Assembly (NCBI GenBank): GCA_012522695.1
Contig: JAAYJX010000107.1
Location: 22,408 to 86,407, forward strand
Reading direction: 5' to 3'
Origin: Erysipelotrichia bacterium
Lineage (GTDB): Bacteria; Bacillota_I; Bacilli_A; RFN20; CAG-826
DNA length: 64,000 nucleotides
Shown here: piece by piece, positions 1-64,000 of the stretch
Numbering within the stretch: the first letter of the stretch is position 1
How the letters are laid out: every line of letters starts with the position of its first letter
The notes under the pieces: generated by a model
The model's database searches: none
Seen by the model: the letters and a program-made list of their open reading frames with translations, nothing else
Told to the model about the DNA's origin: nothing
Position numbers and translations under genes: made by a program

Positions 1-685
1 GTTTTAAAAATAATCCGCCGGCTTCTAAAACAATAATTTGACTAGCGGCCGTATCCCATTCTTTAGTCCCATCACTTAAACGGTAAGTAATTTCAGCTAA
101 GCCTTGCGCGATTCTGCAAGCTTTTAAAGACGAACCAAAAGTTTGTCTTTTTTTAATTAATTTATGATGCTTTTGAATTAAATCGAGTTCTTTTTCATTA
201 ACATGAAAGCGTGATGTTAAAACAATTAAATTTTTCGTTTTATCATTAACTCTAATTTTTTTAATCCGATTCTTTTTTTGATAAAAAGCTCCGCCATCTT
301 TTGTTGCAAAATATAATTCGCCAGTCGCCGGAACTAAAACAACACCAACGACAATTTCGTGTTTATAACTTAAAGCAATACAAGTTGTAAATTCGTCATT
401 TTTAGCAATGAAATCTTTGGTTCCATCAATTGGATCAACAATCCAAACATAGTCATTTGTTAATCTTTTTTTATCATCAATTGTTTCTTCAGTTAAAAAA
501 GCATGTGTCGGAAAAGCACTACCTAAAACATCGCGAATTGTTAAATCAGCAACTTTATCAGCAAGCGTCACTGGCGAATCATCTTCTTTAATTTCAACTT
601 CAATAGGTTGAGAATAAATCTCCAGAATTTTTTCTTTAGCGGCTAAAGCTGCGCGAATCGCGACTTGTAGTTCATTTTTCCACAT
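1..685 (-). CDS. Inositol monophosphatase / 3'(2'),5'-bisphosphate nucleotidase (CysQ-like). Partial: the C-terminus runs off the window start.
   Basis: My own reverse-complement translation from the ATG (rc of 683-685) gives MWKNELQVAIRAALAAKEKILEIYSQP...WIVDPIDGTKDF... The IMPase signature W-I-V-D-P-I-D-G-T is present. An AAGGAG RBS sits 8 nt upstream. The ORF is open to position 1, so it is absent from the ORF track. Confidence 0.7.
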   Translation of the reverse strand, partial: MWKNELQVAIRAALAAKEKILEIYSQPIEVEIKEDDSPVTLADKVADLTIRDVLGSAFPTHAFLTEETIDDKKRLTNDYVWIVDPIDGTKDFIAKNDEFTTCIALSYKHEIVVGVVLVPATGELYFATKDGGAFYQKKNRIKKIRVNDKTKNLIVLTSRFHVNEKELDLIQKHHKLIKKRQTFGSSLKACRIAQGLAEITYRLSDGTKEWDTAASQIIVLEAGGLFLK

Positions 686-689
686 TTTT

Positions 690-1646
690 TTACTCCTTAA
701 GTAATTGATCTAAATCTTGCACAATTTTATTAATTTCTTGTTCAGAGCCCTTTAACATTCTAACACCGGCTGCTAAGGCGTGACCACCGCCTCCATATTT
801 AAGAGCGACTTCACGGATTGGCACCGTATTAGAACGTAGTTCAACTCGCATACCACCTTCAAGATTTTCAGTAAATAAAGCAAAAATTGGATAACCTTTT
901 ATATTGCTATAAGTATTTACTTGACTTGAAGCATAAGCATAACTTAAACCAAGATTTAAATAAACTTCCTTTTTGACATAACAATAAATAACACCATGAG
1001 GGCTTTTTTGATAATTAGAAAGTAAATAACCACGATATTTTAAATAATTTTCTTCGACTTCATAAATAACATTAAAAAGCTCTTTTGGCTCAATTTGATA
1101 ATCATATAAATTAGCCGTTGTTAAAAACGTGCTTTTATTCGTTGGCTCATATAAAAAACGTCCAGAATCAGTTGCAATACCTAAATATAAAGCTTCAGCA
1201 ATTGTTTTATTCATTTTAAGTTTATAAGTTGCAATAAATTCAGCAATTATTTCAGCGGTTGCTATTTTATTCGTCTTCATAACTTTAGCGTAAGGAAAAG
1301 GTTTGCTTTCATAATGATGATCAATTTTTAAATATTCTTTTGCTAAATTAATACGCTGATCTTCTACTAAAGCAAAATCACTAACATCAACTAAAATTGC
1401 TAAAGATTCTTTAATAATTTGATCTTCAACAACATCCATTGCGCCAAGGCGAAAAAATAAAGAAGGTAGACCGCTACCGACCGCATAAACTTTTTTATTT
1501 GGAAAATTTATTCTTAAGGTATCACGAAGACCAATTTGGCTTCCATAACAATCGCCATCTGGTAATGTATGACCAAAAATTACAATTGTGTCATGCTTTA
1601 AAATTAATTTATGAGCAATTTTAAAATCTTCATTTTTTATAAACAT
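690..1646 (-). CDS. nrnA: DHH/DHHA1 phosphoesterase: bifunctional oligoribonuclease / pAp phosphatase NrnA
   Basis: 318 aa. N-terminal DHH motif context (IVIFGHTLPDGDCYGSQ) and C-terminal GGGHALAAG (DHHA1). Confidence 0.75.
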   Translation of the reverse strand: MFIKNEDFKIAHKLILKHDTIVIFGHTLPDGDCYGSQIGLRDTLRINFPNKKVYAVGSGLPSLFFRLGAMDVVEDQIIKESLAILVDVSDFALVEDQRINLAKEYLKIDHHYESKPFPYAKVMKTNKIATAEIIAEFIATYKLKMNKTIAEALYLGIATDSGRFLYEPTNKSTFLTTANLYDYQIEPKELFNVIYEVEENYLKYRGYLLSNYQKSPHGVIYCYVKKEVYLNLGLSYAYASSQVNTYSNIKGYPIFALFTENLEGGMRVELRSNTVPIREVALKYGGGGHALAAGVRMLKGSEQEINKIVQDLDQLLKE

Positions 1647-1647
1647 T

Positions 1648-2505
1648 TTAGCCTTTGTTTATACAGCCAAAAACTTCACATTTATTTTTGACGACTTCTT
1701 GGATTCCTTTTAATCCTGGACCAATGATTTTCCGAGGATCATAAACTTTTTCATTATTTTTAATTACATCGCGGACAATTTTTGTCCAAGCTTGTTGACA
1801 TTCAGTATTAACATTAATTTTACAAGTGCCGCGTTCGATTGCCATTTTGATTTGATAATCAGGTATCCCTGAGCCGCCATGTAAAACTAAGGGTATATTT
1901 TTTAATAAATTACGAATAACTAACATTTCATCAAATCCTAGTTTAGGTTCACCTTTGTATGGACCATGAACAGATCCCAAAGCAGGCGTTAAACAATCGA
2001 CATTAGTTTCTTTAACTAATTGTTCACATTCGTGAGGAAGAGCATACATCGATTCAGCTACGACATCATCCTCTTCACCACCAACACGTCCTAATTCAGC
2101 TTCAACAGAAACACCACGAGGATGAGCATAGTCAACGACTTTTTTTGTCATTGCAATATTTTCTTCAAGTGGATATTTTGAGGCGTCAATCATAACAGAA
2201 GTAAAACCTGCGTCAATCGCATTTTTGCAACTTTCAAAAGAACTTCCGTGGTCTAAATGTAAAGCAATTGGAATAGAAATATCTTTATCTTTTAAATATC
2301 CTTTTACAAAGCCAACGACTGTATGAAAACCACCCATATATTTCGCTGCGCCTTCACTAACGCCTAAAATTACCGGAGTGTTTAAACGAACGGCTTCATC
2401 AATAATAGCAGTCGTCCATTCTAAATTATTAATATTAAATTGGCCAATCGCGTATTTTTCATCTAATGCTTTTAAGAGCATTTCTTTCATACTAACTAAA
2501 CCCAT
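1648..2505 (-). CDS. fba: Class II fructose-1,6-bisphosphate aldolase
   Basis: 285 aa. HLDHGSS metal-binding motif, LHGGSG, typical Firmicute Fba length. Confidence 0.9.
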
Positions 2506-2530
2506 ACTTATTCTCCTTTGATTCGTTTAA

Positions 2531-2920
2531 TTAATCTTCTTTTTCTTCATCATCATCTTCAGAATCTTCATCGCCATCACTAAACTTTTCAGCCCGTTCA
2601 GGTTTTAAATATTCAAGTTCTTCTTCATCGATTTCGTCTGATTCTTCCACCTCACTATAAACTTCATTCATATCAATATGAACTTTGTCAAAAGTATGAT
2701 GAATACGTAAATCCCAAAAGTTATCAATTAGCGTCACAAAACGCCCATCGAGTGATAAATCCGTGTAAAAACGGCCTATTTTGCCACGAATTTGCTCAAT
2801 TTCAAAATTTGCTCTTTTCGTAACTTCTTCCCACAAATCGTGAAAACTAATTGGTAAGTTTTCTTGTCCTGTTTCTAAAATTACATCGTACGCTAAGTCT
2901 AATAAAGATTTGCCTTTCAT
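2531..2920 (-). CDS. rpoE: DNA-directed RNA polymerase delta subunit
   Basis: 129 aa. N-terminal HARE-HTH-like region plus a strongly acidic C-terminal tail (DEIDEEELE...DEDSEDDDEEKED), typical of RpoE/delta. Confidence 0.75.
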   Translation of the reverse strand: MKGKSLLDLAYDVILETGQENLPISFHDLWEEVTKRANFEIEQIRGKIGRFYTDLSLDGRFVTLIDNFWDLRIHHTFDKVHIDMNEVYSEVEESDEIDEEELEYLKPERAEKFSDGDEDSEDDDEEKED

Positions 2921-2935
2921 ATATATTTTCTCCTT

Positions 2936-4558
2936 CTACATTTTTTTTGGAGCGCTTACTCCTAAAATATTTAAAGCATTAGCTAAAACAATTTTACTCG
3001 CTTTACAAAGCGCTAAACGCGCCCCACTTAATAATTTATTTTCTTCATCAAGAACCCGACATTCAGTATAAAAAAGATGGATAAGATTTGCGAGTTTTTG
3101 AATATAGTTTGCAATTTTATATGGCTCACGATGTTTAGCCGAAAGTTCAATAAATAGTGGGAAATCATGTAAGTGTTTAAGTAAGTTTATTTCCGCTTTT
3201 GCGTTTAATAAAGAACCACTTAAATCAAGATTATAATGTTTCCCATCTTCTAAAAGTCGGCTTAAGCGAGCGTGAGCATATTGTGCATAAAAAACTGGGT
3301 TAGAACTATTTTGTTCAAGTGCTAAATTATAATCAAAATCTAAATGACTTGAAGCTGCACGAGCAGCAAAAAAGTAGCGGGCCGCATCAACACCAACTTC
3401 ACCTACAAGTTCATTTAAAGTAATTGCCGTTCCACCGCGTTTTGACATTTTAACTTCTTCATCGCCTTTCATTAAGCGAACAATTTGAACGAGCTCAAAA
3501 TCAATAATATTTTCTGGGTAACCTTGCATTAAAAGAGAGCTTTTTATTCGTTTTGTATATCCATGATGATCAGCGCCAAAAACATCGATAAGTAAATCAT
3601 AGCCACGGCTTGCTTTTTCTAAATGATAAGCAATATCAGGTAACAAATATGTATAGGCGCCATCACTTTTAATAATAGGCCGATCTTTGTCATCACCATG
3701 CATTGTTGTTTTTAAATAAGTTGCGCCTTCTTCTACATAAATAAAAGGGCGATATTTTTCAATTGTCCGTTCAATTAGGTTATCCTGACGAATAACAGAT
3801 TCATAACTATATAAATCAAAAGTCACACGGAATAATTTTAAATCTTCAATAATTTTATCAAGTAACAAACGTACTCCTTCATTAATAAAAATGTTTTTAT
3901 TTTCTAAGTTATCTTCAATAAGTTTTGTACCATATAAACGTTTTAAGGTTTTTGCCACCTTAATAATATCGTAAGCATGGTAACCGTCTTCAGGCATTTT
4001 TAATGTTCGGCCGAACTCATTTAAATATCGTACTCTTAAAGACTCGCCCATCTTTTCAATTTGTGCACCAGCATCGTTAACGTAGTATTCACGCACCACA
4101 TCATAACCAGCAAATTCATAAAGACGACAAATTGCATCACCAATCGCAGCACAACGTGCGTGTCCTAAATGTAAATCACCAGTTGGATTAGCACTTACAA
4201 ACTCAACGTTAATTTTAAAATTTTTTTCTAGGCCGCGGCCATAGTTTTGATTCAGTTTAATAATTTTGCTAATTAATTTTTGAAAAAGAGGCGGTTTTAA
4301 AAAGAAATTTAAAAAGCCAGGACCAGCAATTTCAATTTTTTCTAAATCGTCCATATTTATAACTTGGACAATTTTTTCTGCTAATTCTTTTGGCTTTAGT
4401 TGGGCTTTCTTAGAAAATTGAAGAGCAATATTAGATGCATAATCACCATGATTATCGTCTTTGGCTCGCTCAATAATAATTTCATCAAGTAAAACATCAA
4501 GTTTTAAACTTACTAAGGCATTAAATATTTTATTTTTTAAAAATAAGTCAATTGTCAT
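2936..4558 (-). CDS. argS: Arginine--tRNA ligase
   Basis: 540 aa. Class I HIGH-type motif (ANPTGDLHLGHAR), KMSKR-like 'MSKRGG', C-terminal anticodon-binding region. Confidence 0.92.
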   Translation of the reverse strand: MTIDLFLKNKIFNALVSLKLDVLLDEIIIERAKDDNHGDYASNIALQFSKKAQLKPKELAEKIVQVINMDDLEKIEIAGPGFLNFFLKPPLFQKLISKIIKLNQNYGRGLEKNFKINVEFVSANPTGDLHLGHARCAAIGDAICRLYEFAGYDVVREYYVNDAGAQIEKMGESLRVRYLNEFGRTLKMPEDGYHAYDIIKVAKTLKRLYGTKLIEDNLENKNIFINEGVRLLLDKIIEDLKLFRVTFDLYSYESVIRQDNLIERTIEKYRPFIYVEEGATYLKTTMHGDDKDRPIIKSDGAYTYLLPDIAYHLEKASRGYDLLIDVFGADHHGYTKRIKSSLLMQGYPENIIDFELVQIVRLMKGDEEVKMSKRGGTAITLNELVGEVGVDAARYFFAARAASSHLDFDYNLALEQNSSNPVFYAQYAHARLSRLLEDGKHYNLDLSGSLLNAKAEINLLKHLHDFPLFIELSAKHREPYKIANYIQKLANLIHLFYTECRVLDEENKLLSGARLALCKASKIVLANALNILGVSAPKKM

Positions 4559-4671
4559 TGTTTTTCAAACTTATATTATACTAAATGAATAGTATAATTC
4601 AATCTTTATATAACTAAATGCAGTCATACATTTACTCGCTTTCATATTTTTATTTAAGTTTTGCAAAAGTT

Positions 4672-5148
4672 TTACTTTTGTTTAAGCAAAATAACAGCCG
4701 TCGCCTTACACGCTTCAAGGCGCCCTAAACTATCAAGTTTTTCATTCGTTGTAGCTTTAATCGAAATGTTTGAAATTGAAGTGTTTAACGTTTTAGCAAC
4801 TTTTTCTTTCATTAAAGGGATATAAGGACTTAAAAGAGGTTTTTCTAAAATAATTGTGATATCGGCATTAACTAAAAGGTAACCTTTATTAATTACGAGT
4901 TGATAAACTTTTTCTAGTAATAATAAGCTTGAAATATTTTTATATTTAGCATCTGTATTAGGAAAATGTTGACCAATATCACCTAAAGATAAGGCACCAA
5001 GAAGAGCGTCGATTAAAGCGTGCAAAACAACATCTGCGTCACTATGACCAACTAATCCATATTCAGAAGGGATTAAAACCCCTCCTAAAAAGAGTTGATA
5101 GTTTTTTTTAAGTTTGTGGATGTCTTCACCAATACCAATGCGATACAT
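4672..5148 (-). CDS. ispF: 2-C-methyl-D-erythritol 2,4-cyclodiphosphate synthase (MEP pathway)
   Basis: 158 aa. GIGEDIHKL and GHSDADVVLHALIDALLGA motifs diagnostic of IspF. Confidence 0.85.
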   Translation of the reverse strand: MYRIGIGEDIHKLKKNYQLFLGGVLIPSEYGLVGHSDADVVLHALIDALLGALSLGDIGQHFPNTDAKYKNISSLLLLEKVYQLVINKGYLLVNADITIILEKPLLSPYIPLMKEKVAKTLNTSISNISIKATTNEKLDSLGRLEACKATAVILLKQK

Positions 5149-5158
5149 AAATTTCCTT

Positions 5159-6262
5159 TTATCGAAAGCGATAATAAATTACGTCACCATCTTTGATAAG
5201 ATAGTTTCGCCCTTCAATTTTTAGCTTGCCTGCTTCCTTAATTGCTAATTCACTTTTATAAGTGACAATATCATTATACGTGTATACTTCTGCTTTAATA
5301 AAGCCTTTTTGAATATCACTATGAATTAAGCCTGCTCCATCATAAGCGGTTTTTTGCTTATTAATCGTCCAAGCCCTGCACTCTTCTTCACCAACAGTAA
5401 AAAATGTTAATAGGTTTAATAAGCGAAACGAGCTTTGAATAATTTTACTTAAACTTAACTCTTTAATTTGCCATTCATTCATAAAATCTTCTTTTTCAAC
5501 ATCATTAAGTAAAGAAAGTTGTGCTTCTAATTCTAAAGCCAAAGGAATTACTTCGCTTTTTTCTAATAAGGCTATATCTAAAACGTGTTGGTAAAGCGTG
5601 TTTTGTTCTAAATTAAATAAATCATCGATACTAATATTAGCAATATATAAAAGAGGCTTAATTGTTAATAAAAACAAAGTGCGTCTAGCAAAAAACTTTT
5701 GTTCATCGTTTAAATCTAATTGTCTAAGAGTTTTTCCTAAAAGAAGGTTTTCTTTAAAAAAATGTAATGCTCTAACTTCTTCTAGAAGTTTTTTATCTTT
5801 CGCAAGTTGCGCTTTTGTTTCAATTTTTTGAAGTCTTTTTTCAACCGTTTCTAAATCACGATATATTAATTCTAAATTAATAATTTCGATATCATTTTTA
5901 GGATTAATTTCATTTTCGACATGAATTATTTGCTCGTTTTTAAAAACACGGACGACGTGTAATAAGACGTCACATTCACGAATATGCGATAAAAATTCAT
6001 TACCTAAGCCTTCTCCTTTTGATGCACCTTTAACTAAACCAGCAATATCAAAAAAAGTTAATGAAGCATATGTTGTTTTTTTAGGTTTAAAAAGAGAAGA
6101 CAAAAAAGTTAGACGCGAATCATTAATTAATGCATAACCAATGTTTGGTTGAATTGTTGTAAATGGGTAATTGTGCACTTCAATCGTTTGTGAAGTTAAT
6201 GCATTAAAAAGTGTTGACTTGCCAACATTAGGTAAACCTATAATTCCAACTTTAGTCGACAT
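5159..6262 (-). CDS. ychF: Ribosome-binding ATPase YchF (Obg-family GTPase)
   Basis: 367 aa. G1 motif GLPNVGKST, TGS-like C-terminus, canonical length. Confidence 0.9.
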   Translation of the reverse strand: MSTKVGIIGLPNVGKSTLFNALTSQTIEVHNYPFTTIQPNIGYALINDSRLTFLSSLFKPKKTTYASLTFFDIAGLVKGASKGEGLGNEFLSHIRECDVLLHVVRVFKNEQIIHVENEINPKNDIEIINLELIYRDLETVEKRLQKIETKAQLAKDKKLLEEVRALHFFKENLLLGKTLRQLDLNDEQKFFARRTLFLLTIKPLLYIANISIDDLFNLEQNTLYQHVLDIALLEKSEVIPLALELEAQLSLLNDVEKEDFMNEWQIKELSLSKIIQSSFRLLNLLTFFTVGEEECRAWTINKQKTAYDGAGLIHSDIQKGFIKAEVYTYNDIVTYKSELAIKEAGKLKIEGRNYLIKDGDVIYYRFR

Positions 6263-6270
6263 TTATTTAA

Positions 6271-6468
6271 TTAAATAAGGCGAATGTTTCGTGCTCTAAA
6301 ACCACGTGAAGATTCTTCAAGTTCGAATTCAACTTTTTGACCCGGACTTAATTCGGCGAAATCTTCATTCAAAATACTAGAAAAATGAAAAAAGATATCA
6401 TTATCGTCGTCGGTATGGATAAATCCATAACCTTTTTTATTATTATACATTTTTATTTTGCCAATCAT
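6271..6468 (-). CDS. csp: Cold-shock protein (CspA family)
   Basis: 65 aa. RNP-1-like KGYGFI motif and RNP-2-like FFHFS motif. Confidence 0.88.
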   Translation of the reverse strand: MIGKIKMYNNKKGYGFIHTDDDNDIFFHFSSILNEDFAELSPGQKVEFELEESSRGFRARNIRLI

Positions 6469-6577
6469 AATTAATAACGCCTCACTTTTTTATATTTATG
6501 TCTAGTTTTAGACACCAAATAGTATCATACCACTAATTAGTTTTTAATACTATTAAAAGATGCAAGGGATGTTAGTG

Positions 6578-9379
6578 TTAAGAGAAGACTTTTTGATTTT
6601 TCTTAAGGTGATAATAAAAGGCTAAACGCGTAGCAAAATAAGCAATTATAAAAGATAAAGTAAAAATAAGGGCTAATGGACGAAGATCTATTCGAAAAGA
6701 AATGTTAGACATAAAGTAGTTACTTAAATAATGATTTAATAAAAAATCGGCAAATATCGTTTCAATGCTTGCAATTACAAAAGCTAAACTACTTAATAAA
6801 AAACTACTTACTAAAAAAGAGCGACGAATTTCTTTTTGATTAATTCCTAAATAAAAATAAAGGTTTATATCTTTAGAATTTTCTTCAATAGTAACGTAAA
6901 TAACGATAAAGAAAAGGAAAAAAGAAGTTAGAAGAGCTAAACATGCAAAAACTAATAAAGATACTTTTAACAAAGACATCGTTTCATCTAAACTTTTATT
7001 TATTTTATCAATTGGATTAGAGAAGCTAAATTGTGGATAATTAATTTTTAAACGCTCAATTATTTCATTTGTATTATTTAAATCCTTTGTTTGAAAAATA
7101 ACGTGCTTTGGCACTAGTGAAAATGGATCAATATTCGCTTTTGTTTGAAAAAATATTAACGGCCAAGATGAACGATGATGAAGTGATATTTCATTACCTT
7201 TGCTAACGCCAACAATTTTTAATTGTTGTGTTGAATAAAGTTTTTCAATCTTATCTTTTGTGTAATAAATATTGTCATAATTAGTAGCCAAATATAATGT
7301 TTGTGAAATTATTTCTTTATCCATAAATAATTGTTTCATTAAGCCTTCTGAAACTACTATTTCATCAAATGAAGAAGGTGCTGTTCCATACATAATTGTG
7401 TCTAAGTTTGATGAAAACAAAAGACCCCCGCTTAAACTTGTTTGTAAATTTCCTAATATAATCCCTTTTGGTAAATTATCAATTAATTCAAAAGTTTCAT
7501 CGATAAATGTATCTAAATCAATAACTTCGTCAATTAAGTCATTACTTAAAGAAACAAAAACATTTTGGGCAAAACCCATTAAAAAAGAATTAGGGTGATA
7601 ATAATAGCCTTTGTCAGAAGTATAGTAGAAATTTTTTAAATTTTTTTCATTTTTCACGATGTTAGGTAATAGACTAACGTTTAGATGTTTGTAGTCTAAA
7701 TGATAAACTAATAATCGATTTAATAATTTCGTCGGGTTATTTAAAGTATGTGTCGGAAAGTGTTTTTGCGAAGCACATTCAAAAAGAAAAGCACTTATTA
7801 ATTCATCATTAATTGTTTTTTCTAAAAAATAAGAAGGGTCTAAATAGCATTTTAAATAATAAGTTTTGCTAATCTCCCATGGTAAAGATGGTTGAAAATG
7901 ATCAATGCTTGGTAAACGCATTTTTTCTTCAAAAACATATTCGCTCCAAAGCGGATTAGTATGAAACAAACAAATCTCATTAGTTTCCATCACACCACTA
8001 AGATGAAAAACTTGTTCATCTTCATATTGCCACTCATCATTAGCGACACTAAAAGTAACTAGTGGGGATTCGGCTTTAATATATTGTCCTAATGAAAAAA
8101 ATGATCGTTCAATTTTTAAAGCAAAGCATAAGGCAAACATGTCATTGTATGGTAGACCAATAACTAATTCATCATTATTATAATCAGCTTTATAATTTGG
8201 TAATAATTCACTTTCATCTTCTTTTTCCCCTAAAACAAAAAAATCGTGAATTTGCCGACTACTAAAACGCGGCAACATTGTTTTATAAGTCGTTGACGAA
8301 ATAAAAAATTCATCGCAAGAATGAAAAAAAGTTTCAAATGGAGTTTGATATGTAACGCCTATATATTCAACGAAAGTAGCATATCGTTGTTGGATAAATG
8401 CTACGTTTTTAAAATTAGCACTATATTTACGGCTCAAAGAAGGCAGGTCTTCTTTTGAAGACATCACAATCATATTCGGCTTCATTACTTGCATAAAACT
8501 TTCTTGGATTTTTTCATTCATTGATGTTGTTAAAAGAACGGCTAATCCAGCGCCAAATAAGCCCATCGACATAATTAAATTGTTTAAGATTAGACGCGTT
8601 TTCCGTATTTTAAAAATTGAAAAAGCCCGTTTAATTTTCGTAAATAAAGGTATGACAAAATCTTCCCTTTTCTTATTTAATAAAGGAAAAGCAAAGGTAA
8701 CATGTTCATTTTTATAATTATTCAACTCTTGCTTTTTTAGTGTGCCGTTTTTAAGAAATAATTTTGTTTGACAATATTCATTAACTAAATCTTCATCATG
8801 ACTTGCGAAAATTATTAAATAATGTTTGGATAATTTTTGTAATATTAACATTATTTCTTTTGCTGTTTTTTGGTCTAACGCTCCGGTGGCTTCATCACAT
8901 AAAATAATTTGGGGTCGATTAATAAGGGCCCTAACTAAGGCGACACGTTGTTTTTCTCCGCCTGAAAGATGCCTTACTTCTTTATTTAAAAAGGATGATA
9001 AACCAACTAAGTTTAATAAATATTTGATTAGTTTTATTTTTTCTTCATTCGTTTCGTTTGTCGCTACTTCTAAAGGTAAGACAATATTATTAAAAACTGT
9101 TTCATTTTCAAAAAGTCGAAAATCTTGAAATAAATAACCAATATTTAATAAACGGAAAGAAGTTAAGTAATCCTTCTTTCGCCCGAGGTCCTTTTTTTGA
9201 AAATAATAAGTGCCTTGATAAGACGTTTCTAAACCTGCAAGAATATTTAAAAGGGTTGTTTTACCTGACCCGCTTTTGCCAACAAGTGCGTAAAATCCCA
9301 TCTTTGGTAAATCCAGATTAATATTATTTAAAACAGCCCTTTTTCCATAACTTATCGAAATGTTTTTTAGTGAAATCAT
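6578..9379 (-). CDS. Fused ABC transporter: ATP-binding domain, very large extracytoplasmic domain and FtsX-like permease (MacB-like)
   Basis: 933 aa. N-terminal Walker A GKSGSGKTT, signature LSGGEKQRV, Walker B ILCDEATGALD. A TM follows at about residue 265, then a long soluble region, then C-terminal multi-TM FtsX-type helices. Confidence 0.75.
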   Translation of the reverse strand: MISLKNISISYGKRAVLNNINLDLPKMGFYALVGKSGSGKTTLLNILAGLETSYQGTYYFQKKDLGRKKDYLTSFRLLNIGYLFQDFRLFENETVFNNIVLPLEVATNETNEEKIKLIKYLLNLVGLSSFLNKEVRHLSGGEKQRVALVRALINRPQIILCDEATGALDQKTAKEIMLILQKLSKHYLIIFASHDEDLVNEYCQTKLFLKNGTLKKQELNNYKNEHVTFAFPLLNKKREDFVIPLFTKIKRAFSIFKIRKTRLILNNLIMSMGLFGAGLAVLLTTSMNEKIQESFMQVMKPNMIVMSSKEDLPSLSRKYSANFKNVAFIQQRYATFVEYIGVTYQTPFETFFHSCDEFFISSTTYKTMLPRFSSRQIHDFFVLGEKEDESELLPNYKADYNNDELVIGLPYNDMFALCFALKIERSFFSLGQYIKAESPLVTFSVANDEWQYEDEQVFHLSGVMETNEICLFHTNPLWSEYVFEEKMRLPSIDHFQPSLPWEISKTYYLKCYLDPSYFLEKTINDELISAFLFECASQKHFPTHTLNNPTKLLNRLLVYHLDYKHLNVSLLPNIVKNEKNLKNFYYTSDKGYYYHPNSFLMGFAQNVFVSLSNDLIDEVIDLDTFIDETFELIDNLPKGIILGNLQTSLSGGLLFSSNLDTIMYGTAPSSFDEIVVSEGLMKQLFMDKEIISQTLYLATNYDNIYYTKDKIEKLYSTQQLKIVGVSKGNEISLHHRSSWPLIFFQTKANIDPFSLVPKHVIFQTKDLNNTNEIIERLKINYPQFSFSNPIDKINKSLDETMSLLKVSLLVFACLALLTSFFLFFIVIYVTIEENSKDINLYFYLGINQKEIRRSFLVSSFLLSSLAFVIASIETIFADFLLNHYLSNYFMSNISFRIDLRPLALIFTLSFIIAYFATRLAFYYHLKKNQKVFS

Positions 9380-10770
9380 TATTCTTCTTTTAGCTCATCG
9401 ATAAGTGGTTTTTTCTTAAATCTTTGCATTGGTAAAAACGTAAAAACATAACTTAAAAAAAATGCTAAAAAAAAGCATATAAAAACTAAAAAATAAGGAA
9501 TATTAAGAAAGGTTTTAAGCGGCAAAATAATTAGATCTTGAAAATAAAATTGCTTTTCAAAAAAGATATTCCCAACTTTCATAAAAACAAAACTTAAAAC
9601 AAAAGAAAAGAAAACACTACTTAACGTTAGGAATAGAGATTCTAAATAAAAAATCCTTAATAAATCTTTTTTTGCTAAGCCTAAGATTGTTAATAATGCC
9701 GCTTCTTTTTTTCTTAAAATAAAGTTTGTATAGGCATTAATCATAATTAAAAAAACACTGCCTAAAAAGGCAATCGCAATAAAAATAATCATCGAATAAA
9801 AAGAAGCGCGCGTCAGTTCATAATATGCATTTTTTATCATTTCGCTAGTTGAAGTGATTTCAATATGAGAGTCAGAATTATTTAACATTTTTATTAAAGA
9901 AGAAAGTGTTTGATAATCTTTTGAAGAAAAAATAAAAAGTTTCAGCTCATAGTTATGCAAATATGAATCATCATCTAGTAAGCTAAATAAGTCGTAAATT
10001 GAAGTCTTAATGCTGCGAAAGTCTGATAAATTGCTCAAAACTATTCCTTTTAAATAAGTTTCTAAAGCCGAATATGAATAAAAAATCTTACCTTCATTTA
10101 AAAAAGTTAACTCTTTGAAAATGCCGCAAATCTTAAATTTAGTTTGTAAGAAAAAAGTATCGTAATTTAATTCAACAGGAAGATTAAATTCATAAATAAT
10201 TTTATTCTCACCATTAAAAAATAATTCACTATTTATAAGTTTTTCTAAATCACTATTTAATGTGTTCGCAAGCGTTTCATTAATATAAATATCAAATAAA
10301 TTGTTATCGTTTTGAATCATTCCGTAAGTTAATAAATCTTCCTTCTTTTTAAGTTCACTAAGAGCATAAAAAGGAGCAAAAAAACATTCATCAACTTGCT
10401 CGTTTTCATAACTTAAAGCATATTGACCCGGGAATATTTTTGCGTAATCGTTACTTAAAACATACTCATCTAAATAGTTATCCAAAAATAATAAATCGCT
10501 TTTTTGTGGCCGTTTTGTTTTAACTAATTTTAATGGGGATGATTCAAAAGAGTACATTTCTTTTTTAGTAATCGAATAATGGTTAATATCAACAATTTTT
10601 TCTTGCGTTTTTAATAAAAATAAATTTGTCCCTTCATAAAATCCAACAGCAATAATTAGTGACGAAAAACTAATTAGTAAAGAGAGAAAAACAAAAATGT
10701 TTTTTAATAAATTGTTTTTTAAATAAACAATAGAAAATCGCCATAAAAAAGTTTTTGATTTAATTTTCAT
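9379..10770 (-). CDS. ABC transporter permease, FtsX family
   Basis: 463 aa. N-terminal TM, large loop and C-terminal 3-TM FtsX-like block. Start/stop coupled (1-nt overlap) to the neighbouring ABC genes. Confidence 0.65.
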   Translation of the reverse strand: MKIKSKTFLWRFSIVYLKNNLLKNIFVFLSLLISFSSLIIAVGFYEGTNLFLLKTQEKIVDINHYSITKKEMYSFESSPLKLVKTKRPQKSDLLFLDNYLDEYVLSNDYAKIFPGQYALSYENEQVDECFFAPFYALSELKKKEDLLTYGMIQNDNNLFDIYINETLANTLNSDLEKLINSELFFNGENKIIYEFNLPVELNYDTFFLQTKFKICGIFKELTFLNEGKIFYSYSALETYLKGIVLSNLSDFRSIKTSIYDLFSLLDDDSYLHNYELKLFIFSSKDYQTLSSLIKMLNNSDSHIEITSTSEMIKNAYYELTRASFYSMIIFIAIAFLGSVFLIMINAYTNFILRKKEAALLTILGLAKKDLLRIFYLESLFLTLSSVFFSFVLSFVFMKVGNIFFEKQFYFQDLIILPLKTFLNIPYFLVFICFFLAFFLSYVFTFLPMQRFKKKPLIDELKEE

Positions 10771-11453
10771 ACATCATTTTGAATAAGTAGTTTGCCGTTA
10801 TTAATACTTAAATGTTTTGTTGCAAATTGTTTTAATAAATCTAAATCATGTGAAACGATAACGACTAATCGTTTTTTCGAAATATCTTTTAAAAAATGCA
10901 AAATCTCATATGCATTTTCTTCATCTAAAGCTCCTGTTGGTTCATCAGCAAAAACAACGTCAGGATTATTAATAAGGGCTCTTAAAATAGCGACTCTTTG
11001 TTTTTCTCCACCAGAAAGAAACTTGGCCTTTTGATAAGCAAGGTATTCTAATTTATAATTTCTAAGTAAAACTAAAGCTTGTTCATAAGAGTAATTAATT
11101 CCATAACTATTAATTAAAAGGGGTAATGCTAAATTAAATAAGACATTGTGTTCTAAAAATAAATTATAATTTTGAAAAACAAAGCCTAATTGAGTATTGC
11201 GATAACGTCTTAATTTTTTCTCGTTCATTAAAAAGAGATTTTCATTTTTAAAATATATTTCTCCTTCATCGGCTTTTAAAAAACTAGCTAGTAAATTTAA
11301 AAGTGTTGATTTTCCGCTTCCAGAATGACCAGAAATTAAAACAAGGCCTTCTTTTTCTAAACTAAAACTCACATTTTTCAAAACTTCGATTTTTATTTGT
11401 TCATGAAAAAAGGATTTAGAAAGATTTACAATTTTAAATAAAATGTTGTCCAC
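10767..11453 (-). CDS. ABC transporter ATP-binding protein
   Basis: 228 aa. Walker A GHSGSGKST, signature LSGGEKQRV, Walker B VFADEPTGALD. 4-nt overlap with the permease gene. Confidence 0.88.
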   Translation of the reverse strand: MDNILFKIVNLSKSFFHEQIKIEVLKNVSFSLEKEGLVLISGHSGSGKSTLLNLLASFLKADEGEIYFKNENLFLMNEKKLRRYRNTQLGFVFQNYNLFLEHNVLFNLALPLLINSYGINYSYEQALVLLRNYKLEYLAYQKAKFLSGGEKQRVAILRALINNPDVVFADEPTGALDEENAYEILHFLKDISKKRLVVIVSHDLDLLKQFATKHLSINNGKLLIQNDV

Positions 11454-11494
11454 TACTTAAATATAAGTAGGCAAAGAAAGATTATATTAAAAAA

Positions 11495-11716
11495 TTATTT
11501 AATTTCGATTTTATTTTCTTCGTGCGATAAAACTTTTTTAAATCGTCTATTAAAATCAACACGATTCATCATAATTTGGTGTCCACATCCTAAACACATA
11601 ATTTTTATGTCAGCACCAACACGAATAATTTGAAACTTTTTACTTCTTGTTAAACATGGGTGTTCCCTTTTCATTTCCACCACATCATAAAGTTCATAAG
11701 TAAGTTTTTTTGTCAT
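11495..11716 (-). CDS. Small conserved Firmicute protein, DUF951-like (zinc-ribbon-like)
   Basis: 73 aa. Cys pair HPC...CLGCGH. Family assignment is from memory only. Confidence 0.45.
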   Translation of the reverse strand: MTKKLTYELYDVVEMKREHPCLTRSKKFQIIRVGADIKIMCLGCGHQIMMNRVDFNRRFKKVLSHEENKIEIK

Positions 11717-11724
11717 AGTAGTTA

Positions 11725-12417
11725 TTATAATTCATTTATAAAATAATTTAGGCAAAAAGCTGATAAAGCTAAACCAGCGCTAGAAGGAACGTTCATCATT
11801 GAGGCCAAATAATTTTCTTTTAAAAGAGGTGATTCACTAGAATAGACAACGGGAATATTATTTGTCGCAACGTTTTCTTTTTTTAAATATTGCTTTAGCT
11901 TTTTAGCCAAAGGGTCACCACTTACCTCATTTAACAAACCTATTTTAACTTCTGTTGGATCAAGGCGATTAGCCATTCCTAAACTGGAAATAAAAGGAAT
12001 ATTGTATTTTTGAGCAAATTTTATTAAAAGGGCTTTTGCACTACTTTGATCGATTGCATCAATTATAAAATCGATTTTATAATGCTTTAATGTTTCAAAA
12101 AATTTCTTATTTACCCTCTTATTGAAAACTTCAATTTTAATATTTTTATCGATTTTTAAAAGATATTTTTTCGCTGCTTCAACTTTTAAAAACCCAATAT
12201 CTTCTTCATTATATAAAATTTGGCGGTTTAAATTTGAGTGTTCGACAAAATCTCCATCAACTAAAATAAAATTCATAATACCTGAACGAGCAAGACTTTC
12301 TAAAGCCGTTCCCCCAACACCACCCAAGCCACAAACTAAAACGGTTTTATTTTTCAAAACTATGAGTTTTTCTTCACCTATTAAAAGCCTTGTCCGACTA
12401 AAACGATTATTTTCCAT
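11725..12417 (-). CDS. tcdA: tRNA threonylcarbamoyladenosine dehydratase (ThiF/MoeB E1-like)
   Basis: 230 aa. Rossmann motif VLVCGLGGVGG and E1-like fold features. Confidence 0.7.
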   Translation of the reverse strand: MENNRFSRTRLLIGEEKLIVLKNKTVLVCGLGGVGGTALESLARSGIMNFILVDGDFVEHSNLNRQILYNEEDIGFLKVEAAKKYLLKIDKNIKIEVFNKRVNKKFFETLKHYKIDFIIDAIDQSSAKALLIKFAQKYNIPFISSLGMANRLDPTEVKIGLLNEVSGDPLAKKLKQYLKKENVATNNIPVVYSSESPLLKENYLASMMNVPSSAGLALSAFCLNYFINEL

Positions 12418-13279
12418 AGGTAATTTCTAAGATTTCTTTAACATTACTAACCCAATGCATAGGTAGTTGATTATTACAAAAAGTCATTTGCCGCTTAACG
12501 TAGCGTCTTGTATTTTTTTTAATTTCTTTAATAGCTTCTTCAACTGAAATTTCCCCTTTCAAAGAAGTGATTAATTCTTTGTAACCGATTGCTTCAAGAG
12601 CTTGAATGTTATCACCATATTTTTCATATAAATACTTTACTTCCTTAAGTAAACCTTTTTCGATCATTAAATCAACGCGTTTATCAATCCCATCATAAAT
12701 TGTTTGTCGATTATGTTTTAGACCAAAAAATTTTGCTTCATATAAAAGCTCGTCTTTTCTTGTTAGAAGGTTGTCCGATTTTTTAATTCCTTGCGCTAAA
12801 TAAATTTCAATTGCCCTTAAAACGCGTCGTCGATTATGGGGATGAATTTTTTCGCTTGCTAGAGGATCGATTTTAACTAATGTTTTAAAAAGTTCTTCAT
12901 TATTCATTTTTTGATAAAGCGACATATCAACTTTTTTTTGCTCTAAAAAGTGATAATTGAATAAGGCGGCTTTAATATAAAGACCACTACCTCCAAGCAA
13001 AATAATCGGAATATTTTTTTTAATTAAATCATCAATAATTAAACGAGCATCTTTTTGATAAGTAGCGATAGAGTAAGGTTCATCAACATTAACATAAGAA
13101 AATAAATGATGCTTAATATTTTGAAATTGTTCATTTTGTGGCTTATTTGTGCCGATTTCTAATTGTTTATAAATATGAAAAGCATCGGCGTTAATAATTT
13201 CACCCTTAATTTTTTTAGCAAGAGCGACTGCTAATTGATCTTTACCAGTATGAGTCGGGCCTGTAATTACGATGATCAT
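12407..13279 (-). CDS. miaA: tRNA dimethylallyltransferase
   Basis: 290 aa. P-loop ITGPTHTGKDQLAV at the N-terminus, typical MiaA length. Confidence 0.88.
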   Translation of the reverse strand: MIIVITGPTHTGKDQLAVALAKKIKGEIINADAFHIYKQLEIGTNKPQNEQFQNIKHHLFSYVNVDEPYSIATYQKDARLIIDDLIKKNIPIILLGGSGLYIKAALFNYHFLEQKKVDMSLYQKMNNEELFKTLVKIDPLASEKIHPHNRRRVLRAIEIYLAQGIKKSDNLLTRKDELLYEAKFFGLKHNRQTIYDGIDKRVDLMIEKGLLKEVKYLYEKYGDNIQALEAIGYKELITSLKGEISVEEAIKEIKKNTRRYVKRQMTFCNNQLPMHWVSNVKEILEITYGK

Positions 13280-13296
13280 AAGTTAATTATACAAAA

Positions 13297-13617
13297 TTAT
13301 TTTAAAATTTCTTCGATTGCCTTTAAAAGATTATTTACTTCATTAAAAACAAAATTATAATTAACAATTAACGGGTGTTCATCATAAAGTTTTTGTAAGC
13401 GGAGAAGTTCTTCTTTTTTCTTTTGGTGAACTTTTTTAGAACTACCAAAATGAAGAGATAAATCGACTTGCGCTTTTTTGATTTTCTCTTTTAAATCATG
13501 AAGCTCATTATTTTTTTTAATTTGTTCTAATAATAAAAAATATTGTTTAACAACTGGTTCATTGAGTAGTTCTTCTTTAATTTCTAAAAGAAGACTATTT
13601 ATTAACTCCATCGACAA
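13297..13617 (-). CDS. ymcA: YmcA/YlbF-family protein (UPF0342; RicA-like)
   Basis: 106 aa helical protein immediately upstream of miaB, overlapping it by 23 nt. This matches the B. subtilis ymcA-ymcB(miaB) arrangement. Confidence 0.6.
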   Translation of the reverse strand: MSMELINSLLLEIKEELLNEPVVKQYFLLLEQIKKNNELHDLKEKIKKAQVDLSLHFGSSKKVHQKKKEELLRLQKLYDEHPLIVNYNFVFNEVNNLLKAIEEILK

Positions 13618-15046
13618 TTTTTCCTCTTAAAGAATGTAAATGCGATTTCAAAATTTCAACATAAACAATTTGACCAATCAAAGATTCATCACCAGGAAAA
13701 TGAACTAACTTATTCGTTTCAGTATAACCTGATAAGATTTCCTTTTTCTTTTTACTAATTCCATCAACTAAAACAGGATAGGTCTTTCCAACCATTTGAT
13801 CAGCAGCTTTTTTAATTGATACTTCAAGTGTGTCGACTAATCTTTGAAAACGCTCACCCTTAACTTCACGACTAACATTATCTATTAACTTAGCTGCCGG
13901 TGTTCCAACACGTGAAGAATAAATAAATGTAAAGGCACTTTCATAGGCAGCTTCTTTTACAACTTCTAATGTTTCTAAAAATTGTTCTTCACCTTCGCCT
14001 GGAAAACCAACAATTAAATCAGTTGAAATATGAACACCAGGTAAGTTTTTTCTTAAATCTTTAATAATTTGTAAATATTGTTTTGATGTATATTTTCGCC
14101 CCATAAGTTTTAAAATTTCATCACTACCACTTTGTACAGGTAAGTGAACATATTTCATAATGTTAGGATAGGTCTTCATTACTTCAATAATATCACTAGA
14201 AAAATCAAAGGGATGTGAAGTCAAAAAGCGGAGGCGAGGAATTTTTAACTTTGCTACTTCTTCAAGTAACATGCTAAAAGTTGCATTATTTTTTAAATCT
14301 TTACCATAAGAATTAACGTTTTGTCCTAAAAGCGTTATTTCTTGATAACCATTATTTATAAGTTCTTGGCATTCACTTAAAATTTCTTCTTTGGGACGAC
14401 TTCGTTCTTGACCACGTGTATATGGAACGATGCAATATGTACAAAATTTATCACAACCATAAGAAATATTAACAAAAGCCTTATGTTTTAAATTACGTAG
14501 TGAAGGAAGTTTTTCAATAATTTCAATTGGGCGAGATTTAACATCAACTACACGGCTATTATCTCTTAATGAAATATCAATTAATTCAATAAGATTGTCT
14601 AAATTATGTGTTCCAAATATTAAATCAACATGTCGATATTTTTTAACAATTAAATCAATCATATGTTCTTGTTGGACCATACATCCACATACCGCAAGCA
14701 AAACATCTTCATTATTTAAGCGATAGTTTTTTAATGAACCGATTTCACCGATTACTTTATTTTCAGCGTTTTCGCGAACACAACATGTATTTAAAATAAT
14801 TAGATTAGCCGTTAAAATATCATCTGTTTTTTTAAAACCGACATTTTCTAAAAGGCCAGCCATAATTTCTTCATCGCGCATATTCGCCTGACAACCATAT
14901 GTACGAATATGATATGTTTTATTTTGCGCAAAAGATAAAACTAAAGGCGAAGAAAAACAAGTAAAGTCTTTAACTTCCATTTTTAAAAGACGTTTACGAA
15001 GTTCATTAGTTTGTGGTTTAGAAATAATATTAACGGCTTTTTTCAT
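13595..15046 (-). CDS. miaB: tRNA-2-methylthio-N6-dimethylallyladenosine synthase (radical SAM)
   Basis: 483 aa. UPF0004 N-terminal domain (YGCQANMRDEE), radical-SAM CxxxCxxC (CDKFCTYC), TRAM C-terminus. Confidence 0.9.
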   Translation of the reverse strand: MKKAVNIISKPQTNELRKRLLKMEVKDFTCFSSPLVLSFAQNKTYHIRTYGCQANMRDEEIMAGLLENVGFKKTDDILTANLIILNTCCVRENAENKVIGEIGSLKNYRLNNEDVLLAVCGCMVQQEHMIDLIVKKYRHVDLIFGTHNLDNLIELIDISLRDNSRVVDVKSRPIEIIEKLPSLRNLKHKAFVNISYGCDKFCTYCIVPYTRGQERSRPKEEILSECQELINNGYQEITLLGQNVNSYGKDLKNNATFSMLLEEVAKLKIPRLRFLTSHPFDFSSDIIEVMKTYPNIMKYVHLPVQSGSDEILKLMGRKYTSKQYLQIIKDLRKNLPGVHISTDLIVGFPGEGEEQFLETLEVVKEAAYESAFTFIYSSRVGTPAAKLIDNVSREVKGERFQRLVDTLEVSIKKAADQMVGKTYPVLVDGISKKKKEILSGYTETNKLVHFPGDESLIGQIVYVEILKSHLHSLRGKIVDGVNK

Positions 15047-15052
15047 TTAAAA

Positions 15053-16615
15053 TTATTTGGCTGTTTCGGTTGCGCGATATTCACGAATAACCGAGACTTT
15101 AATTTGACCTGGATAAGTTAATTCATTTTCAATTTTTTCACGAATATCCCGTGCTAATTTAAAAGCGGCTAAATCATCAATTTTTTCAGGAACGACGATA
15201 ACTCTTACTTCACGTCCTGATTGCATTGCAAATGATTGTGAGACACCTTCATAAGATTTAGCGAGTGCTTCAAGTTTTTCAATTCGCTTAATATAATTTT
15301 CAACCGTTTCACGTCGAGCGCCTGGTCGAGCTGCACTTAAAGTATCGGCCGCGGCTACTAGATGAGAAATAATGTATTTTGCCGGAACATCATCGTGATG
15401 CGATTCAATTGAATTAATAACAACATCTGGTTCGCCATATTTTTTAGCAAGACGAACACCAATCTCAACGTGTGAACCATCCATTTCAAAATCAACAGCT
15501 TTACCAATATCAAGTAAAAGTCCAGCGCGCTTAGCTAAGTTTTGATCAAGACCAAGCTCAACAGCCATGATTCCACTTAAATAAGCAACTTCTAAAGCGT
15601 GATCATAAGCGTTTTGGCCATAACTTGTTCGATATTTTAAACGGCCTACATAATTTAATAATTCTTTGTGGATTTTAGGAAGACCTAATTTAAAAGCTGC
15701 CTCTTCACCGGCTTTACGAATAACTTCATCAATTTCTTCTTTAACTTTTGCGGCAACTTCTTCAATTCTTCCTGGTTGAATACGACCATCGCGAATTAAT
15801 CTTTCTAACGTTAATTTAGCAATTTCACGACGAATCGGGTCAAAACTCGAAACAGTAATAACTTCTGGCGTATCATCAATAATTAAATCAACACCTAAAA
15901 GTTGTTCAAGTGTTCGAATATTACGACCTTCACGACCAATAATTCTCCCCTTCATTTCATCATTTGGTAAAGTTACAGCTGAGACCGTTCTTTCCGTTGT
16001 GACATCTTGAGCATATTTATTAATTGCTAAAGCAATTAATTCTTTAGCAGTTTCATGAGCTTTTTCTTTTGCTTCATCTTCTTTATTTTTAATAAAAGCA
16101 GCAATTTCCTTAGCAAGTTTACTTTCAACACGACGAAAAATTTCATCACGTGCTTCGTTTGTTGAAAGTTGAGCAACTTTTTCAAGTTCTTTTAAAATCG
16201 AATCAATTTTATCTTGTAAAATATCATTACGACGTTGTGTTTCTTTTAAACGTTCATTAAGCGTTTGTGTTTTTTCTTCTAAAGCAACTTCTTTGTTAAT
16301 TAATTGAGCATCACGACGATCAATATTATTTTCACGTTGCATGAGTTTATTTTCAATCACATGAAACTCAGATTTTCTTTCTTTAATTTCTTTTTCAACT
16401 AATAGACGAGCTTCATGAGCAGCTTGTTTAGCGTCAATTTGGGCCGACTTCGTAATGTGTTCAGCTTTAATTTCAGCATCGCGAACGATTTTTTCAGCTT
16501 TTTTAGTTGCAAGAACTTTTTTAAGTTGAGGAATTAAAAAGACAATTAAAATGCCAATTCCAATTCCTAAGAAAAAGGCAATAATAATTAAAATAATTGC
16601 TAGTGTTGAGTCCAT
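15053..16615 (-). CDS. rny: Ribonuclease Y
   Basis: 520 aa. N-terminal TM, coiled coil, KH domain ([12 protein letters not shown]), HD domain (HSxEV...GLLHDIGK-like). Confidence 0.92.
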
Positions 16616-16833
16616 TATATTTTCTCCTTTATTATATTATCGTAATAAATTATTTTCTAAAGAAAATAAGTCACGTAATTTATTACCAAAAACGTGCATA
16701 AAGTAGTACCGGCTTTTATTTGTACGGATTACTCCGATAAAAAAGACTACGACGAATCTATGGTAATAAGTATCTTGCGATACATATTTATCTTAACAAA
16801 CAAAAGCTGAAAATAAAATAATAATGTTTAAAA

Positions 16834-16890
16834 ATGAAGAAAATCTTCATCCTAATTAAATAAAAAGGACTGTAAGTCATTACAAGTCCT
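16834..16890 (-). terminator. Tandem rho-independent terminators downstream of recA
   Basis: Inverted repeats AGGACTGTAAGTCATTACAAGTCCT (16866-16890) and ATGAAGAAAATCTTCAT (16834-16850). Each is followed by a T-run on the minus strand. Confidence 0.6.
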
Positions 16891-16911
16891 AATTAAAAAA
16901 TATATTAGTTA

Positions 16912-17907
16912 CTAAACTAAGCCAGTTTTAATCTTATTTACTAGTGTTTCAAAAATATCAGGATTTTTCTTGAGAAAAACTTTTGCTGTTTCGCGTCCTT
17001 GACCCATTCGTTCATTATTATATTCATACCAGGAGCCAGATTTTTTAACTAATCCAAGATCAACAGCTAAATCTAACACTTCACCTTCTTTAGAAATACC
17101 TTGGCCATAAATAATATCAACTTTACAAGATTTAAAAGGTGGAGCGACTTTATTTTTAACAACGCGAATTGTAACGGCATTACCAATTAAATCATTACCT
17201 TGTTTAAGTGCTTCGCCGCGTCTTATATCAACGCGAACTGATGAATAAAACTTTAAAGCTCTTCCACCACTTGTTGTTTCTGGATTTCCATAAACAATCC
17301 CAACTTTTTCACGAAGTTGATTAATAAAAACAATACTACAAGAAGACCTATTTAAAACAGCGACTAATTTACGCATAGCCTTAGACATTAGACGCGCTTG
17401 TAATCCTACTTGATTATCTGCCATCAAGCCATCAAGTTCAACTTGTGGTACTAAAGCAGCAACACTATCAACAACAATAATATCAATCGCACTACTAGAA
17501 GCTAACATTTCAACAATTTCTAAAGCTTGTTCACCGCTATCAGGTTGCGACAAAATTAGTTCATCAATATCAACACCTAAGTTTTGTGCATAAAGCGGGT
17601 CAATCGCATGTTCAGCATCAACAAAGGCAGCCCGCCCACCTAACTTTTGTGCTTCAGCAATAGCATGCAATGCTAAAGTCGTTTTACCGCTACTTTCAGG
17701 CCCAAATATTTCAATAATCCGGCCTTTAGGATAACCACCTACTCCTAGGGCAAAATCTAATAATAGTGACCCTGAGGGAATGACATCAACATCAACATTT
17801 GGTCTTTCACCGAGTCGCATAACTGCGCCTTTACCATATGTTTTCTCGATTGTTTTTAAAGCATCTTCGAGTGCTTTCATTTTTTCTTTTGAAACTTCTT
17901 TGGCCAT
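16912..17907 (-). CDS. recA: Recombinase A
   Basis: 331 aa. Walker [10 protein letters not shown], RecA L1/L2 regions, canonical length. Confidence 0.97.
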
Positions 17908-17958
17908 AATTTACTCCTTTAATAAATATATAAGTTAACAAATTAAGTTTATAACAAT

Positions 17959-18450
17959 TTAACTTAAAATGCTTATGATAGACTCAATCATTTTTTTAAC
18001 TGTCTTTTCGCGAATTTTATTTCTTTGACCAACTAATTTAAGTTCATAAGAATAAAATTTTTCTAAATACGAAATAGCATAATAAACTTCACCAATTTCT
18101 TTTTGATCTTTTTCAACACTAGGTCCAGCATTACCCGTTATAGCGATACACAAATGAACATTTAAATATTTTTGTCCGGCCTTTGCTAGAGCAACTGCAA
18201 CTTCTTTTGAAACAACACCATATTTATTTATTAAGTCTTTATTAATTTTAAGAATGTTAGTTTTTGTTTCTTCTTGGTAAGCAATAAGAGCACCTTTAAA
18301 AAAAGAAGAAATACCAGGAAGGTCAGTTATTGTTTTTGAAAAAAGACCGCCTGTCATCGATTCAATCGCGCCAAAGGTAATCTTTTTTTCTTGAAGAAGT
18401 TTATATAATATTTTATTTTTCATCTTTTTTAAAAACATGGCGATTTTCAA
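17959..18450 (-). CDS. cinA: CinA C-terminal domain protein (nicotinamide-nucleotide amidohydrolase PncC-like)
   Basis: 163 aa. ESMTGGLFS motif of the CinA C-terminal domain. Sits between pgsA and recA as in the Bacillus pgsA-cinA-recA operon. Confidence 0.8.
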   Translation of the reverse strand: MKIAMFLKKMKNKILYKLLQEKKITFGAIESMTGGLFSKTITDLPGISSFFKGALIAYQEETKTNILKINKDLINKYGVVSKEVAVALAKAGQKYLNVHLCIAITGNAGPSVEKDQKEIGEVYYAISYLEKFYSYELKLVGQRNKIREKTVKKMIESIISILS

Positions 18451-19039
18451 TTAAATAAATAATCCCGGAAATTAAAGAAACAAGTGTCGCTAAATAAATA
18501 ATAAGATTGGTTATTTTTAATCCAACCGGAAAGCTTTGATCAAAATATGAAAAAGGCCAATTGTTTAACAAAACAAAACTAATTGCCACCATTTGTAAGA
18601 CCGTTTTAATTTTGCCAAAAATATTCGCGGCAATAACTTTGTTATTTGAAATCGCAATTAAGCGGAGGGCGTCGACGATTAAGTCGCGCATGATTAATAA
18701 AATCACACACCATAAAGAAAATGAAATATTTCCTGCTGCGTAACTTGGTGTCACAATTAAAAAGATAATTAAGCTATTGACTAATAATTTATCGGCAATT
18801 GGATCTAAAAAACGACCAAGATCAGTAATTAAATTATATTTTCTTGCAAGATGGCCATCTAAATAATCAGTAAAAGCCGCCATGAAAAAAACAACAAAAA
18901 CAATAAAATAAATTAAATTAATTTTTGAGTTACCTAAATAAATTGGATCAAGATTAAAAAACGACAAAACAAAAAGTCCCAAAAGCATTATTGTAACAAT
19001 AACGATACGTGATAAAGATAATTTGTTTGGTAAATTCAT
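18413..19039 (-). CDS. pgsA: CDP-diacylglycerol--glycerol-3-phosphate 3-phosphatidyltransferase
   Basis: 208 aa. CDP-alcohol phosphatidyltransferase motif DYLDGHLAR...G...DPIADK, multi-TM. Confidence 0.88.
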   Translation of the reverse strand: MNLPNKLSLSRIVIVTIMLLGLFVLSFFNLDPIYLGNSKINLIYFIVFVVFFMAAFTDYLDGHLARKYNLITDLGRFLDPIADKLLVNSLIIFLIVTPSYAAGNISFSLWCVILLIMRDLIVDALRLIAISNNKVIAANIFGKIKTVLQMVAISFVLLNNWPFSYFDQSFPVGLKITNLIIYLATLVSLISGIIYLIENRHVFKKDEK

Positions 19040-19053
19040 AAATTTCTTAAAAG

Positions 19054-19402
19054 TGAGTATCGACCCTATAAGCCATGTTCTGTCAAAGGGTAACTATTTA
19101 TCTATGCACGTAAGTGCATGCGTGCCGCCATTCATTTCTTTTAGCACACTTCCCCTACCGAATTTGGGTTTCTCGCTTGTGGGGTTTACCAACGTTCCAC
19201 TTTAATGTTTCCACTAAACTACGTCACTGTGGCACTTTCAGAGTCTTAACCATAGCCTAAGCCTTAGGTTTTGACTCGCCGTTATGCGCTCCCGCATACC
19301 TAGTGTTATTTTTTCCACTAGCACAATCACTACGAGCATCTCAGCTCGTGCGAGCATGGACTTTCCTCTAAACTAAATTAGCAGTTACCGAGGTCGATAT
19401 TA
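19054..19402 (-). ncRNA. rnpB: RNase P RNA (bacterial type B-like)
   Basis: The minus-strand sequence contains the universal P4 region GAGGAAAGTCCATGCTCGCAC...GAGATGC and the later ...AAGGCTTAGG...GTGGAACGTTGGTAAACCCCAC... elements. A P1 helix pairs 5' TATCGACC with 3' GGTCGATA. No long ORF on the gene strand. Position next to gpsB matches Bacillus. Confidence 0.9.
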
Positions 19403-19762
19403 TTTTAACTTTCGAGGATCAACGCCAAGAGCATATAACTTTTCTTCAAGGATGTTAATGCGCTTAATATATTCGACGTTTTGCAAGGATACTTTTTGAT
19501 CACTTTTGATATTGCCAAATCTTTCTTCATAACGTGCTTTGATAAGTTCTAACTCACGTTGAGTTTTACGAAGATCGTTAATCGTTGTCTCAAGTTTTGT
19601 GATGTACTCATTCCGTTCTTCAATTTTTTTAGAAAAATCTTTGTAATCATTAATGATCAAGTCAAGAAAGTCATCTACTTCATGACAATCATAACCTTTA
19701 ACATTCGCTTTAAACTTCTTGTTAAGAATATTTTGGGCATTTAAATTTGCTTTCGATTTCAT
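19400..19762 (-). CDS. gpsB: DivIVA-domain protein (GpsB-like cell-cycle protein)
   Basis: 120 aa. N-terminal DivIVA motif (KKFKANVKGYDCHEVDDFLD) plus coiled coil. Lies beside rnpB and recU as gpsB does in B. subtilis. Confidence 0.75.
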   Translation of the reverse strand: MKSKANLNAQNILNKKFKANVKGYDCHEVDDFLDLIINDYKDFSKKIEERNEYITKLETTINDLRKTQRELELIKARYEERFGNIKSDQKVSLQNVEYIKRINILEEKLYALGVDPRKLK

Positions 19763-19886
19763 GACTTCATCCTCGACAATTAATTATATTAAAGTTTTAA
19801 AATCAATACAAATATAATTTCCTTATAAGAGGGCTTTTCAACTTTCGCTTTTTTATCTTTCAATGATATACTTATTATTGCTATTT

Positions 19887-20612
19887 ATGAAAATACTTAA
19901 CAAAGTTTTAAAAAGGCGACTTCACTTAGTTTTTCTTGATTTTGAAGGAACACAATTTTCTCATGAAATGATTGCTTATGGTGCTGTTATTGCAAGTTTA
20001 AAAAAAGACGGGTCAATCAGACGAATACATAAAGGTATTAAAGGGTATGTTAAACCTACGAATAAAATTGGAAAATTTGTAACTGATTTAACAAACATTA
20101 CTGAAGAAACCCTAAATAAAAAAGGCGTTTCTTTTGAAGAAGCAATTGATCATATTCATAGTTATTGTGGACGTAATTTTGAAAAAGTTTTATTTGTCAC
20201 TTTTGGCGATCATGACATTCGCATTCTTAATCAATCAGCAATGCATAGTAAAAAATATAATAAAGATTATTTAAAGCAAATTAAAAAATATCATTTTGAC
20301 TTATCTGGTTTTATTAATAACTATATTAAAGATGAAAAAAATAATTCTTATTCATTAGAAAATTATTTGAAAGTTTTTAATATCGAATTTAGTGGCGAGA
20401 AGCATGACCCACTTGCTGATGCAATTAATTTAGCACATTTATATAATGCTTTTGTTCGTAATAAAAAGATCGTTTCTGAACAATATAAAAAGGTCCTTTT
20501 AAACTTTAAAAAGATTCCCGCTCCCTTAGTCGAGTTATTAAAAAAATTAAAAGAAGAAGAAAAAGTTTCAATTAATGATTTAGAAGAAATTATTAATAAA
20601 CATTTAAGTTAA
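19887..20612 (+). CDS. DEDDh-family 3'-5' exonuclease (DnaQ-like, KapD/ERI-1-like)
   Basis: Exo I motif LVFLDFEGT, Exo III H-x4-D (HDPLADA). Start trimmed to the ATG at 19887 (MKILNK...) from the longer track ORF. Confidence 0.65.
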   Translation: MKILNKVLKRRLHLVFLDFEGTQFSHEMIAYGAVIASLKKDGSIRRIHKGIKGYVKPTNKIGKFVTDLTNITEETLNKKGVSFEEAIDHIHSYCGRNFEKVLFVTFGDHDIRILNQSAMHSKKYNKDYLKQIKKYHFDLSGFINNYIKDEKNNSYSLENYLKVFNIEFSGEKHDPLADAINLAHLYNAFVRNKKIVSEQYKKVLLNFKKIPAPLVELLKKLKEEEKVSINDLEEIINKHLS

Positions 20613-20613
20613 T

Positions 20614-21189
20614 ATGATTAAATATCCATCTGGTAAAACTTATCAAAAAAAATCCGAGAAAACAAAAATTCGCTCGAGTAGTTTAGCTAATCGTGGCATG
20701 GCACTTGAAGATGATATAAATAAGTCTAACGAATATTATCGCGATAAAAACATTGCCCTAATAACAAAAAGACCAACACCAATTAATGTTGTTAAAGTAG
20801 ATTATTCTCGTGGCGCAAAAATCATTGATGCTTATTTTGAAAAACAATCAACTACTGATTATAATGGTGTTTTTCAAGGAAAATACCTTGATTTTGAGGC
20901 AAAAAGCACGATTTCAAAAACTTCTTTACCGCTTGCTAATATTACCAAGCATCAAATCGAGCATATTAAAAAGGTCCAAGAACACGGCGGTATTGCTTTT
21001 TTTATTATTCGCTTTTCTTCATTAAACGAAACATATTTAATTGATGCAAGTTTTGTCATTAATCAATTTAAAGAACAAAAAAGAAAATCACTTGCTTATT
21101 TACAGTTAAAAAAAGTTGCCTATTTAATTGAGGAAGGTTTTCAACCACGTTTAGATTATTTAAGTGTCGTTAAAAAAGTTTATTTTTGA
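20614..21189 (+). CDS. recU: Holliday junction resolvase RecU
   Basis: 191 aa. RecU signature regions (GMALEDDIN, KRPTPINVVKVDY, DFEAKST). Confidence 0.85.
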   Translation: MIKYPSGKTYQKKSEKTKIRSSSLANRGMALEDDINKSNEYYRDKNIALITKRPTPINVVKVDYSRGAKIIDAYFEKQSTTDYNGVFQGKYLDFEAKSTISKTSLPLANITKHQIEHIKKVQEHGGIAFFIIRFSSLNETYLIDASFVINQFKEQKRKSLAYLQLKKVAYLIEEGFQPRLDYLSVVKKVYF

Positions 21190-21866
21190 TTTTTTAAAAA
21201 ATACAAACAATCATTTTTCATCTTACATATTTGACATTTTGGCGAACGCGCTAAACAAATATTCCGGCCAAACATAATCATTTGATGATTTACTTTATTA
21301 TAAAATTGAGGTTTCATTAAACCTTTTAAAATCATTTCAATTTGATCGGGTTGATTTTTTTCTTTAGCAAAACCTAGTCTTTTACTAATGCGCATTACAT
21401 GTGTATCAACGGCAAAAGAAGGAATATTAAAAAGTTCGGCTTGAATGACGTTACGCGTCTTATTACCAACACCTGGTAGACGCATTAATAATTCACTTTC
21501 AGAAGGGACGACCCCATTAAATTCTTCATCAATTATTGTTGCGATATTTTTAATATGACGAGCTTTATTACGATATAAACCAATTGTTTTAATTGCCTCT
21601 TCAATATCTTTAATAGGCGCTTCTTTTAGAGCTTTTAAAGTTGGAAAGCGACCGAATAAAGTAGGCGTTACTAAGTTGACGGATTTATCCGTTGTTTGTG
21701 CGCTTAACATCACGACAATTACTAACTCATAATCGTGAGTATAATCTAATTGAAAATGCGCAACAGGAAAAAGCTCCTCTAAGTACGTTCGAAAAGAAGT
21801 CATTTTCTTTTTATTTATCGTCGTCATCGATCCATTTTGTTTGGGCGATTTTAATTGTTTCTTCAA
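21180..21866 (-). CDS. nth: Endonuclease III
   Basis: 228 aa. HhH-GPD (LPGVGNKT), catalytic K/D context, C-terminal 4Fe-4S cluster C-x6-C-x2-C-x5-C. Confidence 0.9.
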   Translation of the reverse strand: MKKQLKSPKQNGSMTTINKKKMTSFRTYLEELFPVAHFQLDYTHDYELVIVVMLSAQTTDKSVNLVTPTLFGRFPTLKALKEAPIKDIEEAIKTIGLYRNKARHIKNIATIIDEEFNGVVPSESELLMRLPGVGNKTRNVIQAELFNIPSFAVDTHVMRISKRLGFAKEKNQPDQIEMILKGLMKPQFYNKVNHQMIMFGRNICLARSPKCQICKMKNDCLYFLKNQK

Positions 21867-22470
21867 TGTTTTCCTTCCATTTGTCAGTAATGGCAGTAAA
21901 ACCTTCTTTTTCTAAATCATCACGAGCTTGCCAACTTAATAAAATTTTATCAATTGAACGAAATGATTTTTTATTTTTAGCAAGCGCTTCTTTTAAACCG
22001 TTAATAATCATTTCTTCGCTATAGCCATAATTAAGCCATTCATTAATCATTGAAAATTCTAGTGGCGATAACGTCCGACTTAATTCTTTTTCAAAAATTG
22101 CATAAATATTTTTTAAAATAGCATTTCGGTGTTCTGAATTATTTATTTCTTGTTCTTTAGCTAATGTTTTTTGAAATTCTTCATATAACTTTTTACGAAG
22201 CGGCTCTAAAGACGTTTTAATACTTTTGCTCGTTGTTATGTATTCTAAAAAATTACGATTAATTAACTTAACGAGGATTTTATCGATTTCGCTCGTTGAA
22301 ATGGACATTTTTAAACTGAGTAAGTCGGCTGTGATAAACTTATTTTTTTGTTCAAGTAAATGATCAATAACTAAAATTGTCATCACTTCTTTTTCGTTTA
22401 AACCTATTTTTTTATAATGTTCTAATAATAAGTAGCGGAAGTCTAAGGCTTCCATTGAAATCACACTCAT
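21811..22470 (-). CDS. dnaD: DnaD-domain replication initiation / membrane attachment protein
   Basis: 219 aa. Immediately upstream of nth, as dnaD-nth in B. subtilis. DnaD C-terminal domain-like features (YxxxIxxxW-like INEWLNY). Confidence 0.65.
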   Translation of the reverse strand: MSVISMEALDFRYLLLEHYKKIGLNEKEVMTILVIDHLLEQKNKFITADLLSLKMSISTSEIDKILVKLINRNFLEYITTSKSIKTSLEPLRKKLYEEFQKTLAKEQEINNSEHRNAILKNIYAIFEKELSRTLSPLEFSMINEWLNYGYSEEMIINGLKEALAKNKKSFRSIDKILLSWQARDDLEKEGFTAITDKWKENIEETIKIAQTKWIDDDDK

Positions 22471-22514
22471 CCAATACCTCGTTTATTTATCTTACCATGA
22501 CTCATAAAATTACG

Positions 22515-23123
22515 TCATGCTTTTTCTTTACTTTTTTCTAATTCAATTTTGTGAGGATTAATTTTTTCAAGTAAATAATAATATTTTTTAATTGCCTTAT
22601 TAGTTTTTGCTTCAATTTGAAAATTAAGTTTTTTAGCAAATCTTTCCGCGCGAACAATACGCAATGGATCTTCTTTAATTCTTTTTTTGGGGCATCCAAT
22701 AAAGCGAATAAGGCCTTGTTTTAAATCGCTAATCCCACTTGTAAAATCATAAACATTTAAATTCATATCAATATATAAGGCATTAATCGTAAAATCACGA
22801 CGTTTATAATCTTCTTTTAAAGTTTTAACAAAAGCTATTTTTTGCGGATGCCGATAATCACCATAACCACTTTCTTTACGGAGCGTTACTAAATCAATTT
22901 TTTGTTTTTTAAATATATAAGTAACAGTGCCATAACGCTCAAAAGTATAATTAGCATCAACTAAAAAACTTTTCATTTGCTTAGGTGTCGCATCGGTAAC
23001 AAAATCATAATCTTTAACTTCTAAACCAAGTAAATAATCGCGAGCCGTTCCCCCAACGATATATAAAGAAAAACCATGTTGATCAAAAATAGCCGCTAGT
23101 TCTAAAAATATTTTTTTAAGCAT
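22515..23123 (-). CDS. cca: Polynucleotide adenylyltransferase head-domain protein (truncated CCA-adding-enzyme homologue)
   Basis: 202 aa. GGTARDYLLG...DYDF nucleotidyltransferase head motif and RRDFTINA motif B. Only about half the length of Bacillus Cca (~397 aa), so the body/tail is missing. Confidence 0.7.
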   Translation of the reverse strand: MLKKIFLELAAIFDQHGFSLYIVGGTARDYLLGLEVKDYDFVTDATPKQMKSFLVDANYTFERYGTVTYIFKKQKIDLVTLRKESGYGDYRHPQKIAFVKTLKEDYKRRDFTINALYIDMNLNVYDFTSGISDLKQGLIRFIGCPKKRIKEDPLRIVRAERFAKKLNFQIEAKTNKAIKKYYYLLEKINPHKIELEKSKEKA

Positions 23124-23185
23124 ACGTTTATTTTAGCAAATAAAAAAAGCCCGGCCAACGCCAAGCTTTAATATTTTTCTAAGAA

Positions 23186-23458
23186 TTAGTTAAGTTTGTC
23201 TTTTAAGTTTTTCGAAAGTTTAAAAGTTACTGTATTAGACGCTGGAATTTGGATTTTTTCACCAGTCGCCGGATTCGTTCCTAGACGAGCTTCGCGTTTT
23301 TTATGTTCAAATACACCAAAGCCAGAAATTTTTACAGAAACCCCATTTGCTAAAGAGTTTTCGATTATTTGTAAAAAAGCATCGACAAAATCAGTCGCTT
23401 CTTTTTTAGTCATGCCGGTATCTTCCATAAGAGCTAAAATTAAATCCGCTTTATTCAT
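23186..23458 (-). CDS. hup: DNA-binding protein HU
   Basis: 90 aa. HU signature GFGxFE...R.GRNP.TGE.I.I. Confidence 0.93.
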   Translation of the reverse strand: MNKADLILALMEDTGMTKKEATDFVDAFLQIIENSLANGVSVKISGFGVFEHKKREARLGTNPATGEKIQIPASNTVTFKLSKNLKDKLN

Positions 23459-23524
23459 AAAGTTCTCCTTCTTACTTTCTAAAAATTAACATATTGAACA
23501 TTATTTTTCAATAAATATATTTAA

Positions 23525-24523
23525 TTACTTTTCCTCTTTCAAACTTCTTTTCATTAATAAATTTATAACTTCGTTAGGTTTAGCATTTTCAAAAAGAACA
23601 CGATAGAGTGCACTTATAATTGGTAAATCAATATTTTGTTGTTTGCTTATTTCGTAAATAACTTTTGTTGTTCGAATACCTTCAATCGTTATATTTTTTA
23701 CTTTTAAAACATTTATAGCACTATTTTCAAGGCCTATTTGATAACCAGCTTGGTAGTTTCGTGAATGCTTTGAACCACAAGTTACGACTAAATCACCAAT
23801 CCCTGTTAAACCTAAATACGTTTTTTCTTTCGCATGAAAATGTGCTCCAAACTTAACCATTTCGTTTAATCCACGCGTAATAAGAGCAGCTTTTGCATTA
23901 TCGCCCAAACCTAGTCCATCAATTATTCCAGCACCTAAAGCAATAGCGTTTTTCATTGCTGTTGCATATTCTGCTCCAACTTCATCTTGAAGTAAATAAA
24001 CACGAAAATAATCATTACTAAAAAGATTTTGAACTAACTTAGCTGCTTTTTTCTTTTTTGAAACAGACGCAATTAATGTTAAGCGTCGTTTAATAACTTC
24101 TTCAGCATGAGATGGTCCTAGTAAAGAAACGACGGCTGTAATTTTTTCTTTTGGTATAACTTTACGAATAATTTGCGACATTCTTAAATTTGTTTCTGGA
24201 TCAAAGCCTTTAGCTGCGTTAACAAAAACAAGAGGCCGGTTTAAAAATTTATTAATGTCATCTAAAACAATTTTAACAGCATGAGTCGGAACAACGAGTA
24301 ATAAAAGTTCAGCAAAATCAATAACTTCTTTAATAGTATTTGTCGCCTTAATTTTTTCATCTAAAACAACGTCTTTAAAATAAGTCGTATTTGCGTGTTT
24401 TAAATTAATTTCATCAATTTGATTTTGACAATTACCATATAAAAAAACATCATGCTTATTATCAACAAGAACTTGTGCTAATGCACTAGCCCAAGAGCCA
24501 GTCCCAAAAATACCAATTTTCAT
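23525..24523 (-). CDS. gpsA: Glycerol-3-phosphate dehydrogenase [NAD(P)+]
   Basis: 332 aa. N-terminal Rossmann motif GIFGTGSWASAL and GpsA family length. Confidence 0.88.
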   Translation of the reverse strand: MKIGIFGTGSWASALAQVLVDNKHDVFLYGNCQNQIDEINLKHANTTYFKDVVLDEKIKATNTIKEVIDFAELLLLVVPTHAVKIVLDDINKFLNRPLVFVNAAKGFDPETNLRMSQIIRKVIPKEKITAVVSLLGPSHAEEVIKRRLTLIASVSKKKKAAKLVQNLFSNDYFRVYLLQDEVGAEYATAMKNAIALGAGIIDGLGLGDNAKAALITRGLNEMVKFGAHFHAKEKTYLGLTGIGDLVVTCGSKHSRNYQAGYQIGLENSAINVLKVKNITIEGIRTTKVIYEISKQQNIDLPIISALYRVLFENAKPNEVINLLMKRSLKEEK

Positions 24524-24527
24524 TTTT

Positions 24528-25838
24528 TTATGTTCTTTCTCTAAAAATAAATTTTAAAGGCGTCCCTTCAAAGTTATAAGAAAGACGTAGGCGATTTTCA
24601 ATATAACGAACGTAAGAAAAATGCGCATGCCGTTTATGATTAACGAAAAATACAAATGAAGGCGGTCTTATATCAACTTGATTAACAAAATATATTTTTA
24701 GTCTTCGTCCTTGATGTAAAGGCGGAGGATTCATTAATTGAGCGTCATGAATAATTTCATTTAAAATACTCGTTTGAATCCGTGTTTGATAAGCATTAAA
24801 AACTACATCAATTAAAGGCAAAATTTGATCAACTTGAAAGCCTGTTAAAGCTGAAACAAAAATAATTGGCGCGAAATCTAAAAATTTAAATTCTTTTTTT
24901 ATTTGTAAACGAAATTCATCCATACTCATAAATTTTTGGTCAATTAAATCCCATTTATTTACAACCAAAATAATCGCTTTATGAAGTTCAATAGCTCGAT
25001 TTAAAATATGTTTATCTTGTTCAATAATTCCTTCTTTAGCATCAATAATTAATAAAACAATTTCACTTCTTTCAACTGCATCTAAAGCGCGCAAAGCACT
25101 ATACTTATCAAGAGCTTCATAAATTTTTCCACGACGTTTTAAACCGGCCGTATCAATGGCAACATAAGTCTTATCTTCAACACTAAAAGAAGTATCAATT
25201 GCATCACGAGTTGTCCCAGGAATATTACTAACAATAACGCGTTTTTGCCCTAATATAGCGTTAAATAGTGAAGATTTACCAACATTTGGTCGTCCAATCA
25301 AAGAAAAGATAATTTCATCTTCGCTATATTTTTCTTCTTTACTTTCAGGCAATATACTAACGATATAATCAAGTAAATCACCAATGCCAATTCCGTGTTC
25401 ACCACTAACAATAAAAGGCTCGCCAAAACCTAAAGATGCAAAACTATACGCATCGCCAATTTTTGTAATATCATCAATTTTATTAACGACTAATACTACT
25501 TTTTTATTAGCGGTTTTTAACAAACGTGAAATTTGTAAATCGTCGTTTGTTAAACCGATTTGTCCATCAACAACAAAAACTATAATTTCGGCTTCCATAA
25601 TAGCAATTTCGGCTTGAATTCTTATTTGTTCTTGAAAAGGTGCTTTTGATATTTCAATCCCGCCTGTATCAATAAGACGAAATTTTTTATTAAGCCAACT
25701 AGTCGTCTCGTATAAGCGATCGCGAGTCACGCCTGGCTCATCATCTATGATTGCTCTTCTTTCTCCTAAAAAGCGATTAAAAAGTGTTGACTTTCCAACG
25801 TTTGGACTGCCGATAATTGCGACAATATCAAGCGCCAT
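24528..25838 (-). CDS. der: Ribosome biogenesis GTPase Der (EngA)
   Basis: 436 aa. Two tandem GTPase domains (GSPNVGKST and GRPNVGKSS) plus a KH-like C-terminus. Confidence 0.93.
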   Translation of the reverse strand: MALDIVAIIGSPNVGKSTLFNRFLGERRAIIDDEPGVTRDRLYETTSWLNKKFRLIDTGGIEISKAPFQEQIRIQAEIAIMEAEIIVFVVDGQIGLTNDDLQISRLLKTANKKVVLVVNKIDDITKIGDAYSFASLGFGEPFIVSGEHGIGIGDLLDYIVSILPESKEEKYSEDEIIFSLIGRPNVGKSSLFNAILGQKRVIVSNIPGTTRDAIDTSFSVEDKTYVAIDTAGLKRRGKIYEALDKYSALRALDAVERSEIVLLIIDAKEGIIEQDKHILNRAIELHKAIILVVNKWDLIDQKFMSMDEFRLQIKKEFKFLDFAPIIFVSALTGFQVDQILPLIDVVFNAYQTRIQTSILNEIIHDAQLMNPPPLHQGRRLKIYFVNQVDIRPPSFVFFVNHKRHAHFSYVRYIENRLRLSYNFEGTPLKFIFRERT

Positions 25839-26506
25839 TAATTTTCTCCAAGTTTACGGCGAACAATATTTAAAACAGCTTCAACAGCTTCGTCAATACT
25901 TAAAAAAGAAGTATCAAGTAAAATTGAATCAACCGCTGGCTTTAATGGAGCAAAGTCTCGATGAGAATCTATATAATCTCTTTTTCTTAAATCGTCTTCA
26001 ACTTCACCTAAAGTCGTAATAATATTTTTCTCAAGGTTTTCTTCATAGCGACGCACAGCGCGTGTTCGCACATCAGCAATTTGAAAAATTTTAATATTAG
26101 CATTAGGTAAAACATACGTGCCAATATCTCGTCCATCCATAACAACAGAATCATTTTTAGCCATTTTTCTTTGCAAATCAACAAGAGCAAGACGTATTTT
26201 TTTATAACTTGCAATATAACTTACATTTTGAGAAATATATGTTTCGCGAATAATTTGCGTGACATCTTCATCATTACAAATAACCCTACCGTCATTTATT
26301 AATTTAATATCTACTTCTGGAATTAGTGAATTGGATGCTTCTTCATCTTTGGGATCTAAACCTTTTTTAATAACGTAATAAGTAAAAGCGCGATACATTG
26401 CACCAGTATCGATATATGTGTAGCCAAGAACTTGTGCAACTTTTTTGGCAACTGTTGATTTGCCAGCCGCGGCTGGTCCATCAATTGCAATCGTAATGTA
26501 TTTCAT
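25838..26506 (-). CDS. cmk: Cytidylate kinase
   Basis: 222 aa. P-loop IAIDGPAAAGKST and Cmk family features. Confidence 0.9.
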   Translation of the reverse strand: MKYITIAIDGPAAAGKSTVAKKVAQVLGYTYIDTGAMYRAFTYYVIKKGLDPKDEEASNSLIPEVDIKLINDGRVICNDEDVTQIIRETYISQNVSYIASYKKIRLALVDLQRKMAKNDSVVMDGRDIGTYVLPNANIKIFQIADVRTRAVRRYEENLEKNIITTLGEVEDDLRKRDYIDSHRDFAPLKPAVDSILLDTSFLSIDEAVEAVLNIVRRKLGEN

Positions 26507-26519
26507 TTTGTTTTTCTCC

Positions 26520-26849
26520 TTAGCTAAATGCTTTAATCCCTGTTATAATTGCCAAAACTATTAAAATAATTAATAAAACAAAAAAAATGACACTTCGAAT
26601 AATATCTTTTTTATTTCTTTGCGTAAGTTTCTTTTTTTTCGCTTCTTCATCTTCTAGTTCTTTCGTTCCTTTTAAAATATCATCCACTGATAGAAGTAAA
26701 GTCTTTTTAAGACCCTTTATATCTTCCTCTTCTTCAATTTGTGGAAGCGTTGGCTCATTTGCTTCTTTTGGAAAAGATGAACGTTCAATTTTTAATCGAT
26801 AATCTTTATATTTTTCTTTTCTTGTTTTTTCCATCTCTTTTTTTAACAT
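26520..26849 (-). CDS. Hypothetical single-pass membrane protein (Lys/Glu-rich N-terminus, C-terminal TM)
   Basis: The track ORF runs to 26969, but the first ~40 codons overlap the fer promoter and RBS. A likely start is MLKKEMEK near 26849. C-terminal TM IFFVLLIILIVLAIITGI. Confidence 0.4.
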   Translation of the reverse strand: MLKKEMEKTRKEKYKDYRLKIERSSFPKEANEPTLPQIEEEEDIKGLKKTLLLSVDDILKGTKELEDEEAKKKKLTQRNKKDIIRSVIFFVLLIILIVLAIITGIKAFS

Positions 26850-26962
26850 TACCTGCTTACTGCTATATTCTATTATAAAATAGAACTTATTTGTAGATAA
26901 AAGTAAAAACTTGCATATTGTTTCATAAAAGTTTATAATTTTTTCGCTTGGAGGAAAGTTTA

Positions 26963-27154
26963 ATGGCAAAAAAAGTAAGAATTGAACGCGACCTTTGTAT
27001 TGGTTGTGGATTATGTGCGGCAGTTATGCCTGAAGTATTCGAAATGGATGATGAAGGTAAAGCTGTTGTTCATACTCAACCTGAAGAAGGCGTTGAAGTT
27101 GATGTCGCTAACGATTGCCCAACTGGTGCAATTATTGTTGAAGACGAAGACTAA
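26963..27154 (+). CDS. fer: 4Fe-4S ferredoxin
   Basis: About 63 aa. GGAGG RBS then ATG at 26963. CIGCGLCAAV...DCPTGAI cluster motif. Upstream TTGCAT...TATAAT-like promoter. Confidence 0.85.
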   Translation: MAKKVRIERDLCIGCGLCAAVMPEVFEMDDEGKAVVHTQPEEGVEVDVANDCPTGAIIVEDED

Positions 27155-27175
27155 TTTTTGTTATTTTTATATTAA

Positions 27176-27205
27176 GAAACTACCCTTGACATGTCGGGTA
27201 GTTTT
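27176..27205. terminator. Bidirectional terminator hairpin between convergent fer and ribU
   Basis: AAACTACCC-TTGACATGTC-GGGTAGTTT perfect 9-bp stem flanked by T-runs on both strands. It overlaps the last codons of the minus-strand ORF. Confidence 0.6.
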
Positions 27206-27893
27206 TTTCTTCAAAACGAATCATTAAATTATGACTGCTTTTATAAACTAATAATGTTATAGCAATAATTATACTATTCTTAATTACATTAAAAGGAACA
27301 ATTGCATATAAACCAAGCGACCATTCAACGTTAGTAATTTTAGGATTGGCGAGTTGCGCCATTGCTAATAAGGCTTCTTTTGGAAAACCCATTACAAACA
27401 TATAAAACGGAACCATTAAATATATATTAAAAAATAAACTTACAATAATTTGGACAATAAAGCCTAAACCTAATCCATAAAAAACACCTTTAAGGTTTCT
27501 TCTTTTTTGATAAATAAGAGAAGCCGGCACAATAAAAGCAATTGAATATATTAAGTCAGCCCATTCTCCAACAGTTAAAGTCGAAGTGAAAGGTAGTTTA
27601 ATTATTGTTTTAACTACTGTTGCTAAAATCGCCGCAAGTGGTCCATAAGCAAAGCCGGCAATAAAAAGCGGGACTTCATCAAAATGGATTTCTAAAAATT
27701 GTGGAAAAATTGGTAAAGGAAATTTTAAAAAGGGTGTGATATATAAAATGGCACTAAGTGCACCAAAAATACTCACCCGACTTAATAAACGAACTAAATT
27801 AATCTTTTTAATTTTTCTTGGCTTACATGTTCTAGCAACTAAATAAAAACAAAATAACCATACGATTAAGAACCCGATAAAAATTGAATACAT
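27180..27893 (-). CDS. ribU: ECF-transporter substrate-specific (S) component, riboflavin transporter RibU/FmnP-like
   Basis: 237 aa polytopic membrane protein with an ECF S-component-like hydrophobicity pattern. Directly downstream of an FMN riboswitch. Confidence 0.65.
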   Translation of the reverse strand: MYSIFIGFLIVWLFCFYLVARTCKPRKIKKINLVRLLSRVSIFGALSAILYITPFLKFPLPIFPQFLEIHFDEVPLFIAGFAYGPLAAILATVVKTIIKLPFTSTLTVGEWADLIYSIAFIVPASLIYQKRRNLKGVFYGLGLGFIVQIIVSLFFNIYLMVPFYMFVMGFPKEALLAMAQLANPKITNVEWSLGLYAIVPFNVIKNSIIIAITLLVYKSSHNLMIRFEEKNYPTCQG

Positions 27894-27896
27894 AAT

Positions 27897-28037
27897 AAAA
27901 AGCCCCTTTTTCAGGACTTAGTAAAAAGAAATTTGCTTCTTTCCTCTTGACTTTACAATCGCCTCTAGAATTTCACTAGATCTGCCGCAGCTCGTGGGGT
28001 TTACCACCGGTCATGAATTTCACACGGTCCTGAAGTA
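27897..28037 (-). promoter_or_regulatory. FMN riboswitch (RFN element)
   Basis: Minus-strand RNA CTTCAGGACCGTGTGAAATTCATGACCGGTGGTAAACCCCACGAGC...GCAGATCTAGTGAAATTCTAGAGGCGA. It matches the conserved RFN core ...GGGCAGGGTGAAATTCCCGACCGGCGGTAGTAAAGC...GAGC... and the 3' ...CAGTGAAAGTCTGGATGG... segment. P1 partner GTCCTGAA lies downstream. It precedes the ribU-like gene. Confidence 0.8.
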
Positions 28038-28042
28038 CTTAT

Positions 28043-28070
28043 ATTATACAAAAAAAAGACTTAGCGACAA
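28043..28070 (-). promoter_or_regulatory. Sigma-A-type promoter for the riboswitch-ribU transcript
   Basis: Minus strand: TTGTCG (-35), 16 nt spacer, TATAAT (-10). Sits about 7 nt upstream of the predicted riboswitch 5' end. Confidence 0.55.
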
Positions 28071-28092
28071 ATAATATAGTAAAGAAATAAGC

Positions 28093-28740
28093 TTATTTAG
28101 TTTGCGAGGCGCGTATTTTTTTAATAATCATTTCTTTTGATTTCATCACGCGGATTGTCGCCGCCATTTCTTGGTCGGCTAGTTTTGTGCGAATATCTTT
28201 AATTAAAGCAATTTGTTCAGGAATCATAATATGTTCAATCGCATTAACACGACGACGTGTTTTCTCGATTTCTTGAGCATAAAGTTCACTCTTTTTTTCT
28301 GCTTCAACTAAAGCAAAAATAAGCGGAATAAGTTTTTGGCTAAGAAGTAATGTTTCATCAAATTCAATCGGCATATTTGATAAAGAATGTGGCAAAATAA
28401 TTTCAGGGTCAAAATCTAAATCAAATTTTAGTGACTCAACGGTCATTGATTTTTCTTTATGTGTTGTTAAATCCAAATGAAAAAATGGAACAGAAGTTAA
28501 TTCAATTAATTGTTTTGTTTGTAATTTTAAACGTCCTTTTTTAAATTGTTGGAGCGTCGTTTTTAATAACTCTTCAACATCGTTGCGAAGTTTCTTTGTT
28601 TCAAAAACTAAATCCATAAATTGACGAATTAATTCATCTTGTTTATCTTTTAAAAGACGATGACCTCGTTGCGTTACCGCGAGTTGGTTTTTTAATTTAG
28701 TTAATTCCATCCGTGTCGGATTAACTATTGTTAGCGCCAC
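28093..28740 (-). CDS. ntpD: V-type ATP synthase subunit D
   Basis: 215 aa. N-terminus NPTRMELTKLKNQLAVTQRGHRLLKDKQDEL is typical of V/A-ATPase subunit D. Confidence 0.88.
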   Translation of the reverse strand: MALTIVNPTRMELTKLKNQLAVTQRGHRLLKDKQDELIRQFMDLVFETKKLRNDVEELLKTTLQQFKKGRLKLQTKQLIELTSVPFFHLDLTTHKEKSMTVESLKFDLDFDPEIILPHSLSNMPIEFDETLLLSQKLIPLIFALVEAEKKSELYAQEIEKTRRRVNAIEHIMIPEQIALIKDIRTKLADQEMAATIRVMKSKEMIIKKIRASQTK

Positions 28741-30131
28741 TATAAATCCTCGACTTTAATTACCTTATAATATTCAGCGATATGTTCATCACTAATCCGT
28801 TTTAATTCACTTGTTGGGAAAATACGTAAGAGCTCCCAGCCTAATTCTAATGTTTCAATAACTGTGCGATTAGCATTAAAACCTTGCGAAATGTATTTAT
28901 TTTCAAATTCTTCAGCAAATTTTGCATATAGTCTATCTGTTTCAGAAAGAGCACTATCACCTAAAACAGTTGCTAATTCTTTTGCTTCCTTACCACGAGC
29001 ATAAGATGAAAAAAGTTGGTTCATTGTGTCACTATGATCACTTCTTGTTTTGCCTCTACCAATCCCTTTATCTTTAAGACGAGACAAGGAAGGCAAAACA
29101 TCAATTGGTGGTAAAATACCTTTCATAAATAAAGGTCTTGATAAAATAATTTGACCTTCTGTAATATAACCTGTTAAGTCAGGAATTGGATGTGTCTTAT
29201 CATCTTCTGGCATTGTTAAAATTGGTAGTTGAGTAATTGAACCTTTCTTTCCAACAATCCGCCCAGCACGTTCAAATAAAGTTGCTAAGTCAGTATACAT
29301 ATAACCAGGATAACCACGACGACCAGGGACTTCTTTACGTGCACTAGAAATTTCTCTCAATGCTTCAGCATAGTTTGTAATATCTGTAAGGATAACAAGC
29401 ACATGCATATTTAATTCATAAGCTAAATATTCGGCTGCTGTAATCGCCATTCTTGGTGTAGCAATTCTTTCAATAGCAGGGTCGTTTGCTAAATTAACAA
29501 ACATGACTGTTCGTTCAATCGCGCCTGATTTACGGAAGTCTTCAATAAAATAATCGGCTTCTTCAAACGTAATACCAATTGCTGCAAAAACGACTGCAAA
29601 CTTTTCATCAGTTCCTAAGACTTTTGCTTGTCGAGCAATTTGTGCGGCTAATTTAGCATGAGGTAAGCCCGAGCCTGAAAAGATTGGTAATTTTTGTCCA
29701 CGCACTAAAGTATTAAGTCCATCAATCGCGGAAATTCCCGTTTGAATAAATTCACTAGGATAGTCTCGGGCAACCGGGTTTAAGGCTTGACCATTAATAT
29801 CTAAATGCATATCAGCAATCACAGGACCTTTATTATCAATCGGGCGACCTAAACCATCAAAGACACGACCTAAAATATTTGGCGCGACACTTAATTCAAT
29901 TCCGTGACCTAAAAAGACAGCCTTTGCATCATCAATTTTCATTCCTTGTGATGATTCAAAAAGTTGAACAAGAGCCTTATCTTCGTTAATTTCTAAAACT
30001 TTGCCAAGACGAACTTCACCATTAGCGAGTTTAACTTCAACGAGCTCATCGTATTTAACATCGCTAACTTTTTCAACAAGCATTAAAGGACCGACAACTT
30101 CTTTAATTGTTTTATATTGTTTAATTGCCAT
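28740..30131 (-). CDS. ntpB: V-type ATP synthase subunit B
   Basis: 463 aa. Non-catalytic B subunit with P-loop-like SGSGLPH. Confidence 0.92.
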
Positions 30132-30134
30132 TTT

Positions 30135-31898
30135 TTATTCCTCCTTTAAAGCTTGGAATTCACTTTCCATCAAAAGCATAATATTTTTAACTTCGTTTTG
30201 AGCTTCTTTTTCTTTGACGTATTTTAATCGACCGATACGTTCATTTACTTTCATCATTTCAATCGCCCGTAAATCTTTATTTTGTCTAATCGCAACATTA
30301 GCTAAGTCATACCATTTTAAAATAACTTGAATCATCAAATATTGTTTATCAATTGAAGTATAAGTATCAATTTCGTGATAAGCATTTTGGTGTAAAAAGT
30401 CTTCACGAATCATTTGCGCAGAAAGTAATTTAATTCGATCTTCTTTTGAAAGAGAATCAACCCCAACAAGACGAACGATTTCTAAAAGGGTTGCCTCTTC
30501 TTGAAGAAGAATTTGTAAACGCCTAATTAAAACATTCCAATCTTGATGATAATTAGTTGTAATATCTTCATGAATAACATCTTCATATAAACTATAACTT
30601 TTAAGCCAATCAATCGCCGGGAAGTGACGTCGATAAGCAAGTGTCGCACTTAAGCCCCAAAAAACTTTAACGATGCGTAAGGTAGCTTGTGAAACTGGTT
30701 CAGACGTATCGCCACCTGGAGGAGAAACAGCACCAATCGCCGTAACTGCACCTAAACGTTTTTCATCACCTAAACAACTAACATATCCAGCTCGTTCATA
30801 AAATTCAGCTAAGCGAGACGAAAGATAAGCTGGATAACCTTCTTCACCTGGCATTTCTTCTAAACGTGAAGACATTTCGCGAAGTGCTTCTGCCCAACGT
30901 GAAGTTGAATCCGCCATAATCGCAACTTTATATCCCATATCACGGTAATATTCAGCAATTGTAATCCCGGTATAAATTGAAGCCTCGCGAGCGGCAACAG
31001 GCATATTTGAAGTATTCGCAATTAAAACTGTTCTTTGCATTAAAGATTCGCCCGTCCGTGGATCTTTTAGGTGAGGAAACTCCATTAAAACGTCAGTCAT
31101 TTCATTACCACGTTCTCCACAACCAACATAAACAATAATATCAGCATCGGCCCATTTAGCTAATTGATGTTGAACAACAGTTTTACCAGAGCCAAACGGT
31201 CCAGGAATTGCAGCAATTCCGCCAATTGAAAGGGGAAATAAAGAATCAATAACACGTTGGCCAGTTACCATAATTTTATCTGGCGCTAACTTTGATATAT
31301 AAGGACGTTTTTTTCTAACCGGCCAATATTGAATCATATTAATTTCTTTTATTTCTCCGCGATTAGTTTTAATTTTTGCAATCGTCTCACTAACCGTTGC
31401 TTCGCCCTTATGGAGCCAAATTAAAGTACCTTTAACTTTCGGCGGAACTAAAATATAATGTTTAACAACTTTAGTTTCATTAACAAATCCTAAAATCATT
31501 CCACTACTAACTTCACTATCAACTTTCGCACTAGGTTCAAATAACCATTTCTTTTTTCGGTCTAATTTAGCAATATCTATACCAAGAGGAATGTGCGCAC
31601 CGTATGCATCATAAATACTCGTTAGAGGACGTTGAATTCCATCAAAAATTGATGAAATTAAACCAGGTCCAAGTTCAGCCGATAAAGGTTCATTAGTAAA
31701 ATAAACAGGTTCGCCTGGTCCGATCCCGGCTGTTTCTTCATAAACTTGAATTGAAGCTAAATCACCGCGTAGTTCGATAACTTCGCCAATAAGTTTTTTA
31801 TGTGAAACACGAACGACATCATATACTTGGACGTTTTCCATCCCACTTGCAACAACAAGTGGTCCGGCAACTTTTGTAATTGTTCCTCTTTTTTCCAT
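30135..31898 (-). CDS. ntpA: V-type ATP synthase catalytic subunit A
   Basis: 587 aa. Walker A GPFGSGKT and the non-homologous insert region typical of A subunits. Confidence 0.93.
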   Translation of the reverse strand: MEKRGTITKVAGPLVVASGMENVQVYDVVRVSHKKLIGEVIELRGDLASIQVYEETAGIGPGEPVYFTNEPLSAELGPGLISSIFDGIQRPLTSIYDAYGAHIPLGIDIAKLDRKKKWLFEPSAKVDSEVSSGMILGFVNETKVVKHYILVPPKVKGTLIWLHKGEATVSETIAKIKTNRGEIKEINMIQYWPVRKKRPYISKLAPDKIMVTGQRVIDSLFPLSIGGIAAIPGPFGSGKTVVQHQLAKWADADIIVYVGCGERGNEMTDVLMEFPHLKDPRTGESLMQRTVLIANTSNMPVAAREASIYTGITIAEYYRDMGYKVAIMADSTSRWAEALREMSSRLEEMPGEEGYPAYLSSRLAEFYERAGYVSCLGDEKRLGAVTAIGAVSPPGGDTSEPVSQATLRIVKVFWGLSATLAYRRHFPAIDWLKSYSLYEDVIHEDITTNYHQDWNVLIRRLQILLQEEATLLEIVRLVGVDSLSKEDRIKLLSAQMIREDFLHQNAYHEIDTYTSIDKQYLMIQVILKWYDLANVAIRQNKDLRAIEMMKVNERIGRLKYVKEKEAQNEVKNIMLLMESEFQALKEE

Positions 31899-31913
31899 CT
31901 TTTTACTTCCTTT

Positions 31914-32222
31914 CTAAAAGAGCTTTAAACCAATCGCTCTTTCCACATCCTTTCGTAATTTTTCTAAACCTTCACCACTTGGATCTTGATCAATTGCCAA
32001 AGCAATAATAATCGGAAAAGATTTATCACTAAGCCTTTTTCTTACATCCTCAAAATGATGTTGTAAACGTTCATCGATAATAATAATTTGTTTTGTTTTT
32101 ATAAACTCATTCATATGCTTTAACAAAATGTCTTCATCTACAACTAAAAAGACATCAAAACCAAAACTTTTAAATAAATAAACATTTTCGGTTTTAGAAA
32201 TTACTAAGACTTTATTTTCCAT
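31914..32222 (-). CDS. ntpG: V-type ATP synthase subunit F (Enterococcus NtpG)
   Basis: 102 aa. Position between the C and A subunit genes and a V-ATPase F fold-like sequence. Confidence 0.7.
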   Translation of the reverse strand: MENKVLVISKTENVYLFKSFGFDVFLVVDEDILLKHMNEFIKTKQIIIIDERLQHHFEDVRKRLSDKSFPIIIALAIDQDPSGEGLEKLRKDVERAIGLKLF

Positions 32223-33164
32223 TTACTTTATTTCACTCATTAATAAAACATCACGATTTGCATAAAGACGTCTTAAATCAATTACTTCAATTTGTTTTAA
32301 AATAACATATTTAATAATCGCAGCCGAACTTTCTAAATTAATTTCAAGTGGTTTTAATTCCTCAATTAATAAAAGTAATAGTCGTTGCTCAAGTAAAGCA
32401 TGGTCATGTGTTTTTAATGCTTCTTCTAAGGGTTTAGCAAATTGGCCCATATAAAGATTAGCGAATTTATTAAAAAGTTCATCATCACTTGCCCCTGCTA
32501 TTTTTTTAATATCACCAACTTCTAAAGTTCCATGCGTTAATAGATGTAGACTTAATTCATCCATCTTTAATTTCATTTTACGAAAGCGTAGCATCGTTAA
32601 TAAATTACTAATATCAGTCGACATTTGAAAATAAATTAATAAGGATTGATCTTTACTTTTTATAATTTTTTCATATAAAAGATCTTGAAAAGTAAGCTGC
32701 AAATAAGTTGCAAGTTCATTTACATTATTAAAACTTTTTTCATTTGTCTTTAAAAGAAGCGTTTTATAAGGCTCGATTAAATTTGTATAATCATCAAAAA
32801 CAAAAGCATCTCTTAATACTTTTTCCTTAATAAAACCCGCTTCGATAAAAACTTCATCTTTAATTTGAAAAAGCTTCTTTTTGTAAAAAGACCTTATATT
32901 AACTAAATCGTAGTTTGTAAAAAAGATCATAACTAGTTGATCATTTTGCACGACTTCTAAAAGTTCTTTTTTTAAATGAAGAATTTCACCATCCACAAGT
33001 TTATGTAGCGAACTATTTTGATGACCTAAACCATAGCCAAAAGAGTGCAACTTTAAAACAAAGTTCTCATCACTAACTTTTCTTAACTCTAAAAAGTGTT
33101 CTTTGCTAAGTAAAGAACTTTGTTTAGTTCCTAAATATGCACTTGCGAATGTATAATCAACCAT
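32223..33164 (-). CDS. ntpC: V-type ATP synthase subunit C (eukaryotic d homologue)
   Basis: 313 aa. Position between the E and F/G subunit genes; helical. Confidence 0.7.
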   Translation of the reverse strand: MVDYTFASAYLGTKQSSLLSKEHFLELRKVSDENFVLKLHSFGYGLGHQNSSLHKLVDGEILHLKKELLEVVQNDQLVMIFFTNYDLVNIRSFYKKKLFQIKDEVFIEAGFIKEKVLRDAFVFDDYTNLIEPYKTLLLKTNEKSFNNVNELATYLQLTFQDLLYEKIIKSKDQSLLIYFQMSTDISNLLTMLRFRKMKLKMDELSLHLLTHGTLEVGDIKKIAGASDDELFNKFANLYMGQFAKPLEEALKTHDHALLEQRLLLLLIEELKPLEINLESSAAIIKYVILKQIEVIDLRRLYANRDVLLMSEIK

Positions 33165-33821
33165 TTATTTTTTGTTGTCCTTAAAAAGAAGTTCAAATAA
33201 TTGTTTTTCTTTTTCTTTGCGAATTTTTGCTAAAATTGGCACAACACTAAAATTTAAATCAAAAGTTTGACCAATTAAAATGAAGCCTTCGTCTTCGTTT
33301 GAGGGAATATTTTCTAAAGAAAGGGTATATTTTTTGCCTAAAGATTTATTTAATAAATCAAGGTCTACGAGTTTGCCTTTTGGTTTAGTTGATAACGCTT
33401 TTAAATATTTGTCGTATTCGTTTTTAGATACTCTTAAAACTTCATCACCTTGAATGTTTTCTTCTTTAATTAAACTTACAACAAAGTCTAATAAATCTTT
33501 TTCCTTAAGGTTTTTAAAGTGTTCTAAAACATCATTAAACAAATCATCAATTGCTTTATTTTTAAGCGCAGCAATCGTTTGCCGAAATTCTAAATCTAAA
33601 ATCGCGTCTTGTTGAGCAATTTCACTCGCGCTTTTGACTTTAGCTTTTTCAACAATTAAAGCAGCTTTTTTCTCAGCCTCATTAATAATTTGGTGTCTTA
33701 AAAATTCAGCGTCTTTTTCAGCCTTTTGTTTAATGAGATTACTTTCTTCTTCGCCTTTTTTAGCGATTTTTTTATAAATTGACATTTTTAATCTCACTTT
33801 TAAACAGCAATTGTTGACCAA
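33165..33821 (-). CDS. ntpE: V-type ATP synthase subunit E
   Basis: 218 aa. Charged coiled-coil N-terminus (KIAKKGEEESNLIKQKAEKDAEF...) plus globular C-terminus. Confidence 0.75.
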   Translation of the reverse strand: MVNNCCLKVRLKMSIYKKIAKKGEEESNLIKQKAEKDAEFLRHQIINEAEKKAALIVEKAKVKSASEIAQQDAILDLEFRQTIAALKNKAIDDLFNDVLEHFKNLKEKDLLDFVVSLIKEENIQGDEVLRVSKNEYDKYLKALSTKPKGKLVDLDLLNKSLGKKYTLSLENIPSNEDEGFILIGQTFDLNFSVVPILAKIRKEKEKQLFELLFKDNKK

Positions 33822-34273
33822 AGTAAAATACTAACGAGTAAAGCTAAAATTGCGTAAGTTTCGACAATTGCTGTCATCGTCATACCACGCGTCATTAGTT
33901 CAGGCCTTTTTCCTGTCATTAAAATAGATGTTGCGGCAATCTTACCTTGAGCAATAGCAGAAACTAATCCGACAATTGCAATTGGAATTGAAGCACCTAA
34001 AAGTGCCCAACCTTGCCAATCACTTAGTTCAACGACTCCACCACCTATGAGGCCGATTTTTTGCATAATTAAAACGCCAAGCAAAAAGCCGTAAATTCCT
34101 TGTGTGCCTGGTAGAGCTTGTAAAACTAAGACACGTCCAAACAGTTCTGGTTTTTCACTAAGAACACCATTTCCTGCTCGTCCGGCAATTGAAACGCCAA
34201 TTGCAGAACCAATACCTGCTAATCCGGCAGCAAGTGCTGCACCAATAATTGATAGAACTAATCCGTAACTCAT
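33800..34273 (-). CDS. ntpK: V-type ATP synthase proteolipid subunit K (duplicated 16-kDa c-type)
   Basis: 157 aa, 4 TM. LQALPGTQGIYGF, SAIAQGK and IVETYAIL match the Na+-coordinating T/Q, Q and E positions of Enterococcus hirae NtpK. Confidence 0.88.
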   Translation of the reverse strand: MSYGLVLSIIGAALAAGLAGIGSAIGVSIAGRAGNGVLSEKPELFGRVLVLQALPGTQGIYGFLLGVLIMQKIGLIGGGVVELSDWQGWALLGASIPIAIVGLVSAIAQGKIAATSILMTGKRPELMTRGMTMTAIVETYAILALLVSILLWSTIAV

Positions 34274-36231
34274 TTTCTATCTCCTTTCTTCTTTCTTTTA
34301 TTTATTTTCGGCACGAATTCAATTTCATGCACTTGTTTTAGACGAATGGCAAAAGGTTCAAAAAGGTAGCCGTCACCTTCAAAGAACTTATTAAAAAATT
34401 CAATGTATTGCAAACGACCATCATGAACATAAGCCGATAGTAAGCCCATTGCAAAATTAAAAATATGACCAATTAAATACACTAATAACGATAAAATAAA
34501 ACCAAACCACGATCCTTGAATCATCTTAGCAAGTAAGTTCATCGTTGAAGCAATAACAGCAGAAGATAAACTTAAAGCTAAAATTCGTGAATAAGATAAA
34601 ATATCACTTAAATAACTCGTTGATGAATATATCGCGCCTAAACCTCCAGTAATTTTACCAAAAATATTTTTGCTTTTGCGTCCAGCTAAAAATAATAAAA
34701 TAAGCGCGCCTAAACCAGCAAAGCCTAAACCGATGTACATCAACACTTTAACATCGCCCCAAATAACCATTTGTGCAGCAACAAAAAGTAAACCAACTAA
34801 AACTAAAATCCAACTTAAACCATCGGCAATCGCCCCTAAAATATCTTTTCGTTTAATTAATAAAGCCATCTTTAAACCAAGGCCATTAATAATATGCAAA
34901 ACACCAAAGACAAGCGAAAATCCAAGCATAATAATTGGGTCATTAACAGGATTTAAAATAACACTCGTCCAATTTTGTTGGCCAAAAATCTTGCCAACTA
35001 AATGTCCTAAGTCAAAATCTGCACCAAAAAAGCTCCCAAATAATATCCCGGCAAGTACAGAAGTAATACCTGAATAAAAGAAAACATATAAAAGTTGTTT
35101 AAAGCCACCTTTTGGTTTTAACAACCAAAGACCAAGACCAAATAAAATAAGCATTAAAAGACCATAGCCAACATCACCCATCATAATCCCAAAAATAATC
35201 CAATACCAAAACGCCATCATTGGGTTAGGATCGATTTCTTTATGGTTTGGAACTGAAAACATATTCGTAATTGTTTCAAATTGCGAAACAAATTTATTAT
35301 TTTTTAATGCCGTTGGCGGAACTTCATTTTCTTTTGGATCGCTAATATCCATTTCGAAATCGGTTGTTACTTTAGAAATTTCTTCTTTTAATAAATCAAC
35401 TTGATCACTTCTAACCCAACCATCTAAATAAGTTGTGTGCTCAGTTTTAGCAAAAACAACTTTTTTCCGGTCAATTTCTGCTTGGAGGCGATCATGAAAA
35501 ATTTCAAGTTCGCTTTTATTTAAAGCGAGTGTTTTTATTTCATCATTTAAAGTTAAAATTCGTGTTTTTGTTTTTTCTAAATTAACTTCTAATTCTTCAA
35601 CATATTGTTTTAATGTTAAATCGCTTTTTGGAAAGTCGACTTCAACGAACGATTGAGAAATTAAATCTTCATTAATACTTGCGTCTTCTTCATAGTATGA
35701 AGCATAAAATAAAGCCGGCCCGTAATTAGTTAATTGTAAAGTTTGATAAGGCAATTCTTTTTCATCTAAGTACTTAGTCGCTTCTTCGATACGATCCTTT
35801 TTAATTAAACCGATATGATAACGAGCATATAAAGCAGAAGTTAATTCGTTTAAAGGAAAATCAATTTCTCTAAAGGGAGTAAATTTGTCGGCTAAAAGAG
35901 ATAGTTTTTCTTCTTCTTTTTTTACTTCTTCTAAATGTAAAAGTTTTTCTTCGATTTGCAAAAGAAGATCAAGTTGTTGTTTATCATCAAGCATAAATTT
36001 TTCATAACTAACTTGATGAAAGCGGAAGAGAGGTTTTTTCTTTGAAAAAGTTGGTAATTCACTAAGAACTTTACTAATCCTTTGTAAAAGAGCTGTTTCT
36101 TCTGTTACGTCTTTACTACTACTTGCTGAAGGAATAATCATAAAAAGCGCAGATTTTTGTAAAGCTTTTAAAACTAAATCTTGTTCGCTTTCAAAAGTAA
36201 ATAAACGTGCTTTTTGAACTTTAACGATCAC
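34270..36231 (-). CDS. ntpI: V-type ATP synthase subunit I (a-subunit homologue)
   Basis: 653 aa. N-terminal soluble coiled-coil half plus C-terminal multi-TM half with a conserved Arg-containing helix. Confidence 0.9.
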   Translation of the reverse strand: MIVKVQKARLFTFESEQDLVLKALQKSALFMIIPSASSSKDVTEETALLQRISKVLSELPTFSKKKPLFRFHQVSYEKFMLDDKQQLDLLLQIEEKLLHLEEVKKEEEKLSLLADKFTPFREIDFPLNELTSALYARYHIGLIKKDRIEEATKYLDEKELPYQTLQLTNYGPALFYASYYEEDASINEDLISQSFVEVDFPKSDLTLKQYVEELEVNLEKTKTRILTLNDEIKTLALNKSELEIFHDRLQAEIDRKKVVFAKTEHTTYLDGWVRSDQVDLLKEEISKVTTDFEMDISDPKENEVPPTALKNNKFVSQFETITNMFSVPNHKEIDPNPMMAFWYWIIFGIMMGDVGYGLLMLILFGLGLWLLKPKGGFKQLLYVFFYSGITSVLAGILFGSFFGADFDLGHLVGKIFGQQNWTSVILNPVNDPIIMLGFSLVFGVLHIINGLGLKMALLIKRKDILGAIADGLSWILVLVGLLFVAAQMVIWGDVKVLMYIGLGFAGLGALILLFLAGRKSKNIFGKITGGLGAIYSSTSYLSDILSYSRILALSLSSAVIASTMNLLAKMIQGSWFGFILSLLVYLIGHIFNFAMGLLSAYVHDGRLQYIEFFNKFFEGDGYLFEPFAIRLKQVHEIEFVPKINKRKKKGDRK

Positions 36232-36535
36232 GGTGATAAACCTCTTTTGTTACTATGTTAGCGAGTTCAACTTTTTTCTTTGTAATACTTTGGAGTAATT
36301 TAGTTTGTTCTTTATTTAAGTTTGCTTGAAAGGCTTCTTTTTTTTCTTCGATTATTTTTTTTGTTTTGGCTTCAATTTCTTCTTTTTCTTTTTTGGCTAA
36401 AGAAAGAAGTTCGTTAGCTTTTTCAGTACTCTTTTGTTTTGTTTTTTCTAACAAGTTTTCTTGATAGATTTTAGCATCCTCAATTAAGGCATTTGCCTGA
36501 CGTTCTGCTAAGATAATTTTCTCCATTGGTTTCAT
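36221..36535 (-). CDS. ntpF: V-type ATP synthase subunit G/H (Enterococcus NtpF; peripheral stalk)
   Basis: 104 aa charged helical protein. It is the first gene of the operon, as in E. hirae ntpFIKECGABD. Confidence 0.7.
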   Translation of the reverse strand: MKPMEKIILAERQANALIEDAKIYQENLLEKTKQKSTEKANELLSLAKKEKEEIEAKTKKIIEEKKEAFQANLNKEQTKLLQSITKKKVELANIVTKEVYHRDR

Positions 36536-36645
36536 ATTCTAGACCTCGCTTTTTTGACTAAATCACAAAGAGTAATTTTAACATAAAATTATTTCTTTTT
36601 CTATAAAAGACTCCTATATTTGCTAAATATTGTGCTTTTTTTCAT

Positions 36646-37254
36646 CTATTGTTGCCCTTCAATAAACACCGATAATTTCCTAATCAAACTATAATATTGA
36701 GCATTATAATAATCACGAATATCTAATTTTGTTAATTCGATAAATTGATTAATGCGATATAAAAAAGTATTCCGATGAATATAAAGTTTTTTTGCCGCGT
36801 TAATCCCGTTTAGCCCACTACTAATAAAAGCATCGGCTGTCATTAATAAATACATGGGGATTTCTGCAAATTTACGTTGTGCTAATTTGATTAGTGAGTA
36901 ATCATTTTCTAAAGCTAATTTAAAAAATAAATCAGATAAATGAATAAGGTTTAAAATTCTTTTTTCTTTTGCTTTTTTAAAGGCTAATTTAGTTAAATCA
37001 CTATAATCGTGACTTACTAAAAAAAGAAAAAAATGGCCAGTATCACTTGTTATAACTGGCAATAATGTTTCAAGGTGATCGACTAAAGAAACATCTGCGA
37101 CTAAGTAGCCACTTTTCTCATTTAGAAAAACAATTTCTTCAATTTTTGTTCCTAGGCTATTTAAAGCGTCTAAAAAACGCTTCTTTTCAATTTCAAGAGG
37201 TGAATTAAAAAGATAGTACTTAATCATACTTATATTATTGTGCAGGCTGCACAA
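36646..37254 (-). CDS. PucR/CdaR-family transcriptional regulator
   Basis: 202 aa. C-terminal PucR-type HTH (AAKKLYIHRNTFLYRINQFIELTKLDI). Lies directly upstream of the ntp operon. Confidence 0.65.
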   Translation of the reverse strand: MCSLHNNISMIKYYLFNSPLEIEKKRFLDALNSLGTKIEEIVFLNEKSGYLVADVSLVDHLETLLPVITSDTGHFFLFLVSHDYSDLTKLAFKKAKEKRILNLIHLSDLFFKLALENDYSLIKLAQRKFAEIPMYLLMTADAFISSGLNGINAAKKLYIHRNTFLYRINQFIELTKLDIRDYYNAQYYSLIRKLSVFIEGQQ

Positions 37255-37264
37255 ATAGTAAAGA

Positions 37265-38038
37265 CTAATTACTTTCTTCTTTATCGATTACTTCACGGGC
37301 AAGCGAAAAATAAGCTAAGCTTCCCGATGCACTAGGTCGAAAAATCGTTACAGGGACACCGCGAAAACTAGCTTCGGGAATCGAAATATTACGAGGAATA
37401 GTCGTTAAAAAAGTATTTTCTTTGAAAAGGCCCCTTATTTCTTGCGATATTTCAATACCTAAACGCGTCCTAGCGTCATACATCGTTAATAAAAAACCTT
37501 CGATTTCTAAATGGGGATTCGAAGATTTTTGTGTATTTGATATAGCAACAAGCGTTGGGCTTACAGCTTCAAGAGCAAAATATTCACATTGAACAGGAAT
37601 TAAAACACTGTTCGCAGCAACTAAAGAATTATAATTTAGTGTCCCTAAAGATGGAGGACAATCAATAATGATATAATCATAATCTTTTTTTAATGTTAGT
37701 AATGTTTCTTTTAATAAACTTAATTTATCAACAACTTTTTCTTCAATAGCTGAATCTATCGAGGCCAGTTTTAAATTAGAAGGAACGAGTTCTAAATGTT
37801 TAACGACAGTCTTTTTTATTACACGATTAAGATCGTAATTTTTAACTAAAACATCATAAATTGTTTTTGGTTGCAAAGCCGGGTCAAAGCCAAGACCACG
37901 TGTTGCATCACTTTGCGGATCTAAATCAATTAATAAGACTTTACGACGAAAATGAGCTAAGGCGCTCGATAAATTAATTGCCGTCGTCGTCTTACCAACC
38001 CCGCCCTTTTGATTTACAATGCCAATAATTTTCGCCAT
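37265..38038 (-). CDS. parA: Chromosome partitioning ATPase ParA/Soj
   Basis: Deviant Walker A KGGVGKTT. Start trimmed to MAKIIGIV (ATG rc at 38036-38038). The longer track ORF would overlap rsmG by 20 nt. Confidence 0.85.
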   Translation of the reverse strand: MAKIIGIVNQKGGVGKTTTAINLSSALAHFRRKVLLIDLDPQSDATRGLGFDPALQPKTIYDVLVKNYDLNRVIKKTVVKHLELVPSNLKLASIDSAIEEKVVDKLSLLKETLLTLKKDYDYIIIDCPPSLGTLNYNSLVAANSVLIPVQCEYFALEAVSPTLVAISNTQKSSNPHLEIEGFLLTMYDARTRLGIEISQEIRGLFKENTFLTTIPRNISIPEASFRGVPVTIFRPSASGSLAYFSLAREVIDKEESN

Positions 38039-38078
38039 GATTAAATAGTTTATACTACTTAAGATATTTCTTAAATAG

Positions 38079-38783
38079 TTAAAGTGGTTTTGTTGCAATC
38101 AAACTATAACTACGAGGATAACGAATTGGTGTGATATCGTTTTTAACGATAAAAAGGGTAAAACGCGTTTCTTTTAAATTAGGTAATTCATCTTCATATT
38201 TATTTATAAGTTTACATTTTAAAGTTAAAAAAGCTTTGCGTGCTTGCGTAATTTCACTATGTGCTTTTTTGCCTTTCATCGCAATCAAACTACCTTTTAC
38301 TTTTAAAAGAGGGATCGCTAGTTCTAATAAAATATTAAGTTGTTTAACCGCCCGGGCAATAACAAAATCAAAACTTTCTCTTAGTTTATTTTGTGATTCA
38401 GCGCGCCCAACAATAACCGTAACATTTTTTAAGGATAGTTTTTCAACCATCGTTTGTAAAAAATGAGCTTTTTTTTGATTAGGTTCTAATAAAGTAACAT
38501 CAGCCGATTCGTTAAAAAGGGCAATAACTAAGCCTGGAAAGCCTGCACCACTACCAAGATCGATAATTGATTTATCTTTTAAATCGACATATTGAAGAGG
38601 AATAAGTGAATCATAAAAATGTTTTTCATAAATTTCCTCTTTTTTTTCTAAAGCCGTTAAATTAAAAAGTTTATTCCAATTTTGTAATTCATCGGCATAA
38701 AGCTTTAATTTTTTTAAAAGAGCATCATTAACGTTTAAACCTAAATGTTGTGTAATGGCAGCTTTTAAGTTTTCTAAAGTCAT
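38079..38783 (-). CDS. rsmG: 16S rRNA (guanine527-N7)-methyltransferase
   Basis: 234 aa. SAM-binding motif IDLGSGAGFPGL. Sits in the mnmG-rsmG-parA order. Confidence 0.88.
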   Translation of the reverse strand: MTLENLKAAITQHLGLNVNDALLKKLKLYADELQNWNKLFNLTALEKKEEIYEKHFYDSLIPLQYVDLKDKSIIDLGSGAGFPGLVIALFNESADVTLLEPNQKKAHFLQTMVEKLSLKNVTVIVGRAESQNKLRESFDFVIARAVKQLNILLELAIPLLKVKGSLIAMKGKKAHSEITQARKAFLTLKCKLINKYEDELPNLKETRFTLFIVKNDITPIRYPRSYSLIATKPL

Positions 38784-40663
38784 AAAACACCTTCTTTTTT
38801 CAAAACTAAAATCAAAACCGCAATATCACTAGGGTTAACACCTTGAACTCGACTTGCTTGACCAATTGTTTGCGGTCTTATTTTTTGTAGTTGTTGACGC
38901 GCTTCTAAGGCGAGTCCATCAATATTTAAATAATTAATATTCGTAGGTAAATTAATCATTTCAAATTTCATAAATGCTGTTGCTTCTTTTTCTTGTTTGG
39001 AAATATAACCTTCATATTTAATACTAATTTCTAATTGTAAGATAGCTAACTCGCAAAGATTTAATTGTTTTAGACTAGGAATTAAATCACTTAAGTGTTT
39101 GTAATTTAAATTTGGTCTTTTTAATAAATCATAAGCAAGGTGTCCGCCTGTAAGAGGCTTTATATTATTTTTAAGTAAATATTTATTAATTTCTGCTTTT
39201 GCACCTAAATAAGTTGTTTTTAAAATATGTGTTGCCTTAGCAATTAATTCATTCTTCTTTTGAAACTCTGCATAACGCAATTCATCAACTAAACCTAATT
39301 GGTAAGCATAAGGTAAAAGACGCAAGTCAGCATTATCATGTCGAAGTAAAAGTCGATATTCGGCTCGACTTGAAAGAAGGCGATAAGGTTCACTTGCTCC
39401 TTTTGTTACTAAATCATCAATCATCACAGCTAAGTACGACTCATTCCGTTTTAAGATAAAAGGCTCTTTATTTTGAATTGACAAAGTCGCATTAATACCT
39501 GCGATCAAACCTAAACCTGCCGCCTCTTCATAACCTGATGTGCCACAAATTTGGCCCGCTCCATAAAGGCCCTCATATTTTTTTACTTTTAAAGTTAAAT
39601 CAAATTGAGTAGGAACGAGAGCATCATATTCAATCGCGTAACCATATTTTAAAATTTTAGCGTTTTCTAAACCTGGTAAAGAATGAACCATTTTTTCTTG
39701 AACGTCTTTTGGCATCGATGTTGCAAAACCTTGAATATAAACTGCATGACCATCTCTTGTTTCTGGTTCAAGAAAAAGCTGATGGGTTGGTTTATCAATA
39801 AACGTATGAATTTTTCCTTCAATTGACGGACAATAACGCGGACCAACACCTTGCATAACGCCGCTAAATTGAGCTGAACGATGTAAATTATTTAAAATGA
39901 TTTGATGTGTTTCATTAGATGTATAAATTAAATGACAAGGTAGTTGTTCTTCAAAAGGAACATACGTCGTTGTTAAATAAGAAAAAGCTAAATTATCTTT
40001 TGCCCCATATTGAATTTTTGCTTTTGAAAAATCAATTGTCCGTTTATCAATTCGAGGTGGGGTACCAGTTTTAAGGCGATAAATTTCTAAACCCATTTTT
40101 TGGAGTGAAGAAGATAATCCTAAAGAAGCTTTGTGCCCATCAGGTCCGCTTTTAAATTTTTCTTCACCACGTAAAATTTCGGCCTCCATAAACGTACCTG
40201 TTGTTAAAATAACAGCCTTACTTTTTACTTGACTTCCATCTTCTAAAACAACTCCATAAACTTTATTTTCATCATAAAGAAGGTCGACAATCATACCTTC
40301 TAAAACGTCTAAATTATCAGCTTCTTTTAATATTTTTTTAACAGCTTCCGGATAAGTTTTTCGATCACTTTGCGAACGAAGACATTGCACGCCTGGACCC
40401 TTTGAAGTGTTAAGCATTTTAAGTTGTAAATATCGATCATCAGCAGCTCGCGACATGACACCACCAAAAGCATCAATTTCCCTAACAACATTACCCTTAG
40501 CAGAACCACCAATTGAAGGGTTACAAGATAGTAATGCAATCGCATCAAAACTTATTGTATATAAAGCAACTTTCATCCCCATTTTCGAGGCGGCATAAGC
40601 AGCTTCAACTCCAGCGTGACCCGCACCAACAACAATAATATCGTAATCCACTTTAACCAACAC
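38780..40663 (-). CDS. mnmG: tRNA uridine 5-carboxymethylaminomethyl modification enzyme
   Basis: 627 aa. FAD-binding [12 protein letters not shown] and GidA family features. Confidence 0.95.
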
Positions 40664-42053
40664 TGCCTTCCATATCCATCTTAATAAGTTGGTTTAATTC
40701 AACAGCATATTCCATTGGTAATTCACGAGCAAATGGTTCAATAAAACCCATAATAATCATTTGTGTAGCCTCATCTTTTTCAATACCTCGCGACATTAGA
40801 TAAAATAATTGGTCTTCACTAATTTTACTAACGCTAGCTTCATGTTCAATAAATGATTCATTATTTTTTACTTCATTAGTTGGGATTGTGTCACTTTTAG
40901 AAATATCATCTAAAATGAGCGTATCGCATTCAACATGGCTACGAGCATTAAGGGCACCTTTTTCATGACGGACCGTTCCGCGATAATTAGCAACTCCACC
41001 ATTTTTAACAATTGATTTTGAAATAATAGTTGAACTTGTGTTTTCACCTAGATGTATCATTCTTGCCCCGGCATCTTGGTATTGATTTTCACCAGCTACC
41101 GCAATCGAAATACAAGTTCCTTTTGAATAATTTCCTTTTAAAATAACAGCAGGATATTTCATATTTACAAGACTACCAATATTGCCGTCAATCCACTCCA
41201 TTTCAGCATTTTCCATGCAAATAGCCCGTTTTGTGACGAGATTTAGAATATTCTTTGACCAATTTTGAACGGTTGAATAACGACACTTTGCATCTTTTAA
41301 AACAACAATTTCAACAACCGCCGCATGAAGAGAATCTTTTGAATATATCGGCGCGGTACAACCTTCAACATAATGAACTTCAGCACCTTCATCGACAATA
41401 ATTAACGTCCTTTCAAATTGTCCGCTTCGTTCATTATTAATCCGAAAATAAGATTGAAGAGGTTTATCTAATTTGACTCCTTTAGGAACGTAAATGAAAG
41501 ATCCTCCCGACCATACTGCGCCATTTAAAGCACTAAATTTATTATCAGTATAAGGGACAACACTATTAAAGTATTTTTGAAAAAGTTCAGGATAAAGTTT
41601 TAAAGCTTGATCAGTTGAAAGAAAGATAATTCCTTTTTCTTCAACTTCTTTTAACATGTTATGATAAACAACTTCTGATTCATATTGAGTTGTTACACCG
41701 GCAAGAAATTTTTGTTCAGCTTCAGGAATTCCAAGTTTTATAAAAGTGTTTTTAATTGTTTCGGGAACATCATCCCAACTCGTTTCTTCTTTTCTTGTCG
41801 CGCGATTAAAATATGTGTAATCATCAAAGTTAATAAAAGTTAAATCTGGACCAAAATTTGGGAGCTTCATTTTTTCAAATGCTTGCAGAGATTTTAAACG
41901 AAAATTAAGCATCCATTCTGGTTCGTTTTTAAGACGCGAAATAGTCCGTACAACTTCGATATTTAAACCTTTGCCAGTCGTTAAAAATTCAACGTTTTCG
42001 TCTTTAAAACCATAGGCATATTTTTCTTCAAATAACTTATCTTTTTTCTTCAT
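40653..42053 (-). CDS. sufB: Fe-S cluster assembly protein SufB
   Basis: 466 aa. The SufB/D C-terminal beta-helix region is conserved. Confidence 0.9.
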
Positions 42054-42480
42054 TTTCTAGTAAAATTTCTTCTAAACCTTCCCAACCTAAAATTGCACAT
42101 TTTATCCGAGCAGGTTGCTTATACGTATTCATAAAAACGATTGCCTCATCAAGAACGCTTTCATCAAATGGTAATTCGTAAATCATTTGCTCATATTGCT
42201 TAATAATATAAAGGGCTTCATCTTTTGTTTTATTAATAACTAAATCACACATAATATCAGTTGAGGCTGTCGAAATTGTACAAGCGACACCATCAAATAA
42301 ACAATCAGTAATAATATTTTTTTCGACAAATAAGTAAATATTAATATCATCAATACAATTAACTGAATTTAAATGTCTAGTTAAATAACCATCTTTTTTT
42401 GGTTTAGATTTATGCCGAGGATTTTGATAATGATCAAGAATAATCGCCCGCATTAAATTAGTATTAAGTGAAATAGGCAT
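42037..42480 (-). CDS. sufU: Fe-S cluster scaffold SufU (IscU/NifU-like)
   Basis: 147 aa. [10 protein letters not shown]-terminus and conserved Cys/Asp ligands ([22 protein letters not shown]). Confidence 0.85.
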
Positions 42481-43702
42481 CGAGAAAATCTCCTCCTTTT
42501 AATAAGGTATTAACAAGAACATCAATATCTTCAAAAGTGTTATATAAATAAAAAGAAACACGGACGGTCGCAAATTCACCTAAATAATCAAGCAATACTT
42601 TAGCACAATGTTGTCCCGAGCGAACAGCAATACCTTGAGAATTTAAATAAGTCGCCAAGTCTTGGGCAAAAATACCTTTATAATTAAAAGTAATAATTCC
42701 AGAATCAGCAAATTCGTTATAAATAATAATATTTGGATTTTCTTTAAGTTTTTTAATCGCGTATTTTCTTAATTCTTGTTCATGTTGATGAATATTTTCC
42801 ATCCCAATCATCTTTAAATAATCAATCGCTGCTTTTAAACCTAAAATACCACTAATATTTTGTGTCCCAGCTTCAAACTTTACGGGCGGAAGTAAATAAG
42901 TAATATCACCACACATATCAAACTTTGCATTCATCCCACCACCCATCATAAATGGCGACATTTTTTCTAATAAATGATATTTAGCATATAAAACACCAAC
43001 ACCTGTTGGTCCACACATTTTATGGCCAGAAAAAGATAAAAAATCAACATCTAAATCTTTAACGTCCGTATGCACATGCGGAACTGATTGAGCTCCATCA
43101 CAAACTAAAAGGGCGCCGACTGAATGTGTAATTTTAGCTAACTCTTTTAAATCAAGAACATAACCTAAAACATTCGAAACATGAGCAACAGCAACAATTT
43201 TTGTTTTTTTTGAAATAACTTTTTTTAAGCTTTCTGGTTCAAGTTTTCCATTCTTATCAAGAGGTATATAATTAACTTTGCAACCAGTTAATTCACTTAC
43301 CTTAAACCATGGTAAAACATTACTTGCGTGTTCAGCTTGCGTAATTAAAATTTCATCATCTTTTGTTAAATATTTCACACCATAGCCATAGGCTATTAAG
43401 TTAATTGACATCGATGTTCCACTCGTAAAAACAATTTCATTTTTTTGTGCATTAATAAAATTAGCAACACTAAGACGTGCTTCATCAATTTTAAGATCAA
43501 TGTTGTAGCATAAATCATAATCACCACGATGAGAATTAGCTGTTTCGTATAAATAATAATTGCTAATTGCCTCGATAACTTGAAATGGTTTAAAAGTCGT
43601 TGCGGCATTATCTAAAAAAACTAATGGTCGATTTTGCATCTTTACTTCATTTTTAAACATCGGGAAATCTTTTCTTACAAAGTGTGGATTAATTTTTTTC
43701 AT
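42464..43702 (-). CDS. sufS: Cysteine desulfurase SufS
   Basis: 412 aa. PLP lysine context SFSGHKMCGPTG and catalytic Cys (RSGQHCA). Confidence 0.92.
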   Translation of the reverse strand: MKKINPHFVRKDFPMFKNEVKMQNRPLVFLDNAATTFKPFQVIEAISNYYLYETANSHRGDYDLCYNIDLKIDEARLSVANFINAQKNEIVFTSGTSMSINLIAYGYGVKYLTKDDEILITQAEHASNVLPWFKVSELTGCKVNYIPLDKNGKLEPESLKKVISKKTKIVAVAHVSNVLGYVLDLKELAKITHSVGALLVCDGAQSVPHVHTDVKDLDVDFLSFSGHKMCGPTGVGVLYAKYHLLEKMSPFMMGGGMNAKFDMCGDITYLLPPVKFEAGTQNISGILGLKAAIDYLKMIGMENIHQHEQELRKYAIKKLKENPNIIIYNEFADSGIITFNYKGIFAQDLATYLNSQGIAVRSGQHCAKVLLDYLGEFATVRVSFYLYNTFEDIDVLVNTLLKGGDFLDAYFT

Positions 43703-44418
43703 AGCTGTTCCTCAATTGAAAGCGTAATCTTTGCTTTCAAATCAACGTCTTTAAAATATTGGGCAATTGGCATTAAATAGCCATAAGTAATTAGTTTTTT
43801 AGCTTCTTCGATGTTTAGACCTCGCGACATTAAATAAAAAAGATGGTCTTCACTTAATTTACCAACAACAGCTGCATGAGACGCCATGACATCATTTTCA
43901 TAAATATTTAAATAAGGGTTTGCTTTACCACTTGCTAAAGGATCAAAAACGATAATTTTGGCCTTTTGACTCGTTTTTGATTTAATCGCGCCGTTAATTA
44001 TTTCGTTTGCCCCACTAAAAATTAGTTTTGATTCATGACGTGCAACACCATAATTATCCATTTCTGCATAAGTCTTAGGAGCCAAATGATTAAAAAAGAT
44101 ATTAAACTTTTTTTCATCTTTGTGACGACTTAAAGTCGCAAGTTTTAAACTAGCTCGTGCGCCTTTTTCTTTTAAATTAATCTTAAGTTCTAAACTAGTT
44201 GAGCCAAGGGAAAAATCAGCTAAAGCAAGTTCTAATTCACTACTTTCTAAAACATCTATTTCAATTTTGTTTTTTTGACCTTTTTGAAAGTTTAAAAGAC
44301 CTAAATTTAAATAAGAATTTTTATTTAATAAGATATGTAAAGAACTAGTTTCTTCTTCTAAGTTTAGAAGAAGTTGGTCGCTTCGACATTCATTAATAGT
44401 AATTTGTTTATTTATCAT
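43699..44418 (-). CDS. sufD: Fe-S cluster assembly protein SufD (short form)
   Basis: 239 aa. C-terminus [16 protein letters not shown] is paralogous to the SufB C-terminus. Shorter than Bacillus SufD. Confidence 0.7.
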   Translation of the reverse strand: MINKQITINECRSDQLLLNLEEETSSLHILLNKNSYLNLGLLNFQKGQKNKIEIDVLESSELELALADFSLGSTSLELKINLKEKGARASLKLATLSRHKDEKKFNIFFNHLAPKTYAEMDNYGVARHESKLIFSGANEIINGAIKSKTSQKAKIIVFDPLASGKANPYLNIYENDVMASHAAVVGKLSEDHLFYLMSRGLNIEEAKKLITYGYLMPIAQYFKDVDLKAKITLSIEEQL

Positions 44419-45235
44419 CTCTTGCTATATCTTTCGCTGCACAAAAACCAAGAGAGATTTCATTCATTGATGTATCTTCTTTTTCAATCTCAATACCTAA
44501 TTCAGTCTTAATCCATTCATAACCTGTTTCATCAATTTTTTTAATAATTTCTTGTCCGCCTTCAACGACGACTTTTCCATTTACCATAACAATCGCTTTA
44601 TTTAAATGAATCATATTATAAAGACGTGCATAATGAGAAACAATTAAAAATCCTCGACCTTTTGCTTGTTCTTCTTTAATAACTTCTGCGACAATATTCA
44701 TTGCATCAATATCAAGACCAGAATCGATTTCATCAAGCATGACAAACTTTGGATTAAGTAACGTCATTTGTAAAATTTCATTGCGCTTTTTTTCGCCACC
44801 TGAAAAACCTTCGTTTAAAAAACGATTAGCAAGTTCAAACGGCATTTTCATTTTTTGATAGCTTTGGTTCAAAAGGGTATAAAATTCAAATAAAGATAAA
44901 GGTTTTTCGCGTCGAACATTTAAGGCCGCTCTTAAAAAATCAGCATTAACGACACCACTAACTTCACTTGGATATTGCATTCCTAAAAATAAACCTGCTT
45001 TCGCTCTTTGATCAACACTCATCGCGAGTAAATTTTCTTCGTTTAAATAAACTTCTCCTTTAGTAATTTGATAACGAGGATTACCCATTAGAGCTTGTAA
45101 AAGAGTTGATTTGCCATGGCCATTTGGACCTAAAAAAGCAACAGTTTCGTTACTTTTAAGTGTTAAAGTAACGTTCTTAAGAATTTCTTTATTTTCAACA
45201 CTGACGTGTAAATTACTAATTTTTAAGATATCCAT
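44408..45235 (-). CDS. sufC: Fe-S cluster assembly ATPase SufC
   Basis: 275 aa. Walker A GPNGHGKST, signature FSGGEKKR, Walker B VMLDEIDSGLD. Confidence 0.92.
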   Translation of the reverse strand: MDILKISNLHVSVENKEILKNVTLTLKSNETVAFLGPNGHGKSTLLQALMGNPRYQITKGEVYLNEENLLAMSVDQRAKAGLFLGMQYPSEVSGVVNADFLRAALNVRREKPLSLFEFYTLLNQSYQKMKMPFELANRFLNEGFSGGEKKRNEILQMTLLNPKFVMLDEIDSGLDIDAMNIVAEVIKEEQAKGRGFLIVSHYARLYNMIHLNKAIVMVNGKVVVEGGQEIIKKIDETGYEWIKTELGIEIEKEDTSMNEISLGFCAAKDIARDDK

Positions 45236-45465
45236 TTATTCTTTCCCCTAAGCGAGTAATATTCTATATTAACATCCTTGTTTTTACAAACAATACGATA
45301 AGAAAATTATTTAAATGTGCCTCTATATTTTTATCTACTCAATTAGGTAAATTAGTGATAACAAACATTTTTTTGTAAATTTCGTAATTTTCTTTGTTGT
45401 AATAATTACATTAATGTAATAAAATAATGCGTGCTATGTTTAGGCTATGGAGGAAATGACTACTT

Positions 45466-47361
45466 ATGAGAAAAAGTAAAAAAACACTTACATTAGTAGC
45501 TGGATTAATTGCAACCTTTGCCTTATCAGCTTGTGATGGCCCAAGTTTTTCTAACGAAGGCCATATTTTAACTTACACAGGTGCAAGCGGAGTTGAGTAC
45601 CATTACTCAAGTGGAGAATTATTTGCAAACTACTTAAATAGTTCAAATAATATTTCAACACTTTTTGATTCCGTTTATAAAGTCGTTGTTCGCAACTACT
45701 TTGAAGAAGATGATAAAGGTAAAGAAAGTTATCCAGACATTAAAAAAGGTGCTGATAATGACGTGGCTGGCGTCAAATCAAAAGCAGAATCAGCGGCAGA
45801 AGACAATGGAACAAAATACAAAGATGAGTTTGAAAAGCAACTTAAAACGTATAACGTTGAAGATGAAGACCAACTTTGGGAACATTTTGTTTATCAAAGA
45901 ATGACGAGCGAATTTGAAGATCAATTTTATGATGATAATATCGAATTCATCCGTGATGCAAAAAAAGAAGATGTAGATAACACATTAAAGTATTCTGGTT
46001 ATCTTGAAAAAATGTCTCCCTACCATGTTCGTCATATTTTAGTAAAAGTTGGCGCACAAGATAGTGCTTTATACGACGGCAAAATTACCGAGGCTGAAGC
46101 AAAAAAACTCGCTAACGTTGGACAAAACTTAGCCCTTGGTGATGAAACCTTTGGGGCACTCGCTCAACTTTATAGTGAAGATACAGGCTCAGCAGAAAAA
46201 TTTGGTGATCTTGGTATTATGTCAGTCGGTACATCATTTATTAACGAATTTAAATTAGGCGTTTATGCTTATGAAGGTATTTATAATACAGTGCTTAGTG
46301 TTGAAGCAAAAGACGGCTTAGAAATAAGTGATGAGATGAAAGACGATTATCTAAACGCTCTTGATCATAATGAAATTGCAACTATTCCTTACGAAGCATT
46401 TCTTAAATTACAAGATTATAGTGAAGTTACAAAAGATGAAGATTCATTTTTAGTTAACGAAGGTAATGAATTTTTCTATCCTCGTAATGTTATTTTTAAT
46501 AAATACTTTAATCGTCACGATGTTTCAGTCGTTACACCAAATAAATTAGTTGACTCAACTGTCGTAGGTGGCGCAGTCACTAATGAAGATTTTGCTGGTG
46601 AATATGATGCAAATTATGCAGCTTTACCTGGTTTTCAACACGTTGATGGTTTAAACCTTGATGTTAATGGTGATGGCCAAGTTGATCTTAATGATAAAGT
46701 TTTAACGACTAAAAGCGGAAAAGTTATTTTAGCTGTTCGCGGTGGAAGTAGCGGCGATAGCGGCTATCAAGGCTTCCACTTTATTAGTGTCGAAAGAAGT
46801 GCTTTTGAAGAAACCGTTAATGGTGTTTCATTAAGCGAATATTATACGACTTATTATCCTGGCCAAAACAAATATCCGGTTTATACAAGTGAAGATCCGC
46901 AATACGTTGCTGGTCTAAAAAACTATAAACCTACTTATGTGAATTTCCTTGATCAACAAGTTAAAGATTATAAAGCGCGAGCAGAATCTGTTGAAGGTGA
47001 AATTAAAGGATTTGACAACAATTTAAAATATTATATTTATGAAAAATTAGTTGCCGATCAAAAAATCAAATTTAATGAAGAATTAACTTACGTTAATAAT
47101 AGCGGCGATGAAGTTAGTATTGACTTAAATACGACGCTTGCTAATTGGATTAGTGTCAATCGCCAAAAAGCTGATTACGATACGCGTAAAGCATGGGAAG
47201 AAAATTGGCATGACTATGTTGAGTTTCTTGAACAACAAAAAGCCTTACGTGTTCCTGGCAAATTACTAAGCGAAGTTTGTGCAAAAGAATATGAATTACC
47301 AGAAGGCGCGAAAACAGATGCCTTATGGATTAAAGGAGGTGCTTGTTACAATGACAAATAA
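45466..47361 (+). CDS. Large lipoprotein with parvulin-type PPIase (PrsA-like foldase) domain
   Basis: 631 aa. Lipobox LVAGLIATFALSAC. Internal segment SPYHVRHILVKVG...FGALAQLYSEDTGSAEKFGDLGIM matches the PrsA/parvulin core (FxxLAxxYSxDxxSxxxGGDLG). Confidence 0.7.
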   Translation: MRKSKKTLTLVAGLIATFALSACDGPSFSNEGHILTYTGASGVEYHYSSGELFANYLNSSNNISTLFDSVYKVVVRNYFEEDDKGKESYPDIKKGADNDVAGVKSKAESAAEDNGTKYKDEFEKQLKTYNVEDEDQLWEHFVYQRMTSEFEDQFYDDNIEFIRDAKKEDVDNTLKYSGYLEKMSPYHVRHILVKVGAQDSALYDGKITEAEAKKLANVGQNLALGDETFGALAQLYSEDTGSAEKFGDLGIMSVGTSFINEFKLGVYAYEGIYNTVLSVEAKDGLEISDEMKDDYLNALDHNEIATIPYEAFLKLQDYSEVTKDEDSFLVNEGNEFFYPRNVIFNKYFNRHDVSVVTPNKLVDSTVVGGAVTNEDFAGEYDANYAALPGFQHVDGLNLDVNGDGQVDLNDKVLTTKSGKVILAVRGGSSGDSGYQGFHFISVERSAFEETVNGVSLSEYYTTYYPGQNKYPVYTSEDPQYVAGLKNYKPTYVNFLDQQVKDYKARAESVEGEIKGFDNNLKYYIYEKLVADQKIKFNEELTYVNNSGDEVSIDLNTTLANWISVNRQKADYDTRKAWEENWHDYVEFLEQQKALRVPGKLLSEVCAKEYELPEGAKTDALWIKGGACYNDK

Positions 47362-49030
47362 GAAAAAAGGATTACTTTTTACACTTGCTTTAGCATCATC
47401 ATTTGTTTTAGCTTCGTGTAATGAAATTTCAGCTCTTCCCTTATTTTATGAAGGACCATTAGTCGTTAATCAAGATGGTGAAAAAACTGATGTTTATCAA
47501 AACTTAGTTGGTCTTTTATACGATTCATTAATTGATTCAAGCGATACTGCTAAAAAAGTTTTAAATGAAATGATGTATGTTATTGCAGTTGATCAATTTG
47601 GTGATTATCACGAAGTTAAAGAACTTCTTGAAACATCAGACGCAAATAGTGAAAAAGTTAGAGAGTTTATTGATGCTCACGCAAATGTTTATCAACGTGA
47701 TAGCGATGAAGAAAGTGACAAAAAAGCTAACGAATTTGCTCGTTTAGTCCACTTTGGTGAGGTTATGGATTATCGGATTAAAGAAGTTTTCTATAACGCT
47801 GCAACTGGTGGATCATATTCATATCGTTCACGATTTGATGAAGAAAAATACGCCGTTAGTTTAGCAAAAGATTTATACGATATCGAAGGTGTTTTCGAAC
47901 CAGGTGTTAATTGGCACGAAGATGTTTTAATCGATCCAAGTGTTAAAGTCGAAAATATTGGTAACTACGTTCATTTAGATCGTTATGATGATTATATTGA
48001 TCGCGGTGTTTTACCAAACCTTTATCGTGAACGTTTAGTCGAACAGTTTTTACTTGATAACAACTATTCAACTTTAGGTCGTACATATGCCCGTAAAGTT
48101 GAGTACATTAAAATTAGCAAAAATGATAATTACCCAAGTGCGGCTAAATCTTTAATTAATGCTTTTGTTGATAAATATATTTTAGATCCAAACGCAACTG
48201 GTGATGTTGATTTAGAAATTTTATCAAACGCCTGGCGCGGAATCGATTTAGACGTCGAAGCCGTTGCCTTACTTGATGAAGCATTTAGCAAAAAGGATGT
48301 TACTGATGCTGATGTTTTAAGTTATTTAGGTGATGCGACCGAATATTATCCGGAAACACAATTTGGCGCTATCGTCAAAGACTATTTAAAAATTACTGAT
48401 GATCGCTTTACGAATGATAAGAGTGTTGAAAGTGACTTTACTTCTAGTAACTCTTATAGCAAACAAGTTGGTTTAAAAATTAAAGCCGACACCCTTCGTT
48501 TAGAAGATTATACAAACGATGGTTGGTTCGTTAAAAGCGGCGGATTAAGCGAACTTCCCGAAGCAATTCGTTCACGTTTATTTAATATTAACGTTGCTAA
48601 CCAAGTCGATTTTCTTGTTGAAGAAGATCAAACTACACACGAATATGAATCTGGTAATTATGTTCGTAATATCCAAGGTAACTATTATTTAACACCAACG
48701 ATTTCCGAACAAGGAACAGACGTTCGCAAAGATAACTTTGTTATTTATGATATTTCAAGTTCAACATATTACATTATTAAAGTTCTTGAAGCTGTCTCAA
48801 CGAGTAAACTTTCTTATCTTAGTGATAATAACTATCAACACCTTCGCACAGATGAAAGTAAAACTTTTATCGAAGAAGTTGCCAAAGAAGTTACTCACGT
48901 TTTAAGTGCAAAAGACTCTTATATTAATAATGCTAACGAACATTATATTGGCCTTTATAACTTCAAATATCACGATACGACAATTTATGATTACTTTGTC
49001 GAAAACTTCCCAGATTTATTTGAAGAGTAA
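47351..49030 (+). CDS. Lipoprotein (hypothetical, acidic, surface-exposed)
   Basis: The start was re-assigned to MTNKKKGLLFTLALASSFVLASC (lipobox), an ATG at 47351 preceded by AAAGGAGG. It overlaps the upstream stop by 11 nt. Confidence 0.6.
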   Translation: MTNKKKGLLFTLALASSFVLASCNEISALPLFYEGPLVVNQDGEKTDVYQNLVGLLYDSLIDSSDTAKKVLNEMMYVIAVDQFGDYHEVKELLETSDANSEKVREFIDAHANVYQRDSDEESDKKANEFARLVHFGEVMDYRIKEVFYNAATGGSYSYRSRFDEEKYAVSLAKDLYDIEGVFEPGVNWHEDVLIDPSVKVENIGNYVHLDRYDDYIDRGVLPNLYRERLVEQFLLDNNYSTLGRTYARKVEYIKISKNDNYPSAAKSLINAFVDKYILDPNATGDVDLEILSNAWRGIDLDVEAVALLDEAFSKKDVTDADVLSYLGDATEYYPETQFGAIVKDYLKITDDRFTNDKSVESDFTSSNSYSKQVGLKIKADTLRLEDYTNDGWFVKSGGLSELPEAIRSRLFNINVANQVDFLVEEDQTTHEYESGNYVRNIQGNYYLTPTISEQGTDVRKDNFVIYDISSSTYYIIKVLEAVSTSKLSYLSDNNYQHLRTDESKTFIEEVAKEVTHVLSAKDSYINNANEHYIGLYNFKYHDTTIYDYFVENFPDLFEE

Positions 49031-49065
49031 TATTTGCTCGAAAGTTAAATAATTATTATAATTAA

Positions 49066-49091
49066 AGGAGGATGATGTGTCCTCCTTTCTT
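49066..49091 (+). terminator. Rho-independent terminator after the lipoprotein pair
   Basis: AAAGGAGGA-TGATGTG-TCCTCCTTT perfect stem followed by a T-run. Confidence 0.65.
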
Positions 49092-49110
49092 TTAATGTGA
49101 GGTGAAGAAA

Positions 49111-49533
49111 ATGAAAAATAATGATTGTGTTTTTTGTCAAATTGTTAAAGGTTTAATGCCGGCGACAAAAATTTATGAAGACGATGACGTTTTAGCGTTT
49201 TTAGATATTTCGCAAGTTACACCTGGACATGCTTTAGTTATCCCAAAAAAACATTATGATAATTTTGTTTCAACGCCAAAAGATATTTTAAGTAAAGTCA
49301 TGTCCGTAACCCAAAGAATTAGCCAAGCGAGTTTAACGATGTTAGGTGCAAAGGGAATTAATGTTCTAACTAATGTTAATCGTGAAGCAGGACAATCGGT
49401 AATGCACTTCCACGTCCATATTATTCCTCGATATATAAGTGATCGAGGCTTTCAAATTACAATGCTTAAAAACGAACGTTTAAGTGAACTCAACTTACCT
49501 GTTTTAGCTAGTGAAATAAAAAAAGGTTTATAA
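49111..49533 (+). CDS. HIT-family (histidine triad) nucleotide hydrolase
   Basis: HxHxHxx motif HFHVHIIP. The ATG at 49111 with a GAGGTG RBS is preferred over the GTG at 49102. Confidence 0.85.
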   Translation: MKNNDCVFCQIVKGLMPATKIYEDDDVLAFLDISQVTPGHALVIPKKHYDNFVSTPKDILSKVMSVTQRISQASLTMLGAKGINVLTNVNREAGQSVMHFHVHIIPRYISDRGFQITMLKNERLSELNLPVLASEIKKGL

Positions 49534-49567
49534 AACCTCAAATAATATATTTAATTTGCATTAAAAT

Positions 49568-52063
49568 TTATTTTTTCTGATAATTATTTTTTAAAAATTC
49601 TAACGCGTCACTTTCATTTAAAGGACGTGATAAATAATAACCTTGAGCATAATCACAATTGTATGTTTTTAAATATTCTAAATGTGTTTCGTTTTCAACG
49701 CCTTCACCAACAACAAGAAAACCAAGTTTTTGACCAAGCGAGATAATGTCTTCAGTAATCGCTTTATTAATTTCAATTAATTCAATACCTTGTAAAAAAG
49801 CTTTATCAATTTTTAAAGCGTTGATTTCTAAAGAAATGAGACGATGAAGTGAAGAAAAGCCCGTGCCAAAGTCGTCAATTGCCACACGAATACCTTTTGA
49901 CGTTAATTTTTTTAATAATTGGTTAATACCAAAATAAGACGTTGTAAATGAAACTTCAGTTAATTCAAGCCAAATAGAACGTGGATTAACACCAATTGAT
50001 TCAATAAGAGCTAAAAATTTATTAACAAATTGGCGATCAAGTAATTGTTGAAAAGAAACATTAATCGACATCGACATATGATCATAGCCTAAATCATGGA
50101 CTGATTTTAAGAAAGTCAAAGCTAAACGGTTAATTTTATCACCGTAAATAATCATTAACTTATTCCTTTCTAATAGGGGAATAAATTCTAAAGGAGGGAT
50201 AAGACCTAACTTTTCGCTTTTAAAGCGGGCTAGGGCTTCAAAACCACTTATTTCGCCACGTTTAACATTAAAGATTGGTTGATATTGTAAATATAGTTGT
50301 TCATTATCAATTTGTACTGAAGCATCAACTAATTCTTTTAAAATTTGTTTTTCGCGTTCAATTTTTAAAGCAAGACGATCATCAAAATAACTAATCTCAA
50401 TTAATTTATCATCACTAGCTCTTTCTTGCTCAGTCGTTAAAAGAACGTTTTTAAGAATCGTTTCAAGTTGATTTGGCTTAGTATTTGGAGGAATATGTAA
50501 AACACCAACCCGGCACGTCACGCGTTCACTCCATAACAATGGTTCTAAAACTTTAACGACCTTTAAATAAAACTGATGGATTTCTTCTTCACTATCATAA
50601 TTTTTAATATAAAAACTTAAACGTGTTTCATGAGTAAGATATAGTTTACAATTATCATTTTCTAAAACTTTAAGTTTATTACTAATTTTCTTCATTAAAT
50701 CTCTTATATAGTGATAACCATGACTACTCGTTAATTGTTGAATTGAATTTAAGTTTAATAAGAAAAATGTTTTTTTCGATTTTTTATCATAAGTTAAATC
50801 ATACGTCATAAGTGTTTCTAAATAACGACGATTATGTAAACCCGTCCATTCATCAAATTCACTTCTATGTTTAATTTCTGCCTCATATTTTTTAATTTCG
50901 TTAATATCAATAATGATACCTTCTATGGCAATTGTTTCTTTATCACTATTAATGATCGGTTCACCAATTTCTAAGACCCATTTTTTCTCCTTATTTTTTG
51001 TAATAATCGGATATTGAAAACGGTATGTTGTTTGGTTTTTAACAGCTTTAAGTTGTAAATGGTAAATTTCACTTAAATATTCAGGGGCGATTAAATCGAT
51101 AAATTTTAAATCACGATTATCAATAAAAGCTTCAGGTTCATAACCAGTTAATTCTCTTGAACCTTTGGAAACAAACACTTTCGTAAAATCTTTATCAATG
51201 CGACTACGATAAGCTAAACCTGGTAGATGCGATAACAAAACGTCTTTGCTTCTTTCGCTTTCAAGAAAAGAAAGTTCAAATGATTTACGAATGCTCGTAT
51301 CACGAATAATCGCAAAATAAGTAAAAATTTCATCATCGGGAATATCGACTTTAATAACGAATAAATGCGTATAAACAACATCACCATTAGGACGGATAAA
51401 ACGTTTATCTAGATCATATCGATCAATTTTGCCTTTGATAAAATCGTTAAAGTATTTTAAATCTTTTTCTAAATCTTCTGGATGAGTATATTTTCGCCAG
51501 TCAATTTCGGTATGAAGGTCTTCTTCGATTGGCACGCCTAAAATATCGCGAAAAGCTTTATTAGCTCGAAATGATTGTAAGCGACCACCGCCTCTACGGA
51601 AAAACCTTGTAATGGAAATACCAAAAGGCGCGTGATTAAAAAGAGCAACAAAAATTTCACGCATATCCGATGATCTTTTTGAAGCGATAACATATTCTTG
51701 ATCTTTTTCAATTGAGCGAACGGCAAAATTTAAAGCATCACCATTAATTGGTGTCGTTAAATATTCAAATGTTTGTAGTTCTTGTGATTCTAAATTGTTT
51801 TTAATTGTTTCTTCTTTGCCAAGTAGAATAACACGAATATCTTTTATTTTTTTATCAAATTTTAAATGAGCTAAAAGTTGGTAACCTAATAAATCAGGAG
51901 CGTCTAAATCTAAAAATAAAAGGGGCGAACTTTCAATTTTAGCAAAATAAGCTAGTGCTTTTTGAATATTCGAACTATAAAAAATTTTATAATTGTTTAA
52001 AGCTAGGCTAATCGTTTTGTAATGTTCGTCTTCTTTTGAGAAAACAATCGCATGTTTTGTCAT
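49568..52063 (-). CDS. Multidomain c-di-GMP signalling protein: REC-like, PAS, degenerate GGDEF and EAL phosphodiesterase
   Basis: 831 aa. N-terminal receiver-like fold. The GGDEF-domain start TGLHNRRYL is present but no GG(D/E)EF signature, so the cyclase looks degenerate. The EAL domain carries EALARF, DDFGTGFSSL and EGVE motifs and looks catalytically competent. Confidence 0.8.
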   Translation of the reverse strand: MTKHAIVFSKEDEHYKTISLALNNYKIFYSSNIQKALAYFAKIESSPLLFLDLDAPDLLGYQLLAHLKFDKKIKDIRVILLGKEETIKNNLESQELQTFEYLTTPINGDALNFAVRSIEKDQEYVIASKRSSDMREIFVALFNHAPFGISITRFFRRGGGRLQSFRANKAFRDILGVPIEEDLHTEIDWRKYTHPEDLEKDLKYFNDFIKGKIDRYDLDKRFIRPNGDVVYTHLFVIKVDIPDDEIFTYFAIIRDTSIRKSFELSFLESERSKDVLLSHLPGLAYRSRIDKDFTKVFVSKGSRELTGYEPEAFIDNRDLKFIDLIAPEYLSEIYHLQLKAVKNQTTYRFQYPIITKNKEKKWVLEIGEPIINSDKETIAIEGIIIDINEIKKYEAEIKHRSEFDEWTGLHNRRYLETLMTYDLTYDKKSKKTFFLLNLNSIQQLTSSHGYHYIRDLMKKISNKLKVLENDNCKLYLTHETRLSFYIKNYDSEEEIHQFYLKVVKVLEPLLWSERVTCRVGVLHIPPNTKPNQLETILKNVLLTTEQERASDDKLIEISYFDDRLALKIEREKQILKELVDASVQIDNEQLYLQYQPIFNVKRGEISGFEALARFKSEKLGLIPPLEFIPLLERNKLMIIYGDKINRLALTFLKSVHDLGYDHMSMSINVSFQQLLDRQFVNKFLALIESIGVNPRSIWLELTEVSFTTSYFGINQLLKKLTSKGIRVAIDDFGTGFSSLHRLISLEINALKIDKAFLQGIELIEINKAITEDIISLGQKLGFLVVGEGVENETHLEYLKTYNCDYAQGYYLSRPLNESDALEFLKNNYQKK

Positions 52064-52194
52064 CGTGCTTTAGTAAACAAAGTAAACAACTCTGTTTTGT
52101 AATCTTATTATAATAAAGATAAGTTAAAAAATATATAAATATGTCAAAAATATTTTAATTTTTAAAAAATAAACATCTAAAAAGTTATTTTATT

Positions 52195-52920
52195 TTAATC
52201 AAAAGAGTGAACTAATTCTTCTAAAAGCGTCTCAATTAAGCTACCAATATGAGGCTGAGCTTCTAAACCAATACGTAGGGCAGATATTAGCTGATTATCT
52301 TTGCCAACTTCGTAAGTAACGGCTTTAAGTAAAAGCCAAGGAACGTCATGAACATAACATGCCGTAATAACGCCACCAGATTCTGTATCAAGGGCGATTT
52401 TATTTTCAATGTGCGAAAAGTTTTTCTTAATTAATTCATTCGCAACTTTTAAATTCGTATGAAAAGTATTCGTTGAAACAAGTGGTCCACGACCAATATT
52501 TAAGTTTTCTGTCCGTGAGTTAAGTGTTTGAATTAAACGAATGTAATCATCTTCACTTGAATAAAAAACAGGTAAGTCTTTAATTTGTCCATATTTAGTA
52601 TTACCTAAAGCTTCTAAGTTCATATCACCTAAATGAACACGTTCAGCAATAAATAAATCACCTTGATGAAGGTTAGGACTAATTGAAGTAACCGCACCAA
52701 CAGAAATAACAATATAAGGTTTATACTTACTAATCATAAAACTTGTCACAATTGCGGAAGTAATATTTGAATAACCTGTATGGGCCAAACAAACATCTTT
52801 ACCAGCAAAAGAACCAACATAATAAGGATGTTTCATCGCGATTTTGTTTTCTTCGCTAATTTTTAGACGAGATTTAAAATATAAAATATCGTCTTCGGTT
52901 GTGCCAATAATTAAAATCAT
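52195..52920 (-). CDS. PNP_UDP_1-family nucleosidase (MTA/SAH nucleosidase-like)
   Basis: 241 aa. The N-terminal MILIIGTTEDD and the internal GSL / ESGG patterns resemble Pfs/MtnN-like phosphorylase-fold proteins. The assignment is moderate. Confidence 0.5.
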   Translation of the reverse strand: MILIIGTTEDDILYFKSRLKISEENKIAMKHPYYVGSFAGKDVCLAHTGYSNITSAIVTSFMISKYKPYIVISVGAVTSISPNLHQGDLFIAERVHLGDMNLEALGNTKYGQIKDLPVFYSSEDDYIRLIQTLNSRTENLNIGRGPLVSTNTFHTNLKVANELIKKNFSHIENKIALDTESGGVITACYVHDVPWLLLKAVTYEVGKDNQLISALRIGLEAQPHIGSLIETLLEELVHSFD

Positions 52921-54485
52921 TAATTACCACCTCTTCCTTTTTCAAAACGATTATTTTCTAAAAAGTTCATATAATTTTCTGGTCTAAGTGGTTCACTATA
53001 ATAAAACCCTTGAATACAATTTGCTCCCATTGATTGAAGAAGACGGATTTGTTCATATTCTTGAACACCTTCAATTACGACATATGCTTCTAAAATATGG
53101 GCAATTTTAATAATTTCACGGACTAAACCGCGTGATTTTTCATCAATTTCTAAATCACTTAAGAAAGCACGATCAATTTTAATAATGTCAAAAGGAATAC
53201 GTTTAATATAACTAAGTGAAGAGAAGCCTGTGCCAAAGTCGTCAATTGCTACTTTAATATTTAAAGCTTTAATTTTTTTGACAACCGCTAACAAATATAA
53301 AACGTCATATGGTGAAGGCGATTCAACGATTTCTACTTCTAATAACATCGGATTAATTTTATATTTTTTAATTGTTTCTTCAATATAAGGAACAACATCA
53401 CTACTAAAAATCATCCGTTTGGATAAGTTAACTGAAATAGGTAAAAGTCTTTTGCCGTGATCTCGCCAATGAGCTAAACGCTGACAAACAAGATCAAAAA
53501 CGTATTTATCAATTTCAATAATTAAATCAGATTGTTCGGCTAAAGAAATAAAAGCCGCTGGTGAAATTACACCACGCTCAGGATGAATCCAACGAAGTAG
53601 GGCTTCACTTGAAACAAAACGTTTAAGTTTTAAGTCGTATTTTGGTTGAAAGAAAACTTCAAATTCTTTTTTCTTTAAACCTTCTTCAATATCACGAGCT
53701 AAACCAACGTTACGTTCGCTTTTTTTAAACATTGAATCATTAAAAATAAAAATACCGCCGCGATCTGTATTAAGACGACCAAAATCACTTGCAATTAAAG
53801 CTGTTTGAAATAAACTTTCAGCCGAAGAGGTTTCTTTATTACGAATTGATAAACCATAGTGAGGATTAAAATCAATATTAACTTTTTCTTCACTTAAAAG
53901 ATGGTTAATATGTTCACTAAGTTTTTCTAAAGATTGTTGCATTTTCTTTTCGTTATATTTTGGAATAAAAAGTAAGAAGTTATCTGAATAATCATATCCA
54001 TAAAGTAATTTGGGATATTGTTTTTTTAATTCATCAATTGCTAAAAAAACCATACTAATAACTTTTGATTCTTTTTCATAACCATAACGTAAGAAAACTT
54101 CTTTTTTAAATTTAAACGTTGAAAAAGCAATTGCGACTGCTTCTTCATATTCTTTCCGACGGAAAAATTTATTAATTTGTAAAATTAAATCTCTTTCATC
54201 TAAAATATTTTCCGCTAATGGAAATAAGTTAGTATTTAAAACACGTTTAACAGATACTTGTTGCGAACGAGAGTAATTAATTAAGGCAAAAACTAAAAAG
54301 GCAATGCTTGTCAAAGTTAAAATAACAATTGCAAGTATTTTGTAGGCTAAATTACCATCAATGACTATAAAAGAGTCAAATAGCCCAGCGCTAACAATAA
54401 TATTTACAATAAAAAAGATAATAAAGCCTAAAAAATATAAGCTATATCGTAATGGATAATTAGGATTCTTATTTTTCATCTTCAT
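52920..54485 (-). CDS. Membrane-anchored degenerate-GGDEF / EAL c-di-GMP phosphodiesterase
   Basis: N-terminal 2 TM and a periplasmic-like loop. EAL domain with EALLRW and DDFGTGFSSL. No GGDEF signature. The start was probably trimmed to MKMKNKNP, and the track ORF extends to 54533. Confidence 0.75.
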   Translation of the reverse strand: MKMKNKNPNYPLRYSLYFLGFIIFFIVNIIVSAGLFDSFIVIDGNLAYKILAIVILTLTSIAFLVFALINYSRSQQVSVKRVLNTNLFPLAENILDERDLILQINKFFRRKEYEEAVAIAFSTFKFKKEVFLRYGYEKESKVISMVFLAIDELKKQYPKLLYGYDYSDNFLLFIPKYNEKKMQQSLEKLSEHINHLLSEEKVNIDFNPHYGLSIRNKETSSAESLFQTALIASDFGRLNTDRGGIFIFNDSMFKKSERNVGLARDIEEGLKKKEFEVFFQPKYDLKLKRFVSSEALLRWIHPERGVISPAAFISLAEQSDLIIEIDKYVFDLVCQRLAHWRDHGKRLLPISVNLSKRMIFSSDVVPYIEETIKKYKINPMLLEVEIVESPSPYDVLYLLAVVKKIKALNIKVAIDDFGTGFSSLSYIKRIPFDIIKIDRAFLSDLEIDEKSRGLVREIIKIAHILEAYVVIEGVQEYEQIRLLQSMGANCIQGFYYSEPLRPENYMNFLENNRFEKGRGGN

Positions 54486-55251
54486 CTCTCCTTTCTTCGC
54501 TTGAAGACCGCAGTTTTTCTTTTTCTTTTTCAATTAAAAGTTTGAGTTTTTCTTGCTGCTTAATTTTTTCAAATTCATCTAAGCCTTCAAAATCAACTGA
54601 AACTTTTTCTGTTTCTTCTTTGCGCTCTTTAACATTTTTAGAAATATCAAAAAGCGAGCTAATAAAAACGTATAAAAGAGGAACAAGACCAACGATAATA
54701 ATCGTAAAAGGATTGCGCGTAAATTTAACGAAAAGTCCTAAAGCTTTAGAGTTTTTAATCCAAACTCCTAAGACGTCTTCTTCTTTAATCGTGTCAATTC
54801 CTTTACCCGTGCTTTGATCGCACACACCATTAGGAAATTGAGAACAAGTTTCGGCATTTTTATTATCACCAAATGTTTTAAAAGTAAATTTACCATCATT
54901 TTCAATTTTTTCAATAACACGGTGAGTAATAATTAAGCCGTCACTTCGACGGAAATAAGTAATAATATCGCCATCCATTGCATCCTCACTACTAGGTCCT
55001 TTAATTTGATTAGCGGGGACGCGTTTAATAATAATACCAACATCAATCGGTAAAACTGGCTCCATCGAATCAGTTAAAACTGTCAGCATTTGATAATTAC
55101 CAAATCGTTGCACACCATGGTTACTTCTCGCCGTAATTAAACCAAAGACTTGAAAAAAGAGTAAAAGACCAGCAAGCGAACCTAAAACAATCGTTGTAAT
55201 TCTATTTACAAGTTTCTTTTTTGGTAACTTAACTTTTTCTTTCTTATTCAT
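54469..55251 (-). CDS. sipW: Signal peptidase I of ER/archaeal (SipW) type, with extended charged C-terminal tail
   Basis: 260 aa. N-terminal TM, SMEP catalytic-Ser motif (LTDSMEPVL) characteristic of SEC11/SipW-type SPases, a second C-terminal TM, then a K/E-rich tail. Confidence 0.75.
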   Translation of the reverse strand: MNKKEKVKLPKKKLVNRITTIVLGSLAGLLLFFQVFGLITARSNHGVQRFGNYQMLTVLTDSMEPVLPIDVGIIIKRVPANQIKGPSSEDAMDGDIITYFRRSDGLIITHRVIEKIENDGKFTFKTFGDNKNAETCSQFPNGVCDQSTGKGIDTIKEEDVLGVWIKNSKALGLFVKFTRNPFTIIIVGLVPLLYVFISSLFDISKNVKERKEETEKVSVDFEGLDEFEKIKQQEKLKLLIEKEKEKLRSSSEERRDEDEK

Positions 55252-56647
55252 CTTCTTTCCTTCTCATTTTAGCAACATTAATAACTTGTTCGCGCGCTTT
55301 TGCTAAAAGGGCTTCTTCTTCTAATCGTAGTTTTTCTAATCTTTCTTTTTCTTTTTTTGCTAAAATAGCGTCTTGTTTACGTTTAGCAAGAAGTAATTTA
55401 CGTTGACGTTCTTTTTCTTTCTTTTCAAGAGCTTTAAGTGCGGCAAGTTTTTTTGCCTCTTCGCGTTTTTCTAAAGCAAGTTGACGTTCTTTAGCTCTTT
55501 CTTCAAGACGAAGTTGTCGACGTTTTTCAGCCGCTTCAGCCCGTTTAATTTTTGCTTCAATTTGGGCAAGTGTTTCTTTTTTAACATCAACGCCGAAGGT
55601 TACGCTTTTACCAATAATTTTATCGTCAGTTAAATCAACATCAAGACGAACTTTTTTAAAGCGAGGTTTATAAAAGTATTGTTTCTTTTTATCACTTGGC
55701 ATCGTATGGTCACTTCTAAGTGTTAAATAAGAACTTAACATTAATAAATGTAAATCATCTAAATAATCTTCTTTAAATTCAATATCGTTTTGGCTAAAGC
55801 GATATTCAATACCTAAGACGTCATAACGTGTAATAAAAAGCCAGAGACGATACGCTGCTTGATATTCATAATTAAGACGCATTATATTTGTTTGTTGGAC
55901 CGGATCACTAACTGGTGCGACTTTACGCATTTCAAGCATAAAGCGCGAAGTTGTTAAGTATGTAATCCGTTTACGAATATGAAGAAGACGGTCGAGTAAA
56001 TCAGCATTAGCGTGTCTTTTCCCATCATCATCACTAGGAACAACAATCCGCATCTTAGTTTCAAATTCATATGATACTTCGTCGATTTTCATTTCTGAAG
56101 TTAATTTAACAATATCACTATGCCGTGTATCACTATGTTCAGATATATATTTATATCTAAGTTCAATAAAAGCTTGAAGACGACGAACAAGCGTCATAAT
56201 AAAACGGTTTTCATATATTTTTAATTCATCATCCATAAACATATTTAAAACTCGTTTAGGTTCGATTGTTCCATCACTACCAACTGAGCGGATATTTTGT
56301 GTATTTTGTGACATATGTTCAATTGAACGTTGGGTAATCTTTTTCGCCTTTTCAACACCGACAACTTCGGCTGTTTCTTTAATAAAACGATGTGGATCAT
56401 TAACAATTGCTTCTAAAGAAGGAAGCGCTCTTTCAATTTCTAAAATAAAATCAGGTGCATAAGTTTTAACTTCACGACGCGACACACCGCCATAAGTATT
56501 TTTAGAAGCAGCAAAAATATTTAAAAGTTCATGATATTCTTCATCACTACTTGCTAAACGTTTTAAGCGTGAAAAATGTTTTTGTTTTAAATCTTTAATA
56601 ATTTCGCTAGGAGTTAATACGGGAGCGTCTTTTTTGGTTTTTGCCAT
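55244..56647 (-). CDS. Hypothetical protein with a long C-terminal K/E/R-rich coiled coil. Partner of the AAA_5 ATPase; McrC-like role possible.
   Basis: 467 aa. No recognisable catalytic motifs beyond weak D...E.K-like stretches. Its start overlaps the sipW stop (8 nt) and it is 16 nt downstream of the ATPase gene. The last ~120 aa are a heptad-rich charged tail. Confidence 0.45.
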   Translation of the reverse strand: MAKTKKDAPVLTPSEIIKDLKQKHFSRLKRLASSDEEYHELLNIFAASKNTYGGVSRREVKTYAPDFILEIERALPSLEAIVNDPHRFIKETAEVVGVEKAKKITQRSIEHMSQNTQNIRSVGSDGTIEPKRVLNMFMDDELKIYENRFIMTLVRRLQAFIELRYKYISEHSDTRHSDIVKLTSEMKIDEVSYEFETKMRIVVPSDDDGKRHANADLLDRLLHIRKRITYLTTSRFMLEMRKVAPVSDPVQQTNIMRLNYEYQAAYRLWLFITRYDVLGIEYRFSQNDIEFKEDYLDDLHLLMLSSYLTLRSDHTMPSDKKKQYFYKPRFKKVRLDVDLTDDKIIGKSVTFGVDVKKETLAQIEAKIKRAEAAEKRRQLRLEERAKERQLALEKREEAKKLAALKALEKKEKERQRKLLLAKRKQDAILAKKEKERLEKLRLEEEALLAKAREQVINVAKMRRKEDE

Positions 56648-56662
56648 GACTATCCTCCTTTA

Positions 56663-58183
56663 TTAACCTATTTTTAAATAATCTGAAATAATTCTTTGTG
56701 ATTGCCAAAAAACACCTTTACCAAATAATTTATCAAGTTCACTCGAAAGTTCTTTTAATTCATCGTGCATAAACGCTAAGTTAAGCGAAGTAAATTTCTT
56801 TAAAACTTTAGAAGCAAAAATAAAATCAAGTGCTTCGTTTTCTGTACCCCCGCAAGCAATATAGTTCGAAGTAAAAAGACGAAGTTGTCTTAAAATTCGA
56901 TTACCAAAAGCAATCCGAAAACGATCAGCAACAAGTTTATCTAAACGATCAAATTTTGTTAATGCTTCTTTACTAATTGGGTAATTTGTTTGAGCGTTAG
57001 CAAAAAGTTTTAAAAAATCAGCTGAAGAAATTGAAACACCTTCCGTATATTCAACTGAACATGCTTCAATTTTTTCATTTAAAGTAATACTAATTGCTCG
57101 ATCATAAACTTTATCAGTAATTGTAAAAGTTGAGTCATCATTATTTGCTGTACCGACAAACCAAAGGTTTTGGGAAATAAGTAATTTACCATTTTCTAAT
57201 TGTTTAGGATTAATATTATCGGCTGTTCTTGTAATTTGAACTTTCCATTCATCAACCGAAGGCATTTCCATAATTGAAAGAAAGTCAGCAAAATAATATT
57301 CAATACGCGCGAGGTTCATTTCATCAAGAATAATCATATTCGGTTCTTGACGGTAACTTGCTTCATAAATAGCTTGTAAAAATTCGGTTTCATTAAACTT
57401 TTTCGTAAATTCATTAAAATAACCGAGCATTTCTGTTCTTTCTCGCCAAGATGGTTGAACAGAACATATTACCGCGTCATGTTTAAAAAACTTACCAATT
57501 GCATATGGTAAAGAAGTTTTACCAGTTCCCGAAATACCTTCTAAAATAATAAACTTCGATGTTCCTAACGCCGCAAACATCGTCCGAACTGTGCTCATAT
57601 CATAATATAAACAAAGCTGAGAGGCGGCAAAACGGAAAAAACGATCAACAATTTGTTCTAAAGAAATACCAATATCACTAGGTGGAACTTCGACAGTTGT
57701 ATCTAAATCAGCATATTTAATATCTATTGCTCCCAATTTTGGAAAGGCTTCTAAAACACGACGGTCACTACCTTCACCATCTTCACCTTCTGGTTGAAGA
57801 CCAAAAGAATCAGCTTTAAGTTTTAAAATTTCATTTTTTTCTTGAATTGCTAAAAATAATTCTTTATTTAATTTTTGCACTTCATCAAGAAGTTTTTCTT
57901 TTGAAACACGGCGATTATTAAAAACAATAAGTTTACGAACTAAAAAATACATAACGTAACCAAGTGAACCAATAAGGGCAAAGACTAAAATAATAAAAAC
58001 GACGAAGAGAATCCAGCCTCCTGCGCCGAATTGATGATTGTATGTTTGAAAAATTAATTTGTATTGACCAAAGTCACTACCAACTCCATACCAAGGTTCA
58101 GCAAAAATCGTTGCTAAAAAATGGCCTAAGTTTTTAAATAAAGCTTCAAACAACTCTCGAATGTAATTAAAAAATGCACTCAT
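56663..58183 (-). CDS. Membrane-anchored AAA_5 (McrB-like) ATPase/GTPase
   Basis: 506 aa. One strongly hydrophobic TM (WILFVVFIILVFALIGSLGYVMYFLV), a coiled coil, Walker A EGISGTGKTS, McrB-like Walker B/sensor ILDEMNLARIEYYF and FVGTANNDD. Confidence 0.65.
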   Translation of the reverse strand: MSAFFNYIRELFEALFKNLGHFLATIFAEPWYGVGSDFGQYKLIFQTYNHQFGAGGWILFVVFIILVFALIGSLGYVMYFLVRKLIVFNNRRVSKEKLLDEVQKLNKELFLAIQEKNEILKLKADSFGLQPEGEDGEGSDRRVLEAFPKLGAIDIKYADLDTTVEVPPSDIGISLEQIVDRFFRFAASQLCLYYDMSTVRTMFAALGTSKFIILEGISGTGKTSLPYAIGKFFKHDAVICSVQPSWRERTEMLGYFNEFTKKFNETEFLQAIYEASYRQEPNMIILDEMNLARIEYYFADFLSIMEMPSVDEWKVQITRTADNINPKQLENGKLLISQNLWFVGTANNDDSTFTITDKVYDRAISITLNEKIEACSVEYTEGVSISSADFLKLFANAQTNYPISKEALTKFDRLDKLVADRFRIAFGNRILRQLRLFTSNYIACGGTENEALDFIFASKVLKKFTSLNLAFMHDELKELSSELDKLFGKGVFWQSQRIISDYLKIG

Positions 58184-58239
58184 CTATTAACTCCAATAAT
58201 ATATGATAACTTTAGTTAAAGAAAAAATCACCCTTATTT

Positions 58240-59436
58240 TTAAATATCTTCTTCACTAGCAGCACTAAAGCGTAAGTTTGCACCGAACGATTTAGATCTA
58301 AGCTTGTTGCTAGAAAAGGCGTCCCAGCCTTCATACCAAATTTGAATTTTAATTTCGGCCACGCCTTTTGTGTCAGTTTTAGCAATTGGCTGACCATCAA
58401 TAAATTCGGCGCTATAAGTCGAAAAAATTGTATGTTCTTGAAGGGCTGGTTTGTAGTTAGGGTGATCAATTAATAAAGGGCGTACGCCTTGTAATGTCCC
58501 TGCTTGATGAAGCGAGGGGGTTATACTAGTTTCCAAAGGAATACTTTCAGTAGTAATATCCCCCCAATTACTTTCATCTAAAGGTTCTAAGAAATCGCCA
58601 TAAGCAATTTCATAACGTGAGCCAACTTCTGATTCATCATTTGGATTAATTTTAGATCCCTCAGGTGTGGCATCAAAAAATCCATCTTCATCTAAATCAA
58701 GGCGGCCCCCGACCGTTGTGTAATCATTTGTATCGCGACCCGGACTAATAATATCGCTCGTTAATTGGCTTTCAAAACCAAAACGCAAAACTTTCAGCAA
58801 TTCTTCGCTGCCATAAAATTCATTGTCCGCGCCGATGAAGATGCCATAATTAGCAACTCCACTTGATGATGTCTCACCATTAGTTGCTTTCGCTACCCGA
58901 AATAATATTGTAAAAGAAATAAATGTTTCTTTATCAGCGGGTATTATTTGTTTTGCTTGTGGACGAGAACTACCGGCAATTGGTTCTTGATATAAGTTAA
59001 TTGCATCACCTTTACTAAAACGTCGAGAAGTAATAGGCATAACTGCATTAGTAACCGAGAAACCATTGTGATAGATAATTTGTCGCAACGTTTGATTATT
59101 AACGACGTTGCTCGTCCAATAAACATAGCCGTCACCTTCAATTCCGTATTCATCTGGAACTAAAGAATATTTTTCTTGTTCATTAATCGAAATTGGTGTG
59201 GCGACACGAAAGCCTACTTCTCTTATGCCGACTTCTTCTTTATTTAAAAAGTCAAAGCCGATTGTCGTTGTGTTAGCTAAATATTCACCAATCGTATAGC
59301 CAAGATAAGAAATTAAGACAAACGCTGCTAAAACACTACTTGAAATCGAGGTTAAAATGATCGAACGTTTTTTACGCTTCTTATGATCATTAACTTCTTT
59401 TTCTATATTAATTTGACGCAAACGCAAGTCCTCCAC
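58240..59436 (-). CDS. Membrane-anchored extracellular protein, distant paralogue of the TasA-like family (TapA-like anchor/accessory candidate)
   Basis: 398 aa. N-terminal basic stretch plus one TM. C-terminal AEIKIQIWYEGWDAF...GANLRF resembles VDVTFRFWIEGEDEH...IGGVFKIDLKMY of the three downstream paralogues. The annotated start is GTG. A TTG 5 codons in has better GGAGGA spacing. Confidence 0.5.
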   Translation of the reverse strand: MEDLRLRQINIEKEVNDHKKRKKRSIILTSISSSVLAAFVLISYLGYTIGEYLANTTTIGFDFLNKEEVGIREVGFRVATPISINEQEKYSLVPDEYGIEGDGYVYWTSNVVNNQTLRQIIYHNGFSVTNAVMPITSRRFSKGDAINLYQEPIAGSSRPQAKQIIPADKETFISFTILFRVAKATNGETSSSGVANYGIFIGADNEFYGSEELLKVLRFGFESQLTSDIISPGRDTNDYTTVGGRLDLDEDGFFDATPEGSKINPNDESEVGSRYEIAYGDFLEPLDESNWGDITTESIPLETSITPSLHQAGTLQGVRPLLIDHPNYKPALQEHTIFSTYSAEFIDGQPIAKTDTKGVAEIKIQIWYEGWDAFSSNKLRSKSFGANLRFSAASEEDI

Positions 59437-59907
59437 TTTCTTAATAGAAATAGTCTAAAGAGACATCTTTGTTCGGTAAATTCACCATGTTTTGATTCTA
59501 ACCCCATTACTTGTTAGAGATCACTTGTGAAAAGATGCCTTTCTCACTAACTTGTTTAGACTTGTTAGGAGTCCCTCTAAAGAATAAAACGATGCTAACC
59601 GAGAATTGCCCAGAATCAATTAGTTATCTTATTCTTTCGGCAACTGGCTACCATCGTTTTGAAGGCCCTATAGTTTTGCGTCGCTAAATTTCTTTAGTTT
59701 TGCCTTTTTCGGTATTGATTATATAACAACTCAATAATCTTGTAAAGCCTTTTAATCAAAATTAGTCATATTTCACTAAATTATTACATTTTACTATGTA
59801 AAGAATGCAAAAAGACATATACTTTATCCAGTTATAACAACCTTAAACATAAAGAAAAAACCACCTAGAGATGGCTTTTCTTCATCTATTAATAATATCT
59901 AAATTAA

Positions 59908-60267
59908 TTATTTTTCTTTTTTAGCCGCTAATTCTTTTTCAAGTTCTTCACGTGCTTGACGACGCGCTTCTTCTAAAAGTTCTTCGTGCGATAAAGCCGC
60001 TACAGCGCCTTCTTTTTCCGTCATTAATGATTTAACAAGTAAGAAGACATTAAACAAGAATAGAATGATTAAAGGCAATACAATTAAAACAAAGAACCAA
60101 ACAGGATTCATTTGTAACCATTTAATAAACATATTAGATGATTCCCCTAACGTAGTTAAGGCAACAATTGAAATAGTAACGAGAACAACGGTAAGTACGA
60201 TCTGTGCGATAACTAAAACCAAATTCAGCCAGCTAGGCAATTTAATTTTTGTTTTTTCTTTATTCAT
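59908..60267 (-). CDS. Small membrane protein (2 TM, charged C-terminal helix)
   Basis: 119 aa. Two hydrophobic helices, then EELLEEARRQAREELEKELAAKKEK. Confidence 0.5.
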   Translation of the reverse strand: MNKEKTKIKLPSWLNLVLVIAQIVLTVVLVTISIVALTTLGESSNMFIKWLQMNPVWFFVLIVLPLIILFLFNVFLLVKSLMTEKEGAVAALSHEELLEEARRQAREELEKELAAKKEK

Positions 60268-60330
60268 ATATGAGCTCCATGCATATTAAAAAAATATATT
60301 CTTTACGATAAAACTATCTTAATAGAAAAA

Positions 60331-60371
60331 AACTAGGGTGTCAAATTAAATTTATTCGACAAGCCCTAGTT
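60331..60371 (-). terminator. Terminator hairpin after TasA-like gene 1 (copy A of a repeated element)
   Basis: AACTAGGG...GCCCTAGTT inverted repeat followed by a T-run on the minus strand. Confidence 0.6.
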
Positions 60372-60406
60372 ATTTTAGAAAACTACGTTATAAACTTTGT
60401 AAGAAA

Positions 60407-61300
60407 TTAAGCAATAACTGGTAATGCGTACATCTTAAGATCGATTTTAAAGACACCACCGATAGCAGCGTTAACTGCGTGTTCGTCTTCGCCTTCAATC
60501 CAAAAACGGAAAGTGACATCAACAGTTGGAGCAGCGGATGTAAGTGTAAGGAAGGGTTCATAATTGTCAGCAGCAGCTTCTGCTACAGTTGGGTAGTAAT
60601 CAAATGCAGCGCCTTCCACAACGTCAGTTAAAACTTCAGTGTCAAGATATTCTTTAACACCCCAAGCTTCATCTTGGTCATCACCAGTTTTGGTTAAATA
60701 ATTGTAAGTTGTTTCTGCTTCAGGTGAATAATGATAAAATGCAGCTCCACCTTTAATCGCGGCCATACGAACGGCTTTAACAGCAGCAACGTCTGCGGCA
60801 TCAGCGCTTGCAGCGGTAACTGCAGTGCCTGCGTCAAAATAAACGTTTAAATCATTTGTTGATTGTGCGCCTGAGCCACGAGCGATTGTTAATGTAAAGT
60901 CAATTAAATAACCATCGGCATCACCAGCAGCGGCTAATGTAATATCATCAATACGATCGGCAACTTGGCCTCCGCCATAGGTGTTGGCCTTCCAGACTGG
61001 TTTGTAAAAATCAATACCGTCGCCGGAAATGTCAGTAACCTTGTTACCGCCTGAAAGAACAACATTATTAACAGTTTTACCATCATTAACATAATCATTA
61101 GTTGTGGCAGTCATAGTGTTTAGGGATGAAACATAGTGAACACTTAAGTCATTATCTTGTGTTTCAACGGTTGCGCTACTATATGAGATAGATGCGCTAC
61201 GGACGGTTGTAAACCAAGCAAATGTTGAGCTGGTTGCAGCAATACCACTTAAAACAACGAGTCCCATAATTGTAAGTAATACTTTATTTTTCTTATTCAT
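60407..61300 (-). CDS. Secreted TasA/camelysin-like protein with SipW-cognate signal peptide (paralogue 1)
   Basis: 297 aa. MNKKNKVLLTIMGLVVLSGIAATSSTFAWFTTV matches the SipW-dependent signal class (compare B. cereus CalY ...GGGTFAFFSD). The mature part is Ala/Thr/Gly-rich. The conserved C-terminus FRFWIEGEDEHAVNAAIGGVFKIDLKMYALPV is present. Confidence 0.7.
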   Translation of the reverse strand: MNKKNKVLLTIMGLVVLSGIAATSSTFAWFTTVRSASISYSSATVETQDNDLSVHYVSSLNTMTATTNDYVNDGKTVNNVVLSGGNKVTDISGDGIDFYKPVWKANTYGGGQVADRIDDITLAAAGDADGYLIDFTLTIARGSGAQSTNDLNVYFDAGTAVTAASADAADVAAVKAVRMAAIKGGAAFYHYSPEAETTYNYLTKTGDDQDEAWGVKEYLDTEVLTDVVEGAAFDYYPTVAEAAADNYEPFLTLTSAAPTVDVTFRFWIEGEDEHAVNAAIGGVFKIDLKMYALPVIA

Positions 61301-61336
61301 AATTTTAAATTCTCCTTTTGTAATGAATATTCTTTA

Positions 61337-62227
61337 TTATAAGTTTACGGGTAATCCGTAAAGTTGTAATTCGATGTCGAATAATCCGCCAATGGCGTCA
61401 TTATCACAATGAACATCTTCACCTTCGAGCCATGCACGGAAGGTAACATCAACTGAAGCTCCTTTTGCCACACTAGCAATTGCAGTTGTAGCACCATCAG
61501 CAGTAGTCACATCAGTGTATTCAACAAACGCATTGTAATAAGGTCCGGCGTGGACAGCGGTTGTATACCCGTCTACACTATAAAGGTCTTCACCAGCGTC
61601 TTCGACAATGTGCTTATGTCCACCAGCTTCTGCTTCAGGTGAATAAATTAAGACGACAGCATCAGCTGCGCTAATAACAGCTAAGCGTGCAGCTTTAACA
61701 GCGGCAGCATTTTTAGCTTCTTGAGCTAATTCTTCTGGTGTTGCAGTACCCCCAGCGTATTCAACTTCTTTAGCAATAATTTTTGTGTCTGGACCAAGAT
61801 ATACTTTCATATCATCATCACCAATATCGTCAAGACTAATCGTGATCGTAAAGTCAACGTAATAACCATCAGCGCTTGTTGCACCCACGGTTGGAATTTC
61901 ATTAGCGACACGAGCAGATGGTTTGTCAAGTAGTGAATTCCAAACAGGTTTGTAAAAAACAAGACCATCACTTGAGACGTCTGTAATATCATTAATGCCA
62001 TCTAAAATGATTTCGTTGGCACTGCCAGTATCAGTCATACCAGAGTTTAATGAAGATTTAAAAGCAATATCTAAATTACCTTCTTTAGTAACGACTTTCG
62101 CGCTGGAATAATGTAGGGAAGCTGTTCGCGCAGTATAAAACCAAGCAAACGTTGAACTAATAGCAGCAATTCCGCTTAAAAAAGCTAAGCCAATTGTTGC
62201 TAATAAAATTTTGTTTTTCTTATTCAT
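61337..62227 (-). CDS. Secreted TasA/camelysin-like protein with SipW-cognate signal peptide (paralogue 2)
   Basis: 296 aa. MNKKNKILLATIGLAFLSGIAAISSTFAWFYTART. C-terminus FRAWLEGEDVHCDNDAIGGLFDIELQLYGLPV. Confidence 0.7.
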   Translation of the reverse strand: MNKKNKILLATIGLAFLSGIAAISSTFAWFYTARTASLHYSSAKVVTKEGNLDIAFKSSLNSGMTDTGSANEIILDGINDITDVSSDGLVFYKPVWNSLLDKPSARVANEIPTVGATSADGYYVDFTITISLDDIGDDDMKVYLGPDTKIIAKEVEYAGGTATPEELAQEAKNAAAVKAARLAVISAADAVVLIYSPEAEAGGHKHIVEDAGEDLYSVDGYTTAVHAGPYYNAFVEYTDVTTADGATTAIASVAKGASVDVTFRAWLEGEDVHCDNDAIGGLFDIELQLYGLPVNL

Positions 62228-62368
62228 GTAGAAAATCCTCCAATAGATTTCTCCTTTGTTGTTAAGGAGTTGTGAGGTCCAAATTGTTAATGGGACAATG
62301 GCCTCAAAGCGGGCAATTCGCTTCTAGTATCCATCAACGAGGGAGGTCAAATAAATACTAGCACCATT

Positions 62369-62398
62369 ATTATAGTATGTTTTGTAACTAAAATGCAA
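62369..62398 (-). promoter_or_regulatory. Promoter for the paralogue-2/1 transcript
   Basis: Minus strand TTGCAT, 18 nt spacer, TATAAT. It predicts a ~135-nt 5' leader. Confidence 0.5.
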
Positions 62399-62692
62399 GT
62401 ATTATGTTGTTACGAAGTAACAAGAAATTAAATTTTTAACATTTTTAAAAGTTTTTTGAAAAAAATTCGCTTTATTTTTATAAATTTAGATTTTTTAAGT
62501 GAATAAGTGACTTTGAAAAATGTGTGATTTTTTTAGTTTTTGTTTCTTTTTAAAAAACCATTATTTTTGTCGTAAAAAATATTTTTTTGCCTTGTGATGT
62601 TTTTTATAATAAAAATTGAGTTTTTTTGAGACTATTTTAGCCTTTTTGAAAAAACTAAATTTTAAAAATTATAAAAGCTGTTTTGGATAAAA

Positions 62693-62733
62693 AAACTAGG
62701 GCTTTTTATAAGTAAATTGTTTGCCCTAGTTAT
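62693..62733 (-). terminator. Terminator hairpin after TasA-like gene 3 (copy B of the repeated element)
   Basis: AACTAGGGC-(loop)-GCCCTAGTT with the same stem sequence as at 60331-60371. A T-run follows on the minus strand. Confidence 0.6.
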
Positions 62734-62755
62734 TTTGTTAGTTTATAAGAATTAA

Positions 62756-63829
62756 TTAAATGACTGACAATGCATACATTCTTAGGTCAATACTAAAGAC
62801 ACCACCAATTGCGGCGTTAACTGCATCATCGTCTTCGCCTTCAACCCAAAAGCGGAAAGTAATATGAGCAGTTGGATCAGCTTCAGTAAGTGTAAGAAGG
62901 GGTTTATAATTTGCGTCTTCAGCTTCGACAACAGTTGAAAAATATTTAAACTCAGAACCTTTTTCATTTATTGTCGGTGTTGAAGGGTCATCTTGAATAC
63001 CTTCAACAGCATTAATCACATCTTCAGGATCAGCGGCATCACCTAAAATTGATGTATTAGAATAACCTAAAATAGTATAAGTAGTTCCACCACTGTCTTC
63101 ACTTAAATAATTATAAAGAGGCTCCGCGTGTGGCGCGTAATAGAAAATAGGCTTTAAGGGGCTTATATCGTCTATTACGGGATTATCAGGGTCAGTAATG
63201 TCATAAGTAACATCTGTTTCAATTACGGCCATTCTTACGGCTTCAACGACTTTATTATTTCGATCTTGTTGTTCAATTTGAGCATTACTTGGATTTTGAT
63301 TTTCGCCTATAACATCAATTGGCGAAATAAGTGTCCCACGATCAAAATAAATATTTAAATCATTTGGCGAATAAAGGTTAACACCACGAGCTATTTCTAA
63401 AGTAAAATCAATTAAATATCCATCAGCAGATTTAGTAAGATTGCCTTTATTATCTTTGTAAGATAAATCTATTTCATTAATATAGTCAGCTATACTTGCA
63501 TCGCCTGGATCATAAGCACTCCAAACAGGTTTGTAAAAATTAATGCCATCGCCTGAAATATCAGTAACTTTGTTAAGACCAGAAAGGACAACATTATTAG
63601 AACTTTTTCCTTCATTAACAGAAAGATTTGTTGTTGCGGTCACTGAATTAAGTGATGATATATATTTAACACTTAGGTCGTTATTTTTTGTTTCAACAGT
63701 TGCGCTTGTAAAAGAAATTATCGCACTACGAACGGTAGTAAACCAAGCAAAGGTTGAACCAGTCGCCGCCGCACCACTTAAAACAACAAGGCCAATTGTT
63801 GTTAGTAATAATTTATTTTTCTTATTCAT
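62756..63829 (-). CDS. Secreted TasA/camelysin-like protein with SipW-cognate signal peptide (paralogue 3, with ~60-aa insertion)
   Basis: 357 aa. MNKKNKLLLTTIGLVVLSGAAATGSTFAWFTTV. N-terminal 110 aa nearly identical to paralogue 1. C-terminus FRFWVEGEDDDAVNAAIGGVFSIDLRMYALSV. Confidence 0.7.
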   Translation of the reverse strand: MNKKNKLLLTTIGLVVLSGAAATGSTFAWFTTVRSAIISFTSATVETKNNDLSVKYISSLNSVTATTNLSVNEGKSSNNVVLSGLNKVTDISGDGINFYKPVWSAYDPGDASIADYINEIDLSYKDNKGNLTKSADGYLIDFTLEIARGVNLYSPNDLNIYFDRGTLISPIDVIGENQNPSNAQIEQQDRNNKVVEAVRMAVIETDVTYDITDPDNPVIDDISPLKPIFYYAPHAEPLYNYLSEDSGGTTYTILGYSNTSILGDAADPEDVINAVEGIQDDPSTPTINEKGSEFKYFSTVVEAEDANYKPLLTLTEADPTAHITFRFWVEGEDDDAVNAAIGGVFSIDLRMYALSVI

Positions 63830-63856
63830 TTTTTTATTTCTCCATAAGCTTTTTAT

Positions 63857-64000
63857 TGATCGTAATGTTTACGAATTTCGATTGTTTCAATTGTAAAAGT
63901 CAGACCTTGATAAACATTAGAGTTACCTAATGTTGATTTTTCATAAAAAACATCACCATTATCTTTTGAGGCAAATTTATAAAAAGTTGAGGGGTCGCCA
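63857..64000 (-). CDS. 3' end of an upstream gene (partial, unknown function), probably co-transcribed with paralogue 3
   Basis: My translation of the minus frame gives ...GDPSTFYKFASKDNGDVFYEKSTLGNSNVYQGLTFTIETIEIRKHYDQ*, stopping at 63857-63859. Only 27 nt separate it from the GGAGAAAT RBS and the paralogue-3 start. Confidence 0.4.

Follow-up and report, generated by a model that had tools for sequence, protein, structure and literature searches.

The region between positions 59437 and 59907 of the window (the whole 64,000-nucleotide stretch of Erysipelotrichia bacterium DNA that was analysed) is, with high confidence, the promoter and 5′ leader of an operon transcribed from the minus strand, and this leader carries a c-di-GMP-I riboswitch. 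The riboswitch, which is a further member of an established class (Rfam RF01051), was found on the minus strand by the cmscan search that the initial annotation had proposed for this region.

The description of the region as GC-elevated and free of open reading frames proved correct in part. Elevated GC content is confined to the transcribed part (approximately 59422 to 59714), the values being 0.345 to 0.38 in 59400-59699, compared with 0.265 in 60200-60399 and about 0.19 to 0.21 in 62400-62799, but only 0.25 in 59700-59899. Similarly, no ORF of at least 60 aa is present, although two mechanical ORFs of 44 and 58 aa occur on the plus strand. The following features lie near the boundaries of the region:

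59855..59880, minus strand: intrinsic-terminator-like hairpin and T run (terminator scan; 11-pair stem followed by TTTTTT)
59434-59430, minus strand: Shine-Dalgarno (SD) sequence GGAGG, upstream of the first regulated gene (393 aa)
59421-59419, minus strand: probable TTG start codon of this gene; the starts of all relatives are homologous to it

The hairpin at 59855..59880, as identified by the terminator scan, ends the upstream gene, which encodes a 119-aa membrane protein (59908-60267). The true start of the first regulated gene is most likely the TTG codon, located 8 nt after GGAGG, rather than GTG at 59436, and the non-coding stretch would therefore extend from 59422 to 59907. The promoter and the aptamer are represented by the following features:

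59718..59746, minus strand: sigma-70-type promoter of the leader (promoter scan, 11/12 matches)
59636..59714, minus strand: c-di-GMP-I (GEMM-I) aptamer, Rfam RF01051, directly downstream of the promoter
59697-59684, minus strand: aptamer P2 hairpin with GAAA tetraloop (CUAAA-GAAA-UUUAG)
59675-59642, minus strand: aptamer P3, 100% paired across 16 leaders
59641-59639, minus strand: aptamer GCC tail

The promoter is composed of a -35 hexamer, TTTACA (59746-59741), a 17-nt spacer and a -10 hexamer, TATAAT (59723-59718), and both hexamers are kept in orthologous leaders; transcription is presumed to start at about 59712-59710, approximately 7 nt past TATAAT. The aptamer matches RF01051 along model positions 1-87 of 87 with a score of 66.5 bits (gathering score 35; E 5e-12), while those of the orthologues score 59 to 67 bits. 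Its P2 element, a GNRA-type hairpin, is 100% paired across the 16 leaders, with three of its five pairs changed on both sides. The consensus of the ligand pocket is matched by the GGCAAA, GACGCAAA and AGCC..GCC nucleotides, and the GACGC-A and ..AGUU-GCC segments fit the RF01051 consensus. In Vc2 of Vibrio cholerae, the RF01051 reference, G20 pairs with G-alpha of the ligand and C92 forms a Watson-Crick pair with G-beta (PMC6140456). The Vc2 numbering (G20, C92) was transferred onto the consensus by inference, and the intercalating A after GACGC was taken as the third ligand contact. The G20 equivalent (column 18 of the A3 alignment, before the GC of GGCAAA) is a G. Score, P2 and P3 pairing, ligand-contacting nucleotides and location, the latter being a sense-strand 5′ leader between the promoter and the gene start at 59421 with an overlapping expression platform, all place this element in RF01051. 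The aptamer is thus of the c-di-GMP-I type, and the RNA spanning 59714-59636 would be expected from its sequence to bind c-di-GMP. It resembles Vc2 in its full-length model match, the P2 GAAA tetraloop, P3 and the pocket nucleotides, and differs from it in its host, an uncultured Bacilli lineage, and in its regulated gene family, which is uncharacterised.

Sixteen distinct orthologous leaders, all from uncultured Bacilli, were found to carry the riboswitch and the leader as a unit that precedes a member of one and the same rare gene family, and the same aptamer is present about 200 nt upstream in 6/6 genome loci and 14/14 metagenome loci which encode or adjoin a homologous gene. The G20 equivalent is a G in the window, in leaders L007 and L010 and in all group B leaders, and an A only in the orthologues L005, L026, L006 and L022 (groups C and D). 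The G20A mutant of Vc2 is bispecific (PMC6140456), and the A in place of G20 by which cGAMP-sensing GEMM-Ib aptamers are recognised is absent from the window aptamer. The assignment of L001 and L004 to RF03167 (c-di-GMP-I-GGC) appears to reflect clan competition at threshold, as their pocket nucleotides are the same as those of the other leaders. The expression platform comprises two overlapping structures:

59579..59660, minus strand: intrinsic terminator, an interrupted hairpin (59660-59586) plus a U tract (MFE and conservation)
59579..59637, minus strand: alternative (aptamer-state, antiterminator) helix, obtained from the fold with the Rfam aptamer pairs enforced

Both of the nested inverted repeats noted in the initial annotation are present, and each marks one of these structures, the first (AAAACGATG at 59586 and CATCGTTTT at 59652) being the base of the terminator and the second (AAGAATAA... 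at 59580 and GTTATCTTATTCTT at 59623) belonging to the alternative helix. The 5′ arm of the terminator, AAAACGAUGGUAGCCAGUUGCC, consists of the P3 loop, the P3 3′ strand and the GCC tail of the aptamer, and the hairpin is followed by the U-rich tract UUUUAUUCUUU at 59589-59579. This hairpin is the MFE structure of the 59712-59579 transcript (-33.6 kcal/mol; z = -3.8), and the pairs of the terminator state are 90.6% kept among the orthologous leaders. In the main stem, 18 of 21 pairs are identical in 16/16 leaders, whereas the apical helix contains changes on both sides; being nearly invariant, the main stem is backed by conservation rather than by covariation. The simple terminator scan did not flag the hairpin at 59660-59586, because its loop and stem exceed the limits of the scan. 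The U tract of the terminator is interrupted.

In the alternative helix, AAGAAUAAGAUA (59637-59626) pairs with GUUUUAUUCUUU (59590-59579), thereby burying the U tract. This helix is contained in the aptamer-enforced fold (-21.9 kcal/mol), and its two component helices (helices 6 and 7) are about 92% paired, with two pairs per helix changed on both sides. Taken together, the pairs of the aptamer and the alternative helix are 91.7% kept, nine of them being changed on both sides, and their covariation score is 0.188, compared with 0.013 to 0.086 in slid controls. Both the terminator and the alternative helix are, therefore, conserved and mutually exclusive: as the terminator 5′ arm lies entirely inside the aptamer, the folded aptamer and the terminator cannot coexist, and this exclusivity predicts a c-di-GMP ON switch. 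The nearest-neighbour model favours the terminator state over the aptamer state by 11.7 kcal/mol, so switching would depend on the energy contributed by the ligand and tertiary contacts and on kinetics.

The proposed mechanism is, most likely, one in which the riboswitch turns the operon on in response to c-di-GMP. Without ligand, the AAAACGAUGGUAGCCAGUUGCC strand in the 3′ half of the aptamer would pair with GGCAAUUCUCGGUUAGCAUCGUUUU to produce the long terminator hairpin which, followed by UUUUAUUCUUU, would stop transcription near 59580. When c-di-GMP is bound, the AAAACGAUGGUAGCCAGUUGCC strand would instead be held in the aptamer (the first ~77 nt of the transcript), and the freed downstream strand would pair with AAGAAUAAGAUA and bury the U tract, thus allowing RNA polymerase to read through. 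Such an arrangement is known from Bc2, a c-di-GMP-I “on” switch located upstream of cap (encoding a collagen adhesion protein) in Bacillus thuringiensis, for which mutually exclusive aptamer and terminator structures and the ON behaviour have been shown experimentally (PMC4933901). Bc2 is likewise a Firmicute c-di-GMP-I terminator/antiterminator switch and controls a surface/adhesion-type protein, whereas in the window a conserved, covarying leader of about 157 nt separates the terminator from the SD. The GEMM-Ib (cGAMP) riboswitch of pilM in Geobacter metallireducens has also been experimentally shown to be an ON switch (PMC9262584). There, too, aptamer and terminator are exclusive, a terminator strand sequestering the 3′ aptamer strand that includes the ligand-pairing C, but the pilM riboswitch carries an A at the G20 equivalent and senses cGAMP, while the window aptamer carries a G.

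In the read-through transcript, this further leader (59578-59422, about 157 nt) bridges the terminator and the SD and is itself structured. It comprises a GAUGU helix and three hairpins, namely H1, H2 and a small one with a pyrimidine loop:

59568..59578, minus strand: near-invariant box AGAGGGACUCC, right after the U tract (invariant columns in alignments A3 and A4); its GAGGGACU part can also pair with the aptamer strand GGGCCUUC (seen in one MFE)
59543..59571, minus strand: hairpin H1, CUCCUAAC (59571-59564), loop AAGUCUAAACAA (59563-59552), GUUAGUGAG (59551-59543)
59493..59523, minus strand: hairpin H2, UGAUCUCUAAC (59523-59513), loop AAGUAAUGGG (59512-59503), GUUAGAAUCA (59502-59493)
59462..59539, minus strand: long-range helix, GGCAUCUUU (59539-59531) with AAAGAUGUC (59470-59462), in the MFE of the window leader
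59453..59464, minus strand: small hairpin GUCU-CUUU-AGAC with a conserved pyrimidine loop (helix 6 of the leader model)

A plain MAFFT alignment analysed with RNAalifold recovered the apical H2 stem only, because the leader groups were misaligned, and it was replaced by a hand-derived structure, a covariance model and a re-alignment; as the latter was fitted to the covariance model, the pairing counts that follow lean towards that model. H1 (helix 1) is 86% paired with three pairs changed on both sides, and a local hairpin is predicted in 15/16 leaders (not cleanly in L006) despite arms that differ among them, such as CUCAGUAAC/GUUAUUGAG in L010 and CUCCUGAC/GUUAGGAG in L003. In H2, the loop sequence UAAUG (59509-59505) is invariant and the G that follows it nearly so, and every leader folds a hairpin around UAAUG on a stem of varying sequence (CUAAC/GUUAG, GGCG/CGCC, AUGACA/UGUCAU, CAUAU/AUAUG, CCGCA/UGCGG and UAGUG/CACUA). 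The four H2 pairs recovered by RNAalifold each carry changes on both sides, as do 8/8 pairs of helix 4 in the leader model. The long-range helix, which encloses H2 and a small hairpin, GGUG-AAUU-UACC (59486-59475), is specific to the leader group of the window, whereas in the other groups GCAUC is the local pairing partner of the conserved GAUGU box; helix 5 (CAUC/GAUG) is 89% paired. The GUCU-CUUU-AGAC hairpin is 71% paired, and two of its pairs have changed on both sides; an alternative prediction has it pair with the SD region, which is rich in purines. An upstream ORF that would begin with the AUG of the H2 loop was considered and rejected, being open in the window and closing after 4 to 7 codons in the other groups.

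The post-terminator leader is, therefore, conserved and covarying, and it is tentatively suggested that 59578-59422 represents an undescribed cis-regulatory RNA domain which may add a second input (a protein, an sRNA or a ligand) or a translation gate, possibly including alternate pairing of the GGGACUCC box with an SD-like decoy in H1 or with the real SD. A comparable platform is that of Bc1, which shows that a bona fide c-di-GMP-I aptamer upstream of a long platform does not always regulate, a point against the predicted switch; translation-level effects and binding of a transcription factor (Zur) to the DNA of its expression platform have also been reported (PMC11218506). Like the window, Bc1 has an unusually long, structured platform behind its c-di-GMP-I aptamer, but it has two terminators 28 bp apart, whereas the window has one, beyond which lie hairpins that are not terminators and that have an invariant loop.

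One possible role is dual control of transcription and translation, in which the CUCC(U) box (59571-59567) would have two alternative partners: pairing with the 3′ arm of H1, which resembles an SD, would leave the SD free, whereas pairing with the real SD would block it. The GGGACUCC box is indeed complementary to the Shine-Dalgarno sequence, its CUCC matching the SD core GGAG; the GG and ACUC of the near-invariant box are identical in 16/16 leaders, L001 and L025 having one extra A (GGGAACUCC), and CUCCU is paired with AGGAG in the RNAfold MFE structures of most homologues. In L010 and L011 this pairing becomes CUCA:UGAG, the C-to-A change of the box having one counterpart in the H1 3′ arm (G to U) and another beside the SD (UGAG). 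Predicted SD accessibility is low (0.01 to 0.68), and Bc1 provides a precedent for combined transcriptional and translational regulation (PMC11218506). However, the helix is 4 to 5 bp only, the SD cannot covary freely, and the compensatory evidence amounts to a single event. Furthermore, the predicted SD partner varies among homologues, the pyrimidine loop CUUCUUU being an equally good one. SD accessibility with and without the enforced aptamer, calculated from the partition function, was inconsistent between homologues and thus gives no support to a coupling of riboswitch state to translation. On balance, we regard dual control as a doubtful reading of the domain.

Rather unlikely is a role in recruiting a trans factor to the UAAUG-containing H2 loop. 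Such a factor, whether an RNA-binding protein, an sRNA or a second small ligand, would impose two-input control or control of mRNA stability or processing. In favour of this role, the invariant loop sits atop stems that differ completely between lineages, and the length of the leader is kept at 150 to 161 nt. Rfam 15 yielded no covariance-model match to 59578-59422 at E <= 1 (4 kb searched), and the 181-nt stretch searched alone returned only a chance miRNA match (E 7.4). The domain is present in one copy per locus, only in c-di-GMP riboswitch leaders of homologous genes, with no copy found elsewhere by the leader covariance model, and the second riboswitch in L005 is devoid of it. On the other hand, no complement of the UAAUGG loop was seen in the leaders by eye, no candidate gene for an RNA-binding protein was recognised in the cluster, and the domain may simply have a structural or stabilising role.

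It is very unlikely that the riboswitch is an OFF switch, with ligand promoting termination, or that it has no regulatory effect, as in Cd1 or Bc1. Both behaviours are known within the class (PMC9262584, PMC11218506), but the position of the terminator 5′ arm wholly within the aptamer, which makes the two structures exclude each other, argues against them, as does the finding of no second terminator in the leader by the terminator scan. The suggestion in the initial annotation of an independent structured sRNA was borne out as regards structured RNA, in the form of the riboswitch on the minus strand, yet this RNA is a cis-acting 5′ leader. It is still less probable that the region yields an sRNA acting in trans, such as the terminated riboswitch transcript (~130 nt) targeting other mRNAs. 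An ON switch would produce abundant terminated transcripts at low ligand, as in the case of Bc2, whose 5′-UTR exceeds cap mRNA about 10-fold in abundance (PMC4933901), but the element, while possessing its own promoter and terminator, directly precedes the same gene family, in cis, in all 20 loci.

The least probable reading is that the ACTTGTT(AGRGA) copies are DNA operators at which a SinR/AbrB-like repressor, or an activator, controls the downstream gene, as had been proposed in the initial annotation. The copies are located as follows:

59509-59515, 59523-59529, 59550-59556 and 59560-59566, plus strand: four ACTTGTK copies, reading (A/C)ACAAGU on the transcribed strand

Three of these positions and the three 12-mers are exactly as initially described, while the second copy starts at 59523 rather than 59524 and the spacings are 14, 27 and 10 rather than 15, 26 and 10. 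The cluster itself is non-random, since four same-strand copies within 60 nt (here 58 bp) arose in 0/3000 mononucleotide shuffles, the maximum of three being reached twice, and the binding of Zur to the DNA of a c-di-GMP riboswitch platform offers a precedent (PMC11218506). Against operators, however, stand the irregular spacing and the location of the copies inside the transcript, 145 to 205 nt downstream of the start predicted from the conserved promoter. Window-wide, the heptamer is not clearly enriched (30 matches versus 20.3 +/- 5.0 expected, a number reached in 3/100 shuffles), and the proposed recurrence of the 12-mer, assessed within the window at up to two mismatches, did not exceed chance (13 matches versus 10.6 expected). 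TAGAAT, the supposed -10-like box, does exist on the minus strand at 59500-59495, in the 3′ arm of H2, but no acceptable -35 accompanies it. As a second promoter it was rejected, since the promoter scan did not report it and the orthologous leaders do not keep it.

Each heptamer straddles a stem/loop boundary: H1 holds the 59560 copy at its 5′ arm/loop boundary and the 59550 copy at its loop/3′ arm boundary, H2 holds the 59509 copy, and the 59523 copy abuts the 5′ end of H2. Beyond about 87% protein identity the copies are lost, L007 retaining all four, L010 (77% protein identity) only the 59509 copy and 13 more distant leaders none, whereas the hairpins that carry them are kept through compensatory changes. 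Similarly, the 9-mer occurs twice in L007-L009 and once in L010-L012 and is absent from 13 other leaders. Their position inside the transcript and at stem/loop boundaries, together with their loss in relatives, leaves the operator reading without support, as there is neither recurrence in orthologous promoters nor a regular array at the promoter. The ACTTGTT repeats are instead lineage-specific by-products of the leader hairpins; H1 and H2 happen to share the stem/loop junction CUAAC|AAGU in the lineage of the window, with two further copies falling at other stem boundaries. SinR and AbrB operators are located at the tapA-sipW-tasA promoter of Bacillus subtilis. The neighbourhood in the window resembles that locus in possessing a SipW-like signal peptidase and proteins with SipW/TasA-looking N-termini, but control here is predicted to be exerted by an RNA switch within the transcript, the heptamers being off the promoter and unconserved.

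The genes under the predicted control of the riboswitch form the following unit:

52195..59421, minus strand: regulated operon, its putative extent based on the tight spacing of the ORFs

Based on its ORFs and on Pfam and NCBIfam searches, the operon is predicted to encode, in order, a 393-aa N-terminally anchored protein (of a rare family with 13 clusters only), a 506-aa membrane protein with a McrB-like AAA+ domain (PDB McrB match at E 6e-4), a 467-aa coiled-coil protein, a 260-aa SipW-like signal peptidase, a 537-aa EAL phosphodiesterase and a 241-aa MTA/SAH-nucleosidase-like protein. Beyond a gap of 131 nt comes an RR-PAS-GGDEF-EAL gene (49568-52063), and EAL and GGDEF genes thus lie in the same cluster as the riboswitch; L005 displays the same gene order as the window operon. 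Pfam, NCBIfam and PDB sequence searches with the 393-, 467-, 297-, 296- and 357-aa proteins returned nothing significant, BLASTP gave no match between the 393-aa protein and its 297-aa paralogue, and the AlphaFold2 model of the 393-aa protein (13 homologues) had a pLDDT of 43.5. By eye, the N-termini of proteins in the neighbourhood look like SipW/TasA-type signals; this resemblance and a TIGR04087 match at E 0.13 are what suggests that they may be TasA/SipW-type substrates.

These findings replace an anonymous “repeat-rich intergenic region” with a concrete regulatory assignment and do not challenge the current understanding of the c-di-GMP-I class. Of possible interest to riboswitch specialists are the conserved, covarying and Rfam-unmatched leader domain appended after the terminator and the difference between orthologous riboswitches at the G20 specificity position (G versus A). 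If the tentative reading of the post-terminator domain is true, it would place a second input or a translation gate on the c-di-GMP ON switch of an uncharacterised secreted-protein operon with a SipW-like peptidase. The assignment itself implies that c-di-GMP directly switches on an operon encoding uncharacterised proteins, a SipW-like signal peptidase and an EAL phosphodiesterase. High c-di-GMP would induce the anchored or secreted protein, the signal peptidase and the phosphodiesterase, the last of which may in turn exert negative feedback. The predicted c-di-GMP control thus marks the proteins of this operon as candidate parts of a surface or matrix structure that is under c-di-GMP control and has negative feedback built in.

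The GC-elevated region lies between two minus-strand genes and was therefore read as the reverse complement, on which strand it forms the promoter of the gene downstream together with its 5′ leader.

59908-60267, minus strand: gene for a 119-aa membrane protein, flanking the region upstream
59880-59855, minus strand: terminator of the preceding gene, 5′ of the promoter
59746-59718, minus strand: promoter TTTACA-17-TATAAT (11/12 positions match), directly 5′ of the aptamer
59714-59636, minus strand: complete c-di-GMP-I (GEMM-I) aptamer
59434-59430, minus strand: Shine-Dalgarno (SD) sequence GGAGG, with the TTG start 8 nt after it
59421-59419, minus strand: TTG start codon, homologous to the starts of relatives and giving a 393-aa protein
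58240-59436, minus strand: longest ORF (398 aa), flanking the region downstream

The observation made in the initial annotation was confirmed with minor corrections: ACTTGTK heptamers occur on the plus strand at 59509, 59523, 59550 and 59560, the 12-mers quoted from them are letter-exact, both inverted repeats are found, and GC content is raised (0.35 to 0.38 at 59400-59699 versus 0.19 to 0.27 in nearby intergenic stretches). At least four heptamers on one strand within 60 nt occurred in 0 of 3,000 shuffles, and window-wide enrichment was not clear (30 matches versus 20.3 ± 5.0 expected). Within 59419-59436 (minus strand), the GTG at 59436 that opens the longest ORF overlaps the SD sequence, and relatives all keep the TTG at 59421 instead.

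The proposal of a structured RNA was borne out by the aptamer detected using Rfam cmscan (66.5 bits, gathering score 35, E 5e-12), while those of operator sites and an independent sRNA were not. The aptamer possesses a GAAA-capped P2, a P3 helix and consensus pocket nucleotides, including a G at the position equivalent to G20 of Vc2, the Vibrio cholerae reference, a residue that recognises one of the ligand guanines (PMC6140456). At minimum energy, the nascent transcript 59712-59579 folds (-33.6 kcal/mol) into a long, interrupted terminator hairpin at 59660-59586. The 5′ arm of this hairpin, AAAACGAUGGUAGCCAGUUGCC, consists of aptamer parts (P3 loop, 3′ strand of P3 and GCC tail), its base is one of the previously noted inverted repeats, AAAACGATG/CATCGTTTT, and UUUUAUUCUUU follows on its 3′ side. 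When the Rfam aptamer pairs are enforced, AAGAAUAAGAUA (59637-59626) pairs instead with GUUUUAUUCUUU (59590-59579) in a fold of -21.9 kcal/mol, and this helix, the second noted inverted repeat, buries the U tract. As the terminator 5′ arm lies within the aptamer, and enforcing the latter yields the other helix, aptamer and terminator are mutually exclusive. The same layout is experimentally an ON switch in the published pilM (PMC9262584) and Bc2 (PMC4933901) GEMM-I riboswitches, and on this precedent we infer that c-di-GMP, on binding as predicted, would induce read-through past the terminator. Two other RNAs were detected in the window: an FMN riboswitch (27930-28041, minus strand, 86.2 bits) and an RNase P RNA of class B (19064-19396, minus strand, 298 bits), the latter fitting a Bacillota host.

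The family of the 393-aa protein is rare (13 clusters among 5.8 billion proteins) and confined to uncultured Bacilli/Bacillota MAGs, and an aptamer of the c-di-GMP-I clan lies approximately 200 nt upstream of the homologue at all six genome loci. Scanning metagenomes for a 20-mer that is invariant in the aptamer/terminator retrieved 14 further loci, 12 of which have the homologous gene next; in the other two (L019 and L021), the contig terminates within the leader. The 16 distinct leaders form groups A (window, L007 and L010), B (nine sequences), C (L005 and L026) and D (L006 and L022). Across them, terminator-state pairing is 90.6%, with 18 of 21 main-stem pairs identical in every leader and slight covariation in the apical helix. 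In the state that combines the aptamer with the alternative helix, 91.7% of pairing is kept, nine pairs have changed on both sides and the covariation score is 0.188 (versus 0.013 to 0.086 in slid controls and 0.123 ± 0.010 in shuffles).

Orthologous copies of the riboswitch differ at the G20 equivalent (column 18 of leader alignment A3), which sets ligand specificity: groups A and B have G, and groups C and D have A (..UAAAAGCAAAG..; L005:9705-10003, L026:960-1258, L006:775-1072 and L022:214-511), the hallmark of GEMM-I variants that sense cGAMP or are bispecific (PMC6140456). Rfam assigns two aptamers (L001:886-963 and L004:2114-2192) to c-di-GMP-I-GGC (RF03167; 59.4 and 62.4 bits, threshold 59); their pocket nucleotides match those of RF01051-assigned copies, and the call probably reflects clan competition rather than a genuine variant. 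One Logan contig (L012:1-21) starts with AGACGTGTGCTCTTCCGATCT, an Illumina TruSeq adapter, fused straight to mid-aptamer; this is an assembly artefact, and that contig end is not genomic.

Beyond the terminator, the leader is conserved in length (150 to 161 nt), and no Rfam family matches it. A near-invariant box, AGAGGGACUCC, stands straight after the U tract; further conserved elements are hairpin H1, a small pyrimidine-loop hairpin, a GAUGU element (paired locally in groups B to D and long-range in group A) and the long hairpin H2. The H2 stems differ wholly among lineages (CUAAC/GUUAG, GGCG/CGCC, AUGACA/UGUCAU, CAUAU/AUAUG, CCGCA/UGCGG, UAGUG/CACUA and, in L027, GUG/CAC) around a loop of invariant UAAUG plus a nearly invariant G. 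A covariance model based on a structure derived by hand detects a single copy at each locus (E 1e-18 to 1e-35), with no other match in the window below E 0.1. In the alignment, which like the structure was fitted to these same sequences, 82.5% of cells are paired (29 to 42% in slid controls), 16 of 28 pairs have changed on both sides (4 to 9 in controls), and the covariation score of 0.286 (0.055 to 0.085 in controls) was reached by 0 of 500 shuffles.

The four repeats fall within this leader, 145 to 205 nt into the transcript, reading (A/C)ACAAGU on the RNA strand.

59560: end of the H1 5′ arm and start of its loop, CUAAC|AAGU
59550: end of the H1 loop and start of the 3′ arm
59523: adjoins the H2 5′ end
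59509: in H2, at a CUAAC|AAGU junction identical to that of the 59560 copy

The repeat stretch is unchanged in L007 (87% protein identity); in L010 (77%), the 59509 copy alone is left and H1 is retained as CUCAGUAAC/GUUAUUGAG, and the 13 more distant leaders contain no copy. Since heptamers are lost while H1 persists, and the 12-mer does not recur above chance elsewhere in the window, selection acts on structure and not on the heptamer. Of the refuting outcomes named in the initial annotation, failure of the 12-mer to recur was observed, which speaks against operator sites, whereas absence of a conserved structure was not. In the window only, H1-loop CAAGUCU (59557-59563) complements GGACUUG over the SD 3′ end and the SD-start spacer (59419-59435, minus strand); the window minimum-energy fold uses this pairing, which is not conserved even in L007, the closest relative (GGACUAU).

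As to the role of the leader domain, the CUCC(U) within the box complements the SD core, is paired with it in the minimum-energy folds of most homologues and has a matched change in L010 and L011 (CUCA with UGAG, matched also in the H1 3′ arm), which points to a decoy/anti-SD arrangement with dual control of transcription and translation, of the kind reported for the GEMM-I riboswitch Bc1 (PMC11218506). Predictions of SD accessibility and of the SD pairing partner, however, disagree between homologues and do not follow the aptamer state, leaving such control a rather doubtful prospect. Docking of a trans-acting factor on the UAAUG-containing H2 loop is slightly less probable still.

The genes of the putative operon, closely spaced from the first to the nucleosidase-like gene, and the gene after it are as follows.

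First gene, 3′ of the leader: anchored protein, 393 aa
56663-58183, minus strand: membrane protein, 506 aa, McrB-like AAA+ domain (PDB 6hz4, E 6e-4, residues 192-365)
Next gene: coiled-coil protein, 467 aa, lysine/glutamate-rich coiled-coil tail, no family found
Operon: SipW-like signal peptidase (NF046067, 3.8e-18, below curated cut-off)
Operon: EAL phosphodiesterase (Pfam EAL, 3.5e-66)
Operon: nucleosidase-like protein
After a 131-nt gap: RR-PAS-GGDEF-EAL protein

The 506-aa protein fuses an N-terminal membrane segment to the AAA+ domain (motifs GISGTGKTS and IILDEMN), an unexpected partner in a secretion- or matrix-type operon. Because a c-di-GMP-induced operon would here contain an EAL enzyme, the phosphodiesterase may exert negative feedback on c-di-GMP. 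Upstream, three minus-strand paralogues (60407-61300, 61337-62227 and 62756-63829; 297, 296 and 357 aa) share an N terminus, MNKKNK..L(L/A)..G(L/I)..LSG.AA..STFAWF(T/Y)T.R(S/T)A, and, at the C terminus, the motif FR.W.EGED......AIGG.F.I.L..Y. Their resemblance to SipW/TasA-type secreted fibre subunits is visual, with weak matches to TIGR04087 TapA (E 0.13) and PefA (E 0.012); sequence searches of Pfam and PDB gave no match. Two of them are separated by a 528-nt intergenic stretch (62228-62755; GC 0.185 to 0.215) with no Rfam match at the gathering threshold.

The same gene order is found in L005, in an approximately 17-kb cluster dedicated to c-di-GMP. Its upstream part (L005:1451-9603) opens with a divergently oriented gene for a GGDEF cyclase. 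Next comes another c-di-GMP-I riboswitch (L005:2931-3007), with G at the G20-equivalent position, directly 5′ of a 291-aa gene; its terminator is of the same ON design, without the conserved post-terminator leader. Six genes follow with no significant Pfam family (sub-threshold matches only for the 122-aa product), and then the riboswitch, leader and operon studied here. The window stops at 64000, short of the equivalent position.

The feature adds a new member to a well-known class of riboswitches and has a standard platform of the predicted ON type; the conserved appended leader and the uncharacterised regulon lend it modest added interest.

Follow-up and report, generated by a model that had tools for sequence, protein, structure and literature searches.

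Introduction

The described systems closest to the locus reported here are the SipW-linked filaments, namely TasA-TapA-SipW of Bacillus subtilis (together with the camelysin CalY of B. cereus), BsaA/BsaB-SipW of Clostridium perfringens and the archaeal bundling pili AbpA/AbpB. On gels, TasA and BsaA give ladders that withstand SDS or heat. In these SipW-linked families an N-terminal donor strand has precedents in TasA, BsaA and AbpA (PMC9674648, PMC9245690, PMC11580942). Very divergent subunits that are SipW-type or signal-peptidase-processed form polymers in them by exchanging N-terminal donor strands, and their operons also hold paralogous or accessory subunits (PMC11580942, PMC9245690). One report states that TasA needs SipW because of the aromatic residues directly past its cleavage site (PMC10269814). 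In the gene clusters of chaperone-usher, sortase-dependent and type IV pili, an abundant subunit gene has its own strong promoter and terminator, several paralogues are of low abundance, and the major subunit is duplicated in a lineage-specific manner. In Clostridia and Bacilli, c-di-GMP-I (GEMM-I) riboswitches (RF01051) precede pilus, adhesin and flagellar genes.

We analysed three neighbouring genes, P1, P2 and P3, in a window of DNA (the whole stretch under study, 64,000 nucleotides from an Erysipelotrichia bacterium). We consider it probable that they are diverged tandem paralogues for the main structural subunit that is secreted by a SipW-dependent system, switched on by c-di-GMP, for building an extracellular fibre or matrix; the terms fibre and donor strand are applied to P1-P3 by analogy with the systems above. 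The locus resembles TasA-TapA-SipW in having a dedicated ER-type peptidase, a major subunit with signal-sharing accessory secreted proteins, an N-terminal segment lacking structure in the monomer, and a link to biofilm-type regulation. It differs in having three minor proteins, not TapA, one to three copies of the major gene, a membrane AAA+ protein with a partner, and c-di-GMP riboswitches instead of SinR. With the chaperone-usher, sortase and type IV clusters it shares the logic alone, as class III (G|FTLxE) signals, LPXTG, usher and chaperone are all missing.

Results

The ORFs of P1 (60407..61300, 297 aa), P2 (61337..62227, 296 aa) and P3 (62756..63829, 357 aa) are complete, lie on the minus strand exactly where the initial annotation placed them, and each has a ribosome-binding site. 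Their homology is beyond doubt, with family-HMM scores of 323-353 bits (P1, 353 bits), and in pairwise comparisons similarity peaks at both ends and is lowest in the middle of the protein. The paralogy and the greater likeness of the ends were thus correctly recognised at the outset, but the degree of likeness was set too high. Termini that were said to be shared almost exactly are identical by pair at 32/45, 37/45 and 29/45 of the N-terminal residues (64-82%; 27/45 invariant across P1-P3) and at 21/35, 28/34 and 19/34 of the 35 C-terminal ones (56-82%; 19 invariant across P1-P3), and the "near-identical" first 110 residues of P1 and P3 agree at 84/110 amino acids (76%) and 250/330 nucleotides (76%). 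P3 is indeed 60 residues longer than P1, by four insertions and not one of about 60 residues. The core is the least similar part, as had been noticed, but it is not hypervariable: in an alignment of 79 family members invariant residues occur throughout the core, and the motifs TDISGDG..FYKPVW and W.EG.D are near-invariant in the family. The description of the cores as Ala/Thr-rich low-complexity sequence did not hold either, since Ala makes up 14% of P1, 14% of P2 and 8% of P3, and the Ala/Thr-rich stretch is modelled by AF2 as a helix plus strands with a pLDDT of about 90 or more.

The AF2 models of P1 (mean pLDDT 81.5, pTM 0.80) and P3 (mean pLDDT 77.7, pTM 0.79) have an identical order of about 20 secondary-structure elements, and the insertions sit in loops. 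The mature part of each protein is a single beta-rich domain, modelled with confidence, in which the strands are conserved and the differences between copies are carried by the loops. No Pfam family, TasA profile or solved structure was matched by this domain. For PF12389 (TasA/camelysin, Peptidase_M73), P1-P3 gave no match at E <= 1 and 0/79 family members matched, while all true TasA homologues retrieved carry it. When 89 family sequences were compared with 42 TasA sequences by hhalign, only 40 N-terminal columns, corresponding to the signal peptide, aligned (probability 19.7%). Foldseek returned neither a solved nor a viral structure at E < 0.01 for the mature domain, and no similarity of fold to TasA (5OF1, 8AUR) or AbpA (7UEG) was detected. 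The mature domain showed no resemblance to TasA in sequence, profile or Foldseek comparison, and it is larger (about 270 aa); BsaA/BsaB and AbpA/AbpB are TasA-like by HHpred or structure, whereas the P1-P3 family was not recognisably so in these comparisons. Two other subunit classes were considered and rejected. The N-termini of P1-P3 run from charged to hydrophobic residues to TFAWF without the G-FTLIE (class III) motif of type IV pilins, and the proteins end in ...MYALPVIA, ...LYGLPVNL and ...MYALSVI straight after the last beta-strand, without the LPXTG of sortase-dependent pilins.

P1-P3 begin with a Sec-type signal peptide whose end is TasA-like, [ST]-F-A|W-F, with TFA|WF invariant in the family; TasA and CalY likewise have a Sec signal T-[WF]-A followed by aromatic residues. 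The hhalign comparison with TasA proteins (columns 2-43) set TSTFAWFTT opposite GGTWAAFND, so that TWA|AF of TasA matches TFA|WF. TIGR04088, the model for the SipW-type signal, matched 8/79 family members, the most of any NCBIfam model, although weakly (best E 0.0037) and not P1-P3 themselves, and TIGR04087 matched 3/79. One homologue carries the JGI label "SipW-like signal peptide". About 5 kb downstream of P1-P3 lies a gene (54469..55251, minus strand) for a 260-aa signal peptidase I of the SipW-like (ER/archaeal) type. Its matches to NF046067 (E 3.8e-18, 65.7 bits against a cut-off of 190) and TIGR02228 (E 2.5e-12, 46.9 bits against 51.85) are significant by E-value and miss the curated cut-offs, and by sequence we regard it as a probable divergent SipW/ER-type member. 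The translation contains TDSMEP, ITHRV and FGDNKN (the GDN box), and has TM segments at both termini; from knowledge of the family, we take the Ser of S-M-x-P and the His of T-H-R to be catalytic. The gene is a conserved part of the locus across the Bacilli clade and less so in Clostridia.

The conserved locus comprises about 11 genes. It holds two c-di-GMP-I riboswitches, three minor secreted proteins, one to three major-subunit copies, a membrane McrB-like AAA+ protein with its partner and the SipW-like peptidase, and it is flanked by GGDEF and EAL genes. One relative was binned as "Tenericutes". Upstream of P3, the 3' end of m275 (275 aa) occupies 63853..64000 on the minus strand and runs past the window (full gene, L001 9150-9977); its hhalign probability against the major-subunit family is 95.7% over 130 columns, and m275, m279 and a398 are all distant paralogues of the major subunit (94.7-95.7%). 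Downstream of P1, also on the minus strand, are a small membrane protein of 119 aa (59908..60267), kept at the same position in all Bacilli-clade loci, and the 398-aa membrane protein a398 (58240..59436). The C-terminal module of a398 is homologous to P1-P3, with 20% identity, a common W.EG.D..N..F..L motif and an hhalign probability of 95% over 48 C-terminal columns, and a398 is a candidate membrane anchor or base subunit. The initial annotation had offered heteromeric fibre subunits, major and minor pilin-like, as one reading. This reading fits the TasA/SipW-type signal, the SipW-like peptidase in the locus, the minor-like distant paralogues up- and downstream, and the presence of one to three copies.

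The AAA+ protein (56663..58183, minus strand, 506 aa) carries a TM segment at its N-terminus as well as an AAA+ domain resembling that of McrB. Three PDB sequence matches fall below E 0.01, each of them to a McrB entry, the best (E 6e-4) covering residues 192-365. Matches to AAA_5/AAA_22 are weak (PF07728, 14.7 bits against a cut-off of 22). The protein has at least 8000 homologue clusters, and several homologues of about 50% identity carry PF07728. The family scores 400-850 bits in related loci, those of Clostridia included. Its partner (55244..56647, minus strand, 467 aa) is cytoplasmic and combines a DUF2357 domain of McrC type with a tail rich in Lys and Glu; the L009 orthologue scores 28.5 bits against the PF09823 cut-off of 23.3, and the partner gene always adjoins the AAA+ gene. 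The pair resembles McrBC in its PDB matches, in the DUF2357 domain carried by the adjacent family and in the constant pairing of the genes. Unlike McrBC, it has a TM segment and a coiled coil in place of the DNA-binding N-domain, no nuclease domain was detected in the 467-aa partner, and the genes lie in a secretion/fibre locus and not in a restriction system. The BsaA/BsaB-SipW and AbpA/AbpB operons, in contrast to this locus, have no AAA+ protein.

Within the superfamily, conservation is highest in the 9 residues directly after the predicted cleavage site, yet residues 14-36 have a pLDDT below 50 in the AF2 monomer models of P1 and P3. This bears on the strongest alternative, that P1-P3 are processed by SipW but then stay unpolymerised, as secreted or surface proteins such as coat or S-layer-like, soluble matrix or adhesion, or binding proteins of a possibly wall-less lineage, the paralogues differing in binding specificity. 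Polymerisation of P1-P3 is predicted by analogy, the fold matches no known filament subunit, TDISGDG..FYKPVW and W.EG.D could be ligand or metal sites and not assembly interfaces, and there is the relative binned as "Tenericutes". But a conserved post-cleavage segment without structure in the monomer is more readily explained as an intermolecular strand than as part of the monomer's surface. A locus laid out in this way, with an abundant subunit of variable copy number, three minor proteins (paralogous or signal-sharing), a membrane paralogue and a peptidase of its own, is typical of multi-subunit filaments. We regard the non-polymerising alternative as unlikely, while it deserves more weight than those considered below.

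The genes belong, as first described, to two transcription units, which end in related hairpins (AACUAGGG...CCCUAGUUUUUUU). P3 starts 23 nt past the upstream gene, in the same unit, and is transcribed with the three minor secreted proteins behind a c-di-GMP-I riboswitch. The P2-P1 unit, in which P1 is the second gene, has its own sigma-70-like promoter, read from the sequence at 62369..62398 (minus strand; TTGCAT, 18-nt spacer, TATAAT) and kept in leader alignments of relatives. Intrinsic terminators on the minus strand follow P1 (60326..60376; -19 kcal/mol, z -4.1, then a U7 run) and P3 (62689..62736; -14.4 kcal/mol, z -4.2), with the same stem sequence. The terminator after P3 is contained in a 220-nt repeat, D2, that is 75% identical to the 3' end of P1.

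A c-di-GMP-I aptamer at 59636..59714 (minus strand; RF01051, 66.5 bits; gathering score, 35), conserved in L005, L007, L009 and L021, heads the machinery operon, which encodes the membrane paralogue, the peptidase, and the McrB-like AAA+ protein and its partner. The second aptamer (L001 5853-5933) scores 65.5 bits against the same threshold of 35. Canonical aptamers of these loci score 58-68 bits and have terminator-type expression platforms, the terminators overlapping the aptamers. In the window, the terminator hairpin (59575..59660, minus strand; -32.6 kcal/mol, z -4.2, then a U-run), whose arm GGGCAAUU is kept in 10 loci, takes up the aptamer's 3' half, an arrangement that implies an ON switch. 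Genes for c-di-GMP turnover (GGDEF, EAL) flank the locus; the last conserved gene encodes an EAL-domain protein of the c-di-GMP phosphodiesterase type (52920..54533, minus strand; PF00563, E 3.5e-66) and is present in L005, L007 and L009. Canonical aptamers with terminator platforms ahead of surface-structure operons are shared with known GEMM-I systems; here, unlike those, two aptamers bracket one locus and a third, major-subunit unit carries an unrelated conserved leader.

This structured 5' leader of about 145 nt (model R1; 62225..62368, minus strand), supported by cmsearch and covariation, lies upstream of P2, the only copy with a conserved leader. Helix P1 of the RNA is a hairpin with the invariant anti-SD loop CCUCCCUC; it is followed by helix P2 (loop AAUUGCC), helix P3 (loop CCCAUUAA), helix P4 and lastly the SD GGAGGAUUUU. 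The loop of RNA helix P1 can pair with the Shine-Dalgarno sequence of the P2-P1 unit. With R1, the window scored 120 bits and the full-length matches in relatives 94-155 bits, 88.7% of the alignment cells are paired as opposed to 30-50% in slid controls, and compensatory changes occur at 16 pairs. Rfam gave nothing at E <= 1 for the leader in an 8-kb scan, and the best E was 4 in a 221-nt scan. A sister lineage (L021) has a c-di-GMP-I aptamer at the equivalent position.

Between copies, dS is about 1-1.7 and dN/dS 0.26-0.37, which indicates long retention under constraint. By segment, the paralogue pairs have a core dN/dS of 0.33-0.70, against 0.08-0.24 in the termini as far as dS could be measured there. 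Against the sister species L070, it is 0.26 for P2 and 0.36 for P1 (neighbouring genes, 0.11-0.37), and the highest value in 40-codon windows with measurable dS is 0.56, two P1 windows having saturated dS. P1, P2 and P3 are all under purifying selection, with dN/dS below 1 in every segment, although saturated dS in most comparisons leaves room for episodic positive selection at single sites. In an NJ tree, P1 groups with P3 as sister copies, and P2 groups with the single-copy genes of L009, L011, L013 and L014. P2 is the ancestral, leader-linked copy, an orthologue of the single-copy gene of related lineages, and P1 and P3 are an older lineage-specific pair.

It is very improbable that the copies are redundant leftovers of neutral duplication, one or two of them being lost. 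One copy suffices in relatives, and L070 lacks P3 at the corresponding position, but it keeps the P1 and P2 orthologues at the dN/dS values given above; moreover, the three ORFs are intact with ribosome-binding sites, both units have terminators, the copies have been retained for long under constraint, and their regulatory inputs differ (riboswitch operon versus leader).

Recent duplication or gene conversion, as suggested initially, is not supported: the longest identical tract between any two copies is 18-20 nt, and dS is about 0.8-1 or higher even in the termini, where DNA identity is 67-82%. These short tracts and this divergence indicate that the terminal likeness is kept by selection on the protein. 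The initial annotation had proposed a search of relatives, and related lineages have 1, 2 or 3 copies of the gene. It had also held that conserved secondary structure in the cores and purifying selection throughout would mark plain paralogous subunits, and the models and the dN/dS comparison showed both. Four independent assemblies share the 11-kb locus at 100% identity (at most 1 SNP), while another assembly, the fifth, has one residue changed in P1 and one in P3; together with the shared element order of P1 and P3 and dN/dS below 1 throughout, this speaks against antigenic diversification. That the conserved termini are recombination handles shuffling hypervariable cores of a surface antigen is hardly credible, for although similarity is high at the gene ends and low in the middle, P1-P3 are predicted to be surface-exposed and lineages differ in copy number, the termini are too diverged for homologous recombination, silent cassettes, an invertible promoter and long inverted repeats are all absent, the assemblies scarcely vary, and the constrained cores share one fold. 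The three copies are old, ordinary paralogues and not a variation device.

Discussion

For P1-P3 as subunits of a SipW-dependent fibre or matrix, the following mechanism can be proposed. High c-di-GMP would prevent the riboswitch terminators from forming, turning on both flanking operons. The SipW-like peptidase would cut P1-P3 after TFA, and the N-terminus so created, the invariant WFTT.R.A, is disordered in the monomer model and may insert as a donor strand into the next subunit. The three copies could be co-assembled, or could serve as alternative fibre subunits that differ in their surfaces. The 279-, 777- and 275-aa proteins may be tip or adaptor subunits, the 398-aa protein may form the membrane-proximal base, and the AAA+ pair might energise or gate assembly. 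To our knowledge, TasA-type systems need no ATPase, and the TasA analogy therefore does not account for the strongly conserved AAA+ pair.

A bolder reading, offered tentatively and as unlikely in its entirety, is that the locus encodes a new kind of machine for surface filaments that many uncultured Bacilli and Clostridia possess. Its SipW-processed subunits, of new fold, would be assembled or released with the aid of a membrane-anchored, McrB/McrC-like nucleotide-driven motor, and the 145-nt leader would represent a regulatory RNA of a new type, either a riboswitch or one that binds a protein. This RNA might read c-di-GMP or a related signal, because of the c-di-GMP-I aptamer at the equivalent position in the sister lineage. 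The system is found in uncultured low-GC Bacilli, where both the surface-fibre (or matrix) system and its RNA leader appear to be new.

Results

The three major-subunit paralogues (P1, P2 and P3) are complete ORFs on the minus strand, encoding 297 (P1, 60407-61300), 296 (P2, 61337-62227) and 357 residues (P3, 62756-63829). Overall identity is 61% between P1 and P3, 42-43% between P1 and P2, and about 38% between P2 and P3. The initial annotation described ends that were almost the same in all three proteins around a strongly divergent middle. This shape held, but the degree was overstated: pairwise identity is 29-37 of the first 45 residues, 27 of which are invariant in all three, and 19-28 of the last 35. 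P1 and P3 are indeed the most similar pair, but their 110-residue N-termini, called near-identical, share only 84 residues and 250 of 330 nucleotides. P3 exceeds P1 by 60 residues, the size expected, through four separate insertions and not a single one.

The proposed layout of two transcription units ending in the same hairpin was borne out. P3 starts 23 nt past the stop codon of its upstream gene, which runs off the window. P2 is preceded by a 530-nt spacer containing a promoter, TTGCAT-18-TATAAT (62369-62398, minus strand), and is separated from P1 by 36 nt. The terminal hairpins of both units have a common stem, AACUAGGG/CCCUAGUU, followed by a U-run. The G+C content rises to 38.7% at 60001-62000, compared with about 31% window-wide, and this rise coincides with the Ala-rich coding sequences of P1 and P2; no further sign of foreign origin was seen in this segment, and neither tRNA genes nor mobile-element signatures were found around P1-P3. 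Housekeeping genes lie at 33165-45235, namely a SUF Fe-S cluster operon, mnmG/rsmG/parA-like genes, which suggest that the replication origin is nearby, and V-type ATPase subunits. Because of these surroundings, the locus is chromosomal and not part of a mobile element.

We analyzed how the subunits are secreted. The N-termini of P1-P3 (MNKKNK, a hydrophobic stretch, then S-T-F-A-W-F-T-T) are built like the TasA/TapA signal peptide, and the alignment with TasA predicts that cleavage would occur after TFA, in which case the mature protein begins with the invariant W-F. It is the aromatic residues at this position that make TasA require SipW instead of the general peptidase, according to PMC10269814. 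The 279-, 777- and 275-aa proteins encoded upstream of P3 have N-termini of the same type (FTFA|WL, FSYA|SY and ITYA|WF, respectively). A SipW-like ER-type signal peptidase I of 260 aa is encoded by the last gene of the machinery (54469-55251, minus strand). It is divergent, matching NF046067 (E 3.8e-18) and TIGR02228 (E 2.5e-12) under both curated cut-offs, and carries the peptidase motifs TDSMEP, ITHRV and GDN. Among NCBIfam models, the SipW-type signal model TIGR04088 matched more family members than any other (8 of 79), and one homologue bears the JGI label 'SipW-like signal peptide'. Membership of the mature domain in the TasA family was rejected by Pfam, hhalign and Foldseek alike: no family member matched PF12389, and profile-profile comparison with 42 TasA-family proteins aligned only the signal part (TSTFAWFTT with GGTWAAFND), with no signal beyond it.

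Pfam and NCBIfam models gave zero matches to P1, P2 and P3 themselves. A word-indexed search returned 171 clusters of homologues, all without a name, whose MAGs are labelled 'Bacilli bacterium' or 'Tenericutes bacterium', and an exhaustive profile search of clusters at 50% identity returned 2,418 with E <= 1e-3, 499 of them with E <= 1e-10; no member of the subunit-family clusters is named. The invariant family positions are T26, A28, W29 and F30; G84, T89, D90, S92, G95, P101 and W103; and R265, W267, E269 and G270. Two motifs are near-invariant, G....TDISGDG..FYKPVW (P1 residues 84-103, about 60992-61051) and R.W.EG.D....N...GG.F (P1 residues 265-284, about 60449-60508), and across the superfamily the conserved residues are confined to these motifs and the cleavage site. 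Both motifs have an Asp/Gly-rich composition and may be metal binders. AlphaFold2 modelled P1 (pLDDT 81.5, pTM 0.80) and P3 (pLDDT 77.7, pTM 0.79) with about 20 strands and two helices in an order common to both. The extra residues of P3 lengthened one helix and formed two lower-confidence loops, and the Ala/Thr-rich stretch of P1 was modelled as a helix and strands at a pLDDT of about 90. The family HMM gave only noise against PDB sequences; Foldseek searches with both models found nothing significant in PDB or BFVD, and no viral structure below E 0.02.

The part of the locus upstream of the window was read from L001, a longer contig of the same organism retrieved via P3. In the direction of transcription, the order begins with a divergent GGDEF gene (L001 4500-5669) and a c-di-GMP-I riboswitch (L001 5853-5933, 65.5 bits, upstream of window position 64000), followed by the genes of the 279-, 777- and 275-aa proteins and P3 with its terminator, and then by the promoter and leader, P2, P1 and their terminator. 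A 119-aa two-TM membrane protein with a charged tail (59908-60267, minus strand) is encoded on a separate small transcription unit that lies between P1 and the second riboswitch and is kept in every Bacilli-clade locus. The second c-di-GMP-I riboswitch (59636-59714, minus strand, 66.5 bits) heads an operon encoding a 398-aa membrane protein, a 506-aa TM and AAA+ protein, a 467-aa protein and the SipW-like peptidase. The order ends with EAL, PNP-family (phosphorylase) and receiver-PAS-GGDEF-EAL proteins (49568-54533, minus strand), the PNP gene lying between the other two; these genes are syntenic with the locus in two related loci (L007 and L009).

In both aptamers the 3' half is also part of a strong hairpin followed by a U-run; together the second riboswitch and its terminator hairpin (-32.6 kcal/mol) span 59575-59714 on the minus strand, and the distal terminator arm is conserved in ten loci. 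Because the 3' half of the aptamer is reused in the terminator, ligand binding should block termination. This structure implies ON switches, by which c-di-GMP would turn on both the minor-subunit/P3 operon and the machinery operon.

The 506-aa AAA+ protein and its 467-aa partner (55244-58183, minus strand) resemble McrB and McrC. The AAA+ protein is membrane-anchored, and its three significant matches among PDB sequences were all McrB (best E 6e-4). Clustering at 90% identity leaves at least 8,000 clusters in its family; none of them has a name, and PF07728 is found in some. The partner has a Lys/Glu-rich tail, and its family carries DUF2357, a McrC-type domain that scored above threshold in L009. 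No other gene of the system is as conserved as the ATPase. With hhalign, the major-subunit family aligned with the 275-aa protein over 130 N-terminal columns (probability 95.7%), with the 279-aa protein over the first 52 columns (94.7%), and with the 398-aa protein over the last 48 columns (95.0%).

The whole arrangement is retained in distant relatives, and both the subunit and ATPase families occur in uncultured low-GC Bacilli (digesters, groundwater) and in gut Clostridia. Major-subunit copies number one (e.g. L005, L009 and L016), two (L007, L014 and L052) or three (the window, L015 and L021). A reduced locus occurs in gut Clostridia such as Acutalibacteraceae, with one or two subunit genes, a larger partner gene, an AAA+ gene scoring about 400 bits and, usually, a SipW-like gene. 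In a neighbor-joining tree, P2 clustered with genes that relatives have as a single copy, P1 and P3 formed a separate branch as sisters, and independent duplications appeared in other lineages. The sister species L070 has P2-like and P1-like genes and no P3.

The promoter and the P2 start codon are separated by a 145-nt leader with four helices (62225-62368, minus strand), which is kept in relatives despite a protein identity of only about 45%. A covariance model of this leader, R1, matched once per locus, always before the first leader-linked subunit gene. We evaluated covariation in 25 distinct sequences against slid pairing partners and 500 shuffles. Pairing was present in 88.7% of pair cells, compared with 30-50% for slid partners, and compensatory double changes in 16 of 34 pairs, compared with 5-10; none of the 500 shuffles reached the observed values, which are biased in favour of the model by an alignment fitted to it. 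Compensatory changes are also visible by eye in the first helix (CUAGUAU/AUACUAG, CUUGAU/AUCAAG and CCAAAGA/UCUCUGG). The loops CCUCCCUC, AAUUGCC and CCCAUUAA do not vary, nor does the Shine-Dalgarno sequence GGAGGAUUUU, with which the first loop is predicted to pair; a CCUCC-GGAGG pairing appeared in RNAalifold and several single-sequence folds. No match to Rfam was obtained for the leader, arguing against a degenerate c-di-GMP-I aptamer or another family catalogued there. With strong covariation support, it is a candidate new cis-regulatory RNA. In the three-copy lineage of L021 (8818-8897) and L015, the first subunit copy lacks the R1 leader and immediately follows a c-di-GMP-I aptamer; thus, two unrelated RNA elements occupy one regulatory position.

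We also considered whether leader and riboswitch pair in trans. An inverted repeat joins 59591-59611 and 62311-62331 (21 nt, 76% complementary), with a perfect 9-nt core between the invariant leader loop GAAUUGCCC and GGGCAAUUC downstream of the second riboswitch. This idea was rejected: the conserved GGGCAAUU is accounted for as the 3' arm of the riboswitch's own terminator, and in L005 an extra A in the leader loop has no compensating change at the other site.

Recent duplication or gene conversion had been proposed for the likeness of the ends. The copies do not support this: no two of them share an identical nucleotide tract of more than 18-20 nt, a repeat finder detected only segments 75-78% identical, and dS reaches about 0.8-1 or more, conserved ends included. 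Between copies, dN/dS was 0.08-0.24 in the ends, where dS was measurable, and 0.33-0.70 in the core, where dS was saturated. The low dN/dS and high dS of the ends show that they are kept by protein-level selection, not by recent copying. Relative to L070 (51-67% amino acid identity), dN/dS was 0.26 for P2 and 0.36 for P1, within the range of neighbouring genes (0.11-0.37), and no 40-codon window with measurable dS exceeded 0.56; two P1 windows had saturated dS, for which no ratio was computable. Four independent assemblies showed 0-1 SNP across the 11-kb region, and a fifth, L069, one changed residue in P1, one in P3 and none in P2.

Discussion

Among the protein scaffolds of Gram-positive biofilms, TasA-type fibres are understood best, and they have recently been tied to archaeal pili through signal-peptidase processing followed by donor-strand exchange. 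Our data are consistent with an extracellular structure of several SipW-processed subunits, one of them abundant and repeatedly duplicated; of this subunit, the window organism retains three diverged copies under different regulatory inputs. We consider this whole explanation, a SipW-dependent fibre or matrix of diverged paralogues, moderately probable, and hold paralogy, purifying selection and SipW-type secretion with much higher confidence. By analogy with TasA, BsaA and AbpA (PMC9674648, PMC11580942, PMC9245690), the mature N-terminus, invariant and disordered in the monomer, would act as the donor strand and the variable loops would form the exposed surface; the 279-, 777- and 275-aa proteins may be tip or adaptor subunits, and the 398-aa protein a membrane-proximal base. 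The chances for and against such polymerisation by strand exchange, drawn from analogy, appear roughly even.

In the main rival explanation, the subunits are secreted to the surface without polymerising; this explanation shares SipW-type secretion with the fibre or matrix, and we regard it as unlikely. Decaying redundancy of the copies is poorly supported and quite improbable: P1-P3 are complete ORFs, and P1 and P2 evolve within the range of neighbouring genes. Antigenic variation by the three copies, suggested initially from their divergent cores, is the least credible, since dN/dS is below 1, the assemblies are nearly identical and the fold is common to P1 and P3, the very outcome named beforehand as refuting it.

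The SipW-dependent structure that we favour has the same entry logic as TasA-type systems. Unlike them, it has a subunit fold for which no relative was detected, a complete set of minor subunits, and a strongly conserved membrane McrB/McrC-like AAA+ pair that is unprecedented there. Tandem paralogy per se is ordinary. This system was not described in the literature found by searches that paired SipW with c-di-GMP riboswitches, McrB with pili or signal peptidase, or Tenericutes with c-di-GMP-I. Undescribed in Pfam, NCBIfam, Rfam, PDB and the searchable literature are the large unnamed subunit family with its unmatched predicted fold, the conserved SipW and McrB-like machinery, the dual c-di-GMP riboswitch control and the new structured leader.

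These results suggest that, for tandem surface-protein genes with conserved ends and variable middles, recombination or immune evasion is not a necessary inference. The locus offers a testable example of c-di-GMP-controlled adhesion in lineages that are relatives of the wall-less 'Tenericutes' or were binned with them, and its leader is a new cis-regulatory RNA candidate with good support.

What the first reader, a model, noticed from the sequence alone, without database searches (positions are those of the whole stretch)
62228..62368. Long structured 5' leader with multiple anti-Shine-Dalgarno motifs upstream of TasA-like paralogue 2
A TTGCAT-18-TATAAT promoter (62369-62398) predicts a ~135-nt untranslated leader. 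On the RNA strand it reads UAUUUGACCUCCCUCGUUGAUGGAUACUAGAAGCGAAUUGCCCGCUUUGAGGCCAUUGUCCCAUUAACAAUUUGGACCUCACAACUCCUUAACAACAAAGGAGAAAUCUAUUGGAGGAUUUUCUACAUG. It contains three CCUC/CUCC anti-SD tracts that can pair with the two GGAG boxes near the start codon. It also has a long imperfect hairpin (GAGGCCAUUGU...ACAAUUUGGACCUC) and a small AAGCG...CGCUU stem. That is the hallmark of a riboswitch, RNA thermometer or protein-titrated leader. Given the adjacent EAL proteins, a c-di-GMP riboswitch or another second-messenger aptamer is a tempting but unverified possibility.
Basis: seen in the sequence. Interest (0 to 1): 0.6.

Follow-up and report, generated by a model that had tools for sequence, protein, structure and literature searches.

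The report
Fibre-gene leader matching a c-di-GMP riboswitch
A previously undescribed, strongly conserved five-hairpin RNA leader precedes a secreted fibre-subunit gene, and its three unchanging loops are each complementary to a conserved site in the leader of the neighbouring c-di-GMP-riboswitch-controlled operon, which suggests the two messenger RNAs pair so that one riboswitch controls both.

Summary
A conserved TTGCAT-18-TATAAT promoter drives a ~140-nt leader (62228-62368, minus strand). It matches no Rfam family. I found 40 copies (33 unique) in uncultured Bacilli MAGs and metagenomes, always directly upstream of the same MNKKNK…TFAWFT protein family, whose sequences share only ~28-63% identity.

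The leader forms five tandem hairpins. P1-P4 covary (24 of 39 pairs compensatory; 80% paired vs 38-52% in slid controls). Three loops are invariant: L1 CCUCCCUC, L2 AAUUGCCC, L3 CCCAUUAAC.

It is not a c-di-GMP aptamer and has no terminator. Nested folding does not sequester the SD beyond chance.

Each invariant loop complements a conserved island in the 5' UTR of the next operon, which has its own promoter and a genuine c-di-GMP-I aptamer (59636-59714):
- GGGCAAUUC, buried in the terminator but predicted to be loop-exposed when the aptamer is folded
- GAGGGA, just after the U-tract
- UAAUGGG, in the loop of a covarying hairpin

Support: this triple is unique in the window, recurs across lineages with subtype-matched changes, and two of its three sites are absent where the subunit operon has its own riboswitch.

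Best reading (inferred, untested): a c-di-GMP-gated mRNA-mRNA kissing interaction that frees the subunit's SD.

The parts
62393..62398 (-). -35 hexamer TTGCAT of the leader's promoter
   Evidence: Read directly. CTTGCA is conserved in the orthologous loci (A2 invariant columns).
62369..62374 (-). -10 hexamer TATAAT, 18-nt spacer; TSS inferred ~7 nt downstream, 1-4 nt before P1
   Evidence: TATAAT is invariant in A2; subtype 2c has TATACT. The TSS has not been mapped.
62228..62368 (-). Leader RNA: new family of five tandem hairpins (P1-P5), not in Rfam
   Evidence: CM R1 hit 62225-62368 at 114 bits. No Rfam hit. 40 copies, 33 unique. Covariation.
62324..62361 (-). P1 hairpin (CUAGUAU/AUACUAG outer stem) with invariant C-rich loop L1, CCUCCCUC, at 62346-62339
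   Evidence: Independent folds. Helices 1-2 have 9 of 10 pairs with two-sided changes. CCCUC is invariant in the protein-selected set.
62307..62323 (-). P2 hairpin AAGCG-AAUUGCC-CGCUU. L2 and flank (GAAUUGCCCG, 62319-62310) is the stretch complementary to the riboswitch platform
   Evidence: AGCGAAUUGCCCG (62322-62310) is invariant in 18 protein-selected leaders. The P2 extension covaries. Complementarity.
62274..62305 (-). P3 hairpin with conserved loop L3, CCCAUUAAC (62294-62286)
   Evidence: Helices 4-5 have 8 of 9 pairs with compensatory changes. C.CAU.A is invariant.
62251..62269 (-). P4 hairpin, always with a pyrimidine 5' arm and a purine 3' arm (CUCCUU / AAGGAG)
   Evidence: 4 of 6 pairs have two-sided changes.
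62232..62250 (-). P5 weak hairpin carrying the SD; GGAGGAUUUU (62241-62232) is invariant
   Evidence: There are no two-sided changes, so P5 is untested by covariation. L1:SD duplex is -8.9 to -10.8 kcal/mol in all subtypes.
60407..62227 (-). Two paralogous secreted-subunit genes (61337-62227 and 60407-61300) translated from the leader's transcript
   Evidence: ORFs. Homologues occur only in uncultured Bacilli MAGs and carry no Pfam domain.
59718..59746 (-). Separate promoter TTTACA-17-TATAAT for the riboswitch transcript (UTR-2)
   Evidence: An equivalent promoter is found at the same position in all 11 loci examined.
59636..59714 (-). c-di-GMP-I riboswitch aptamer
   Evidence: Rfam RF01051, 66.5 bits against a gathering score of 35, E = 8e-11. 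Conserved at this position in every related locus.
59586..59660 (-). Terminator hairpin overlapping the aptamer's 3' half. Lower stem 59660-59646 with 59600-59586; upper stem AGUUGCC (59645-59639) with GGCAAUU; then a U-tract
   Evidence: Inverted repeat I14. The MFE fold shows the long terminator.
59603..59611 (-). anti-L2, GGGCAAUUC: 9 WC bp plus 1 G·U with L2. Buried in the terminator; in a 13-nt loop of the antiterminator hairpin (59623-59595) when the aptamer is folded
   Evidence: The only non-trivial >=9-nt complement of L2 in 128 kb. 8-10 bp in every lineage. P(unpaired) is 0-0.26 in the full RNA against 0.74-0.96 with the platform alone. The antiterminator helix is 80% paired against 16-49% for slid registers.
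59572..59577 (-). anti-L1, GAGGGA, immediately after the terminator U-tract, so present only in read-through RNA
   Evidence: UCCCUC:GAGGGA in type 1 against CCCCCU:AGGGG(G) in type 2. GGG is invariant in A7. Absent from loci whose subunit operon has its own riboswitch.
59498..59517 (-). anti-L3 hairpin CUAAC-AAGUAAUGGG-GUUAG; loop UAAUGGG (59509-59503) is complementary to L3 CCCAUUA
   Evidence: UAAUGG is an invariant island in variable sequence. It lies in the loop of a hairpin whose stem differs between lineages. Absent from own-riboswitch loci.
58240..59436 (-). First ORF (398 aa) of the riboswitch-controlled operon, followed by an AAA ATPase and further genes including EAL proteins
   Evidence: The gene order is conserved in other loci.

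Best explanation
The leader is a new family of structured 5' UTR. It acts as a docking module for a second RNA: the 5' UTR ('UTR-2') of the adjacent operon, which is controlled by a c-di-GMP-I riboswitch.

Shown:
- The leader has its own conserved promoter and five hairpins. P1-P4 covary.
- Three hairpin loops (L1 CCUCCCUC, L2 AAUUGCCC, L3 CCCAUUAAC) are invariant.
- Each loop is Watson-Crick complementary to a conserved island in UTR-2.
- UTR-2 is a separate transcript with its own promoter.
- anti-L2 is predicted to be buried in the terminator without ligand, and displayed in a hairpin loop when the aptamer is folded.
- anti-L1 and anti-L3 lie downstream of the terminator, so they exist only in read-through transcripts.

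Inferred:
- At low c-di-GMP the riboswitch terminates, and the leader's L1 (an anti-SD) pairs with its own SD GGAGG, damping subunit translation.
- At high c-di-GMP the read-through UTR-2 kisses L2 and L3. Its SD-like anti-L1 then captures L1, which is more stable than L1:SD in 8 of 10 lineages, and releases the SD.
- The major fibre subunit is therefore translated only when the c-di-GMP-induced operon is being transcribed.

In sister genomes the subunit operon carries its own c-di-GMP-I riboswitch instead.
For: Family and structure:
- 40 copies, always upstream of the same gene family, including 27 retrieved by a DNA pattern that was blind to the downstream gene.
- Covariation: 24 of 39 pairs compensatory, 80.3% of cells paired against 38-52% for slid controls, covariation score 0.353 against 0.07-0.14, 0 of 500 shuffles as high. 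The protein-selected subset gives the same picture.
- Invariant loops in the unbiased set.

Complementarity:
- L2:anti-L2 is 8-10 contiguous bp in every lineage.
- The strict scan of both strands of the window finds one non-trivial >=9-nt L2 complement, at 59611. That is also the only place where complements of all three loops co-occur.
- The same co-occurrence site, ~30 nt after the aptamer, is found in 12 of 14 other loci, against 6 spurious sites in 238 kb.
- UTR-2 has invariant islands GGGCAAU, GGG and UAAUGG. UAAUGG lies in the loop of a covarying hairpin.

Co-evolution:
- L1 UCCCUC:GAGGGA (type 1) against CCCCCU:AGGGG(G) (type 2).
- The L2 flank pair is G:C in the window's subtype and U:A in the spacer version.
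- Cognate leader/UTR-2 pairs fit better than non-cognate ones (p = 0.02 overall; L1 p = 0.004; L2 p = 0.016).

Presence/absence:
- anti-L1 and anti-L3 are missing in all 6 loci whose subunit operon has its own c-di-GMP-I aptamer.
- L010 has lost both the L2-like hairpin and the extended anti-L2.

Ligand-dependent exposure of anti-L2 and a separate promoter for UTR-2. L1:anti-L1 at -11 to -13.8 kcal/mol against L1:SD at -8.9 to -10.6 in 8 of 10 lineages.

The element order (L1, L2, L3 against anti-L2, anti-L1, anti-L3) excludes a simple inverted duplication.
Against: - All evidence is computational. No binding, TSS or expression data exist.
- A permissive energy-sum scan does not single out UTR-2: it scores -38.3 kcal/mol, and several unrelated windows reach about -39.
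- One 9-mer complement somewhere in 128 kb is roughly what chance predicts. The significance rests on its location, the co-occurrence of three sites, and conservation.
- anti-L2 (GGCAAU) also has a cis role, pairing with the aptamer's P1 3' strand, so part of its conservation needs no trans partner.
- L2 and L3 with their partners are almost invariant, so classical covariation is scarce. L3 shows no cognate advantage (p = 0.6).
- The type 1/type 2 split is only one or two independent events.
- Exceptions: L024 keeps L1 and L3 but its UTR-2 lacks anti-L1 and anti-L3; L011/L027 and L033 have only 4-bp L1 matches; L067 keeps the L2-like hairpin while its platform is degenerate.
- Nested folding shows no excess SD sequestration, and L1:SD cannot be tested by covariation.
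- A stoichiometric activator is awkward if subunit mRNA greatly outnumbers UTR-2.
- The direction of regulation is not determined.
Confidence: 0.4

Rival explanations
1. The same RNA-RNA pairing occurs, but regulation runs the other way. The abundant subunit leader acts on the riboswitch transcript. L2 binding to anti-L2 stops it invading the aptamer's P1 and forming the upper terminator stem, which favours ligand binding and read-through. L1 and L3 binding alters stability or translation of the 398-aa/ATPase operon. The second operon is then expressed only when subunit mRNA is present.
For: - All the complementarity evidence applies equally.
- anti-L2 is exactly the strand that competes with aptamer P1.
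- The leader has a strong consensus promoter, so it is probably the more abundant partner.
- L1 also matches the SD of the 398-aa gene in several loci (-12.3 kcal/mol).
- L2-like and anti-L2 elements also exist where the subunit operon has its own riboswitch.
Against: - The 15-bp lower terminator stem would still form with anti-L2 blocked.
- anti-L1 and anti-L3 lie after the terminator, so they cannot influence the termination decision.
- This model does not explain why L1 is an anti-SD for the leader's own invariant SD.
Confidence: 0.2
2. A protein-titrated leader. A dedicated RNA-binding protein, possibly the unsecreted subunit itself or a product of the locus, recognises the invariant C-rich loops and controls translation or stability, by analogy with CsrA/FliW on flagellin mRNA. 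The complementarity to UTR-2 is incidental or secondary.
For: - The loops are invariant while the stems covary.
- The leader is associated exclusively with one gene family, with several copies per genome each before a paralogue (L015-L017).
- All three loops share a CCC core.
- Tandem hairpins without a junction are typical of protein-binding sites.
Against: - No candidate RNA-binding protein was recognised in the locus.
- It does not explain three position-conserved complementary islands in UTR-2, their subtype-matched changes, or their absence where the leader is absent.
Confidence: 0.13
3. A passive high-expression leader. A 5'-terminal hairpin and a chain of stable hairpins protect an abundant structural-protein mRNA from 5'-end-dependent decay, and keep pyrimidine tracts away from the SD, as in S-layer, ompA or aprE leaders. 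It has no signal-responsive function.
For: - P1 starts 1-4 nt from the inferred TSS.
- The promoter is strong.
- The SD is no more sequestered than in shuffled controls and, if anything, slightly less (mean z = -0.65).
- P4 locks a pyrimidine tract against an SD-like tract.
Against: A stabiliser needs structure, not sequence. It cannot explain 38 invariant positions concentrated in loops across lineages whose proteins have diverged to ~28-50% identity, nor the UTR-2 complementarity.
Confidence: 0.12
4. A new small-molecule riboswitch class, either c-di-GMP or another ligand. The invariant loops form a tertiary pocket, and the L1:SD pairing is the expression platform.
For: - Conserved unpaired nucleotides with covarying helices.
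- The setting is a c-di-GMP regulon with GGDEF/EAL genes and flanking c-di-GMP-I aptamers.
- In sister genomes the same genes sit behind a c-di-GMP-I aptamer.
- Tandem hairpins with conserved loops have a precedent in guanidine-II (own knowledge).
Against: - No Rfam match at E <= 10.
- No junction, closing helix or covariation-supported pseudoknot.
- No Watson-Crick complementarity between L2 and L3.
- Only a single gene family is associated.
- The loops are explained more simply by their complements in UTR-2.
Confidence: 0.06

Closest known systems
Trans-acting riboswitch RNAs: Listeria SreA/SreB acting on prfA (Loh et al. 2009, as reviewed in PMC8079631); riboswitch-gated Rli55/EutX
   Same: [quoted passage not shown] In Rli55, the functional element lies downstream of the riboswitch terminator, so it exists only in the long transcript. 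anti-L1 and anti-L3 are placed the same way here.
   Different: - SreA acts as the terminated, ligand-bound short RNA and represses. Here the predicted active form is the read-through mRNA leader of a c-di-GMP-I ON switch, and the predicted effect is activation.
- Here there are three separate loop contacts rather than one duplex.
- Both partners are mRNA leaders in one gene cluster.
- I know of no c-di-GMP riboswitch with a trans output (own knowledge; the literature searches returned none).
Regulators with multiple C-rich hairpin loops: S. aureus RNAIII (PMC2837412), M. tuberculosis 6C (PMC6486639), Listeria LhrC (PMC4132741)
   Same: Several hairpins present C-rich loops that pair with G-rich or SD-like sequences. 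The contacts are bipartite or multi-site and include loop-loop kissing.
   Different: Those are stand-alone sRNAs that repress many targets by masking their SDs. Here the C-rich loops sit in the 5' UTR of an mRNA. L2 and L3 are not generic anti-SDs: they have specific 7-10-nt partners. There appears to be a single partner, encoded 2.6 kb away.
c-di-GMP-I (GEMM-I) riboswitch, RF01051
   Same: Same regulon and locus. In sister genomes a c-di-GMP-I aptamer sits upstream of the subunit operon, which there has no leader of this type. L2 mimics the aptamer's P1 3' strand (AAUUGCC against AGUUGCC).
   Different: The leader has no similarity to the aptamer model, no terminator, and a different architecture of five tandem hairpins.
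SD-sequestering leaders and 5' stabilisers (RNA thermometers; CsrA-controlled hag leader; aprE, ompA and S-layer leaders; own knowledge)
   Same: A long 5' UTR on an abundant secreted structural protein, a 5'-proximal hairpin, and an anti-SD element that can pair with the SD.
   Different: The SD is not buried in a nested helix. Sequence-invariant loops and a conserved complementary partner RNA are not features of those elements.

Membership tests
c-di-GMP-I / c-di-GMP-II riboswitch aptamers (RF01051, RF01786 and variants) | Match to the family covariance model at or near the gathering score | tested here: not met
   No match in 62100-62800 even at E <= 10 with permissive filters. The same search detects the true aptamer at 59636-59714 at 66.5 bits.
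Any curated RNA family (Rfam 15: T-box, thermometers, c-di-AMP, known sRNAs and leaders) | Covariance-model match | tested here: not met
   The only hits are chance matches far below gathering score: dfrA-dnaX 23.6 against 48.6; mir-7961; Afu_254.
Riboswitch (generic) | Compact aptamer: helices joined at a junction or pseudoknot, with conserved junction nucleotides | tested here: not met
   Five tandem hairpins. An all-against-all column scan found no stacked covarying pairs outside them, and a closing helix P0 is not consistent across subtypes.
Riboswitch (generic) | Direct, specific ligand binding that changes the structure | not testable with these tools
   Requires in-line probing, ITC or SHAPE.
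Riboswitch (generic) | Expression platform (terminator or SD-sequestering helix) coupled to the aptamer | tested here: inconclusive
   There is no terminator. L1:SD pairing is possible (-8.9 to -10.8 kcal/mol), but both sides are invariant, and nested SD sequestration does not exceed chance.
Trans-acting riboswitch-derived RNA (SreA-like) | A riboswitch-controlled RNA has conserved complementarity to the 5' UTR of a second mRNA | tested here: met
   Three sites, conserved in position across lineages, unique in the window, and with a cognate advantage.
Trans-acting riboswitch-derived RNA (SreA-like) | The two RNAs are separate transcripts | tested here: inconclusive
   A conserved promoter lies directly upstream of the aptamer in 11 of 11 loci, and a weak terminator-like hairpin follows the preceding gene. 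No transcript mapping is available.
Trans-acting riboswitch-derived RNA (SreA-like) | Physical base pairing and an effect on translation of the target | not testable with these tools
   Requires EMSA, toeprinting or reporter assays with compensatory mutants.
Kissing-loop antisense pairs (RNAIII-type, CopA/CopT-type) | Complementary nucleotides are presented in hairpin loops on both partners | tested here: met
   - L1, L2 and L3 are terminal loops.
- UAAUGG lies in a terminal loop in most lineages.
- anti-L2 lies in a 13-nt loop in the aptamer-folded state.
- anti-L1 is single-stranded sequence next to a hairpin, not in a loop.
5'-terminal mRNA stabiliser | Stable hairpin within a few nucleotides of the 5' end | tested here: inconclusive
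   P1 begins 1-4 nt after the TSS inferred from the -10 box. The TSS has not been mapped.
TasA/camelysin family (label applied to the downstream gene) | Sequence or fold similarity to TasA | tested here: not met

The most novel reading that the evidence does not exclude
A c-di-GMP-I riboswitch has a second output in trans. Its ligand-bound, read-through 5' UTR exposes one loop (anti-L2) and carries two further sites (anti-L1, anti-L3). These dock onto three invariant hairpin loops of a separately transcribed mRNA leader and switch on translation of the major fibre subunit. That would be an mRNA-mRNA, three-contact kissing circuit which lets one aptamer govern two operons. It would also be a new RNA family, and the first trans-acting c-di-GMP riboswitch.
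Probability: 0.4. Interest if true: 0.88.

Novelty: new variant of a known kind. Interest (0 to 1): 0.74.

Why it matters
If the pairing is real, it would matter in four ways:
- It would show that a second-messenger riboswitch can broadcast its decision to another transcript through its own read-through leader. This extends the small set of trans-acting riboswitch RNAs (SAM/SreA, B12/Rli55) to c-di-GMP signalling and to an activating, multi-loop mechanism.
- It gives a concrete reason why related genomes place either a c-di-GMP-I aptamer or this leader in front of the same fibre genes.
- It defines a new, easily modelled RNA family and its partner sites, both with clear compensatory-mutation experiments.
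- It flags an uncharacterised, c-di-GMP-regulated surface-fibre locus in a poorly known group of uncultured Bacilli.

Even if the pairing proves wrong, the leader remains a well-supported new structured RNA motif that is absent from Rfam.

Tried and rejected
- **Rfam on the window and the leader:** no family matches the leader.
- **Paralogous copies in the window:** there is only one.
- **Closing helix P0 or other pseudoknots (all-column-pair scan):** only clade-driven coincidences and no stacked covarying run. Rejected.
- **SD sequestration by nested structure:** no greater than in dinucleotide shuffles. Rejected as a sufficient explanation.
- **uORF or leader peptide:** the only AUG lies upstream of the inferred TSS and is not conserved. 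Rejected.
- **Watson-Crick kissing between L2 and L3 within the leader:** none by inspection. L2 and L3 against the leader's own SD or P4 are weak or inconsistent.
- **Energy-sum RNAduplex scan of the window:** not discriminating. Replaced by the contiguous-complement test.
- **Homology of the 398-aa protein to the subunits:** hhalign probability 2.3%, inconclusive.
- **'The leader simply replaces the aptamer':** tempered. In L073 a c-di-GMP-I-GGC aptamer still heads the cluster, upstream of three extra genes.
- **Inverted-duplication origin of the complementarity:** rejected because the element order is not collinear in reverse.
- **Literature searches:** no prior description of this leader or locus.
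Full report
**1. The observation**

On the minus strand:
- -35 TTGCAT at 62398-62393
- an 18-nt spacer
- -10 TATAAT at 62374-62369
- a ~140-nt untranslated leader
- ATG at 62227-62225

The gene that follows is a 296-aa ORF (61337-62227), which is followed after 36 nt by a paralogue (60407-61300).

The leader folds better than dinucleotide shuffles (-37.4 kcal/mol, z = -2.75). Rfam finds nothing in it, at gathering thresholds or at E <= 10. The same searches find three genuine RNAs elsewhere in the window:
- RNase P class B (19064-19396)
- an FMN riboswitch (27930-28041)
- a c-di-GMP-I aptamer at 59636-59714, on the same strand, 2.5 kb downstream of the leader

**2. A conserved RNA family**

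The downstream protein has no Pfam or NCBIfam domain. Its homologues come only from uncultured 'Bacilli'/'Tenericutes' MAGs and metagenomes.

I gathered related DNA in three ways:
- A protein-based scan of one genome per species returned 19 loci.
- A metagenome scan used two invariant blocks as anchors (GCGA-N0-1-ATTGCCCG-N50-80-GGAGGATTTT) and returned 41 stretches.
- Contig look-ups were run for eight homologues spanning 38-63% identity.

An HMM and then a covariance model (R1) recover 40 leader copies in the first two sets, 33 of them unique, and 7 more in the third. Every copy lies directly upstream of an MNKKNK…TFAWFT protein. That includes the pattern-derived hits, which were chosen without reference to the downstream gene.

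Other points:
- The window has exactly one copy (62225-62368, 114 bits).
- One MAG carries three copies on three contigs (L015-L017).
- A 38-nt core is 97% identical between loci whose proteins are ~50% identical.

**3. Structure**

Each leader, folded on its own, gives the same five tandem hairpins.

| Hairpin | Window coordinates | Notes |
|---|---|---|
| P1 | 62361-62324 | loop L1 CCUCCCUC |
| P2 | 62323-62307 | loop L2 AAUUGCC |
| P3 | 62305-62274 | loop L3 CCCAUUAAC |
| P4 | 62269-62251 | pyrimidine arm paired with purine arm |
| P5 | 62250-62233 | carries the SD |

Covariation on the CM alignment of 29 unique leaders:
- 24 of 39 pairs show compensatory changes.
- 80.3% of cells are paired, against 38-52% when partners are slid by 1-3 columns.
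- The covariation score is 0.353 against 0.07-0.14.
- 0 of 500 shuffles reach the observed values.

The subset chosen only by protein similarity (18 leaders) gives the same picture. P1-P4 are supported. P5 and any L1:SD pairing involve invariant bases, so covariation cannot test them.

In the protein-selected set the invariant positions are concentrated in loops:
- CCCUC (62343-62339)
- AGCGAAUUGCCCG (62322-62310)
- C.CAU.A (62294-62288)
- GGAGGAUUUU (62241-62232)

An all-against-all column scan found no junction-closing helix and no stacked covarying pairs outside the five hairpins.

**4. What it is not**

- It is not a member of any Rfam family.
- It has no intrinsic terminator, so any control must act on translation or stability.
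Opening GGAGGA costs 1.1-6.4 kcal/mol in 21 native leaders, no more than when the upstream part is dinucleotide-shuffled (mean z = -0.65).
- Of the three tracts, only L1 is conserved as single-stranded sequence. GACCUC is a covarying stem arm. CUCCUU pairs with the upstream AAGGAG to form P4.
- A loop-mediated L1:SD duplex remains possible in every subtype (-8.9 to -10.8 kcal/mol). Nested folding cannot evaluate it.

The 'TasA-like' label is unsupported. An AlphaFold model with pLDDT 79 has no Foldseek PDB match below E = 1e-3, and a profile search of PDB sequences finds nothing relevant.

**5. Genomic setting**

Gene order is conserved. The full series, as seen in L073, is:

1. GGDEF gene on the opposite strand
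2. c-di-GMP-I(-GGC) aptamer
3. genes of ~271, ~783 and ~271 aa
4. promoter plus leader
5. one or two subunit genes
6. small membrane protein
7. promoter plus c-di-GMP-I aptamer
8. 398-aa protein
9. AAA ATPase
10. two unknown proteins
11. EAL protein
12. PNP-family phosphorylase gene (PF01048)
13. response-regulator-PAS-GGDEF-EAL protein

The window matches this from the end of item 3 onward and carries one extra subunit paralogue (62756-63829) before the leader.

Rfam finds a c-di-GMP-I aptamer before the second operon wherever the held sequence reaches that far, in 19 of the scanned loci.

In a second group of genomes (L007-L010, L067-L070, L072), the subunit operon has no leader of this type. 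It is instead preceded by its own c-di-GMP-I aptamer. The spacer before the orthologous paralogue retains a weak relative of the leader (25-26 bits in L008 and L069), which includes a conserved hairpin CCUAAUUGCCCAAUUAG.

**6. The key finding: three loops, three complements**

A search for the L2 nonamer showed its reverse complement recurring ~25 nt downstream of the second aptamer. The repeat scan had already flagged the same pair in the window (I5).

In RNA sense, the window's riboswitch transcript (UTR-2) reads as follows:
- the aptamer, ending …CCAGUUGCC
- N22
- **GGGCAAUUC** (59611-59603)
- UC
- GGUUAGCAUCGUUUU, the terminator 3' arm
- AUUCUUUA
- **GAGGGA** (59577-59572)
- about 60 nt
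- CUAAC-AAG**UAAUGGG**-GUUAG (59517-59498)
- further sequence up to the GTG at 59436

The pairings:

| Leader loop | Partner in UTR-2 | Pairing |
|---|---|---|
| L2 GAAUUGCCCG | anti-L2 | 9 WC + 1 G·U, -16.6 kcal/mol |
| L1 UCCCUC | anti-L1 GAGGGA | 6 bp, -11.0 kcal/mol |
| L3 CCCAUUA | anti-L3 UAAUGGG | 7 bp |

**7. Is it more than chance?**

A permissive test, the summed RNAduplex energies of padded loops against every 300-nt stretch of both strands, does not single out UTR-2. It scores -38.3, and several unrelated stretches reach about -39. I report this as evidence against.

A strict test of contiguous Watson-Crick complements to loop nucleotides is clean. The only >=9-nt complement of L2 in 128 kb, apart from the leader's own antisense strand, is at 59611. 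It is also the only place where complements of L2 (>=8), L1 (>=6) and L3 (>=7) fall within 300 nt of one another.

My rough estimates, from the site densities:
- about 0.02 for such a triple anywhere in the window
- about 4e-5 for it to fall in that particular UTR

Repeating the scan with each lineage's own loops (thresholds 8/5/6) recovers UTR-2, ~30 nt after the aptamer, in 12 of 14 other loci. There are 6 spurious sites in 238 kb.

**8. Conservation and co-evolution**

An alignment of UTR-2 from 15 loci shows three invariant islands in otherwise variable sequence: GGGCAAU, GGG and UAAUGG. These are the complements of the invariant loop cores AUUGCCC, CCC and CCAUUA.

UAAUGG sits in the terminal loop of a hairpin whose stem differs between lineages: CUAAC/GUUAG, GGCG/CGCC, AUGAUG/CAUCAU, GCGU/ACGC, CUAU/AUAG. 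That is the anatomy expected of a kissing partner.

Subtype-matched differences:
- Type-1 leaders (L1 CCUCCCUC) face GAGGGA. Type-2 leaders (L1 CCCCCU) face AGGGG(G), a perfect 6 bp in L071.
- In L065/L073 the L3 pairing register shifts but keeps 7 bp (CCAUUAA:UUAAUGG).
- The L2 flank pair is G:C in the window's subtype (GAAUUGCCC:GGGCAAUUC) and U:A in the spacer version (UAAUUGCCC:GGGCAAUUA).

Each lineage's loops fit its own UTR-2 better than other lineages':

| Comparison | p |
|---|---|
| Overall | 0.02 |
| L1 | 0.004 |
| L2 | 0.016 |
| L3 | 0.6 (both partners nearly invariant) |

These tests are inflated by shared ancestry, because the type 1/type 2 split amounts to few independent events.

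Presence and absence agree with the model. All six loci whose subunit operon has its own aptamer lack UAAUGG and the post-terminator G-run in UTR-2. L010 has lost both the L2-like hairpin and the extended anti-L2.

Exceptions:
- L024 keeps L1 and L3 but lacks anti-L1 and anti-L3.
- L011/L027 and L033 have only 4-bp L1 matches.
- L067 keeps the L2-like hairpin while its platform is degenerate.

The order of elements (L1-L2-L3 against anti-L2-anti-L1-anti-L3) rules out a simple inverted duplication.

**9. Why c-di-GMP should gate the interaction**

Without ligand, the MFE of the window's riboswitch is one long terminator. The aptamer's 3' half pairs with GGUUAGCAUCGUUUU, and the aptamer's P1 3' strand AGUUGCC pairs with GGCAAUU. 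anti-L2 is then paired (P(unpaired) 0-0.26).

When the aptamer is folded on its own, as a proxy for the ligand-bound state, the platform forms an antiterminator-like hairpin (CUAAUUGA/UCGGUUAG, 59623-59595). This displays UUCUGGGCAAUUC in a 13-nt loop (P(unpaired) 0.74-0.96). That helix is 80% paired across lineages, against 16-49% for slid registers, but its covariation support is modest.

anti-L1 and anti-L3 lie beyond the U-tract, so they exist only in read-through RNA.

UTR-2 has its own conserved TTTACA/TTGACA-17-TATAAT promoter just upstream of the aptamer in 11 of 11 loci, so the two partners are most likely separate transcripts.

L2 is in effect a better-matched mimic of the aptamer's P1 3' strand (AAUUGCC against AGUUGCC).

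**10. Mechanism**

The best-supported reading is an RNA-RNA interaction between two mRNA leaders, gated by c-di-GMP. The main model runs as follows:
- At low c-di-GMP the riboswitch terminates, and L1 pairs with its own SD.
- At high c-di-GMP the read-through UTR-2 docks on L2 and L3.
- The SD-like anti-L1 then takes L1 away from the SD. L1:anti-L1 is more stable than L1:SD in 8 of 10 lineages.
- Subunit translation is thereby coupled to the c-di-GMP-induced operon.

This also explains why sister genomes put a c-di-GMP-I aptamer in front of the subunit genes instead.

What is shown: the family, its structure, the invariant loops, the complementary islands with their conservation and distribution, and the predicted ligand-dependent exposure.

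What is inferred: physical pairing, its direction, and its effect.

The reverse direction (the leader acting on the riboswitch), a protein-titrated leader, a passive stabiliser, and a new small-molecule aptamer remain as rivals, in that order of plausibility.

**11. Comparison with known systems**

The closest precedents are:
- Riboswitch-derived RNAs that act in trans: SreA/SreB on prfA, and the B12-gated Rli55, whose functional element also lies downstream of the riboswitch terminator (PMC8079631).
- Regulators with several C-rich hairpin loops that make multi-site contacts including loop-loop contacts: RNAIII (PMC2837412), 6C and LhrC.

This case differs in several respects:
- The riboswitch senses c-di-GMP.
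- The predicted active form is the read-through leader of an ON switch.
- There are three separate contacts.
- Both partners are 5' UTRs of neighbouring operons.
- The C-rich loops sit in an mRNA leader, not in an sRNA.

Literature searches found no description of this leader or locus.

**12. Verdict**

The finding is a real, new, well-supported structured RNA family. The proposed interaction is computational and needs the binding and compensatory-mutation experiments listed under next steps.

Noticed in passing
window 59636-59714 (-), platform to 59586: A genuine c-di-GMP-I riboswitch (66.5 bits). Its long terminator's 5' arm overlaps the aptamer's 3' half, which suggests an ON switch. It has its own promoter (59746-59718) and lies upstream of a 398-aa ORF and an AAA ATPase operon.
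   Followed up: yes
window 62404-62424 (-); L001 ~3802-3820; L073 ~9797-9818: An inverted repeat TTGTTAC-ttc-GTAACAA (TTTGTTAT…ATAACAAA in relatives) lies immediately upstream of the leader's -35 box, in subtype 1a only. It could be a transcription-factor operator or a small hairpin.
   Followed up: partly
L007 3910-3940, L008, L009 4884, L067 1595, L069 2914, L070 2924, L072 3893: Loci whose subunit operon has its own c-di-GMP-I aptamer still carry a conserved hairpin CCUAAUUGCCCAAUUAG in the spacer before the orthologous paralogue. This spacer is a degenerate relative of the leader (CM 25-26 bits). The hairpin is complementary to CGGGCAAUUA in the second riboswitch's platform.
   Followed up: partly
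window 60407-63829 and 63853-64000 (-): The 'TasA-like' subunit family has no Pfam or NCBIfam domain, and a confident AF2 model has no PDB fold match. Three paralogues lie in the window; 61337-62227 and 62756-63829 are 32% identical. The family is restricted to uncultured Bacilli and may represent an uncharacterised surface-fibre system.
   Followed up: partly
window 55244-58183 (-); L073 13069-16028: Inside the c-di-GMP-controlled operon, an AAA ATPase (506 aa, 58-67% identical across loci and so better conserved than the subunits) is followed by a 467-aa protein whose L073 orthologue has a weak DUF2357 hit. The pairing is reminiscent of McrB/McrC. Its role in the locus is unknown.
   Followed up: no
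window 58240-59436 (-): The 398-aa protein behind the riboswitch shares a short C-terminal motif with the subunits (IQIWYEGWDAFSSN against FRAWLEGEDVHCDN). The profile comparison is not significant (hhalign probability 2.3%, E = 0.02).
   Followed up: yes
window 62433-62691 (+ coordinates): There are three copies of a ~32-nt AT-rich direct repeat (TTTTTAACATTTTTAAAAGTTTTTTGAAAAAA-like) in the unusually long 528-nt intergenic region upstream of the leader's promoter. Other loci have only ~70 nt there.
   Followed up: no
window 62689-62736 and 60361-60377: Near-identical terminator hairpins (ACUAGGGC…GCCCUAGU plus a U-run) follow the upstream paralogue and the second subunit gene. The first insulates the leader's promoter from read-through.
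   Followed up: partly
L073 5664-5739; L003 3060-3138; L061 5484-5562; L069 5489-5565: Several of the aptamers score best as the c-di-GMP-I-GGC variant (RF03167). In L073 one heads the whole cluster, next to a divergently transcribed GGDEF gene.
   Followed up: no
window 19064-19396 (-) and 27930-28041 (-): RNase P class B RNA (298 bits) and an FMN riboswitch (86 bits). Both are consistent with a Bacillota genome that uses the standard genetic code.
   Followed up: no
L015, L016, L017 (MAG JBAZHG01): One MAG carries three near-identical copies of the whole module on three contigs: the upstream gene, the leader and the subunit gene. L015 and L016 also include the c-di-GMP-I aptamer.
   Followed up: partly
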